From Tubiluchus corallicola (taxonomy: Eukaryota > Animalia > Priapulida): a stretch of 64,000 nt of DNA. Positions within the stretch are counted from its first letter, which is position 1; every line of letters starts with the position of its first letter. Below are positions 1 to 64,000 of the stretch, piece by piece. The stretch is taken from assembly GCA_030141605.1 (NCBI GenBank), contig JAQGDQ010000108.1, positions 124,001-188,000 of the forward strand, in the 5' to 3' direction. The notes beneath the pieces were generated by a model that saw only the letters and a program-made list of their open reading frames with translations, was not told the DNA's origin and did no database searches. The position numbers and the translations under genes are program-made.

Positions 1-2885
1 ACTAATTGTTGTAATATCGTGATAAGATTTCAACACACTAGTAATATTTTCGAGTATTTTTCGTACAGCCGAACGTGCCCGAGGTACTTGGTTGGCCTGG
101 TTTCGTGTAGGTTTAGTTTGACCTCGTAAGTTGTTTCTTTGTGTCATAGTTAAGCACAAATTTGTCATTGTCGAATAATGGTGCATGTCGTAGATCAGCA
201 ATAAAGTGAGATAGTTCGTGAACGCACTTGTAACGCAGGTTTTATTACATACAAGTGTGATCTTGCGTATTTATAAACTGATACGTAATTTGAAATAGAA
301 ATGATGTTATAAAATGCGTAACTCCCGGCGTGTAGATCATGGTCAATTTTGTCAGGTTTGTTTTTTATGTATTTTAAGTTTTGGCCCTTTTAAGCAAGTG
401 TTAATTTCATTTTTTATGTGATAGAAGTATTTATTGATGTATTATTTTATGTTGTAATCATGATGTAAAAATATGTAACTTTTGAAGAGCATGGGTGTAA
501 AGCGTCAATGTACATTTGTACTATAGCGTTACCGTTTTGCTTTCATATCAAAATAACCACAGCGAAAGAACAGTTCAGCGTATAATAAGTGTGGAAATGG
601 AAATTTAGCAAATATTTCTGATTCCGTAGAATCATTCAGCCTCATCAAAATGTTGTTAGACGCAGCATTGTCGTTAACCGTGAAACATCGGGACGACCAT
701 AGAACATTTTATTAAGTAAACTGTATTTGGGCAAATTATGTACAACTTTGGATTTCTCGGCCTGTCTCAAAAGTAGTTTGAGACAGCAGTGAAACCGTCT
801 CAAAGATTTTTTGCTATTCTTGCGAGATTTACAGACCTGCCGTTTTCAGGGATTATCACGTAAACAATTCTACGCCATACTAGTAATTAAAAATTATGAT
901 AGTTTTGTACTAGTGTTTTTCAGAATATCACAGGTTTCATGGATACCGGTTACATTATTTAAAATCATTTCTTTTTTATTTTTTAATATCTTGATGTTGT
1001 GAAGATATTTTTGTTAATAAATTAAGAGTACGTAATTTACACTCACTTTAAATGAATTATTTTTTCCTTAGATAAAAATCCTTAATTGTAGCATAAAACG
1101 AGCATACAAAAAGGCATCCAAACAGACAAAAAACTGCTGACAGATACAGGCATGCGGCAGTTAAACAAACGACAAGACAACTAGAAAGTTAACTAAATAA
1201 GCAACCGAACGAACACGCAGAGAGACGAACAAACAAAAAAACAAGAACTTACAAGTAATTGATAGCAAATTGATCTTGAACAGATTCTTTAGATGCATTA
1301 AGATGACACAAAATGCCAGCAGTACATAAATCAACTTTAGTAAGTATAAATAAATCCGTAGTTACCCAAATCAGCAATCCAAATAGCAGTAACAGAGGGT
1401 GTCACAAATTTACAATAAGTAAGTACTGAGTGTCACAAGCAGTTTTACACATTTTCTGCGAAAAATAAACTAAAATATTATGTAACCTCACGTTTTTTCA
1501 GCTTAGTAAACTCTGAGTAAACAACTTAGAGCCATGATATTGCCTTACATAATGTCAGACATCATCAGACGATGAGGAATAATTTCAAATAATAATTTAA
1601 AATCATGCTAAAACAATAGTTTTATGGTAGTAATGCTACGAGTATAGGAACAGTCACACAGAAAAAATAAACAAAAATAAAAGATGTAAAACAAAACCCA
1701 TCACAAATAATTTACAATGGAAACAATGTAATTAGGAAAAAAGATGTTCTGTGGAGTAGAACCATTATGATTTAAGCCAAATTTGAAAGCTTTACAATCA
1801 AAGCATATTCAAATATGTACCTTTTGTAACCTTATTAAAAGGATAAAAATGTTTGGTTCTGTTAAAATAAAAAATGGTGTCAGTTACTGTCACATGCTTA
1901 GAAAAAACACATTCAAGTTTTAGTTGCGCGTGCTTCCTTTTGTCCTTTTAATTTGCACATCGAAAACTTAAAGAACATTTGGCAACCTCATGCAATGAAA
2001 CACTGCGTAGTTTTAATTGCGACTGAAAGTTGATGAACGGATAGACGACGCGAGTGAAAGAAGTAATTTAGACAATTTTAATTATTACTGATGTATCGTT
2101 CAGTGTAGCAGTTATAAAAGAACTGCAAAACCTTCTCAACCGGTAATTAAGCCTAAAACGTTTTAAGCGACTTATGTTTATATACAACTTTACCCTAGTT
2201 ACTATTACCTTTTACACTGAAAATAGTATCATCACGGGAAAGGAGCAGCAACAAGCTGACAAACCATCTAGGCTGTGCTTATTATATTAATCTCGACGCG
2301 AGCGTTACTAAGTACACTTTTGGTCATGAAAGGAAAATCATTATTACGAAACATGAAAACTAATCGGTAGCCAGGCGATTAGATCTCAATCGGCAGTTGG
2401 TATCCAGGTAATTCTTTATTAATAATTAACACATCATGGAAATTGAGCATCGTCACTGCTACGTATAATGGGATTTCACTCTTGTGGTGCTTTAGCAAGA
2501 GGATCAGTGTGGGATATTTACATTTGGCAAGCGTGCCGGGTTATGTTCGTGTAAGCTTATTTATTCTACGATTTTATGCTACAATTTCCAAAGTGTTCTG
2601 TTGTCGTTGTCGTCATTGAAAAGCACAGCTTTTATCTTAACTTTGATTTAACTGTAAATTTTCTCTTTCACGATATTTCTGTTGTGTATAAATAGTGTGA
2701 TGTTACGTTTTTACACATACTTAACGATATTATGGTATTCAGGTATTATGTCACTATGCGGTATAGTGTCACAGTAATAACCAAATTATTTGTTCATTAC
2801 GATCTGTCCTATACTCACCATCGTATACTCACGTTTAGTTAAATATTTTAACTCGTGACTATTCCGCTCGAATGTAGTAACAATA

Positions 2886-3853
2886 GCACAGGCAAAAATG
2901 GCACAGGAAAAATGGCATGGTAAAAATGGCACGTGTTATTTTAATACAAATAGTTTCTGTAATTTAACTAAAATGCGCTTAGTAAGAAGCGGACTTTATC
3001 CAAGGTGACAAAATCCTAAACATGTTCATCAGACAAGCGAACATACAAAAATATAGCTGTATAAGTATTATATAGACTAGCAAAGGATTAGGCAGAAAAT
3101 AATCAACAATGCACAAACATTCCACATGTTTTTCTACATTTCTTTAACAATTTGGCAGTGACAAAAAGACTGACAAATACATGTATTTACGTGCGAAGTC
3201 AGATTATAGGGCTATATTAATGTACAATCAAAGATTACAGACAGCGTTACACAGTTTTCCAAGCGAGAGAAACTGAAACCTGCATCCATATCGTAGTTTT
3301 GTCCTGGTGGAGATTAATTAATCTATCTCGTAGCCAAGTCCTCTTTTTTCAGAGCTTTGACACACTGACAGTCCCTCTGAGACATCCACGAAGCACTTCA
3401 CGAATTTTTTTATGTGGCGTTTAGTCAAATCTTGTGAAAAAGGAACAGGCGAAAAAACGCCTTGTTTTGACAGTTTTCACGCACTCCTCCTGTCAAGGAG
3501 TCTGATTCAAAATGCATTTTTGTCCCCACATCCACAAACCTTCACAACTTTTCGTGTAAAGCAGTTAAGTAGTTTTTGCGCAATAGACTTACTGCTGTAT
3601 AAAAGATAAAAACAACCAACCAACCAACCAACTAACCAACCAACCAAACAAACAAACAAATAAACAAACAAACAAACAAACAAATAAATACTGACAAACA
3701 AACAGCATTGACGCAAAATAATTATCCCCCACTATAACCATAACTTTAAACTAATATTTTGTAAGCGTGCCATTTTATTCCTATTTTTCCATTTATGCCT
3801 CTTTCCTGTGTTATTTTTTTCGTGCCATTTTTACCACGCCATTTTTATTGTGC
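2886..3853. mobile_element. Foldback-like element with tandem-repeat inverted termini
   Basis: Left arm has repeated AAAAATGGCA(CAGG) units (2886-2935); right arm has the complementary TGCCATTTTT units (3766-3853). Confidence 0.55.
3611..3702. repeat. (CAAC)n/(CAAA)n simple repeat
   Basis: Directly visible. Confidence 0.85.
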
Positions 3854-3916
3854 AACTATTGACTCACAGTTGAATCTCATCTTTGGTAAACTGGCGAGTA
3901 TGTCTGAATGGTGACC

Positions 3917-4055
3917 GGTAATAAAGTCACAGAAAAAAAACACAATTTCGGCTAGGGTTAGGGTTAGGATTATGGTTAGGGGTTAGCGTTAGGGTTAGGG
4001 TTATTTCATTTTTCCTGTGACTTTTTCTGACTTTTTTACCTGTGACTTTATTACC
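3917..4055. mobile_element. Small hairpin element with 16-bp TIRs and a TTAGGG core
   Basis: ggtaataaagtcacag ... ctgtgactttattacc enclosing degenerate (TTAGGG)n at ~3953-4003. Confidence 0.75.
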
Positions 4056-5018
4056 TGGATTACCTGGAATATTCTGCAAGCTGTCGGTATCATTGTCATC
4101 TAAAAGCTAAGAATTATTTTTGAATTATATGCACATGCCACCTAAAAGCTAAGAATTGTTTGTTAATTTATTGGGAAGCTCTTACTATAGCTTCCCAATG
4201 ACATTGACGATGACATAGACCAATGACATAGACCAATGACTTCCCGATGACATAGACCAAGATAGACTGCATAGTATTTTTTATCGATTTCTCGTCAACA
4301 CACATGTAAATGTTTAAATCTTCTTAATCAAATAGTTTATAATACTGAAATCATGGACATCAAGTAGAATATAATTTGAAGGCAGCTAGTTAATAAACCA
4401 CATAATATACACAAGCAGAAAGAAGTAGAATGGAAGTTGACGACAGGCACTTGTTTCAATTTTGTGACAGCAAGTTTCAAATTATTGCTTATGCAGCTGT
4501 TTGCATGTGAACTAAAATCGTTCTGATTTGTTTAATCTCGATTTCATCTTTATCGGAATTTCTTTATTATAGCTGGAACATCATGACAACACATTATGAC
4601 GCCATAATTAGGGCTTTAAACTAAATAAGAAATGATTGTCCATCCATTCTATTTGTATGAAAAAAATTGTTGCGGCTACCATAACAATATGCACGCACAT
4701 GTGCTGATATTGTATTTCCATAATTCTCGGATTTGTACCATTATCGAGTAACTTCTTTTTTGCTAATAATTGGAATGTATTATATCGGAATACATTCGAG
4801 CTAACGTTCGAATTGCATCATAATTATACTGTTGCTCTATGATGTGAACTGACGTCATATGAATCTACATTGTGCGCAATAAATAAGATTCCACATTCCA
4901 CGCTTTGGTGTAACATTGACAACTTGACATAAGACCATCCTGGTCTTTACATTAGTTTGATTTTGTTCACAATTTATAGCAAAAACTCTATTAACGTTTA
5001 TTGTCGACTTTTTACAGG

Positions 5019-5363
5019 TTGAGTTTTGTCAGTGTGCGACATGCAAGTTCCCTTTTGGCATGAATCCAAAATATTTTGCTGTGCACAAACCAAAAATGGC
5101 AAGACAGAATCTTAAACAGTTAAACAAACCGAAGATGGGGACGACTCATTACAGTCACTTTTACACCATTCTCACTTGCCACATTATCGTGAACGTTATT
5201 GGGTTTCATGGTGCTCATACCATAACTGATGTTTCAAAAGTCGTTTGCCAGAGATCTTGTCTGCAAACAGGAACGATAGTCAACAGATGGGACAGCAATG
5301 GTGTTCTAACGGAAAATGAATGTTTTGTAACGGATTGCGAGCGCCCCTTGCTAACCTGGTTAG
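5019..5363 (+). CDS. Uncharacterised protein, candidate exon (Cys-rich start VEFCQCATCKFPFGMNP)
   Basis: TTTTTACAG| acceptor near 5018, open frame, donor TTAG|GTATGA phase 1 compatible with the 7066 exon. Frame at the acceptor and the start codon are unresolved. Confidence 0.4.
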
Positions 5364-5501
5364 GTATGAACGCAAAGCTAAATGTTAATTTATACCACAC
5401 ACATTTGTTTAGTGCCGTTCTACTTTCAGGTAGGCCTACTCAGTAGAAAGCTTTTGTCACCAACAGGTTTTAGAAAATAGTTGTTATAAATGCTGAGATG
5501 T

Positions 5502-5657
5502 CTGTCTAGAAACATTCTAATGGAAAGGTGCCTTATGCCGCTAAAGCAAGTTGATTTTTTATGCCCATATGCGTGATTGCTGTCTAGAAACATTCTAATG
5601 GAAAGGTGCCTTATGCCGCTAAAGCAAGTTGATTTTTTATGCCCATATGCGTGATTG
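5502..5657. repeat. Perfect 78-bp tandem duplication
   Basis: ctgtctagaaacattc...atatgcgtgattg occurs at 5502-5579 and 5580-5657. Confidence 0.92.
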
Positions 5658-7065
5658 GCTTCAAAACGTTGTTTATTTTACTACACTTTTACAAAAGTGT
5701 TTTTATACGTACATTTACTGTTAGCTGGTGACTGACCTAGGTCGCTGTTTTTGTTGGCTTTTGATTTTTTTAAATTTTTCAAGCTACGGCTCCAGTTGAG
5801 TGACCTGATAGCAGATATGTTAGATTCACTAACAATAATTACTGAATGAACAATAATCTTAAGAAAACCAAAAAATACAAAAAAAAACTTAGGAGTGTCG
5901 GTTGCCATTTGTTCCTTGTTTAAAATAGTGCAACTTTGCATCTAATATGTTCCTGACTTGCTAATATGATACAGAATTCACTTCTGTCTTGTCACATAAT
6001 AATTCTTATAATTTAGAAAAAAATGTGGCGGCTACGAAATTCCTTGCAAAACTTATAGTTATGTTAGGGCGCTCTTGTAGAAATTTATAAATGTGCAAAT
6101 TAGAATAAGGAAGACATACAACAACCAAAAACCTGAAAGTGTTTTGGCTATCGGGTGAAAGAAATTAGCCGCAGCTTGGATTTTAATAGGCAAAATTTTA
6201 TATCCATATAAAACAACAAAAAGACGCCGCCAAATCTGTATTAATCGTGAAACATCTAAATTTAGATTTGGATCAATATCAAGATTTCTTCAAAACATCT
6301 TATTGTTAAAATATATCGCTTCCATGACTAATTACTCATGACAGTTTCTGTTTATATCTTTTGTTTTTTTATGATTATTGCCTCTATAGTCACTGGCAGT
6401 TTCAAAACAGTGTTTTGGTTAGATCTCAAATTATGTAGAGTGGGAAAAGATGAATGGTAAATTATATCGCAAGAAATTTTCCATATTAAGTTATGGTACT
6501 TGGTTATCCAATTACCCGTTTGAAAGACTTATGCAATTGAAAAAGAAAATCCTTAATAATTTAAAATATTTATGCCACCTGGGAAAAGGGCACTGCATGG
6601 CCATCCCAGTGTACACCACTGTCCCACCATAAAGCGCATTATTAATATTCCTAACGATATGAAGTAATTTATACTTTTGCTGAATTAGCAAAGTGCGTTA
6701 CAGATGCTCTGATTGTTTTTCAAATTTTACGAAATGTTATTTGTAGTTGTTATAAGTTGTTTATTGTTAAAATGGCTTCGCCTAATGATCATCGTGGGAG
6801 TTTAATTTTGCAAGTTTTGTGCATAGCATTACTGCTCATACAGTCTTTGTTTGCAGTAAGACAGCATGCAAAATTGTGCTTTAATTTTTTTTCACACCTG
6901 ACGATGACTACAAGTGTGCAGCAGAAACTTGTGATTATTAAATAAAAAATGATAAAAATTGAAATTGGCAGTTATTGTGAGATATTTAACAAATTGACAC
7001 CGTTCTTGCTATATTAAGAATCTAAAAGCTTTCTCCATAACCGCAATAATGTTGTTTACTTGCAG

Positions 7066-7931
7066 AACATTCCGGAAATCAGACAACTGAGTTCCAAGGC
7101 CCGAATTCTGGCAGAACTGTATCATTTGGTAACGGGAATGACACCAGTAATAAAAGTAACCACACTCTACCCATCAAGAGTGTTAACCACACTCTTTCCA
7201 CGAAGGAAACCACGGACACTCCCTATATGAACAAAAACAGCAACCATGGCTGCACTTGTAGCTGCAAGACACCTAGGGCTGATCAAACGCAGAGGTGCGC
7301 AAAACCAGCTTGTAACAAGAAACATGAAAACAGTAATACGAAACAAACGTGTTTCAAAAGCGACAAAAAAGATGGCAAGCTAAGCGAAAATGTTGTTAAT
7401 CGTGAGCAAGATTATAAGATTTCCAAAACGGGCGACCAAGATACTTGCCCGTGGAATAATACGAAGGTTAGTGATGAAAACACTAAAACTGGCAGCTTAA
7501 AACAAAAACATACAACAAATGCTAATAACAAAGTGAATATAGATGACACGAAAATCGACAAATCGGAACAAGGAGGTAACGTTTCTATTGAAGCAAAAGC
7601 GGTTGCAAGTGATAAAGTTGCTCAGTATAGTATTATGCAGCAAATAGATCGAGAAAAGTGGTTGCAGCTTCATCTGAAAACAGGCGATAAAAGCAGCTCT
7701 GGATTAGAAAAGAAAAGGATGAATAGCAAGCCTTCTTCTAAGCCTGAAAATTCTCCATCACCCGTTGAAGATAGAACTAATAATTTGCTAACGCTGAATC
7801 AACATCTTTTGAGAGAAATAGCTGAAATACGATCGGAATGTTGTGGCGAGAACGAATCGTTTAAGTTGAAAAGCTTTGGGAAATACATTATTTCACGTAA
7901 GCCTTTTTGGCACAACTTGACGTTGGCGTAG
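7066..7931 (+). CDS. Uncharacterised low-complexity (K/N/S/T-rich) protein, terminal exon
   Basis: TTACTTGCAG| acceptor; frame open from 7066 through the 234-aa ORF to TAG at 7931 (866 nt), unusually long for AT-rich noncoding DNA. Confidence 0.62.
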
Positions 7932-8177
7932 AAATTGCTACTACATAATTTCGTTGAGTTTCATAACTTTTGAAGAAATAGATGTTCAGTTAACGAGAAT
8001 TTGTTTAAGAAACGTCTGCTTTTATTTTTACTGTCCCACACGTTGTTTTCGCGTTTTTGTTTATAATGTGTTTACAAAAGCCGTTGGCTACGTTTATTTA
8101 AAACACGTAATTTAAAAATTCTCATGTTCTTTAAATACGACGAAGCGACAGCTGAACTGATAACAATTTTTCGCTTG

Positions 8178-8551
8178 TTATGGTAAATCTAGATTAGTCG
8201 TTCCTATTTTGGCCATGCTGCTCTTTCGTCGCGGAATAAAGTACGGTATTGTATTTGTGGCAATCCGAATAGCAAACGTTTTTTTATTTATCGGTAAAGC
8301 CATTAAACTATCGTAATCTATGCATATGTCTCGCAGGGTTTCAATATTTTCTATCTCCTCTCGCAAACCATTTACTTCTTCCAATAATGCATCCCTGAGA
8401 ACAACTCTTTTGTTTAATTCTTTTACTACAGTTTCCTGTTTTTCCGTTTCAGCATCATCATCTACGTGGCCCAACTCTTCTGTTAGATGGGTCAAATTTG
8501 CTTCAATTTTCCTCAGTCGTGGAATTGCATCTCTTCGATTAGCGAAATAAT
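8178..8551 (-). CDS. CLHC1/TSNAXIP1-N-like protein, terminal exon 4
   Basis: TTTTTAAG| acceptor phase 1, acidic coiled-coil sequence open to TAA at 8178. All four exons join in frame (795 nt, 264 aa). Confidence 0.68.
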
Positions 8552-8634
8552 CTTAAAAATATAACAAAAGTTGTTGCAGTCATACTAGGTGAAAATTGTG
8601 ATTTGTGTTGACAATCTACACACTTTCGGCTAAA

Positions 8635-8757
8635 GTTTACAATTCCCCACACACAAGAAATTAGTTCATGAAGCGGATTAGGGTTAAGGTTGGGTTGGGA
8701 TTAAGGTTACGGTTAAGGTTAGGGCTAGGCTATTTATATTGTGTGGGGAATTATAAC
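8635..8757. mobile_element. Small hairpin element with a TTAGGG-like core (intron of the CLHC1-like gene)
   Basis: gtttacaattccccacaca ... tgtgtggggaattataac enclosing ttagggttaaggttgggttggg...ttagggctagg. Confidence 0.7.
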
Positions 8758-9254
8758 CTCTCACATTTTTCATATATACAATTCGGCTCACTGCAAACCG
8801 GTATCCAATATTCAACGACAAGGCCTACATACATGTGTGTCAATTAAGCATTTGTGACGAGACTGGAAGACAGACCTGTAAGACGAGGCATCGAACCGAT
8901 AAAGGTGTCGCAGCTACGTTCGAATATGAATGCATCCAAACTTTACATTCTTTACAAGGTAAACAACTACAGTCAATAAGGGGAAAATTATCTCACTGTG
9001 AAAATCGAAACAGTTCATATATCCGTTAAATGACCAGCCTCGGCGCCATTTTTAAGTATCATACAAATACCATTTTAATACCAGGTACTGTTTCAATCAC
9101 ACATTTGACTAGCATTTAATTTCGCTAATTTTGCAAGATATCTCCTAAATTAAAAGTGAGTTTTAGAAAACAACAAGCAACAGGGGACTTTTGGTTTCCC
9201 ACTGACCACCTCTCAGTATGTACAAACAATATTTGAAGTCCTCTGTAATATCAC

Positions 9255-9409
9255 CTATTATGTTCCTAGCTGCTGCCCGAGCTTTTCGGTACAATTCAGT
9301 GTCTGGCGGAGGCGATGGTTCTGGCACTATTTCCTTGGCTACTAGTTCAGCTTTGCCCAGTTCAAGTCTTTGTTGTAGTTGCTGTGAATTGGCTTCTAAC
9401 TCAGTGATT
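9255..9409 (-). CDS. CLHC1/TSNAXIP1-N-like protein, exon 3
   Basis: TTGTTCTAG| acceptor phase 2 (RITELEANSQQLQQRLE, coiled coil), donor AG|GTGATA phase 1. Confidence 0.68.
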
Positions 9410-10479
9410 CTAGAACAAACGCCCAACATAAGTGCTGAATAATCAATTTTAAAAGCGCAATTTTAAAAGAAAATTCAAATATTTGTCTTTGTTTGTTCTT
9501 CCGTCGCCTATTTGAATCTCGCTTTGATGCATATATTTTAAAACTTACTCTGTTTTGCAATTCTGAAGTTCATACTGTCATACTAAAAAAATCTCCTGAA
9601 CATGTTAACAAACGTTTAGTTGGAACAAGTCTTGGGACAAACTCTTGGTAAAGCTGCAATAATTAGAGTTGCAGGCTCAATTCGCGTAGATTTTTCTAGT
9701 ATATTATTTACGTGAAAAGCTTCCTTCACAACTATGTTCCCAACTTCATTAACTCCAGGTAGTAAGTCCAGATATAATTTGCGCGTAAATTTATTTTAAA
9801 ATTCGGATTATAGCTGGGGTGTTTCAGGTGTTGTTTTTCCCCATTCTCTGCAGCAAAAGTTTGCAGGAAAAAAATTTCATGTACAGGAAATAATAATTCA
9901 CGCAAGATTTAAGATTCCACAAACTTTGCGAAGGTCTCTGTAATTAAGTATGCTAACATACCCAAATAGGCGATTGCACCCACTCACGTCTTTAGGAGTA
10001 GCAAATTCTTAATTGAAATTTTCAAATAAATTCAAGTTCACTGCGGAGTTATAATTATACCAGTTTTTAACAACCGCTTTCTTCGCACTCCAAAGCATAA
10101 TACAAGGAGAGCATGGTACAGTGCAAGTATCTACAGTATGGAAGTGTGCACACTATGCAAAATCTGTCTGGCAAATTTTTCGGACATAGATTTTTGCTAC
10201 TTTGCGGATGTACAATTTTATTAAACATGTTTTAATTTCCGTGTATAACAAACTCGTAGCGCTCGTCCTTACCAGTGTTTTTGTCACGTATCACCGGGTA
10301 AACGCTTACTCACTTGATTGAAGTTATCCATGACACTGACTGCTGCGCACAAAAACTAGAGCGTGCGGGTTATTTTTTCGCAGACATTTTTACAGTGTGC
10401 GACCTGCAACGGGAGTAACACAGGTAGCAAAAAAAAGTAAAGAAGATTAATAAATTATGAAAGACGAAATCATTAAAAC

Positions 10480-10670
10480 CTTTGTTGCAGCTGCTTAATT
10501 CTCCTACAATGGTACTCATAAGTTTCATCTCTATTGAGAGCAGCTTGAATATTTCCCTTTAGTGTAGTTGTTTCCGTGTTTCTAGCCTCCAAAACCTCGA
10601 CGCATGCGTCATATTCACACTTTAACAAACCCAGTAGTCGCCTGTATGCAGGCCTCGCGTCCTCTATCGT
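10480..10670 (-). CDS. CLHC1/TSNAXIP1-N-like protein, exon 2
   Basis: TTACAG| acceptor, AG|GTTTTA donor. TIEDARPAYRRLLGLLKCEYDACVE...LKGNIQ...YHCRRIKQLQQR resembles the recalled CLHC1 N-terminal pattern (IE..TAYK.IL..IK.EYD.FIE). Confidence 0.72.
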
Positions 10671-11127
10671 CTGTAAGTAAAAACATGCATGAAAAAATAC
10701 ACCCACTAAAACAGTGGATTCTCACATGGCAAATACTTAGGCCGTTTTAACCAACAGTAAGAATTTTAACCAAAGTACGAGTTGGTAGAAAGACTTCAGT
10801 CATGGGACGAATTCCAAACAAGAAAAGAACGTAGTGCGCTCTGTTCTGAATATAAAACAAAATACGAGGTTTATGACCCACTAAAATTACGTGTTCTTTT
10901 CTCAAATGACTGCAAACATTTTGTTTTAACAAATTGTTTAACATTGGTTCATGTAAAATTATAATACTGGGAAATTATTAAATGATAACTCAAAATGGAG
11001 GAATCCAGGAATCGCAAAGGCAGTAATGGCAACGCGTTTGTAAAGGACATAAAATAAGGCTAAAGCAACATAGACGCACACCAATATATAATAATATATA
11101 ATATAGGTATTTTTATTGTTTGTTTAC

Positions 11128-11202
11128 CTCTTCAAACAAATGCTGAGAAGCTGTATATTTCTCCCTTAGACTTTCTTCTTCTCCTATCTGCTTCTCATCC
11201 AT
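11128..11202 (-). CDS. CLHC1/TSNAXIP1-N-like coiled-coil protein, exon 1 (MDEKQIGEEESLREKYTASQHLFEE)
   Basis: ATG at 11202, donor GAG|GTAAAC phase 0, in frame with the next exon. The true start is uncertain because of an in-frame TGA at 11218-11220. Confidence 0.6.
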
Positions 11203-11961
11203 AACTTCTAAAATTTTTCAAAATGTTCTAAGTCGCTTAAAATTGGGCATTATGCGTATTTGGTGTAGGAGATTGATTTGTTGAAGCATCACAATGGCAG
11301 CGTCTTTTTGATCGTCGAATATATCTGTGGATGACGATTTCGCGATTTATGCAGACCTACAATGTTCTAGTAGACTTGCGCCTACTCTAGGCAGTAATAG
11401 CAAGTATACTGGTATGTTAGCGTTCACTGTGTAATAAAGCACTCATTATATGACATGTTACGTAACAAAATACTACATTATATAAGCAAATCACAAAATT
11501 CGCCATTATGAAAGAAATTACATATCATTACACATTTGTAATAAACCAGAATGTAACAAAAACCGTGCACTATGTAGCAGAATAACGTGGGTTGGGTCAT
11601 GATTTGTGCCTAGGTCTTGTCAAGGTCTGGATGTCAAGATTATTAGACAAAGTCAGTTTTTTTTCTTTTCAAGATGTGAGTCCATCTCGATCTGTTTTAC
11701 TGACTTGTCAGAGGTGTGATCTCTCCGAGCCTGACCTGTCAGAGGTCTGCTTTGGCTGCATTTGTCTTACACACAGATAGATATTTTTGGATCCGGTACG
11801 AATTGCTAGTTTTTGGTTAATGGTTATGTTGTTGGGGCAAGTTATTGCAACCAGTAAGTTCCATCGCAAGAAGTTGAAATCTCACACACACATGTAGCGT
11901 CCTATGGATTATAAGGAGGCCATATAGGGGTCCAATTTTTCCATTTAGATTTCTGACAGAT

Positions 11962-12066
11962 TTTCACAAAGCCGTCACTAACTTAACGACGTCGTTATTA
12001 ATAGTTAAGTGAATGTGATAACCACGTCGTTAATTTAGTGATGGCTTTGTGAAACCGGCCCCTGGG
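11962..12066. mobile_element. Hairpin MITE (Harbinger-like end ...GTGAAACCGGCCCC) nested in older inverted-repeat elements
   Basis: tttcacaaagccgtcactaacttaacgacgt / acgtcgttaatttagtgatggctttgtgaaa are near-perfect inverted arms. Confidence 0.7.
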
Positions 12067-14411
12067 CAGACCTGAGACGGATCAGATATCAGACAGATCA
12101 AACGAAAGACTTGCCACGCACCACTGACAGATCAGATTTCAGACTGATGATGTCAGGTCAGACTACAAACAGACCAGCCACAGAGCAGATCTCTGATAGA
12201 TCAGACTTTAAACCAACTAGACCTGCGAAAGAGCAGCCATAAATCAAACCAGAGGCGGGCCCACTTCTAGAACAAAAAAAAACTGAGCAAGCCCAATGCT
12301 CAGACAAGAGTGAGAGTATGACAAAACCCAACCATAGACTAGAGCAACCTGTTACACCACGCATCAATTTTGTTACATAATGATTGTTACATAATGACGT
12401 AACATTAGTTGACGAATTTTGTGTTTTGCTACGTAACGCAACAGTTTGTGTTACGTAATATTGCATTGTTACATAATGGGCCTTTTGTTACATAGTAAGC
12501 CTTAACAATGTTACAGTTTGTTTGAATCCGTTTGGCGCTCATCAGGCGCCGCATGTTATGTGTCGTTCTTGCTCCTATTATTTCTCCTATTCACTTTTGT
12601 TTTCGTTTTATTATTGTGGCGAACCTTTTCGCAATAATTTTCACGACGGGTATTTTTAATTATTAGACAAACAAGTTTCTTGTTGCAATTTCAGGTGGCA
12701 CCACTTCCATTTCTAAAAAGATCGTGGTCTCATATTCATCGTAAACGAATGGCTCATCTTCCTTGACGTCGTTTCTTGTTTCGCCTGAAGCCGTGTCTCA
12801 TTATTCTCTGGGTAACTCGACACCACTTGTTCGTCAGCGACTCTGCACGGATGCAAACAGATCGTAATTACTGCCAGAATCAGGAATCTGACACGTAGAT
12901 TAATAAGCAGACTGCTCGTAATTCTAGTTTGATGGTCGCGCAATATGAAACCCTTTACGGAAATGGAAGGAACAATGACAGTTTTAACTATCTATGGGGT
13001 TTCTTGCAGTGGATTAGTTTGAATGCCATGTGTATGTAAGCAGCGCGAGGTCAGTATTAGTTGTTTATTAGCTAGTGATGGCTAGTTAGTTTGAATTATA
13101 GGTATTGATTTAAATTCAATTATATTCATTTTAATTTTAGTCGTGCTTTCGTGGAGTAAGTTTAAATAATGCAAATACGCTGTTTTGTGCCCTTTACTAT
13201 TACAGATTCAGTTAATAAACTGACTAATAAATTAATTAGACATTTGCTGCTCGTCTGTTTATCTTATTGATCAATTTGATGAGAGGTAGACTGACGCCTG
13301 ACGCCAGACACAGTGACTCACTGATGACGGACCGACTAACTGTTTGGTTCACTAAGAAGTTATTATAAATAACGAAACGATCGGCCAACTGACTAACCGA
13401 ATGACCAGCTGCTTGTCTCATTGACTATGTTACAGTCTCGTACTTGATTAGCATCAAGTAGCTGACAAATAGAATTATTATTTATAGGCTGTTTGGCTAA
13501 CAACAACTGCAGTCAACAACTGATTCACGTAACACAACAACATAATCCATTAGAAACACAATGAAGATGCATTATGTCTACCCAGCACTTGCTTCCGGAC
13601 ATTTTCTACGAAACTTGATTCCTGTGACACAAAACGTTAATTAGACTGTTCTCATTCGTATTCGTCTTTTAAGGTGGAAATCAAAGAATGTCCTGCTGAG
13701 TCTGCTTGACTGACGAAATTCTGACGAGTAAGAAACAATGAATAAGATCCCGAGGTCTCGGCATAATCAGATCAGTTCACTCACCGCAGAAATACTACGA
13801 GGATGAACGTACAATTTTTGACGTTGCAGAAGTTGCAGATTCTGATGTTGTAGGCACGAGGCAATGGGTGCTGAGTTTGCATTTGGATAGTTGTAGCGGA
13901 ATATGTTTAATTTCAAAAACAATTTTCTCATTTGAGAAGTTGAACCGTCAGTGTATAAACCATTTTGAACGTACGCACATCCTTCGTCAGTGGAAAAAAG
14001 CCGAAGTGGTGCAGCAGTAAAACCTCTGGCCGTTCATTTACGAAATTAGTAAATTCATTTACTAACTATCCCAGTATTGTGTAACATCGCTACCAATGGA
14101 CCCATCACCCTCCAGCTACCTCTTCTGCACACGTAATCCAATACTATTCCTTAAACCAGTTAACGGATCTGGAGCCTGAACCTTACATGTACAGTGTACA
14201 CTACAAAAGTGAACTGAATCTGCTAATAGAATTGTATTTTCCGTTGTTACCTTCATTAAGATTGTTACCGCCACTTATTAATGTCACGAACTCGTGAATG
14301 GATTTTTACACTCCATATTTTAGAAATTCTTTGGTCGTATTATGATAAACTATAATGATGAAGCTCCAACGGGTATTTGAGGTAAATATGTTGGCGTTGC
14401 AAATGCTAGGA

Positions 14412-15250
14412 GAGTCCGGTGAGTGGTAGCACAGCGCAGTTATGCACATAAAAGTAACAGTAAAATCGTTAATAGGTATTTAGGACCAGACAATAGGAAT
14501 ATACTACGCAGAGTATACGCAGTATATTCCATTCTGTGTTCAGAACAAATTGAGTATCTCTTACCAGAGAGAATAAAGGTGGCATAAACATGTATGATAC
14601 GCTTTCCGTCTAACTTTTTTCTGTGTCATTACAATGTTGTTCTGTAAGTATACTTACACTTACACAAAATAAATTTGGTAAGAACAGGTAACAAATAATA
14701 AAGGATTTTTCCTTCTGGCCTCTGTTAGTGGTTTGGTAATTTTAACAAGAAGTCGAGCAGTCTTTTCAATTATAACGCGAATCTCCTTGCCACGTGGGTT
14801 ATCCTTCCCGACTGCATGGAATAAAGTTAGTGAAGAGAAGGGCTGTCGTGGCTTCTATGAGATAACTATTGTTGTCGCGAGTATTGTCGTCAACCAGTTC
14901 TTTGTTGTGGCCTGCCTTCTTAGAAGTCTTACTGTCAAATGCTTAGAATCTTCATAATATGTGGGGATTAAAATTTCTACCCAAAGATTATCAATTGAGC
15001 TTGTATACCTTAATGTTATCAATGTCACTCTTTCTATTGGCCTAAAATCCAAAAACCTTTGTGAGCAGAATTTGCTTTCACCTGCGTAATCAGCTCGAAA
15101 TCATAGACAGACATGCTTGGCATGTCTTTAGTAGCAGCGCAGATTCTTCAGAAGTTATCGCTGCTGCTATTCAAAGACATGCAACACGAAGTTCGTTGTT
15201 ACGCGAATTTGATGGATTTTTTGGTTCTTTGCTTCTTAGCGTCATCTGCA
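14412..15250 (+). pseudogene. Decayed tandem duplicate of the GRL gene (upstream region plus part of exon 1)
   Basis: Aligns by eye to 16615-16895 and 17303-17850 (e.g. aaagtaacagtaaaatcgttaa; ggattaaaatttctaccc; gttacgcgaatttga). The start-codon region is deleted, frameshifts split it into ORFs 14733-14957 and 15061-15285, and no exons 2-4 are seen. Confidence 0.88.
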
Positions 15251-17032
15251 TCTATAACTACGATGTGATGGCTTCGATAGTATGAGTACGACTTAAAAAT
15301 TGAGTTCATTACCTCTAATACCATATTATTTCAATTTATGAATCAGTTCAATATACTGTGCTGTGCTGTCTATTGAAATGCGAAGAGAGCGCCAACAGTA
15401 TAAGTTCATTTAACCACAATAAAAATTGCCATAACAGCAGTTAGGTGATCTTCTTGAGGACCATTTTTAGACTTTAGGATTATGCCATTATTAGCAGACC
15501 ACAAAGTGTACGGAACACCTGGGTAACGACGACCCCCTTCCCACTGGCTTCGTGCCTCTGCAACAGAATTATCTTCAACATTACTGTAATCACCCCTGAA
15601 TTAAACATTAAGAAATATAAGCAAAAAAAGGAAGAGGGCCGCACACAGTTTTTGCAAATCGAAGAACTAGCTAAAAATAAAATATACCGGAATACGTTTG
15701 GCGGTTTCTGTGTTTGTGTACAATTATGACGGAGGGAATGAGCGTCCTGAAATTCTGGCTACCGAGCAGCAGCCTGAGCTGATGACATTGATTGATAATT
15801 CAACTGTGATAATGCTGATAAAAATTTAGTGATACTGAAGTTAGGACAGTGTTGCTTTTGAGTGCCTGAGCATTTACTGTGAATAAGTTATCTCACTTCG
15901 AAAGATAAAATTTCATTTTACAAATTGTATTGTTTTCATTTCGAAACACACATATATGAGGGTAACATAATCTTTTCAGTGCTTAGTGCCTGTTCAAATC
16001 TTAATCTGGCCCGTTTCTGTTTCATCTGCAAGCACAGAAGGACTTGAAAGGCCAGCATGCTCACAAAACAACGGAAGAGAATGTTGCCTAAGGTAAATAG
16101 AATTACATATCAGAAAAAGTGCAGAAAAACGTTGACACATTTGGTGATTTTTGTCAGTAAGGAAAAGAATTGAAGAGAACTGAGCTTATGGGTACGAAGA
16201 AAAGTCACTCAGTAGACGAAGACCTAGCTGAGTAAACAAAAGTGACTCTGTTAACGTTTGTCGTATTCTTGTGAGTTTCATTTTGTTACTTACTGAAAGC
16301 CTGGAAGATGCTAAAATGGGCAATGTATTTAATGGTGACATTTGCGCCATCTGGTGCACGTTAAATGCACTTTTTTGGTTTAAACTACAAACGTTTGATC
16401 TTTTACTTTCCTACATTTTCAATACTAGTAGTATTGTGCTTTGAGGATATTCAAAAATACAAGTTTACAGCATAGGCAAGCTATATCCAGATATTATGGA
16501 TATGCACATAAAATCTACGGATTGAGGCTATGCATATGAATGTGAATTGTCATATTCTAAATAAATGAGGCAAATATGCTAGCGAGACCAGTGTATATAC
16601 TTGTGAGACAACATACTCCAGTGAGTGGCAGCAAAGTACAGCTGCGTACGTAAAAGTAACAGTAAAATCGTTAACAGATATTTAAGGCAAATTATATCTC
16701 TCTTACGTGCAGGGCACAGTGAATATGGTGGCATAAATAAGTATGACAAGCGATCCATTTCACATCTGTGTCACTACAGCTTCCTGTACGTATACAAACC
16801 AGATGTTCTGGGCTTCCATGTCATTACAATGCACTGTAAGTCTACATTCATAAAATAAATTTGATCAGAACAGGTGACGAAGAATGACAAATAATACGTG
16901 AGACAGGAACAAACACTGAAAACTGCAGATACTTGATGCTAATCACACACTAAAGCAGGCAAAAGAAAGGAGTTGAAAAAATGTGTGCAGTCGCTATGTT
17001 GAAAGAGCTGCAGAGTGAATGAGAAGTTCAAA

Positions 17033-18004
17033 ATGAAAATGCAAGAAAAGAAAAATAATAAAGATGAACGTGCGTGTCAAAGCAATGATATCACAGTTTT
17101 ATTCTTTTTCATGCAAGCTAATGGCTTAATGTTTGGAAGCGCATTGACTGGGTCAAGAATTAAATGTCTGCTCCTGCACATTTACAGCTCTGTTTGTTGT
17201 TGGGTCACCTGCTTCTTGACAGTGTGTAAAGTTGTCGATGCAGTGCTTTATAGTGAAAACAACTTTGACAGCTCTTCTTTGATGTCTGCATCGGCAATTC
17301 TTTCTTTCCTTCAGGCTTCTGCAAACGGCTTCATAATTTTGACAAGAAGTGGAGCAATCTGTTCACTTACAACACGAATAACCGCGTCATGCAAACCACC
17401 CTTCCCAAATGCTTGGAATGATGTTAGTGAAAAGAAGAGCTGCTGTGGCTGCTATGTGATGATTACTGTTATCACGATTATAGTCATGAATCAGCTCATT
17501 TTTGGAGTTTACTTTCTTAAATGTCTTGCGTCAAATGCTTTGGATCTTCATAAAATTATCGGATTAAAATTTCTACCCGAAGATTATCAATTGGCATTTG
17601 AATACTTAGTAGTCGTGAATGGGATGCTTTCTATAGCAGTAATACATTACCCCAAAGTTCTTGTGTTCAGCATTTGCTTTCACCTCTACAAGCAATTCCA
17701 AATTATAAATACAGATGCCCAGGATATCGTTAGTCGCAGTACAGATTCTTCAGAAATTATTAATGCTTTCACTCGAAGACACGCATCTCGGACTTTACTG
17801 TTACGCGAATTTGAGGGATTGTTTAGTCCTTTACTTCTTAGCATCATCTGCCTTGATATCGCTGGTGTGAGTTTCCACATTTATGCATTTTTTTCTGCAA
17901 CACTTGACAGTGGAATGTTTGCCATCTCATATGTTATATACATATTCGTTATAACATGCAGTTCCATTATTCTTATCGTCGGCTGCATAAGACTCCACGA
18001 AGAG
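17033..18004 (+). CDS. Gustatory receptor-like (GRL / 7TM ion channel) protein, large exon 1
   Basis: 972-nt ORF with about six hydrophobic segments, no signal peptide, and GR-like motifs (ICFHLYKQFQIIN, RRH..RTLLLREFEGLFSPLLL); donor GAG|GTTGGT, phase 0. First ATG at 17033. Confidence 0.88.
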
Positions 18005-18050
18005 GTTGGTTCAAATCTATATTTAATTACTATGCTTAATTGAATGTGTA

Positions 18051-18058
18051 GAGGGAGG

Positions 18059-18139
<81 letters not shown>
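18051..18139. repeat. (GA)n microsatellite
   Basis: Directly visible, GRL intron 1. Confidence 0.95.
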
Positions 18140-18140
<1 letters not shown>

Positions 18141-19220
18141 AGTTAGAGAGTATTAGATGCAAACAGCAGAACGGTACAATTAAAGTGGCTATCGCAGGAA
18201 CAGAACTGTGTATAGCTACGAACAGGGTGTTGTCTTGTCGTCACCATTGACACTGCCACTGCCACCGCCACCACCAGTACCAGCAGCACCAACGACATTA
18301 ATACCACTACTACTCTACATGAATAGGATAAACTAATATTTGCTTTAACGCAAGTGTAAATAATGTGGAAGCCAAAATTGGGGTGCTCCGGACAACTCGT
18401 AACTTTACGCACCTTTCGACGGCAGTATATTTTGAGTTTCGCTAATTGCAGCCAAATCGTTAAGTACACGTAATTGCGGTACTTGCATTACACCTAAATC
18501 GCTCACGCATGCGGACCCTAAGTACATATGCTTTGAGTGCTACGTGAATCGTGAGTTCCTTAAGCATACCTAAATCGTGCGTACGCACAAAGCGTATGCT
18601 CAGCACGGTATATGAATCCGAGTCCAAGACCTGAAAAAATACTTGTTTGACTCCTTCGACAAATTCAAAGCCATAGTTAAATATTTTGTATTAATTTGTA
18701 AACGACATCGCATCAAGGGGAAGAGTTGTTAATCTAAGATGTTACTGTCAGTTCAGTAAGTTTCTCCCAGTAAGTCCCTGTAATATCAAATTTATACTGT
18801 TTAAACAAAAATGTGGTTTTTACAATTCCTCCTCTTGCACTGAGTGCCGCATTCTTGAGGTTTTTGAAGTGGTAATGTTATGTTTTGAATTTAACAAAAG
18901 AATTATACAAAATAACATTTTGAGCTCTCGTTAGAAGATTTCATAAAAACATTTAGTTTCAGGTTTTCAGCACGCTTTCTGCTTAGAACAAGCATTGCTA
19001 AGAATTAGTCGAACACACCGCATTTTATAGTTGTTTTCTTCTGCCAGTCATGCCGGTGCGAAACTACAGTTTGAAATAACGAATTGTATTGTCGGCTGTT
19101 TGTTACCTCATCTGAACTTCCCGATTACGCATATTTTCATTATTAGTAAGTAAATTTTAAACGGAAACAGACACTTACTTCATTCTTACTGTGTTGAACA
19201 ATATTTATTTTTTTCTACAG

Positions 19221-19289
19221 GCCCACAAGTTGGTAGATATCTTACTTGGAATTGAAGCATCAAGGTTAGACCAAACGGGAAATTTTGAG
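19221..19289 (+). CDS. GRL exon 2 (AHKLVDILLGIEASRLDQTGNFE)
   Basis: TTTTTTCTACAG| acceptor, GAG|GTATTT donor, 69 nt, phase 0/0. Confidence 0.82.
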
Positions 19290-19819
19290 GTATTTTCCCT
19301 CATCTCAGGCTTTTCGCTTTTCCTGTGTGCAACGCGCATGCTTCAATACTATGAATGTTACATGATTGTGGTTGAGTATTTAGTTTATTTTTGCACTCTT
19401 TATATGTAGTGGCATGTATTTTAATTATATTAGTTTACAAAAATTATGATTGTGAAAACTGTTATGATGTTTTTTAATTACTAAGATAATTATAATTATT
19501 AAATGCATATGTCTTAACAACGTTAACATCATTTTATGCACACTGTTTCATAGAATGCATTCACATCCTAATGTTAGGCAAGAGAGCGTGTCTAAGAGAC
19601 GGCGCTTTAAAGTTGATAAGAATTTAGATTCTTATCTCGTCACAGCCCATTCACATTGAGCAAATCTTGTTGATGATTGCCGAATTATATAAAAACATTA
19701 GAGTTTGCAAGGATGTACTAGTTCTGGCAGGGCCTATATATTGCGTATTCAAAAGTGGTCGTTTAGATAAAAATTGTTGTTATTATTCACTTTTACAAAT
19801 ACGTAATGGAATTTAATTT

Positions 19820-20377
19820 TTGAAAGAAAACCTGACTCCAACTTAAACTGTTAAGAACAATCTACCCTATAAAATATTGAAAAAACATACTATCTTTTCA
19901 AGAATGACACGTTAAAGAATTATTATCCCATGACGTAATTTCTTGCGGCTAGTTCTTTCCTGTTGCTTGCATTTCACCATTCGCTAGTTAGGCAGGCACT
20001 AGTGGCCGCATCTGGGAAACACGTTGCACAAAACAGGCGTTCTACCTCTCAGTTTAGAGGTGTTCATTCGTGACGTGGTGCACATGTTCCAAAGCTCTTG
20101 CGTGAGTATATCACACTGCGTATTATACAGTAACACTGTATTTCAATTTTCTCTTTTGCAAACACGTGCTACACGCTCGTAGTATGTTTGTGCTGTTGAA
20201 AATTATGTTCAGTCGTGATGTGGTCACCAGTTGTGCTCGGCTGCCGTTAATTAAGTTGTTAACCTATTATTTAATAACCAGAAACGATTCGGCATTATTA
20301 TGTGTCTTGAAATGTATTCTTTTTTACCGTACTTCAAAATGGGGTAGGATATGAAAAATAATCTTGCTTTTCTTTAA
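19820..20377 (+). mobile_element. TTAA-MITE copy B in GRL intron 2
   Basis: Colinear with 25696-26312 (aaagaattatta, ccattcgctag, gcaaacacgtgc, atatgaaaaat..tctt..ttt.ctttaa), more diverged. Confidence 0.75.
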
Positions 20378-20582
20378 ATACGTATTTAACATTCAAATTA
20401 TGCGCTATCACGTTTGAGTATTTGAAGATTTTTAAAATTAGACATTATTTAGGATAGACAACATTTCGTAGTCAATTCTGGGATTTCTACAATTTTTAGT
20501 TTTTTTACACATTCAATGAAAACATTATATCCGTTCATGATTTATTACACAACAATGATCATTTTGGCTTCTTTTATTAAAG

Positions 20583-20672
20583 GTAAATAGATTTGCGACT
20601 CGCCTTGCAAACTCTCCAGTTGGAGTTACTACAATGAACTTCTTTCTCATCAATAGGAATTTCGCGGCCGGG
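20583..20672 (+). CDS. GRL exon 3 (VNRFATRLANSPVGVTTMNFFLINRNFAAG)
   Basis: 90-nt phase 0/0 exon matching the GR 'L...P.G.T..nFF.INR' pre-TM7 motif; donor is GGG|GCAAGT (GC-AG). Confidence 0.85.
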
Positions 20673-20884
20673 GCAAGTATATTTAAAATAGTCCGGTGTA
20701 TAAATATATGTCTGTTAAAATCTTGACTCTACAATAACTTTATTGGTTGCAGTGAAATCATTATTGGTTAAGAACCTCCCACGTTTGTGTGCTTTCGTTG
20801 CCATTGTTCTTAACCTTGATGAAAATAAATTATGACTGTGATATTTCGACAACGACGATGGCGTCCCACAGTTACCATAATGCC

Positions 20885-21003
20885 AATAACGATAACGATG
20901 ATAATGATGATGATGATGATGACGACGACGACGATATGATGATGATGACGACGATATGAGGATGATGATGATGATGATGACGATAATAATGATGATGATG
21001 ATG
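20885..21003. repeat. (GAT/GAC)n microsatellite
   Basis: Directly visible, GRL intron 3. Confidence 0.9.
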
Positions 21004-21550
21004 CAGTTTATGTTTTTGAATTAGCCAAAGTCTCTGGGAGAATTTTTCCAAGGTTCAGTAGACTACTGCATCTCAAAATTGATCATCTGTTGTTTTACAT
21101 TCTTACAGTCTTACTGTCCCAGTAAAGATTTTCGATAATGTTTAATTCTTCCTTCTTTGTGCAAAAATACGCTACGATAAACTATACGTTTAATAATTTT
21201 TGGCTAGGTAATACATGTATGTAATACAGAGTAAGGCTGATCTTAGGTTACTCACATACAATTTCTTTGCAAATTGTTTCATTTGCAACATGATAAATAG
21301 ACAACAATGCTCTGTATACAAGGCAAGTCAAATTTTAGTGATGAATTTTGTAAATTGTTTGTTAAATTTATTTACTGCTGAAAAGTCGTATTTTTGGGTC
21401 ACAACCACTCCACGACTTTCAAAGGTCTTTTGGTATAGTATATATCTCAAAGATTTCGGGTTTCTATGTCAGTTATTAACGGTAATAATAATAAAGTAAT
21501 TTGTCGCTCACTTCTACTGTTTGGTTATTTTAATTAGAATTGAGAAAGAA

Positions 21551-21556
21551 GAGAGA

Positions 21557-21646
<90 letters not shown>

Positions 21647-21664
21647 GAGAGAGAGAGAGAGAGA
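21551..21664. repeat. (GA)n microsatellite
   Basis: Directly visible. Confidence 0.95.
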
Positions 21665-21788
21665 AATGAGGAGAGATTTCTGAATGACAATTTTTTTGTG
21701 TTTTGTTCTCTGAATATATAAACATATTGAAAGCTTACAGCAAACCAAATCTTTGTTACATATACATTACGTACACATGTAAATTACA

Positions 21789-21838
<50 letters not shown>

Positions 21839-22060
21839 AATATGTATATATATATATAACATACATATATGCAATATACAATATATATATTTTAATTTGT
21901 GTTGTATATATATAACGTATAAATACATATGTACATGTAAACTACATTTATATTATACATATTCAATATATATGTAACACAGATTTGATTCGCTGTAACC
22001 TTATTATTTCTTATCATGACTGTTGTCTTTTTCATTGCGTGAATGTTTTTCTTTTTGCAG

Positions 22061-22186
22061 ATTTTGAGCGCCTTATTGACTTACATCATTCTCATTGCGC
22101 AGTTTAAAGACACACCACCGACCACCTGTTTTTGTCCACTGCAATTCCAGGATCAGGAAAATACAACTGCAGCGATATTACCATAA
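22061..22186 (+). CDS. GRL terminal exon 4 (ILSALLTYIILIAQF...AAILP*)
   Basis: TTTTTCTTTTTGCAG| acceptor; encodes the TYhhhhhQF TM7 signature of the GR/GRL family; TAA ends at 22186. Joined protein 418 aa. Confidence 0.9.
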   Translation: MLSALLTYIILIAQFKDTPPTTCFCPLQFQDQENTTAAILP

Positions 22187-24312
22187 GGATTGCAATTTGA
22201 CATTCAGAGTTAGCCAAGCAGTTGAAAGTTGAAAGAGAACAATCAACCAATTAATTGTGATGTCGTTACCTTTATCTTTTTCTTTTCTAGTTTATATAGA
22301 TATTAGGTGTTGAGTATTCTTGTTCAGCACACAAGAGATTCAGAAATTAGAATGTGGAAATGAACTTACGCCCATAAGCCCTAGCTGAAATTTTCAGTTA
22401 CCGCATATCGGTCTAATCGGAAAATTATGAAATTAACAGTTAGTAGAAACGACTATTATGGGTGGTGCGTCTTTTGCCAGTCTTGCTTTTCTGTATAGAT
22501 GAGTGCAACATTCAAACACAAAAAAATTAAACAGCGTTTCAGGCTTATTAGGAGGTGTTATATATGAAACACTACTAACACGAAAATTCTGTCACTAATC
22601 TCAAAATTTAAAAGTATGTATTCGACAGTTTTGATCAGCAGTAAAATTGATCAAACTTTCTTGTAAAATGTTCATATATTTCAATCTATATTACGTCAAC
22701 CTACTTTTAATATTTATGTATCTATACTTATATGTTACGTTATGTATACTTATATTGTATTATATTTCCAATCAATTACTTTTTCTTCTAATATTATACA
22801 TGACACATATAATACTATACATACATAATACTATGCATAAATTTCTAATATGTAAGGTAACAAGTCTGTCATTACATTATTGTATTGTTAATTTATTTTT
22901 ATTATCGTTACTAGGATCACTTTTGGTAGCCTTAATAAGCTAAATATAAGTACAAATTTACTAAAATACTACTTTCAGAAGTTAAATATATGAACAGAAG
23001 AACTTTTTATAGCCGTTATTTGCGTCCACATATAAAAGTTTTAATGTTAAATAATTTTCTTTCTTTTGAATTAAATAGTAAACGCTTTTAGTAAATCTCA
23101 GTGTGTTTAAAATCATCCGCATAGTTTCACTGTGTACACTGTACAGACGCTTGGTGAATGATGACAGAGTTACGGATCGCTCGTAAAGACACTAAAAGTT
23201 ATTATTATCCGAATGTCACGATATATGCCTGACGAGAGAAGTTAAGTAACACTGAGCTTAGCTAGTACATAGATGGGTCACTACTGTGACTACTGCAACT
23301 TGGACGAATTTTTCAGCCATTCTGCTTCCGACAATTTACCTCTCGGGAAAAAGAAGCATTGCATCAATTACAAATTGAACTTGTGTAAAAATAGATGTGA
23401 CTGTCACCATGCGGTTACGCAGCTTTTGCCATTTATCCGTCCTTTTTCGTCTGACAAACAAAATCATTTTTTAGTTTTCCTATTTTCTCAAAGAGGCTCT
23501 GCTTTTCTTCTTCCTAAACAGTAGAAAATCGAACCGAATCTAAGCAGTAAATCTCTGCCATTGGATTTCTTAATTGGCCATCTCAGGTGTGATAGAGGGA
23601 CGGTGTAATTAAAGGGGTGGTTAATGACCCGTCGGCGTCATTGTCTACAATGTTTGTAATCCAAATGATGCATATTTATTAGAGATTTTAGGGCAAGTCG
23701 AAAGCGGATAAATAGGGACGACTCTTGATTTGGTGTAGCCGATCCCATTGTCCTCACTTTTTATTATGTATGGAAGTGATTTGTGACAGGGCGGTGGACA
23801 CGTTATCCGCTTGTTACGTCTACACTAATGATTTCCATAGTCACGTTGAGTCGTTGATGCACACATTATGCAATATAATATAACGTAATATAATTTTATT
23901 ACATTTTGCTGTATTTTTGGCACTTTAAAATTAATATTATTTCTACAATTACCGCCGCAATATAGACCCCAATATACTACATATTAGTTATTAAATTACG
24001 GCAATTAAATCTGCTGCTAATTTTACTAAAATACCCATTATTTAAGCACTTTAAAAAGTGTTTAATTGCAAATATTAATAAAACTATGTGCCATTTAATG
24101 TGTTTAATTATGTGTTTCTCATTTATTTAATAAAATAGAAAAAATTAAAAACAATGCGTTAATGACTAGTTGCGCAGTAAATTGCTGTTCTGAAATAACA
24201 GTTTTTACTTATTATAATCTCAAATCTAAGTCAACAGAGAACGCTGGTCAAACTACAATCTTACTACAATCAGCGTTTCCGTTCTTATTTTGCTACGTTG
24301 AAAACATTTTTA

Positions 24313-24314
<2 letters not shown>

Positions 24315-24357
<43 letters not shown>

Positions 24358-24430
24358 CATTGTTATTATTACTATTATTATTATTATTATTACTATTACT
24401 ATTACTATTATTATAATAATTATTATTATT
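24315..24430. repeat. (TTA)n microsatellite
   Basis: Directly visible. Confidence 0.95.
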
Positions 24431-25695
24431 GAGATCGAGTGAGCTTAAAAATAAAGCAGATATCATTTTAAATTATGCATTTTAACGTTTGCCGTTTTTT
24501 TCAATGTACGAAAGCTATTTCGTTTATTTATTTGCATCAGTTTTTACCAACCAATTAAGGCATAATGAAGGCATCGAACAAGAAAACGTTAAATAATATA
24601 AAAGTATGAAAGAAAGAAAAAGACAAGTAAGTACATACACAAAGACATACCTACACCAACACAAAAGAAAAGAATCAATTCCATAGCCTACTTTGGTGTA
24701 CAATTACTGTTTTCTTTCTATAATTTGAACCTTTAAAAGAAAACTTAATTTATATTATCTTTATTATAATATTGTTCTATATTATTATTATTCATATTAA
24801 TTTACATTATATTAAACAATTTATATTTAAAAGCAACCAACTTAATGAAATGCTGTAGCAATCTTTTGAGCAATGCTTCACAATTTCAGCTACAAACAAC
24901 GAAACTGATACCTACAATGCAGCTACTATAATTTAGATACAACAGTACATAAAGAGTTACTTTTGTTAGTTAGTTCTTATTTAGTTAGTTAGTTAATTTT
25001 TACTGACTGATTTTATTTTTGACAGGCCAAGAATTTTTTCCACAAAAACCTTACTTTGACACAAACTGTGAAAATTTATAGCATATATACACATATGCAT
25101 ATGTGTGTATATAACAGGCCATCACGGAATCACAGTTTTCTGCATACACAAATTACTATTATTATTATTATATTACGTATGAATAAGGTTCGATCCTGGT
25201 ACAATGAAGTGAACCAATGCGAATTTATCTCTCTCGTGATCCTAAAATATCACTCAAAATTTAGGAATTTGTTGAGCTGTTCTTTCTTATTTTGACTGAG
25301 CGATGAAATAGGCACTTTAAAATTTAAAGAAATAAAATTGCACATAAGAGACGGTTTATTATAAAGCACTAGAACCAAACTGCACTCTTAATTTTTGTTA
25401 TTTATTTTGTTTTGATTATTTGTTTAGCTTCAGGCTGTTGCTTTGTTCAGTATTTAATGTTTTTTCAGGTCGTATTATCAGGCATCGTGATAGCAATCGT
25501 TTTCTTTACGGTACTTAAGGGCAGTCACTGAAAATGATACCACTTTGCTCACGAGCTGATTAACAGCTTTCAGAATAATTGCACCGGTCACGTGTCACAG
25601 TCACGTGTCTTGAGAGTATAATTATCTCAGAGAAAGTGTTATCATCACTATGGAAGCTTAGATATGGATATAAGCCACTTCTCGCAATTCTAAAC

Positions 25696-26312
25696 TTAAA
25701 GCAAACCGGACCCAATCTTAAGTTGTAGGTCAAAACAATCTGCTCTTTAAAATATTGAAAGGTAACATACATTTTTTTTTCAAAAATGACTCACGTGAAA
25801 GAATTATTACCACGCAAACACAATTTCGCCTTCGCACAACTAGTTCTTCGCCGTTACATGCATGTCGCCCATTCGCTAGCACTAGCGCCCGCATTTCGGA
25901 AACGCACTGCACAAAAAACAGGTGCTGTATCTCAGCTCAGATGGGTTAGTTTGTGACGAACTACACACGTTCGATAGCTCATGTGTGAGCACAGCGGTAA
26001 ATTTGAAATTTGAACTGTTATCTTAAAACTTGCCTAGTTTTAGTACTACACACTGAATATCTTACAGTAGCACTGCACTCCAATTTTCGCTTTCGCAAAC
26101 ACGTGCAGCACGCTCGTGGAATATTTTTGCTGATGAAAATTATGTTAGTTTGTAATGTCATCAGTAGGTGGGCTCGCCCGCCGTTAGTTAAGTTTTTAAT
26201 CTATTATTTAATTACGAGGAACGCTTTTGCAATATTAATTGTGTTAAAATGTATACTTTGTTCGGACTTGAAAATAGGATAGCATATGAAAAATCATCCT
26301 GTTTTCCTTTAA
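25696..26312 (+). mobile_element. Non-autonomous TTAA-flanked DNA transposon (Kolobok/piggyBac-type MITE), copy A
   Basis: TTAA|AGCAAACCGGA ... TCCTGTTTTCCT|TTAA: TTAA on both sides, short imperfect TIRs; three further copies in the window. Confidence 0.75.
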
Positions 26313-28546
26313 ACACATCGCCGACTGTTATATTTAGATATTTATGTCCATTCCTGTTTTCAGAAATGGTAAATTTTGAACCGTTCATATAATTATTGAT
26401 CTATTATTATCAATAATTAATGTCAAACCAACTATTCCGTTATCGTACTACTTAAAACTAGCTTGTTTTTTCTTTATTAAATTGACGTCTTAATATTCCG
26501 ATGTCTTGTATATTTCAAAGTGAAATGCAAATTGCGTAATTGCCAAGGCAATACGCGATGCGTCGGGGTTTACTCAAATTGTTTTTACTTCAGACGCAAA
26601 CCAGTATGGCATATAACTTTATGCTGAGTTTAGTTTAGATTTAATTAATGACTTCCCACCACTATCCCACCAGAAGAAGAGAAAAGAAGCAGATCACAGA
26701 AAACCTACGAAAGTTAAGCAGCATTAAACCGGATTAGCTGCTTAGACAATAAATATATAGATAAAAATCCGGAAAACTGCTTTTGTGTGATTTTACCGAA
26801 TTACATTTGGTTAGGATCCGAATCTAGCTAAAATAGCTTCTTCGACATGTTTGACATCAGAGGATTATCTTTGACAATTAGTTAAGATTTCGGTCCCGCC
26901 ACAAAATTTCTGTAGTACGCCCGAGTTTAGATACAAAGTTCTGGTTTTGCTGCACTGTAGATCTAATAGGTGGTTTTCCGTTAAACCCACACACTAAACA
27001 AAGGCAAGCACGAGGAGGCAAAAAAGCACACCGGGTAAACTCAGGTGCATTTCTGTGCCAAACAATTATCCTCTCACTAGGTAGCGAGTAGAATCATATC
27101 ATATTTGACAGTTTGACAAGAACTAAGAGGCATCACGTGCGCTTGTGTCAGCCTCGTGTTTTTTACCTGTCTTTACCTGTCTTATTCACATGGGTGGATT
27201 AAGACAAACATAGAGCTGCTCCAGGCTGAAAATATTATTGAGAAGAAGCGATTATCAAGTTATAATTGCAATATTGAAAATATTAAAGTTATAACTTGAT
27301 TATCGCTTCTCCTTAAAAGACTAAATGAAGATGTCACGAAAACAGTTTTTAAATGTGTGACATTGTAAATTGTAATTGTAATTGTAAATTGTTAAGTTAC
27401 TTGATTTCCTGGATTTGGGTGCATGGTTGCATGCACGTACTCACATTACTTTCATTGTTTTTCTTTCAAAAATTAGAACATCTTTTAGTTCATGTATGAT
27501 TCTGACACCCACTGGAGAAAATAATTGACTGTACTATGGTTTGTTATTAGTCAATGTAGTTTATCCTCATGTCTACATTGTCTAGTAAGATTTAACAACA
27601 CAATCAGCACCTCCTTGCTACCCATATTGCTTGCTACCCCTTGCTACCACACCCACCCATATTAACACAGCTGGTTATAATAATAACAACGCTGAATTTA
27701 TTGAATTGACGTTACAAGTGACTTAGAGATCCACCTCCTTTTCAAGGCTGAGCGCCAGACTTTTTTTCGTAGAATAAAATTTAAATCACGCTAATTAAAT
27801 TTAATTATTTGAAATGTATTTTTTTCAATTTCTTTTGTGTCAACCTACACGCACACATCATTGTTTTGTTTATTTGCTTTTACCAGGAAAACACGCTCGA
27901 AAATTCTGGAACATCTGCAATTATAAAGCTTGAGCTTCAATTTTTAGATTAATTAACTTTAATAAATGGTGAATTAATTAGTTAAATTTAACAATTAGAA
28001 AACATTAGCCAACCATCAGCATAATAATTACGCAAGCCATTACTTACAATAAATATTTAATTTATTTCCTTTTAAAACAACGTAAATACTCACAACTGTT
28101 GATAAAAATAAAATGCAAATTATATTAGACAACATTTGTAATATATAATAAAGTACATTAATTCGGTTAATTAGTGAACAGAGGATAAGCTAAACGGCAT
28201 AGCCATTGTAAGAATACAAGGCTTTGTCTAACTTGAACCATTTTTGACGCAGGTTGAAAATTACTTTTACACATTTTTCGTAAAAAAATATCTTCATGCA
28301 TAACCAGGCGATTGAAAAATTTACCAGTTTAATCACATTGCTACATATTAGCGTGACAATCAATTTACTTTTAATTATTGTTGTTGTAGAAATAGCATTT
28401 TTCATCTCAAAAGTTGAAACCTGAGAACTATTTTTACGAGTAAGTAAACCTACAATCAATGAAAATACACAACTTTGGTAACAATGCATTAATTTTGGAC
28501 AATAACACGCAATGACTGTGATTTAAAGAGTACACAAAAAATCTCA

Positions 28547-28733
28547 CTAATGATGCGAAAACATCATGTTGTTATAATGCGAAAGAGCAGTTTGACCAGC
28601 GGTCAACAGACCATGCTCGTGCTTGACCAAATTAGCCAAAGAAAACTTACAGTGTCCGTTGTATTGCACCATTCTATCCGGAACCTGTCCCGCTATGCAG
28701 CTGTTCTCTGTACCAAGGTGGTGGCCATCCATA
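28547..28733 (-). CDS. Six4/5: Six4/5 probable terminal exon 2 (MDGHHLG...NNMMFSHH*)
   Basis: Acceptor TTGTTTCGTTTTAG| at 28733 completes phase 2 (GG+T=Gly); 187 nt open to TAG; His/Met-rich tail; joined CDS 897 nt = 298 aa; AATAAA on the minus strand near 28061-28066. Confidence 0.75.
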
Positions 28734-30879
28734 CTAAAACGAAACAATAACACGAGTATGACGAAAAACTCTTCAGCTCTATTAACGCACTCTGTGATTC
28801 CAAAACTAAATTAACATGCTAGTACTTACTCTACAACTTCTCATTTCTGCTAGCTAACTTGGAACTGTTATTAATTAGCTTGTTTCAGCACAGTAATTAA
28901 GCACGTAGTAACCACTCAAGCATTCTCGATTAATAAAAAAAATGTCAAAATAATGGCCCATGACCTGTGCTTAAAACTGAGCGAAAAATAACATCATGTC
29001 GATGTATAATGAAAGTAGTTTAAAGAATAAGTATACACAGTGTATATATGGAAATTAAATTTTGTATTCGTAAACGATTTTGTATTCGTAAACGAAGTGA
29101 AAACACACGAAACAACTTGTAAAAATAATTGTTAGATTTTGTAGATTTGATCAGTTTGTCATAACAATAATTTTGGCAGCTCGTGCCGTGGATATAATAT
29201 TTCTTATTGCACTTATGCCTATATTTTATAATTATAATTAAATTACTGTCATTTCAAAATTCCACGAACAGCGAGAAATTATTAGCAGCTTTTGAAAGGC
29301 TTCGGGCACACGTCTCCACCAATAGAAGATACCTTCCATTAGAGCACAATTTCACAATTATGTTCATTCCTTTATCTCTCTAACGTATGTCCCAGTTCTT
29401 ATAAGGTTTCGCAAACCGCCATGAGCTCAAGTGGACCAATAAATTGTCACTAAATGAATGGTGCGATTAACTGCCAAGATATCGCCATTTTCGCTTAAGT
29501 GAATGTCTCCCAAAAACTCTTCAGAATGGATATCATAAAAAATGAGTGCATGAGTGATCAAGTTCCTAGGTGAAAAGCAAAAGTGGTGAATCGTGTATTA
29601 CGCATTATAATAAACGTGAAGGGAAATATTTTAAAATGCAAATGTATCCTAGGACCAATGAGAGAATATGATGTTATATTATATTATGTAATTTATTCAT
29701 TTTACCAACAAATGACATAGTTACAAACAAGAAAACTAAACCTTACAGGACAATACTGCAAAGTACAACAACAAAAATAATTTTATAATATTAGAAATAA
29801 TTATATAATGTTAACAATAATCAGACAAGCAACAACAAAAATATTGAATGAAGAAAAAGAATTTTACTGCAGGTTGTCCCATTAGTTAGAATAATTATAA
29901 TAATATTTATATGACGTGTTGCTGAGCCCTCAAAAGCTTAAGCTTGTAAGAAAGACTCTGATAACGAAACAGAGATTAGATTAGCTAAGATAAAAAAGAG
30001 GAGAATGAGCTTGCTAGTAGTGACAGCGAAAAAGTAGAGAGAAGCGTGAACAAGGAGATAATGACATGATAATCCTGACCATGTTAACTAAAACTAAGAT
30101 TACCAGAGATGTGCAACGTGAAACGTACCGGAAAAAATTTGTCTTTATATGTGCATACTGCACATTTGGAAGTGAAGTTACAATTATACCAATTTTTATC
30201 TTATATTATGACTTCAACGTCCTTTGTGTGGGCTAACTTGTGCAATTTGTAATGCTATTATAATTTTGTTGGTCAATAATTAAAACACACTGCAAGCGAA
30301 TGAGCACTTAATCTTGAGAGGTACTTTCTCAGACAGTAAAAACGTTGGTTACTTGACTTTTCATCGACAAATTTTGGTGGTACAGTTATGAAATAAACAA
30401 CCCTAACCCTAATCCATCTCAAGACGTAGATACTCAAACACTCACTATGTTTTAAAACGTTGTTTCAATACACATAATTATTGTAAACATGCATACTCTA
30501 CTTTATATTTTGTGAGTAATACCTTATAAGTAATTTCACACCTTCTGCAAATAAAATACAGAACAAATAATTCTTATTGTAGAATATCTAATCATCGCGC
30601 GATAAAGAGAAACAGAAACTAGAGGTTGTATAATTACGATCTCAAACCATTGGGCACAGCTGTCTCTCCGCCCTTCTCAAAGGGAAGGCAGACAGTTAGT
30701 AATTTCCCTCTGGTTGTTGTGGGATTTCATTAATTAATAACAGAACGTGGTATCGCAGTTAGACCTTATACGGTGAAAATCGTCACTTTCTAATTATGCT
30801 CATCTCTGCAGATAATTAATTGTATAGGGAAACATGAGAGGTAATGTTAGTTTACTCTGGTCGATGCCTCTGTTCACAA

Positions 30880-30880
<1 letters not shown>

Positions 30881-30973
<93 letters not shown>
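30881..30973. repeat. (TAA)n microsatellite
   Basis: Directly visible, Six4/5 intron. Confidence 0.95.
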
Positions 30974-30974
<1 letters not shown>

Positions 30975-31677
30975 TTCTCTCCTTTCTTTCTTTCTTTCTT
31001 TCAAATATTTTAATCATTTTTTGGCTAATCACATAACAAAAGCTAAACCGTCTTTAAAGATTGCAAAAGGCATAGAAATCGTCCGATACACCATTAGATA
31101 TACCAGTCAGCAAATATGACAGATTTATAGAAACAAGTGCGTTAGCACTTCTACTTGGAAGAGGTAGCAAATCATTTAAATACAGGATAGGATCAGTCCT
31201 GTGTGTTAGCGGTTTGGGCTGTCAAACACCAGAGTATTTAATTTTTCATTGTACGTTGCCATTTGTTAGACAAGATACAAGAGTGAATCTCGAACGCGGC
31301 TTAGAAAATAATGATATTCGGACCACTTACAGAAAGAGAAACACTAATGTAATTAAAATGTATATAGATATTGTAAAAGAACTTATTGTAAATGGTCTTA
31401 TTGTAAATTGAGTATACTGGCATACTGTTTATATACGAATGATATCAACATATAATTATTTATGTATGTATCTTGTATAAATTGGTAACTGTAAAGATAA
31501 ACTGTGAAGAATTTAATGTACGTAATGTAAGCATTTATTTAACATATTTGTACTTATGTGCCGTGCAAATAGAGGGCTTACTGTATTATTTTGAATAAAG
31601 ATTTTTAATAATAATAATAATTTCTTTCCCCCTCGTGTACACGCTCTGCCTCTTTCTTTTCTTTCCCTCACTCTCTC

Positions 31678-31721
<44 letters not shown>

Positions 31722-32128
31722 ACTCTCCCCCCTCTCTCTCCCACTCACTCTCTCCTCTTGTCTTCCTTTCTTTCTGTACTCCCATTTTCTTCCTTCTCTC
31801 TTCAATCATTTTGCTCCGCGTCAGATTCAGGTTTTTCTTCTGGCACAATGGTGCTTATAACAGAACAAAGTGTGATAAAATAACCCGTAAGATGAAACCT
31901 ACATTTACTTGTCATTTATGAAAATCTGTTTCCAAGCAGCACGATAATTAATTCTAAAATAGGTTTAGGGTTACAGGACGAAATCTGAGATTCGGGGAGT
32001 AAAAAACAAACAAATCCACCTCTTGAACATGGCGACGAAGAGCTTCAGTGGCATTTTACGATTTTTACTCGTTTAATTTTTTTAAGAAAAACATTCAAAT
32101 TTTATCTCTAAGCGCGTATGTATATATT

Positions 32129-32941
<813 letters not shown>

Positions 32942-34110
32942 ACAATCTCTTCTCCTACCTTTTCTTCCAGTCTTTCTCTTTCCTTTCACTCACTCTTTCT
33001 TTCCTTTTCTCCTTTCTCTTCCTTTCATAATAATAATAATAATCGCGTTTAATAAAGCATCATCAGTGCATTTTATATCTTTCCATTAAGACTGATACTT
33101 CAGCTCCTAAATGAATTTAAAAAGTGCTGTTCCTGTGTAAAGTTTTCATTACATGTGAGATACAACCAACGCTTGCAACCAAAAAAGTTTCGTTTACAGT
33201 AATGACTGTATGTATATATATATATATATATATATATTACTAATAGCCGCCAATCCGATCAGTCTGTATAATAATTACATGTATTAGCTATAATATTAAT
33301 TATAATTCTGCGTCGGAAATCGATTTTCTTTCTTCTCTAGTGAAACGTCATGTCGTTTTTATTAGTTGACCTTTTGCCTGTGTGATGACTATCATTGGTT
33401 CTCCATTCAAAATTCTAAGTAATTAACTTGCAAATGTAAATACCAAAACTGTTTTTTGGATTTGCGAAGGCGTCAGTCTGTAGGACTGTTGTTAGTAATA
33501 TGTCTTGTACAGTTGCCCCTATAATACGATTAAAATAGAAACATTTCTATTACTTGGATATTTTCTGTGTATTGAATGAAGCAAAATAAGCCAATAAGTT
33601 AAACATCGATTTTCAAATTATTTGTAAGTGGTTAAACAACTCCAAAGCAAGAACAACGCATTGGCTAAATGGATAAATGAAGCAAAAAAATAATAATTGA
33701 TTGATTTATTAGTTAACTACTTTTTAGCCAACCTTGAAAATGTATTATCTGAAAAGAATTGAATTGAATGTATTTTTAGTTTTTTGTTATAAAAACTCAC
33801 TGTAATAGATATAAAAAATGTTATAAAAAATTGGTCTGCAGAACCTTTTATGTAAAAAGTACAGGTAAATGATTTTGTACTAGCTTTAAACGTATGTATC
33901 GAAAAAAAAATGGAAAGGGAAGAAAAAACACTACGTAATTAATGTAACTTACGCAGACAGATACACAATTTGATGATGAAAGTATAAAACAATAAAATAC
34001 TATGATGAAAATTACTTATACTAAAAATGCCCATAGTCATTAGTAAAGCAAGCGACAACTTCTGTTGTTAAACTCAATGTTTTTAATGCAATTTGCAGAA
34101 CTGGTCTTAC

Positions 34111-34820
34111 CCTTGTCTGTGAAGATGTGGTGTTCTATCTCTTTGACGACGGTTTTTAAACCAATTCGAAACCTGGGTGAGGGTCAATCCTGTCTTCTTC
34201 GCCAAACTTCTTTTTTCGTCGGGTGTTGGATATCTATTTTGTTTGTAACAGTCTTTCAGCGCTGTTCTGGACTTTTCCTTGAAACAATATACGGTTTCCT
34301 CTCCATCCCAGATCGTCTTCGGAAGTGGATACTTTCTGCGAAGCCTATATTTGTCCACTGCTCCTAGTGGTCGACCTCTGATTTTCTCTGCTTCGAGGTA
34401 GTGCGCTTTGTACCACATGTTTTGCAGTTCATTGTGATAGCGCTCATCGAACGGATGACTTTCCAGGATAGTGTACAACAGTCGAAAGTTACCACGATGA
34501 AAAGCGACTGTGGTACGGGCCCTAAGGACGGCTTCACTGCCCTGTAGGAGCTCAGTTGGCGGCAAAGACCAGAGAAAACGGGCAAGTCGGTCGATGTTGC
34601 CTCCCTGCTGTAAAGCCTCACAGATACAAGCCACCTGTTCTGGACTAAATATTAAATGTTTACGATTACCTTGATCGCCATTGTTTTCATTGTTGGCTGT
34701 ACATGGTGAGGACGAGTGCAAATCATTGTCGATTCGGCTACCAGGACGCGCATCGTCGCTTAGATTTTTACCTTCCACTTGGTCATCCATGTACAAGTAT
34801 TTTGCCTTTTTGACATTCAT
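34111..34820 (-). CDS. Six4/5: Six4/5 homeobox transcription factor, exon 1 (SIX domain + homeodomain)
   Basis: [64 protein letters not shown]; ETVY is diagnostic of the Six4/5 class. Donor GG|GTAAGA after 34111, phase 2. Confidence 0.97.
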
Positions 34821-36787
34821 TAAAACTAGCAGCTCTTGTACTAAATAGTAAGCAACGAGAAAGGTAACTTGGCTGCAAACAGACTACAAGTTGGTAAAAT
34901 TTTATCTGTTAACGATTTTAACAATGAAGACGATGATTAGGAGCTTCTGTAAAATGCAAACTCTCTGAACAACAAAAGGCATTGATGCAAGATAAGCGTC
35001 TAAATAATTCCGAAGAGTTGCTGAGATTTATGCACACGCAGTTGCTAGACAACAAGCCACACCTACCTGTGTTCCAAGAGCTATCCTGCGCATTAAATAC
35101 AACAGTCTGCAATGTACGTAAAGGAGCTGAAACCAGCAATTAGCAGGTGTGGGAGGAGACTGCAAACAACGCGTGCATTTCATACCTTTGCGACTGGCAA
35201 TTGACTTCCAGAAATCAGCGAAGAGTTATCGACACTGAATACAATAATACATAGTGCTTTCTCTAATAATCAGTCACACGGTAAACTTATAGTAAACAAG
35301 TTGCCTATAATTAACGAATCGACATAAATCACGATTACCATATACAAGAATATATATATATATACAAAATGAAATAAACAACGTTATTTATATTATATTT
35401 TTGAAAATGGCTACAGTTAGGTTGCCCAAATATTGGGCTATATTTTTCAATAAACCATTTCTGATTGTTATCAGCTTTGAAAATGATGATTGGCTGCTTT
35501 ATGAATGGTGGTCAACTAGAACATAAATTATTATAAAATCTTCTGTGATGAGACGCCGAACCAGTAGAAGAGCCTTAGCCACATTCAAAATGTTAGTAAT
35601 TATTATAGGGGTAAATTGTTTTTTTTCAAAAAATGTTAACGTAATGCGGAAAATTTGACTTTTAAAAACTGATGCAAAATTCAATATCTTTAAAGGCTTT
35701 CAAGTGTATAAATTTAATATGTAAAACACAAACTTTCGCCATAGCACCACTCTATACAAACACAAATTTCTGCAATATGTGTGGAAATTACATATAGTCA
35801 TATATCTTAACATATGAGCTACACTGTATACACATGTAAGGAATTGATCTAGCAATGTGTCGACGGCAGCAAACTTGTATATGCTTGTCTGCTAATAAAA
35901 CTTCTCATCGTATAAATTAGGCAGTGCTATTTCAAATTATTTCCAATTATGTGATATTTTTTGCCTTATCGGTGCAGCAGTCAGCAACTGTCTGTCAAAT
36001 GAAGCCATTTTACCTATCTAATTTAAATATTACAAATAGATTAATACAGGTACCTTCGCCACAGGTGGGTCTCTTCTTTCAATGTGTACTTCTATGATTT
36101 GCTCCCTAAAATTAAATAAAACGAGCAGTGCTGTCGGCGGGGCGGCGAATAAACCATATTTTGTATGCGAATAGTAACTCCTGCATCCGAAACATCTCGT
36201 AGGACATTTTGGATTGTTGCATAAGATTTCTACTAACTAAAAAAGTTTAACGAAATTTATATTGTTTTCCCATGCAATTTCAGAACATTATTCTTGAATT
36301 CCAGCAATGTTGCTGATACCTATCATTAACATACGTGCAGAAAACTCAGAATTTGTCCAGAAAGTATTGTTAAACCTGTCAGGATTCTTGTCCTACATCT
36401 ATCATTCTGGGTTGCGGATTAGGAGACGATAAAACACACCTGTTAGCACTCCTACTGAATCGCGTAACTATTAACTGCGGGCTCTTTTATACTTATTATT
36501 GGATGCCTCCAACGCAATGGCTTCATAATGGGTCGAGTCATTACAAAGCAGAGGTGAGGGTGAAAATAAGCGGCTCTTCGCTGTCGCTGACTATCCCTCT
36601 AAAGATTATAATTCGTCTCCGACCAGAATGAGGTACACAGGAGAAATGAAGGTTTTTATTGAGTAATTTTGCAATATATGTGTTACACAGATTTGAGTTT
36701 ATTATGGAAGAAGATTCACAAGGGTGTGTAACTTCTAAAGTTTTATGGAGGAAAACAAAATAATTGCTTAACACCTCAGAAAACAGT

Positions 36788-37235
36788 TTAAAAGAAACAC
36801 GATGATTTTCAAAAATTTTATATTTTCAACAGCAGAAGCATATTTACTTTTCGCAAAAAAATTCCATGAGCATGTTGCACGTGTTTGCGAAAGCGAACAT
36901 TTAAATGCAATGCTACTGTAAAATGTGCAGCATGATATACAAAAACTCGGAGAGTTTTAAGTTTAAAATTCAAATTTCAAGTTAACAGCTGTGCTCCCGA
37001 ATGAGCTCTCGCAAAGTGTGCACTACGTCACAACCGAACACCTCTGAACGGAGAGGTGCAGCACTTGTTTATTGTGCAACCCGTTTCCGATATGTAGGCG
37101 CTAGTGCCCGTTTAACTATCGAATGGCGAAAAGCATATAACAACGAAAAACTGGCAGCGCAAATGGGAAATTGCCATTCTGTGAAAACAATTCTTTCATG
37201 TAAGCAATTTTTGAAAAAAATAATATCAGTTTATA
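36788..37235 (-). mobile_element. TTAA-MITE copy C (internally deleted) upstream of Six4/5
   Basis: Reverse complement matches copy A (gcacgtgtttgcgaaagcgaa, ttcaaatttcaa, ggcgctagtgc, caattctttca). Confidence 0.72.
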
Positions 37236-40200
37236 TATATAACGCATTGCTTGCGATACTAAAGTGATCTACAATTTTTTAAGTAAAACTAGAGAATGGA
37301 CAACACTTTCTCCACAAAATTTCCTAACTCCTACTAAAAAGAAAAATTAATTAATTCATGAGCAACTAATTAGGCTCGAGAAACTGGGCCCCAGCAATCC
37401 GTCCAGAATTGCAGCGATCCTAAAGCCAAAATCAAAGCAGCGGCAATAGGGTGACAAGAGGAAATATGCAACAAGTTTTCACCTTATGTGAAAGTAGCTC
37501 TCACAACTGCGCAGGGTGCACATAGACTGGAACCAAAACATGACGTAGGACCTCTGTCACCCAGCTTTCCGGACGGCAAGCCTAAAGTGTTTAATAACCA
37601 TTAGATTTCATCAGAGGCGGTCCATTCAGTCCCGTCACGCTATGGCGGCTGTCGACTGAAACTGTCCAAACGTGAGACGAGATGACCTAGTCGCTTCGAA
37701 GAAGAACGTCAAGGCGTAGGAGAGAGTAGGAATCCGTTGACTGTCACTGAAATTGTCTTTTCTCCATCAAAAATAATTCTACCTCAGCTACTAGCGAGTG
37801 AGAGAATCCGTTGATTCACTACGTCCTCAGTATCATCTAGAATTTGTTACCAGGAAATGTGGGCCTATTGCAGGATTTTGATCATTAGCGCTGGCAGGTT
37901 CTCCGTTTAACTCCGCTGGAGGGTAGCTTAGGCTTACTGCTTTTCCTCGTCGTTACAGGATTATGATTCGAGTCACAATTTGAAAATTTCCTTATAAAGA
38001 TGCTAATTAAACATGAACAGAACGATGGTTTTAAAACTCGTAGATATTAAACTCGTAAATTAGAATCATTAAACATCTTTGTAAAACGTTAAATCTTTGC
38101 TCCTGTTCCGCTTGTAATGAAAAATAATCTCTTTCAAAATACAAACGCAGCTCCTACTTTAGAAAAATTCCGGATTAAAGATCACTCTTAACGGACATTA
38201 CAATTAGGCCAGTAAATATTTTTCTGTATGTCTAGACAGCTCCTGCAACATCGCAAGAAAGCACCTAGCACATATTTTACGCACAGATACTGACATTGGA
38301 AATACTCGAATAAGTTCGCTCATCTGAAAACTATCGTGCTATTTGTATCACGTAAAAGCTACTCTTTTTAAAAATTATTGTCCAGATTACATGGCATGTC
38401 ACCCTCTGGGATAAATACAGTAATGAAAGCTAAAGACAGCAAGAGTTTTATAATAATGGTACTCGCAAATTATTTCCTCTAAAATACTGTGATGTGTTTG
38501 ATGAGTTTCTGTTTTTCTACTGGTGTCGTTTAAAAATAAAAAAGATCGAAAAAGGAAAACTTTTTTGTGTTGGTTATCAAAAAAGCTATGAAGATGTTCT
38601 ATATCAGCTGAAAAACCTTTTGCGCCATTCTCAACACGTTTTCTCTGTCTGTTCTTCTAAGTCCCTAACAGATGGCGCCACAAGATCGCCGAGCGGCTTT
38701 TTACATTTTCGATTTAGTTGCTCGCTAGCGAACCAGATAGCGCCAGCACAGCTGAAGCAATGTGTCATCAAAGTGGATTTGCTTTCTTAAATACTTCAAA
38801 TTACTCCAGGTATTTAAAAATAAGTAATACCCAGATACTTAGGTAATAATAAAAATCATTTAGACAGACGCGCCTTTCTTTCTTTGTTTATCTACCGCAG
38901 TTTACGATTAAACGTTGAGTATTATAATTGTTAGCAGTCTGCTGTATAATCAGTCTGCTTTTAAATAAAAATTACAGGGAACCTCAGATTTTCAAAAAGA
39001 AGATTCTGAAGATGCACAAGATGCTACTTTATTAATGGCCTGCGAAAACACGATTTTAAATAATTGGCGTAAAGACTGGGTGAAACCGACCATGTTCGTT
39101 AGTTAGATTTTCGAACAGAAGGTGGCACAACGTGGCAGGCGCATGCCTCAAAAATACAGTAACTGATTTGGTGATTCTAACTTCAATGAAGCGCTAAGAA
39201 CTTAATCTTAAAAGTTAAACTCCGAGATCATCTATGGAGCAAACGTTGAGAACATCGTTATTTTCAAAGAAAAGTTCTCGTGCTGTCGTATCGGCTTTTC
39301 GACCATTGTACAGGTAAACTCAAAATCAGGGCCAGAAATCGATGAAAACATTTTGTCTTGCTTATACAACTGTTCCTAGTGTAAACATTTCTGACAGTTT
39401 CACATTCTCAGTGATTACACAAAAAACTCACGCTGTGAAATGTTAGATGACAGCCTTGTTACCAGAATAATAATCATTTTGTTGCTGATACTGTTGTTGC
39501 AGTAATGTAAATGAAGCGGTTTTAATTAAGAAGCTAATCGATTTGGCGTTATATAAAAGGCAAAAATCAATGGATCAGGTAAAACCCTTTACAATAGCCG
39601 CGGGCTAAAGCTAAATGGTTCAAGTTTAAGCTCAGATTTCTTTCTGATTGGCGGTTTGTTATACAATTAAACGATCCCTATAACCAATAAAATATCAGAC
39701 TATACCGTAATTAAGTAAGTATGCGGCAGAGACAGTTAAGAAAGCTCCGCAAACAACTATACTCACCCCAATCAATCAACTACCAACCAACTTACCAACC
39801 AACTAATCAACCGACCGGCCAACCAACCAGCAACCCATCGAAATAACTAACCTTCAAACCAGTCAACCAATAAACCTACCAACCACCAACCAACAAGCAG
39901 CAAGTCTATCAAATAAACAAAAACAACAAATCGACTGACAAATGAAGAAATGAACGAACAACTAAAGTTTTAAATGACTAGTGAATTAATATACAAACAA
40001 TAAATTTTTAAATATTTTTTGTAATATGATGGTGGCTTGCATGATGTCGCGCACCAATTTTTCGTAAAAATAGCATTGTATCAGTGACAATATTGATTTA
40101 ATGCATCACCTTCGTCCATCATTTATGCGTGTAGCCGCCACTTAGAAAATTAAACATATCATCATAATACAAACTGCATAAAATCATCAATACTAAGCCT

Positions 40201-43200
40201 CGTTTCGTTTATATTTACTCAGCCGCCAACATCAAACAGTCACCAACTAACGTGACGTTACCAGTACTAGCAAATTAGCTACGTTTCGGCAATCGTGATG
40301 GAATGAAAACTCGGAATTTCGGTTTATCTGTGGCGAACTCTATTGTAATCGTGGCATGAGCTAATACAGTAAGAAAAGTAAAATGTAGTTCTAGTTACTT
40401 TTGTAGATTTGAACTGCCTAGTTTTTATATAATTTCAGTACAACAAAATTGAAATTGATAAAAGTCACAAAAATTCCTGTACGATTAATCGAAGATTAAA
40501 GGGCAAAAAATAAACTATATATTGCTTAGGTGATATACAAAAAAGGGTTAATAGTCTGAGCAAAATGTTACAAATAAAAAATATTTACGGTAAACTCTCA
40601 GAAATGATTATTTGACGTATAAAATCATGTGTACCATGTTAATTTTGTGAATGTAATAATGTATTTGTGAAACTGGTTGTGTTATTGCATTTTTCAAATT
40701 TAACAAACAAAGTCAAGATATAGAAATAATTTTGTTTTGTAATTTGTCGCGAAATATGTCAGTTGAAGCAAAGAAAAAAACGAGCAAGGCTATATTAAGT
40801 CAGGCTAATGTTGCATGTACTTTTTTTATAAATGCCAAAAATTTTAGGTTATTTTCTTAAATTTTTTCAGAGATATAGATGTTTTTAATCGACAAGTCAA
40901 AAAATAAGTACCCAAAAAATATTATGTCATTATTGTTCCAGCAAGTGCTCTACGTGGCCATCATTTTCAATGCAAACTAGACGCAGCCGTTTATTCCAAC
41001 AGCTGATGCAACTTCTTACTTCATTAATGGGTACTTGGTCCCACCACTAGAAAATTCTGTTTAAGTCGTACAGGTCGTACAATTTCAGATATGGTAGTCC
41101 AAAAGGTTAAGTCACATTTTCCTTGACAATTAATCTTTGTCAATTTTTTATTTTCCATGATCAAAGGCTTGTTGTAAACTGGTAGTTAATTTATTAATTG
41201 ATTTGTTGTTATGTATTGAGTGCCCTAAATACGTCAACGTGTTTCTTCAATTGTTGCTAATATTATTGAAGTCTAATCTTCAGCACATCTTTTCTGTGCC
41301 ATATAATACGCACTATTATGCATGAAAGAAACTACTAACAATATTGCCATTAAAAAAGCAAAACGCATCCAGACGGACAAAATTTTAGTCTATAACTATA
41401 CTCGGGCGTAATTTATCAAAATAACATCATTCAGTGCAAAATGGTTACAGTAATAATAAACGTTGCAATGATAGGTTGACAAAAAAACAGATACCATCAG
41501 TTCTGTTGTACAGAGAAATTAATTAATTAAGCAATTTTACGCAATTTAAGTATTTTTTGAACTAAAACATAAGGGGAAATTACAAATTTTTAGGCAGAAT
41601 AAACGCTTTAAATTTTAATCATTTAAACTATTTTTATGGAACAATGGCCCCTATTATCTCCTTTAAATCCTTTATATGTTTAATATGTGGTAGACCCTCT
41701 CTTGTCTCAAGAATCATCGTAAAGTGATACAAATGTAAATTCTGTTTACCTATTTATCTATTTCATATGAAATTTTATCCTCAAAAAAGTAGTGGAGTTG
41801 CTCCGTACAGGCTGGAAGAAGTACTGTCTTTTCTTAACACCCTCTACAAAATTGAAGGAATAAAGGTGGCTTCAAGGAGCATTTTTATCCGGAAAAACAA
41901 AAGACCTCGGTTTGAGTGCCAGTAAAGTATAAAATTCAATCATTCTTGTTTACTTTTAAGCATTTAAAATTGTACTTTAAAATTAAATACCACCGAAAAA
42001 ACATCAAATTTTACACTCTTCTTGGAGCTAGGTTAATTTGTTAGTTTTACATGACACTGAGAACTTTCTTGGCGCGTTTGCGCTTGCTGTACGCATTAAT
42101 CTACGCACGCATATAAGCACATAAATTTTGTATGATTATTGTTGTTCACGTCAATGTCCTTGCGATCGGGTTTCCTTCATATTGGAAAGTTTATGCCGTT
42201 CGATACCACATCTTGGCTAACATTGTCATCAAATAAAGCACACCAGCATGCTGCCCGTAACCTAATACGTCCAAATTGATACAAAGCTTTATTTTTATAC
42301 GCATCGAAAAAACCTGAGGTGTGTGCACGATAACAGCTGTGGAAGGCATATAAGAAAAGAATGCGCCCTTTATTGTGCAAAAAGGCTATAAATATGCAGT
42401 TGAGGCAATGAATTTTGCGTTTGGTCAAAATTAAGTTATCATTAACCAAATTGTATGTTAAAAAACATTTCTCTACAAACAGACTCACAGTAATAAATGA
42501 GCACCATCGGCCAAAGAAGTGAGTTGGACACCCATATCCAAATCAAATATAGTATATGTATACTGTGGTTTGCAAATAAACGTAGTAGTGCCTTGTACGC
42601 ACCTTCTTATTCATTTCTTCAACAGTCTTCCCGTATATAATTATATCATCTAGATAAACTAGGAAAATGTTCCACAAAAGACCTCGCAACGCAGATTCTA
42701 TCAATCTTTCGAATATAACAGAAGCACTGCATAAACCAAAGGCATAACCTTGAATAAACCAAAAGGCATAACCTTGAACTGAAATAAACCCTCTCTATGA
42801 TCCTCTATGAAGCGACAAACTATTATTTATACACTTTTATTAACTTGTGTATCTAGCAGTCACATACATATTATGATTAGCCACATATTCTGATAGAGTA
42901 CCTCGACTATATAGTGCTTTTTTCTGGGTCGCTACCAGGTTCTCTATAACGACGTTATACATGAGCGACAAGTACTTACTGCTCAAAAGAAAGAAAATAC
43001 GTGATTTATGCAAATCTTTTTGTACTGTGCTAAACTTTTTGTACGACAGTGGTGTTATAATATTACTTTAATTTACTTCAAGAAAATCGGGCGAGGAATA
43101 CTTGAGTAGTCACAGTGCGTTCTTAGCTGTGATAGTTAAGCTGTGCCGAACCAGCAAAGTAAAAGAATAGGTGATCGTCGGAAAAACTGCTTCTGGTCGG

Positions 43201-44013
43201 TTTCCTCTGCACGTGGCTAGCACATCTCTGATATTAATAGGAGACTCTGTTGCATAGTGGTTTTACTGGCTTGCAATGTGTCGACCTTAAAAACAGTTTT
43301 ACAAATGCAAGTTTCCCATTTCCCTAAGTATATTTAATTCATGTTACACTGCTTCCGAAATATACCGCCAAAGCACCTAGATTGTGAACGCACACAACAT
43401 GGCAACTCATGGCATAGAAAATTAGATCTGTAATTTTAAACCGAATATACGTTTAAATTTCACAAAATTCTAAAACGTACAAGCATAATGTGTTACATCA
43501 AAGCTTTGACTTTGATTTTAACGAAAATGGTCCATTTAATTTTCAACGCCGTGTGTCGATCGGCGCAGTTTACCTCTAGTCTGGAAATTAATGTGATTTT
43601 AGAGACTTTTAAACGTATCATAACATACTTTAGTACAAGCACTAAAATCGACCAAGATGCCTTGCAACATTCTCTAGGCAGCGCGTGTCAAAAAAGTCAT
43701 AATTAGCACATCTTTTCCATCGCATCACACCTTTATGAAACTTTTATAAAATAAAATTGATGTATTTTGCCTTGCCGCCTTTGTTACTAGCCCAGCGCGC
43801 ACCTGTATATGATGCCGGCTCACTTTGAACCAGCGCGTGGTATAGACAAATTTGTTTTTTAATGTTTTTCACGAGTACGTAAGCCAAGTCCATATAGTTG
43901 TAATTATTGTTTTATGGATGGTTGTTACGAAGCTATTATTGCTGGTTAAAAACTGTGAACATGAACGACAAGCGGCTAATGAGATTCGCACCTGCTCAGA
44001 TTAATCATCGCCT

Positions 44014-44262
44014 TATTTGGCTAGTTAAAAACACAAAATGCGCATGGGCAGTAAACAACAGCATTTGGATTCCCTATCTTACATCCCTACAAATGAAGCA
44101 CCCTAGGCAGGGCAGGGTTAAGTCAACCAGAGGCCTTGGGTTAGAAAACATTTTGGGGCCTCTAGTACCTACTGGTGAACAGTTAATAAAACTTATAACC
44201 ACTATTTGGCTAGTGAAAAACACAAAATTCGCATGCGCGGTCAGCATCAACATTTGGATTCC
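44014..44262. repeat. Diverged 60-bp direct repeat (44014-44073, 44203-44262)
   Basis: tatttggctagt.aaaaacacaaaat.cgcatg.gc.gt...ca.ca.catttggattcc twice. Confidence 0.8.
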
Positions 44263-45289
44263 ACCAGATTATTGGTAAACACAGTAATAAATACAGCTTT
44301 TGTCAGCTTTTAGACAGAATCTTGTTCGAGAACAATATATTGTTCAGTTACATCTCAATGATGAGGGTCGCATGAGCCACGGAGCGAGAGACCGCCACGC
44401 CCTGCCCAAATTCCGAAGCCTCGGGCAGTCTCCTTTTAAAATATTATACCGAAGGAAAACACTTACAAATACACTTAAAATAAACTTAATAATAATAAAC
44501 TTAATAACCCATCGACTAAAATCAATGAACCCAAAATCGAAGAAATTTGAAAAAAACTGTGTCAATGTATCGTAAATAAAATCAATTAATTCTAATACGC
44601 ATACATTAAATGTAGTGTTTTATTTAAAATACAAGGAATAATCATTGTCAATTAAAATACATACAAAGATGTTGCTTCATTGAGAAGATAAAAATAAAAA
44701 ATATTAACGTATTTACAATAAAATGATTTAAAACGTCATATATTTAAAAAAAATGACAATTGGATATGATTGCGAACACCGAAGATTTATGATTTATTTG
44801 TCTGCTAAAATACAGTAATACTTGGTTAAAATACAATGACGTTAATTAATCACCAGTTTAACAAAGAGACTGACATGTGCAGTTTATCAATGCTCAGTGG
44901 ATTCTTAAATGTCTAAAATGCTTATTTATACAAAAGTTTGCAATAATAACTTTATTGTTTTAAATTGAAAAACGTCAAGTGACAGAGAACTTTTAACAGG
45001 ACATAGTAAATTTTCCAGTCAATATCACGACAATACTTAATAAATTCCAAGCTTTAACTCATAACTTTAACGTAAACACAACGTAAACGTATGACTGTAC
45101 ACAAAGCAAGCTGTTTTCAATTTTAAAATATTTCCACGGGAAGCTTTTCGAATCCTTCAATAACTATTTTGCGGTAGCTTTTTGATGTAATAAAGTGATT
45201 ATTCTTGCAAATTTCTTCCATATTTTTACTAATTTATCAATGTTGCCTGTATAACTATTACACCACACGAATGAACATTAAACAAGAGG

Positions 45290-45445
45290 GTGATTTCGAG
45301 CTTAAAATATGGATTATACGGTAGCTTCTTAGAAACCACATTCGGTATGCGATAACACAAGGTCTGAAAGGCTTAGTATAGTGTGTGGAGTTCCACAGGA
45401 GTTAATATTAGGCCCATTATTGCTTCTACTATATATAAATGACAG
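45290..45445 (+). mobile_element. LINE reverse transcriptase remnant
   Basis: CGVPQELILGPLLLLLYIND matches the RT motif GVPQGSILGPLLFLLYIND of CR1/L2-type elements. Confidence 0.75.
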
Positions 45446-48400
45446 CTTGTTTTTTCTTGAACTGATTTATTTAAGAATGGAACATGAAGTAGCAAAGCAA
45501 ATTTATCACTATTATGCATATACACGTTTTATATTTTATATTTTGTACACTCACTTATTCAATTATGTGTGTAGTTATGTTTACGTACATACAGTTGCGT
45601 TTTTCATACATGCTAATTTAAGTGAAAAATTAACAAAAATTTTTACTACTGATTATTTGTGCAAAAAGTGCAAAGATTGCAAAAGTTCCGATTTAGATAT
45701 AGGTCTTTTTTCTTTATTAACTTTACCGGCACCAAAATCGCTATCAAATCGCTATCCCATAGCATCTTCATTTATGCTTTATTGCACAACAGAAAACAGA
45801 AAGCACTGTTTAGGTTTATGGTCGATCAGTTTTATGACGTGATAATTACAGTAACCAGGACAGTTACTATTCGCTTGTGCCACATATATGTGCGCATAAA
45901 AATTGATATGGAAATGTGGTGTGGACAATGGCATGACTATAGAGTTTGCAAGATATATATATCTTATAACTAATTTGGCTATGAAAATTCATTATGTCTG
46001 ATTTGCAATACGTTTGTATAGTAAAGTTACAAGACAGTTTATGCAATGAAAAGGATTGGTAATCTACGTAATGACATTTATTTAAAAATGTTAACGACTG
46101 TTGACACAACTGTGCTGTCATGTTTAGCGATGAAACTCTTCGGAGCAAATCGCTTAAGAGTCAGACGCATCTCCTCCTACAGGGCTAGTTGTACAATATC
46201 TATGTCATGTTTTACGGTATTTCCATAAGATTGGGTAATTTGCATGCATACAGGGCGACTACACCCCGCCTAGTAATAGCTTCTGTGTGATGCCGCCGAA
46301 GGCGTGGTGAAAAGCCAAGTCTCGGGAAAGTAGTACTGAAGATCGTCATTTGATGCAAAGAAAATTACAACTTTTTAGATTAAGGCACGACTAGTAACTA
46401 CTTTAACCTAAGCCACGAATTAAATTTTGCTGGTACAACCATTTCTTGGTAATGATAAAAGTGAACTTAATTAAAAAAAGTTGAGCAAGCCTTGTAGCAT
46501 TTACGTAATTGTGCTATTTCGGTTAAAGTGGCTGTGTCGCCTGAATATAAAAAAATTCATAATAGACTGTAGTTAGATCATTGCTTTGACATAATAACTT
46601 AATAGTCAAAAGCTAAACTTTGAAACTCTTTAACATACGTAATTTTGATTGCCCGCCTTTCTTATCTGAGACGTATTCTTCAACTAGAACTTTTACGCGT
46701 ACTTTAAAATGATTGCCGCAAAAGTAACTACTAACTAAAATATTAGATCAATAGAATATAGGATTAGTTCATTTTAGAAAAACTATGCTTGGTGCTAAAG
46801 TTTTGCAATGCTGATTTACGTTATTGCAAAAACGTAAGTACCAAGTTACTTGGTTGGTACTGCATGGCTCTCTAAGTTTTCATTTCCAAACTCTCCGTGC
46901 AGCCACTCTGACTGTGGTGCAGAAGGAATCAGATACCTGAAAGATAAGATGGAAGACAAGATAAGTAAATTGGATCAGTGCGTTGGTATGTGTATTGTAC
47001 AATCCTCTGATTTTTACAGAGATAACATCGCCCCCTTATTGTTTTAGGCGTGAGAAACTTGAGAATGTTTCCACAAAGTCACTACACGCAAAATTAGCTA
47101 ATTTTGTAAGGGGATATGCTTTGTACAGGGTAACCATCTGGGTGGTACATGGGCGGATTCTTTACACTGATGTTTGACGCCTTCGTCTGATGATAGTTGC
47201 GTCATCATTACGCCACTTTAATCGCGCGCTCGCTATTTGGAAAATAGTCCACTGGATTCAGAAGCGCCGGGACTACGATTTCTTGAACACATTCAAACTT
47301 CCAAAGATATTCAGCACAGCCAATTGATGATGATGATTAATCCTTTATTTTACAATATATATTTTCATCAATTGGCCTCTAGTTGCTGGCAAAGTTCTAA
47401 TTTAATTATAAGTTCACCTTTAATAGTACAACGTTAAATAAATGTATAGCTGATACAATGTTACCAAGATGTCAAAACTTATGATCAGAAAATATACTTG
47501 TCAAAAATTATATAACCAGAAAAACAACAGGCACATCTAAATGATTATGGCATGATATGACAAAAACCACCAAAGAACTCATATTGTCAAATGTCGAAAT
47601 TCTACTGGCAGGGTGATAGAAACCAAAACAAAGAGATTAACATGAATTTTAAATAATGCAGCAGGGTAGACGCTAACTAATTTTGTGTTTGTCCTGGCAT
47701 TGTCTCTAAGTAACTCACCCATGCGTTGAACGCTTCCGAATGCTTTAAATATAGCACGACCTCAACGAGTTATTATCATTGGTTAAAAAGATTATTTCTG
47801 TTTATGTATTGAGCTAGAACCCTGCAGACTCGTCAACGAAGAACTTGCGGCGTTAACACGCATAATGTGCCACAGTTAATTGAGAAAAATCGCCTTAAAA
47901 ATTATATTATTTTGTAGCAATTTTATGCACATGTCGTACTAGCGCTAAAAGGAATTTTTGTTTGCTTTCATTTTAAATCTCCCGCAATACTGTTCCGAAG
48001 TCGCCATTACATGTTGTCACTACGCAAACTTAAATCAGGGGAAGAAAAGGCAGTGTTAAATAAAGTCCAAAAAAACTTTCCACGTAAATCTATATTACTT
48101 AGCTTTTCGCTTACCTGCTGGAAAGACTTATGTAACTAGAAAAGAAATTTTTTAATTATTTAAAGTGTTTTCACCAATTGGTAAAATGTCGCTGACTCAA
48201 CCTGCAGGGTGCATCACTCACTAACCAAAAACGTATTTTTAATCATATTGACAAGATACAGTAATTTAAAATTTTACTCAGTTAGTGACGTGTGCACTAC
48301 GATGCTCTGATTATTTTTTAAAAGTTTACACAATGTTGTCTAAACTTGTTTCAAATGACCTGTCGTCAAGATGGCTGCCTCTAGCGGTCATCGCGGGAGT

Positions 48401-49979
48401 TTAAATTTACATGTTTTATACAGCGTGAATGTCGACGGAATTCCTACATGTAAAAAAGCAGTATGTAAGTGATATAAAATTTCAAGACAAATTTTTTAAG
48501 CTTTACGTTTATGAAGGGTTTTCTTGTGCTTTAAGATTTTTTGGCGGGCTTGTGCTGCTCAGACGTAACAGTGATGAATACAGAGCAACATGCATGGCGT
48601 ACACTTACCAAGAAACGTAAATCATTTCTGTGTGGCTGCACCGAGCCGACAACAATGGCCACAAAACCAACATACACGTCGCGTTGTCATTACGAGGTAA
48701 TTTCAGAGTAATAAATTTGTCCCGGGTGCAGGGTCTATAATACGCCGCTGTCCCGAGGCGAAAAACACTAGAGATTTCCCTTGGGTCAAAAAAGGAAAAG
48801 GTAGCTTTTAAAACGATGCAAATTTGTCGATTAATATGACTAAATATCAGTCTGTCTTTATTGATAAATTAAGACTCTGATGTTCAAGCTCATTACACGC
48901 GGCTTTTATATGCAAACAGTTTTATTAGTTGTAGCTGTTTACGGACGTTGATACCAATGTATTGTATAAATGCATTTAAGTGAAAAGAAACACTATACTT
49001 CAACATAACATTTCTTCATTTTCATGGGAAGGATGCATACAACTGTTGCTTGTCGATAATTTTTACAGCTGACCATTAACTACGTCACACAAAGCGAGCC
49101 ATTGCAAAAGAAAATGGAAATGGAAGTGGAAATAGCGAGGGCAGGTGTGAAACTAACAACTGCAGGTAAATGATGTCGTCAGATAATCCGCAAAACCTGT
49201 TACGTCTTCCGCAACGTTTCCATCAAAATTTTTTTTCATCATTAAATCATCCTTAATAATAAGGTGTGGCCTGTATGTGTCCAAGCTACGTTCCAGGAGA
49301 AGGAATATTATTGGAAGTTGGAAATTTCTGTTGATACTTTGCTTTTTAAGTTTTAATGAGCACCGCTTATGAGCCGTTTATATACTATGCATATACTACA
49401 TTACGGCATGTAAAAAATTTCACATTCCTATTTCAGACTGTGAGACTGATAAAAATTACATATAACCTTTTAGAAAATGATGCCTATTTTCATGAAAAAG
49501 TGTCGCGCTCCCCCTTCTCCCCTTGAACCATATCTTCGAATATAGTTACATTTGGAGTAAGAGGTGTATCCAGTTGATGCCAATTGGGCTTTCATCGTTT
49601 GAATTGAATTTATAGAACTATCCTGAAGCTAAAAAAACTAAAACTATAAAGGGATGTTAGATAAAAGTAAGCTTGTAAAATGTAACGGTCCTTCGAATGC
49701 TTGACAGAATTACAACAGCTTTGAGTTGTGTAAAGTAATATATTTAGAGATAGCCAGTATTTTCATTTTGGAATTTAGTTTGAAGCACAAAATCTTTTAA
49801 GGTCTGTTTCAGACATTGCACGGACATATGAATTTAAACGCGTTAGAATAAATTTACGCGACGCAATTAATTTCAAAAAATACATAGTGCGCACGTAAAA
49901 TTGTATAAAAAAATCAATCTGAAATCTGTTTGTATGTACTACATTTTCATCTGTGTTATTCCACATATATATATATATC

Positions 49980-50078
49980 TGTGTGTGTATGTGTGCGTGT
50001 GCGTGTGTGTGTGTGTGTGTGCGTGTGTGTGTGAGCGCGCGTGTGCGTGCGTGGGCGTGTGCGCGCGCGCGTGTGTGT
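49980..50078. repeat. (GT/GC)n alternating purine-pyrimidine tract
   Basis: Directly visible. Confidence 0.9.
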
Positions 50079-50233
50079 ATATATCTTTTACATGTCTATA
50101 CTTTAAGACAATTTTAGGCCTTCTCTACAAATGAACAAATATCTTAAACTGCAGCGTAAAAATATCAATAAGTTTTAAACAATAATTACTTTTTGCAGAC
50201 TCACTTTTCGGTATTAGTCAGATTATTTATTTG

Positions 50234-50298
50234 TTCATTCATTCATTCATTCATTCATTCATTCATTCATTCATTCATTCATTCATTCATTCATTCAT
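50234..50298. repeat. (TTCA)n microsatellite
   Basis: Directly visible. Confidence 0.95.
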
Positions 50299-52065
50299 TT
50301 GTCTATGTAATATCATCTTCGACGGTATTTCTAATATGAACTTTTCACACCAGAAAAGAAGGAGATTAGATATGGGAGGATTCACGTAGGTCGTATAAAC
50401 AAAGAATAATATTGTTTTGTAAAATCGAAACACCTACTTTTATAATTTACGAATGCTAAGTTTAGTAGTTTGGTAATTTTCCGGAATTAATTTAATCAGA
50501 TTATTCAGCGACGTGTAAAAATCCTGGGTTGCATTTCAACCATTTCTAAAGCTTCTTTTACACTTGTACGGCTATCCTAATTAAAAAGGTAAAATGAGAT
50601 AACATGAGTGTTTTTGTTCGATCTCAATTAGCAACAAAACCAATGTTCTGTGTTTACTGGTTTTCAATTTTATGAAGACCGTTCAACACTAAATATGTAA
50701 GTTTTTGACTCACGGTAAAATATGTTGCATATTGATGATCTAGAGTTAGAAACACAAAAATCACTATAAAAATAAGCAAACAGTTTCAGCACAACATGTA
50801 ATGCACAGATATCAATTTCTCTGTCATAAAATTTAAAAAAAATCATGAATATTTTAAAATGTGAGATTAATAAGCATAAACTCGTTTGTCGCGTTCAAAA
50901 AGTCACAATATCAAAAGAAAGAGAGGGGACAACGTGGGTAAAGGATTGGCATGCGCCACGTGGTGATTAATTTCTATCATCAACTTGTACCGCATATCCT
51001 TGAGACCATGTAAAGATTTATTATAACCATAACTCGTCTATTGATGAACCTAAAATCATGCCGCGTTTCTCTCTAGCATCTCAATGAATTAGTCGCCCAA
51101 GAACTGGCGAACAAAACGCCGTAAAAATTTGTAAAGCGAAGTTGTAAAAGTTACGTATCTTCATGCGACATCGCCTTAAGGAAACGGACAACCACAGAGA
51201 AAAAGACATTTTTTCCTCGGTGTCATTTTCTACAAGTAATAATCATCCTATCGGTTATTTTGTCAGTATGTTTTTCCATTTCTTATTTGCAGAGTTGTGG
51301 GTTTTGGCTGACGATAAATGTGACACCCTGCGGTTCTTTTTCGCTACATGTCTCGTTTGGGATAAACTTGCAAAAACGCCTTAACTCGAAGGTCGATCAC
51401 GAACAATTTGAAATGTGTGAGATGTCTTTATTTCTTCATCCGGTTGTAAAAAATTATGCTTTGCCAGTAAAAATCACAAATTTTCACATTTACTTGGCAA
51501 GAAAGCGCGAATTATCGACAAAAACTCACAAAGTCATAAACTAATATATATTACCTCGCATAATACATATAGGTCTATTTCTACATTCCAAGTTTCCTTA
51601 TTAATATTTGCAGCTAAAATGCATAATAAAATTTCTTTTAATGATAGGCGGCTAGAGACGGTAAATTTTAAATTCACTGGAATGTACTAACTTTGAGAAA
51701 GCGGATCACACTTAGGTTTTACATCACACTAAATACTGATATCTTCTCTTGGTTAGCTGTGCTATAAGATAAAGTCATCTGCCAGTGGATCTTACGTGTC
51801 GAGCCACGTTGCTTGTAAAAGACTAATTGTCAAGTCAGAATATGTAGTATTACAGTTTTTTATGATCTTCTAGAGGAAAAGCCGTAATCGTAATGGTTTA
51901 AAAACATTTGTCTTAAATTCTCTTAGTTTATCTAAATTAATAATTTTGCTATTCTAGTCCAGGATTTCCAACATTTCGCATTACCCAGCGTGCAATTTAA
52001 TTTTTAAATCGCTTTTGCACGACAATTGACTATTGCCGATATTAGTTTGTAATGTGAACGTACCC

Positions 52066-52674
52066 TTAACGGAATACAGGATGGTTTTTCATATAATACC
52101 TCATTTTCAAGTCCGATGGGAAGTATACATTTTAGCACAATTAATACTGCAAAAGCGTTTCTGATAATAAAATAATAGATTAAAGAACCCAACTATTGAT
52201 GACATCACAAACTAATGTAATTTTCAACAGCAAAAATATTCCACGAGCCTGTTGCACGTGTGTGTGAAAGCGAAAATTGAAATACAGTGCTTCTGTAAGA
52301 TATTCAGTGTGTTGTACTAAAACTAGGCAAGCTTAGGATAAGAATTCAAATTTCAAATTTAACTGCTGTGCTCACACATGAGCTGTCAAACGTGTGTAGT
52401 TCGTCACAAACTAACATATTTGAACTGAGAGGTACAGCATGTTTTTTGTGCAACGCTTTCCGAAATGCAGGCGCTAGTGCCCGTCTAACTAGTGAAATGG
52501 CGAAATACATGTAACAGCGAAGAATTATAGGGGTACGGAGGTGAAATGTGTTTGTGTGGCAATAATTCTTTCACGTAAGTCATTCTTTTAAAAAAATACT
52601 ATGTTTCCTTTCAATATGTTAAAGAGTAGATTGTTTTGACATACAGTTTAAAATTGAATCCGGTTTTGATTTAG
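52066..52674 (-). mobile_element. TTAA-MITE copy D between the Six genes
   Basis: Full-length reverse complement of copy A (TTAA cggaatacaggatg ... tccggttttga tTTAG). Confidence 0.8.
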
Positions 52675-53369
52675 CGTAATAGAGTCAAGCTCAAAAGGCA
52701 AAATCTCACGCCATCAACTCCCAGTCTCAATACAACGTTCACTATCGTACTCATCGGATTATCCAAACACTAATTCTACTCAATGGCCAACATCAACAAT
52801 GCGCGCACTTTTCACATATTGCCTTTGAAATTAGCAAGCCGATCATAGTGTCTTTGAAATTAGCAAATTGGTTTACGCGTAATTAGGCGTGAAAACCAAA
52901 TTCCCGAAACATAAATCTTCATAAAAGCGCGGGTATTGACTTTTGTTTGATTTCAAAAATGATTCTTATCAATAACAATTTATTTCTCTTCTACTGATAA
53001 AGCAAGGTGTTCTGAAATACCTTGAACTGCACGCAGTTTACCGAACTCTCATGATATGCCCAGTTTATAACAGTGACGGTGCTTTTTTTATTGGTTTATT
53101 AAGAGGGTAACGAAAGATGGTCACTATGCAACTATATAGTTTCTGTTTATAACGCATATACGTTTTCTCAATCGACAGATGGACAAAAAACAAGCAAGCC
53201 TTGGCAGTGTAACAAAATCCTCCGAATCCTTGCCACCTCCATACTACAGGCAGTCTGTGGCGCCTTGTGAAAGAAGAGAGCAGATTTGGTTACAGTCGAT
53301 GAATACTCAGCGTTTTGGCAGGACTGTGGGAGATAAACCGACGTCTTGAGACTTAGTTTTGGTGGGTTT

Positions 53370-54364
53370 TAATTCGGATAAATGTCTGTGACCATCCCTT
53401 GGAATCACATTGAGTCATTTATAAATTGCAATCACAGAAGTATTGCTTAAATATTTTTGGTTTGGCACTGATAGTACTACACCGATGTAGTACTACTAAT
53501 TAATGCAAACTGTGTGAAAGCCTTCTACACACACCAATTGCAAGCTCTCTAGTAAAAATGAAATACAGTAGGGGCAAGAAAATGAACGCATGAATTGTCA
53601 GTCCTATTATCACAATAAGATCAGCCTTTTTTCTGTGAAACCAGAAGTTTTTCTATCTTAATAAATAAATGTTTAATTTAGTAAATGATTTTGAATATCA
53701 ATGAAAAGTGCCAAAAAAGTTTGTCATAACAAATTTAAATTAGGCCTACCGAATATGTAATTTATGTAATTTACAACAGAGCTACACCTACAGATACACA
53801 CACGCACGCACGCGCACACACACACGCACACACACACACACACGCACACACACACACACTACACTTCCAAATTGACATGAAAATGCCAGAAACAAATGGG
53901 ATTATGATTGGCAGCCTCGGAGAATATGGGAAACCACTTCTCCACTTCTTTGTCTCTCTGAACACAGAGTTGTCATAAAACTTGTTCGGTTTGTACGTGG
54001 TTATCTCCAATTGGTATCTGGTCACTTATAGCTGGTCAAATTGTTGCTAGAAAAGAAGAAGAGAGAAAGCTGGGTCAAGTTAGCTGGTACAGGCTCATCG
54101 TGACAGGACTGACAATTCATGCGTTCATTTTCTTGCCCCTACCGTATTTCATTTTTACTAGAAAGAGCTTGCAATTGGTGTATATAGAAGGGTTTCACAC
54201 AGTTTGCATTAATTAGTAGTACTACATCGGTGTAGTACTATCAGTATCAAACCAAAAATATTTAAGCAATACTTCTGTGATTGCAATTTATAAATGACTC
54301 AATGTGAGTCCAAGCTCACGGACATTTATCCGAATTATGTGGTCACGGACATTTATCCGAATTA
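53370..54364. repeat. Long inverted repeat, arms ~53370-53627 and ~54091-54364
   Basis: 53401-53605 is a near-exact reverse complement of 54106-54311; similarity extends to aattcggataaatgtctgtgacca / tggtcacggacatttatccgaatt. Confidence 0.92.
53897..54215 (+). pseudogene. Intronless, frameshifted fragment of an SLC1A / excitatory amino acid transporter
   Basis: Translates (with frameshifts) to GIMIGSLGEYGKPLLHFFVSLN / VVIKLVRFV / LSPIGIWSLIAGQIV...IVTGLTIHAFIFLPLPYFIFTRK, matching the SLC1A TM5-TM6 pattern (W.SP.GI..LI.G.I; GL.IH..I.LPL.YF..TRKNP). Confidence 0.85.
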
Positions 54365-56629
54365 GCCTGGTTACAGCAACATCAGTTAATACATATTGTC
54401 TACAAAATACTTTTGTAACGTACTGCAAATTCAGTAACTTCATGTTCCAAATCAAATAATCATGGCGCTTAATCCACAGGTCCGATTTTTGTGATACTTC
54501 GGTGATATTTGAAGGCTTTATTTCCTTAATAACTGGCATATATATAGCATTTGATGATAAGGAGAGATGACGCTTTAGACTACACATTAATAAATATAGA
54601 CTACACTTAATTATAATATTATTCACATTAAAATTTTAGAAGTCTGTCTATAAGGTCCAACTATTTCATTAATTTTGAGTACAGCACACATGCCTGTGCA
54701 AGCTAATCTTGGTATATTTGAAGAAAACAGTAGAAATATATTTGAATTTCTATAAAATTAAAAACAATACATTTTAAAATCACCGCCGATATAAAACGGC
54801 AGCTTTATTTTTGACTAAATTTATTTTTTAATTTAGTTTTCTATTTGATGAATATTTATTCGAACATGATTGACAGCGATAGAGTTACGGCTTACTTCTG
54901 TTTTGTTTTTTTTCCTTAACGTATCTCCCTATTCCCCACATTTAACTGCTCAAACAAAATAACTCTTAATTCGTTCCTATTAGACGTGTTTGCATACCTG
55001 CTCGCTTGGCTTGTATTATATACTACTATATCAAATCACATAATGTATATTGATTATTATACATCTTGTTGTCAATTAAGCACTGAATGGTGATTAAGTC
55101 TGTCAGGTAATGATGCAAATAAATACGTGAAATACACAGGCGAGCTGAGTGAGCTACATAATTGCGTTTGGCTAATATTGATCAGTTTACCTGCATGTCT
55201 CGGCTCTTATTAATAGCTTAATGCTAATTCATGAATACGAATTTTCGCTGGCGATATTACCTGAACAAATAAAACAATTACACGCTAGCTATCTTTTACA
55301 GAAAAAAGCAACTCGCTTTACGACAACAGTCCTTATGTAGTCATGATTTATAGGTACCTATTTGGTCTCACAGACTAGTTTATTTTTCCTTATTTACCCC
55401 GTCATGATATATAGACCTTTTTGAGAAATTCAAATTATTATATTTATTGCCAATCCCTTCTTTTTCTCATCGTACACGTATGACGTATGACATGATAGAA
55501 ATGAACCAAAAAATTAAATGACATTTGTTCCATGATCTACATTATATTATAATATTTATATACATTATACACAGCATATTTCGCAACACGAGGCAAACAC
55601 TTGACATACAACATTTACAAAATCGGATGTTTACGTAACAGTTATAGGCTCCAGCAAAAATTTTATTTAATTGTGGCAGTACCTATAAGACAAAGTACAA
55701 TACTAACTAAATAAATTTTGACTTAGGCCTATCTTTCATACACATATGTGAAAGATATACTTCCTGCTCTCATGGTTTCTATCTCGGTTCCGTTTTCCAA
55801 ACGGAGCATGTTAACATAAAAGCACATTAATTTACTTTTCAAGTTCTTGAAGTAAAACTGATTTAGGTTTATAAATTGCGGAATCAACATTCATCGACTA
55901 GGCGAAAATATTAAATGGGAAACTGGCATCGGTACTGCTCACTGTAACGTAATTAGATAATACGTCATTAATAAATTTAATAACTTTTTTAAGAGGTTAC
56001 ACAATACCAGTATGTACGTATATCCTTGAAAAATGTTGCAATGGAATGGAATAGCGTGATGATTTGACACGTAACAACACCTAAATATTGAGCGCTATTT
56101 TGTTGGATCTAGTACGTGGAAAGTTTAGTTCCTTAACATGTAAATTCTTTCCATTCAACAAAAATAACAACTCGCACACTTTTGCAACAACGTCTAAACG
56201 CGATAAGCTAACAGATAAAATACACAATTACACATAGACAAAATTCTCCATCAATTTCTATAGCTAATTTCTCTATAACATGTTTCAATATTTACATCAC
56301 ACTTTTCTACATAGCATGTTAGCTCTTACACATATATATTGAAAGTATTCTAAGCATTCAAGAGTTGCAATGGGTAGGCAAGCACGAGTAATATATACAT
56401 GTATAACAATGTGGATTTCAGATTCATGACACTGCTGTAAAGACAAATAAAAAATAATATGTTAAAAACTGACGTAATATGCAGATAAATTAACCTTAGT
56501 ATTAACCGCATTTTTGCAAGTTCGGCTTTGTGTATGATTTTATAATAAATTTAGGCTTATGTATCTCCAGGCTGTTATTACACGGTACTACTTATCATTT
56601 TAATTACTGTTCATTTGGCAACCATATAG

Positions 56630-56899
56630 TCATAAGTTCTGATAGTCGGAAAGAAGGGCATGCTGGTCATTTGTACTACTAACTACCACCGGGCCACCCA
56701 CTCCAGGTACTCCACCTACACCCATTGTGAGCAGTGCTTGTATTTGGTGTTGCTGAGCTGCGGAGTTCGTCATAGCACCGTACAGAGGATGATGTGACGT
56801 CACGTGATCAAGGAGATGCTTTGGACTATGTTCCCGAAGAGGTTCTTGATGTTGCTGATTCTGCTGTTGAAGCGGCTGCTGGTGTTGCTGTTGTTGTTG

Positions 56900-56933
<34 letters not shown>

Positions 56934-57023
56934 TGTTCTGGCGTTATTTCCGGTTTGGAGTCATCATCACTGGTTAGACTGGTGTGCAGCATGGAAGCAG
57001 CGCCTACAGCTGATTTTTCATCT
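56630..57023 (-). CDS. Six1/2: Six1/2 exon 2 (C-terminal region with polyQ, ends ALLSDYQNL*)
   Basis: Acceptor TTATTTTGCCCAG| at 57023 matches phase 2 (AG+A=Arg); 394 nt open to TGA at 56630; joined CDS 1008 nt = 335 aa. Confidence 0.88.
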
Positions 57024-60000
57024 CTGGGCAAAATAACAAAGAAAAATAAAGCCAGTGTTGCAAATAAACTATTTCTCCACAATTTCAAGCCAATTTTAGT
57101 TAATTTTATTTTTTGAAAACAATAATGTCTTTGCTCAATGCTTTGCATAATACGAAGTCCAGTAGGACTCTCATGGCAGACAAAGTTACGAAAACTTAAC
57201 TTGTCTAGTAATTATTGCATTTGTGTGAACAGATACGCGTCAAGGCTTAATAAATGAAAATCGGTCATCCTCTTCTATAGCTAGTGGTGAATTTTCTATA
57301 ATCAAAGCAACGGTTTATGAATTCTTGGTGTAAAGAATTCAGACTATTGCAATTAGCTTTAATCACAAACACAGCCATTTATATCAAATAATTGACAAGT
57401 TCGTTAATATTCAAAAATGGCAGTAATAATTAGTATTTTGCAAGCTCTGTTGCACAATTTTTTATTATAGTTTTAATCACATGAAAATTGCATGCAACAC
57501 CGGCACCCGCAAGTTTATTTCAGCTACAATATGACTGTTCTACAAGGGGAATGCGTGTTCAGCTTAACATACCGAATTTTAACACTATTAATTCGAAAAT
57601 GTGCTTATTCACTTAAAAACAAGCTATCTAAAAGTCGTAATGCTTTGGTGCTAAGCATATGGAACAATGAATATATAGCTTCGTTTTAGTTTTCCTTTTA
57701 AATTACTGTATATAACTGTACATATTGCAAATGAGAATGAAATGTCGGAGGAATACTGTATATAGTAGTGTATTTTATTATTTTTTGTAGGATGCTATAT
57801 ATTTTATTTTGTACCTTTTTAATCACTGTTTTATATGGAAGAAATTCTGAAATAAAGGTTTAAATTGAAAATTCAATTAATGAACAAAGCTATCAATAAC
57901 GTTACCGTGTTAATGAATTGTGGTCATGAAGGCAATGCATATAAACAAGTATCGACATTTTGATCATTTTTAAGCCAGACTATTAGCTGTTACAATTACC
58001 AGTAATACATTTTCTACATGACAAACAAAACATGCAGCATGGCATCTAACACAACACACGGAGCATGTGTTTCATCATTGCTTTAACTTCATTGTTGTTC
58101 TCCACATCACTTTCAATTATTAATCTGCTGTTCAGTGATTGTGCATGTACTCAATCCGGGTAAATTGTAGATAATAACAGGCTGTGAGAAACCCGCCGAC
58201 ACTTGTCTAATGTGTACACATATTAATCGATAATTCCTGAAAACGTGAAACCCTATAGGCCTGATCGAAATGATTATTGCTGAAAACTCTTCCACGGCTT
58301 CGCAATTTTGCACTGTTTCCGGAAAACGTATTTACTGAACAGTCTCTAGAAATACTGTACAACTGCACAGTGACTTACTTATAAAATTCGTTTATTTAAA
58401 ATAATATTATTAAATGATTTAATAAATAACATTATTAAATGATGTTAATGAGTCATGATAACTGGATTCAGGCTCGCAATGTGCGAAGCGTATAGAAATG
58501 ATGTAAGCTCGAAAAATCTGTAAAAACGCAGCGCCAAAACTTCAACTATATAATAAAGATACACGTAATATGAATAAACTTTACAAAATGTATTAAGTAT
58601 AAGTATTAACTTAAAAGTAACAGTAAAGTCATCAAAGACTCGTAAATTTGTCAGATATACATGGAAGAAAAACAAATCATTTTGCTAGTTAAATTACTAC
58701 GAAAATGTTTTCTTGACATCAAAATGTTAAATAAATTTAATAGTGTATGTGCGTGAGTTTTGTACTTAGTAAAAGTAAACTATACAATGGAGAAGATGTC
58801 AATACATGCTTACATACATTTAGCGTAATTGTAATTCACCTTGTTTCTGTATAAATACGTATTTCACACATTTAATTTAAATAAAAAGATGATTTGAGAT
58901 TAAATCATATAAATTAGTTGTAAAGGATATTTTTAAAGCACGTGAGTTTCTAAAGCGGTAATTATCATTTGGAACTTTGAAAGATTCATGTTGTTAATTT
59001 TATATAGTTAGGCCTGTTATAACAGAAAACAGCAAACGAAAAAAATCTTAAAACGTCTAGACCAAATAAATGCTTGCCCTACCATAATATCAAAACTGTA
59101 AAATACAGTAGTTTTATGTTCTATGTAAGAAAACTGTTTTGTAAACGCGTCTGCCTGTTTTGTAAATTTCAGTTCAATGTGTTCTTGGCACTTATTTTTC
59201 AATTTATAAGTCGCAATGAATATTTTTTACTATTTATTATTTTTCTATTATGCGCGAACAAATCGTTCAAATTAAAATCTTGGAATCGATATCTATATGC
59301 CACTGATATGAAAATCCTGAGATTTATTGTATATAGGCCTAAACGAGTTTGTTCGCAGTTTTCTGAAAGTGACAGGGCCTGAAAAAGGTTTGTGTATTTC
59401 AACAATTTCTGAAAATCTCAATATTATTGCTCAAGTTGCTTGTTACTGTACAGTATACAAGGCATGTTTTTAGTTTGAATTATTAATTAAAACAGAGCTG
59501 TTTGATTCAACAATAATAGGCATGTTATTATGCATTAAACATAAAATCGATAGGTGAAGTTGTATTTATTGTACGTTTTCTTTAGCTGTGATTGATTTTT
59601 ACTTGAAATAGAGCGTCTGTGTTTACATAAGGTTTCAGTAACCGCAGGTGTAACCTCCCAGTTTAATTTTTAATATGCATGTATGGAGACGGATAAATGT
59701 ATGTGAACATTATGTGAAAAGTGCTCTTAAAATGATAGCGAAATTACTGTTATACAGAAAAGTGACGAATTTTAAATAGGTGCTAAACAAGAACAAAAAA
59801 GCTTGTACTTCCGAAAAATGACATAAAATTTTTTGTTTCCATTGTGCAGAAAAAAATTTGAGTTGGGTCTAAAATGTCCTATTATTAAAGTATAAAACTG
59901 TACCTAGAATATTTATGAGTATATATATATATATATATATATTGCTGAGTATATATTACAGATTTATATTGTATCGTTGCTTGCAATCTATATATAGGTA

Positions 60001-61305
60001 ATCTAGATATGCTGTGACTAACTAATGGTATATGATATTGCGTTAAACATATTTTCTTGTGCAGTCTCACTTTCATAAAAAGCAGCAAGGATGGGCAAAC
60101 TTTATATTTGGTGAAAAAATTATTGTACACGCTTAATAGTATAAAAGCTTTACGTTGCTATTCTGTTTGAACTATTTTGCTTTATGTTGGATAATATCTG
60201 CGATTTTCTTTCAAAAGCTAAACGTCAATTATTGGTAGCGAGAATAACAAACAATATTCAAAATATGCCCGATTTTCAATACACTGACTTAGTTATAGCT
60301 AACTCACATGCACGCAAAAATGCGAAGTTACACAAGTAATGTCACGTATACATGCGTGTAGGGCAGGTATACCAAGGAAGCTAGAGGGCTAAATTTTATC
60401 TGAAAGGTCTCTAAGATAATCATCTCTGTTAGAACGGTTAAGTGCATTAGGAATCAGCAGTTGGTCGAATTAACGGAGTCCACGGAATTCCAACACACAC
60501 GCTAATTTTGGACGAGTGAAATATATGGAAAGCCTGGTGGTAACAAACGTACATTTTGCAAGTTCTTCTACACTCAAGTAAGGCTGTAGCACAAAATTAT
60601 ATTACAAATGTATTCGCAACTTCTTTAATGTTTACAGGTAAGCCTAAAGTACCATAGTAATAACTGTTAATCTTGTTTGTTTTTTTACCAGAAATCTCAG
60701 TCACATTATCTAATTTCCACTATAATTTAAAAAAATCACTTTCATAGATCTGTTTTAGTGATAATTTTCACGTTGCCACATTGACTGTTACAATAATTGC
60801 AAAGAAAAATATAGTATAGAACGCAGCCGATTATTGTATTTTCTTCTGTCATTAACAGACGCCCATGCAGTTCATAAATATTTCGTTTGGGTAACTAAAT
60901 TCATATGGACAATTCAAAAATGGCAACTCTGCCTAAAATTCAATAGATTATCCGCAACCTTGCTGGAAATGAGAAAAATAGATGTTTAAAACCGCAGCTT
61001 GCTATAGATTTCACTTTTGAACTTTTTTAATCTATCATTTTATTCTTATATTACCATAATATTTCTGCAATAATTCTGTTGCTGCTTGCTCCTCATTGTT
61101 AAATTGTCATCTACGTTTACTCCGCTTTATTTGACATTAACTAGTAGATTTAGGCCGCTTCTTTGCTAAACATGTATTTTAAGGGAAAGCATTATGAGGT
61201 ATAATTTTTGCAAACATACAACAGTTTAGCCAGATTTATAAGAATTATAATAATTTTATTCACTATTAATAACTAAATGATTCTTTTACTATATAAATCA
61301 AGTTA

Positions 61306-61977
<672 letters not shown>

Positions 61978-62000
61978 TTATTGCTGCCAGTTTCATACTG

Positions 62001-62086
62001 CCGCCCGTCCAATCGCTATTCCACTAGCGATCCGTCGTCATGGTTACGCTTGTCAATCTGTGTAACTCGATTCCACGATGGGCGGG
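62001..62086 (-). promoter_or_regulatory. Candidate Six1/2 proximal promoter elements (GC boxes, CCAAT)
   Basis: CCGCCC at 62001, CCAAT at 62009 and GGGCGGG at 62080, 80-165 bp upstream of the ATG. Confidence 0.35.
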
Positions 62087-64000
62087 AGCTAAATTCTCAA
62101 TCCGACTTTCTTCTTGTGATTATGCAAAGGCAATGTACACATACGGAGTTGGGTCTCTGACAGGAGCAAATACTCAGCTCTGTTTATCTGTTGTACTGCC
62201 GCAGCCTCTTAGCTGTTAGAGAACAATGCGTAATTGCAGCGTAATCAAACACACACATTGGGGGCCTAATAATTCACCGGTACTTAGTTTGAAGTGCGCC
62301 GTCTTGGCGTGAGAAATTGAAGCAGAAGCAAAATTTCGACCATATTCATGTGCAACCGCACTGCCTCATTAAATAAAAGATCAAGAAGAAAAGCTGTGAC
62401 AAAAATTAACTCACAGTCATTTTACTTTAATAAAAAAATTCCAGTTATACTAGTTAAATAAGCGCCATAAGCTTAGAAGAATGTTGCATCCTGCTTGTAG
62501 GTCTGTGGATTTAATATTATTAGTGTTAAATAGAATTTGTAACATGTCTTATTAGTTATTATGGAAATGAAAAATTTTATATAGACTTCTAGTAGTAATT
62601 GTATTAATCTACATATAATTTTTGTTTCTAAATAACCTATGCGGTTACACAAAAGTAAACTAGTCACAGACTATTCCCGTATTTTTAACTTTTTTTATAT
62701 TATAGCCTGTTTGAATAGCCCTTTGATTTTGAAGAAACCACTGAAATAGTTAATTCCCAGTTTCAACTATCCCGACCGACACAAAGCAGAAGACATAATG
62801 ACCACGTGTTTATGCACATGTCCTATTCCTCGCAAATAACTGCGTAATATGGGCAATATAATCTAGCTTTCCCACACTCTCAGGTCGGGAGAGAAGCTGC
62901 TGAAAAGATGCAGTAAACTAGAAACTTTTAGCATCTGGTGAGGATGAAGATAAATTTACCGCAGCTGTAAGATGTTTATGTTGAATGTAAGCAGAGATGC
63001 GTATTGGGTGTCGGCTGTGTGCATCAGCAGCTTCGCTACTGTTTTCCACCGAAATCCAAGAAAGGTCGGAAGGTGAGGCTCGTGAGCTGCTTAAATGCTT
63101 AAAAGCGTTGGGAGACTTAGTAAAAGTGTTTAGATCTGTAAAAACTATTTGAAAGTGAAAAAAATCAGCTGAGTGAGACAAGCGGTCATAGATAGTTAGA
63201 TAAACTATTTAACGAAAACAGAGTAATTTTAAATTCAGCGCTATTACAAAATTTATGACTTTAATAAACGTTAAGTATCTGGTCAACTATGATTGGAGGG
63301 CTGATTGGCTGGTATCTGGTGTTTTTTGGCATGTTCCATGTTGCATGTTTCTTGTATGGTCAGTTGATTAACTAAATGTTTAACTAACTGACTGATTTTC
63401 TGACCAACTGATTGACTGTCTAGGTGACAGATTAACCCACTGATTGACAAAGTGACTAACTGACTGACTGACTGACTAATTAACTGAATGAATAAGTGAC
63501 TGAATTTGATTTGATTTTTATTTCAAACTCTATGTTCACCCATACATATAACACTTAGCGATTAATTGACTGACTGACAAATTGACTGAATTCACTGACC
63601 AACCAATCGTCTGATCGACTGAGTTGCTTGCTTGCTTGTCTGACTTTTCATTGTTTCGATTTCCTGGGTACTGCACTGCTGCTTGTTTGATTGCATGGTC
63701 GACTCTGGTTACTCAGCCTACTACTGAAATGACTGATGACTGAAGACTATGTTGTTATTTTGAATAAACATTTAAACTGCTACTGCTACAATTAAACAAT
63801 GCAAGAATTATACAGACTCACAAAATTTCAAAAAAAAAGTTCGCAGACGGATTAAACTTTAACCACACTTCCTGTCATGAATCCGAGTTGAAGATACGAG
63901 CCACAGATAAAGATGTCACCCGGGAGTACTACCTCAGCGTCCCACTGTGCTCGACCAGTCCATACATCGTAAATCTAACGGCTGGGCTGTTTATTTTTGG

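What the first reader, a model, noticed from the sequence alone, without database searches (positions are those of the whole stretch)
17033..22186. Complete gustatory-receptor-like (7TM ion channel) gene hidden beyond the ORF track, next to the Six genes
Seen: the 342-aa ORF is only exon 1; three small phase-0 exons (69, 90, 126 nt) complete a 418-aa protein ending in TYIILIAQF. Established: a large first exon, three 3' phase-0 introns and the TM7 TYhhhhhQF motif are hallmarks of the insect GR/OR superfamily and its non-arthropod GRL homologues, whose ligands and roles are largely unknown. Inference: an uncharacterised ligand-gated channel lying tail-to-tail, 6.4 kb from Six4/5, within reach of enhancers of genes that pattern sensory cells.
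Basis: partly seen in the sequence, partly recalled or inferred. Interest (0 to 1): 0.8.

Follow-up and report, generated by a model that had tools for sequence, protein, structure and literature searches.

The report
Priapulid worm taste-receptor-like channel gene
A four-exon gene, likely from a priapulid (penis worm), encodes a 418-residue membrane protein with the sequence signature and intron layout of insect taste-receptor ion channels and has a broken copy of its large first exon just upstream; it is likely a new but ordinary member of a known family, and nothing tested links it to the neighbouring Six genes.

Summary
The gene model holds: four exons (972, 69, 90, 126 nt), three phase-0 introns, 418 codons, no stop. 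TYIILIAQF lies six codons after the last intron, the position published for Gr genes; motif plus acceptor arose in 2 of 150 simulated windows. Corrections: 26 residues follow the motif, intron 3 has a GC donor, and 6.4 kb is stop-to-stop (starts are 17.8 kb apart). A language-model search ranks 7tm_7 clusters first (0.95). Pfam support is below cut-off, folds were inconclusive, no RNA holder was listed and sequence searches found no relative. Six4/5 groups with Priapulus (99/98), so the host is likely a priapulid. The scan reported this layout before, with intact exons, elsewhere in this genome and in octopus (unreviewed). Shared regulation with Six genes is untested speculation. Verdict: new member of a known family, in a phylum where my searches found no canonical GRL described.

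The parts
17033..18004 (+). GRL exon 1 (324 codons; predicted TM0-TM6: ligand-binding part and most of the anchor helices)
   Evidence: ESM Atlas first hit 0.95, cluster with 7tm_7 in 35% of members; 3' part hits Pfam 7tm_7 at E 7e-4, 19.4 bits, cut-off 26.6
19221..19289 (+). GRL exon 2 (69 nt, phase 0/0; predicted intracellular loop 3)
   Evidence: AG/GT sites, open frame; no Pfam hit on its own
20583..20672 (+). GRL exon 3 (90 nt, phase 0/0; predicted TM7a and hairpin), followed by a GC donor at 20673
   Evidence: weak Pfam Trehalose_recp match at profile positions 356-381 of 410, E 0.18, lost when intron flanks are included; no usable Atlas hit
22061..22186 (+). GRL exon 4 (predicted pore helix TM7b and 26-residue tail, stop TAA)
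22079..22105 (+). TM7 motif TYIILIAQF, six codons after the last phase-0 intron
   Evidence: same spacing as stated for Daphnia, insect and nematode Gr genes in PMC2680840 (passage)
14378..15268 (+). Decayed tandem copy of the upstream region plus exon 1 (weak similarity may run to about 15350): start codon deleted, frameshifts, a stop; no remnant of exons 2-4. Likely a dead alternative first exon
   Evidence: 73% nucleotide identity over 550 columns; block alignment, lesions and remnant search; nhmmer E 8e-78 and 2e-16
28547..34820 (-). Neighbour: Six4/5, coding exons 34111-34820 and 28547-28733
   Evidence: Pfam SIX1_SD and homeodomain; the exon-2 tail matches Priapulus caudatus Six4/5 at E 2.5e-12, next hit E 0.24; tree 99/98
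56630..61920 (-). Neighbour: Six1/2 (exon 1 to about 61307; exon 2 about 57023-56630, boundaries read by eye)

Best explanation
The four exons form an uninterrupted 418-codon frame for what is likely a gustatory-receptor-like (Class-A 7TMIC) subunit of a priapulid worm, predicted to work as a ligand-gated cation channel. By analogy with solved insect Grs, four subunits would assemble through the cytosolic ends of TM4-TM6 and TM7a; a small molecule would bind a pocket among TM1-TM6, all encoded by exon 1; and the pore helix of exon 4 would turn so that Phe392 leaves the gate and Gln391 lines it. Because exon 1 holds the whole predicted pocket and exons 2-4 the predicted pore, duplicating exon 1 with its upstream region would give a second receptor on the same pore exons. 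The copy at 14.4-15.3 kb is likely such an alternative first exon, now dead. Shown: exon frames, splice motifs, TM7 motif, the copy and its lesions. Inferred: splicing, topology, fold, gating, a sensory role (about 0.6 against developmental or internal sensing), and past use of the copy as an alternative exon (about 0.6). The position next to Six4/5 is likely incidental.
For: Motif with the gate residues Q and F intact, six codons after a phase-0 acceptor (null 2 of 150 windows). One large exon plus three small phase-0 exons, the layout of Gr39a (PMC2204066 passages) and of Gr genes generally. ESM Atlas on exon 1 alone, which lacks the motif: first hit 0.95, 208 of 256 features shared, all 10 best family-bearing hits in one family or clan, recognition 2613. 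Pfam 7tm_7 E 7e-4 on residues 210-324, profile positions 172-298. With hand-drawn helix limits, predicted inside segments hold 24 K/R and outside segments 3; inside loops are 35, 44, 54 residues and outside loops 10, 23, 7; the only N-glycosylation sequon is in the predicted outside tail. The one confidently modelled element is a long TM4-TM5 hairpin, pLDDT 77-88 at residues 221-250, where the anchor domain is expected. While the copy diverged 27%, the intact frame kept zero stops; neutral simulation gives P(no stop) 0.014, 0.000 and 0.001 at 0.10, 0.175 and 0.21 substitutions per site, 1000 runs each. The copy covers upstream DNA plus exon 1 only; 0 of 3 small exons left a remnant above shuffled controls in 11300-17000. 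Gating mechanism: PMC12635824 passages.
Against: No Pfam score reaches the curated cut-off; whole exon 1 gave no Gr family hit, exons 2 and 4 none, and none of 54 intron-region frames, including the three that carry exons 2-4, hit a Gr family. Hydropathy gave six regions above 1.6, not seven; TM2 rests on a low-confidence helix. No relative of exon 1 at E<=0.01 among 1,895 candidates or at E<=0.001 among 1.84 billion representatives. Donor 3 is non-canonical. dN/dS between exon 1 and the copy is 0.76 (bootstrap 95% 0.53-1.12), not clearly below 1. The last 50 codons and the donor of the copy are not recognisable, so it may never have been spliceable. The copy's single stop in residues 92-274 is not significantly fewer than neutral (P 0.08-0.33).
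Confidence: 0.85

Rival explanations
1. The same GRL gene, but the upstream copy is a partial tandem duplication that was never spliced to exons 2-4, or the remains of a whole-gene duplicate whose small exons have eroded. The locus is then a plain single gene with a fragment beside it.
For: dN/dS interval includes 1; the 3' end and donor of the copy are not recognisable. Degenerate pseudogene copies beside Gr genes are described in Daphnia (PMC2680840 passage). Exons of 69-126 nt could vanish at 27% divergence with deletions.
Against: The duplicated unit includes about 310 bp upstream of the start and runs through most of exon 1, the unit that duplicates at Gr39a. Only about 1.2 kb lies between the copy's last trace and the start of the intact unit, whereas introns 1-3 span about 4 kb here. 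An unreviewed note reports live alternative first exons on another piece of this genome (a lead, not support).
Confidence: 0.4
2. The GRL is a co-regulated passenger of the Six (SINE) cluster: it is kept next to Six4/5 because it uses Six enhancers and is expressed in Six-patterned sensory or developmental cells.
For: Stop codons are 6,361 bp apart and no other gene was seen between them. The SINE cluster is conserved across bilaterians (PMC10726417 passages). Sea anemone and sea urchin GRLs are expressed early in development (PMC7746228 introduction).
Against: The genes converge; the GRL start is 17.8 kb from the Six4/5 start, on the far side, and faces another gene whose start is near 11,200. 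The GRL has no detectable orthologue in two very large protein sets and a local birth-and-death history, which does not suggest an old conserved linkage. None of my paper searches (listings only, passages of one paper) mentioned GRL-Six linkage.
Confidence: 0.1
3. The gene is a recently silenced or mis-modelled GRL: exon 1 is real, but the small exons are not all used (for instance the GC donor is a disabling mutation), so no complete channel is made.
For: GC donor; exons 2-4 have little independent profile support; reading past donor 3 meets a stop after 17 codons.
Against: The GC donor has the otherwise ideal G|GCAAGT context typical of working GC-AG introns (recalled, not from a call), at exactly the phase-0 position needed; all four exons are free of stops and frameshifts.
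Confidence: 0.08
4. The protein is a seven-helix membrane protein of another kind (for example a divergent GPCR or transporter) and the motif is a coincidence.
For: Several GPCRs and ABC transporters rank at or above Gr43a in Foldseek lists made from low-confidence models, none significant. The motif alone is common by chance (88 of 150 simulated windows).
Against: All Atlas rows with a common family are Gr, Or, DUF267 or DUF3537 sets; charge bias points to an inside N-terminus, opposite to GPCRs; motif and intron position coincide.
Confidence: 0.04

Closest known systems
Animal gustatory-receptor-like proteins (GRLs) and arthropod Grs, Class-A 7TMICs (Pfam 7tm_7 PF08395, Trehalose_recp PF06151); PMC7746228, PMC9998090, bioRxiv 10.1101/2023.08.30.555482
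   Same: TYhhhhhQF motif, three 3' phase-0 introns with the last six codons before the motif, about 400 residues, predicted inside N-terminus and long TM4-TM6.
   Different: No sequence relative found; below the Pfam cut-off on the pieces tested; GC-AG third intron; likely host phylum Priapulida, for which I found only a GrlHz-set and a PHTF protein in the supplements searched.
Drosophila Gr39a (also Gr23a, Gr28b): alternative large exons on three shared small exons, with pseudo-exons in some species; PMC2204066
   Same: A large exon for six TM helices, duplicated in tandem upstream of three small exons for TM7; one large exon degraded by frameshifts, stops and deletions.
   Different: Only one large exon is intact here, so no alternative products are expected today; past splicing of the copy is inferred; likely an independent duplication in another phylum.
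Solved insect channels: Orco, MhOr5, BmGr9, DmGr43a, DmGr64a (PMC12635824)
   Same: Gate residues Q and F of the pore helix are present; a long TM4-TM5 hairpin is predicted.
   Different: Fold match not shown here; ligand, partners and ion conduction unknown.
Priapulus caudatus XP_014670003.1 (GrlHz set) and XP_014662892.1 (PHTF set) in the supplements of PMC9998090
   Same: 7TMIC superfamily members already listed from a priapulid.
   Different: They belong to the conserved GrlHz and PHTF lineages, not the canonical GRL set; I did not align them with this protein.

Membership tests
Gr/GRL (Class-A 7TMIC) | TM7 motif (T/S)Yhhhhh(Q/K/E)(F/L/M) | tested here: met
   TYIILIAQF at residues 384-392; the only strict match in the six frames of the window; definition from PMC7746228
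Gr/GRL (Class-A 7TMIC) | [quoted passage not shown] | tested here: met
   Met in the gene model; spacing from PMC2680840; junctions not confirmed by RNA
Gr/GRL (Class-A 7TMIC) | Seven TM helices, N-terminus inside, inside loops longer than outside loops | tested here: inconclusive
   Six hydropathy regions above 1.6 plus a weaker seventh helix; K/R 24 inside against 3 outside with hand-drawn limits; no topology predictor was available
Gr/GRL (Class-A 7TMIC) | 7tm_7 profile match or homology to known Grs | tested here: inconclusive
   7tm_7 E 7e-4, 19.4 bits against cut-off 26.6 on part of exon 1; Trehalose_recp E 0.18 on exon 3; none on whole exon 1; ESM Atlas 0.95 to 7tm_7 clusters; the full-length protein was not scanned
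Gr/GRL (Class-A 7TMIC) | Orco/Gr fold with anchor domain and split TM7 | tested here: inconclusive
   Exon-1 models at mean pLDDT 41 and 43; no significant Foldseek or VIA-align match
Gr/GRL (Class-A 7TMIC) | Tetrameric ligand-gated cation channel activity | not testable with these tools
   needs expression and electrophysiology
Gr39a-type alternatively spliced locus | Tandem large exons, each with its own upstream region, ahead of one set of small TM7 exons | tested here: met
   The copy covers upstream DNA and exon 1; no remnant of exons 2-4 in 11300-17000
Gr39a-type alternatively spliced locus | Each large exon has its own start codon and splice donor and is spliced to the shared exons | tested here: not met
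   The copy lacks the start and a recognisable donor and has frameshifts and a stop; at most a former member, like the Gr39aA pseudo-exons
Regulatory block of the SINE cluster | Conserved linkage and co-expression with Six genes | not testable with these tools
   No genome held, no orthologue found, no RNA holder listed

The most novel reading that the evidence does not exclude
Priapulids have a hidden, fast-evolving family of canonical gustatory-receptor-like channels that profile searches and annotation miss, and they diversify it by birth and death of alternative ligand-binding first exons on shared pore exons, as insects do; this locus records one such birth and death. The scheme would then be a recurring or ancestral ecdysozoan way of building chemoreceptor repertoires.
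Probability: 0.4. Interest if true: 0.55.

Novelty: new member of a known kind. Interest (0 to 1): 0.33.

Why it matters
GRLs are already known from annelids, molluscs, nematodes, onychophorans, echinoderms, cnidarians and placozoans, so one more is expected. Its value is taxonomic and methodological. It would fill a gap at the base of the moulting animals, where my searches found no canonical GRL described. It keeps the full ancestral motif and intron set while being invisible to phmmer and nearly invisible to Pfam. It gives a seed for finding the rest of the priapulid family and for asking whether exon-swapping Gr loci predate arthropods. It does not make the ligand question for GRLs more testable than other members do.

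Tried and rejected
Own genome: none held, so paralogues and synteny could not be searched. RNA: no RNA holder listed; the one run listed, a 13-million-letter contig set that may not be RNA, laid only 5 short pieces at 11962-12055 and 19960-20363, none on an exon and no joints; this says nothing on expression. Sequence searches with exon 1: 0 of 1,895 candidates at E<=0.01, 0 at E<=0.001 in 1.84 billion representatives, one chance PDB hit at E 2.3; exon 3 against PDB none; 0 of 4 ORFs found by exact look-up. With no homologues I could build no family profile and no deep alignment. Two AlphaFold2 models of exon 1 (1 and 3 sequences) were low-confidence; Foldseek gave nothing at E<=0.001 (Gr43a 8zdz at rank 7, E 1.0, and rank 6, E 3.2, TM about 0.2, among unrelated helical proteins), and VIA-align gave generic helical hairpins, best Z 9.6, with no Or/Gr chain among the 50 rows shown. 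A Pfam control on 54 open frames between exons 1 and 4 was uninformative: no frame hit a Gr family, not even the three exon-bearing ones. ESM Atlas on exon 3: no usable hit. Idea that Six4/5 splices on from a GTAAGT inside exon 2 and could enclose the GRL: rejected for the coding sequence, because the read-through tail aligns with the Priapulus C-terminus; untranslated exons are not excluded. Idea that the host is a lophotrochozoan: dropped. Further copies of exon 1 in the window: none by tblastn, phmmer over 2,159 frames, or nhmmer.
Full report
Observation. Each is a multiple of three and together they give 418 codons and one stop. Three details need correcting. The motif TYIILIAQF is at residues 384-392 and is followed by 26 residues. 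The third intron starts with GC (G|GCAAGT), not GT. The 6.4 kb to Six4/5 is stop to stop (6,361 bp), while the start codons are 17.8 kb apart, and 44.9 kb for Six1/2. The '342-aa ORF' matches a count from a GTG at 17015 that reads 12 codons into intron 1.

Is it chance? The strict motif occurs once in the window's six frames. A slightly looser motif alone is cheap (88 of 150 Markov-simulated windows), but together with an in-frame AG acceptor exactly six codons upstream it appeared in 2 of 150, anywhere on either strand. Six codons is the spacing given for Daphnia, insect and nematode Gr genes (PMC2680840, passages). Four open phase-0 internal exons pass modest splice filters between exons 1 and 4; the two modelled ones have the best pyrimidine tracts. 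The small exons have little independent profile support: exon 3 alone matched the C-terminal end of Trehalose_recp at E 0.18, exons 2 and 4 matched nothing, and in a control on 54 frames none hit a Gr family, including those carrying the exons. No RNA holder was listed, so the splicing is a model.

Family. Exon 1, which lacks the motif, is independent evidence. In the ESM Atlas its first hit scored 0.95 with 208 of 256 features shared, the 10 best family-bearing hits all fell in one family or clan, and the rows shown are Gr, Or, DUF267 and DUF3537 sets plus one unnamed arthropod set. Its 3' part matches Pfam 7tm_7 at E 7e-4, 19.4 bits, below the 26.6 cut-off; whole exon 1 gave no such hit. Hydropathy shows six regions above 1.6; with a weaker TM2 taken from the predicted helices and hand-drawn limits, 24 K/R fall in predicted inside segments and 3 outside, and inside loops are the longer ones, as described for 7TMICs (bioRxiv 10.1101/2023.08.30.555482, passages). 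The fold could not be tested: both exon-1 models were poor (mean pLDDT 41 and 43), only the TM4-TM5 hairpin was confident, and three structure searches gave nothing significant. No sequence relative was found in either large protein set, although Priapulus proteins are in the first. Of the four criteria listed for Gr/GRL membership in PMC5203786 (passages), motif and introns are met; topology and profile match lean in favour but are inconclusive.

Host. Six4/5 exon 1 scores best against Priapulus caudatus (391 bits, next 372). The C-terminal tail outside the conserved domains matches only Priapulus among 240 fetched Six proteins (E 2.5e-12, next 0.24). In a tree of 32 rows (the 2 window proteins plus 30 of the 240, picked by me for taxon spread) the two group at 99/98. 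No kinorhynch or loriciferan was identifiable among the rows, so 'priapulid' is likely, not certain. The same alignment confirms that the Six4/5 coding sequence ends at 28547, so the convergent arrangement is right.

An open frame at 14682-14957 is part of a second copy of exon 1, 73% identical over 550 columns. The duplicated unit starts about 470 bp upstream of the ATG (16566-16878 aligns with 14378-14692), has lost about 410 bp including the start codon and the first 90 codons, carries frameshifts and a stop at codon 170, and fades after codon 279. Exons 2, 3 and 4 left no remnant above shuffled controls in 11300-17000, and there is no further copy in the window. This is the geometry of Drosophila Gr39a, where large exons for six helices are duplicated in front of three small shared exons and some have decayed (PMC2204066, passages). 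I first read the copy as a truncated pseudogene; the alternative-exon reading came from an unreviewed note on another piece of this genome (e1-10608727), which I could not check on its own DNA. My tests leave it open: dN/dS is 0.76 (0.53-1.12) over 209 aligned codons, the last of them poorly aligned; the copy's donor is unrecognisable; and its single stop is not significantly below neutral expectation. The comparison does show that the intact frame has been kept open: under neutral drift of 0.10-0.21 substitutions per site, zero stops had probability 0.014 or less.

Mechanism. In solved Grs, S7a and the cytosolic parts of S4-S6 form the anchor of a tetramer, S7b lines the pore, Phe closes the gate and Gln replaces it on ligand binding in a pocket among S1-S6 (PMC12635824, passages). 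This protein keeps Gln391 and Phe392, so I infer the same working principle, with exon 1 setting the ligand and exons 2-4 the pore. The ligand is unknown. Non-arthropod GRLs also serve light sensing, motor control and early development (PMC7746228, introduction read), so a chemosensory role is the likeliest reading (about 0.6) but not the only one.

The Six link. The SINE cluster is conserved across bilaterians (PMC10726417, passages), and two of its genes are here; Six3/6 was not seen in the window. Nothing I could run ties the GRL to them. Its start faces away, towards a small coiled-coil gene beginning near 11,200, and it is a fast-evolving orphan with a local duplication history. I give shared regulation about 0.1.

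Literature. Searches for priapulid plus gustatory or chemoreceptor terms (listings and abstract starts, 20 of 29 and 20 of 101 papers listed in the last two) showed no paper on priapulid GRLs. 'priapul' does not occur in the main texts of PMC5850775, PMC9998090, PMC6150509 or the 2023 bioRxiv paper, nor in the 8 supplements of PMC7746228. In PMC9998090 I searched 14 of 53 supplementary files, some cut when stored: the only Priapulus entries were one protein located in the GrlHz set and one PHTF, none in the animal-GRL set. The other 39 files, the bioRxiv supplements, Robertson 2015, Saina 2015 and subscription papers were not seen and may list priapulid GRLs. PMC11682238 mentions priapulids only for ionotropic receptors (passage).

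Verdict. A real and likely functional GRL gene: a new member of a known family, modestly interesting for its phylum, its invisibility to standard searches and its dead alternative first exon. Interest 0.33.

Noticed in passing
window 14378-15268 (+): Decayed copy of the GRL upstream region and exon 1 (taken into the main report).
   Followed up: yes
window about 8178-11202 (-): Probable four-exon coiled-coil gene of roughly 280 residues (exons near 11128-11202, 10478-10670, 9208-9410, 8178-8553; boundaries by eye), head-to-head with the GRL; two of its frames gave no Pfam hit above cut-off.
   Followed up: partly
window 7050-7931 (+): 293-codon open frame rich in K, N, S and T, no Pfam hit; converges on the coiled-coil gene with about 250 bp between the ends of the frames.
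   Followed up: partly
window 28547-61920 (-): Six1/2 and Six4/5 in the same orientation, Six4/5 downstream, about 22 kb apart; no third Six gene found in the window.
   Followed up: partly
window 19823-20381, 25698-26316, 36853-37217, 52066-52667: A dispersed repeat family of about 600 bp (65-78% identity), one copy in GRL intron 2.
   Followed up: no
window 28547-28733 (-): Six4/5 exon 2 contains a perfect GTAAGT donor-like site about 85 nt in, so an alternative C-terminus is possible; the read-through tail is the one conserved in Priapulus.
   Followed up: partly
window 17033-22186: The protein has 18 cysteines, with clusters in TM1, the first inside loop (one CxxC at 137-140) and a pair in the C-terminal tail; unreviewed notes on sea-urchin GRL-like proteins mention zinc clasps, but no such arrangement was tested here.
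   Followed up: no
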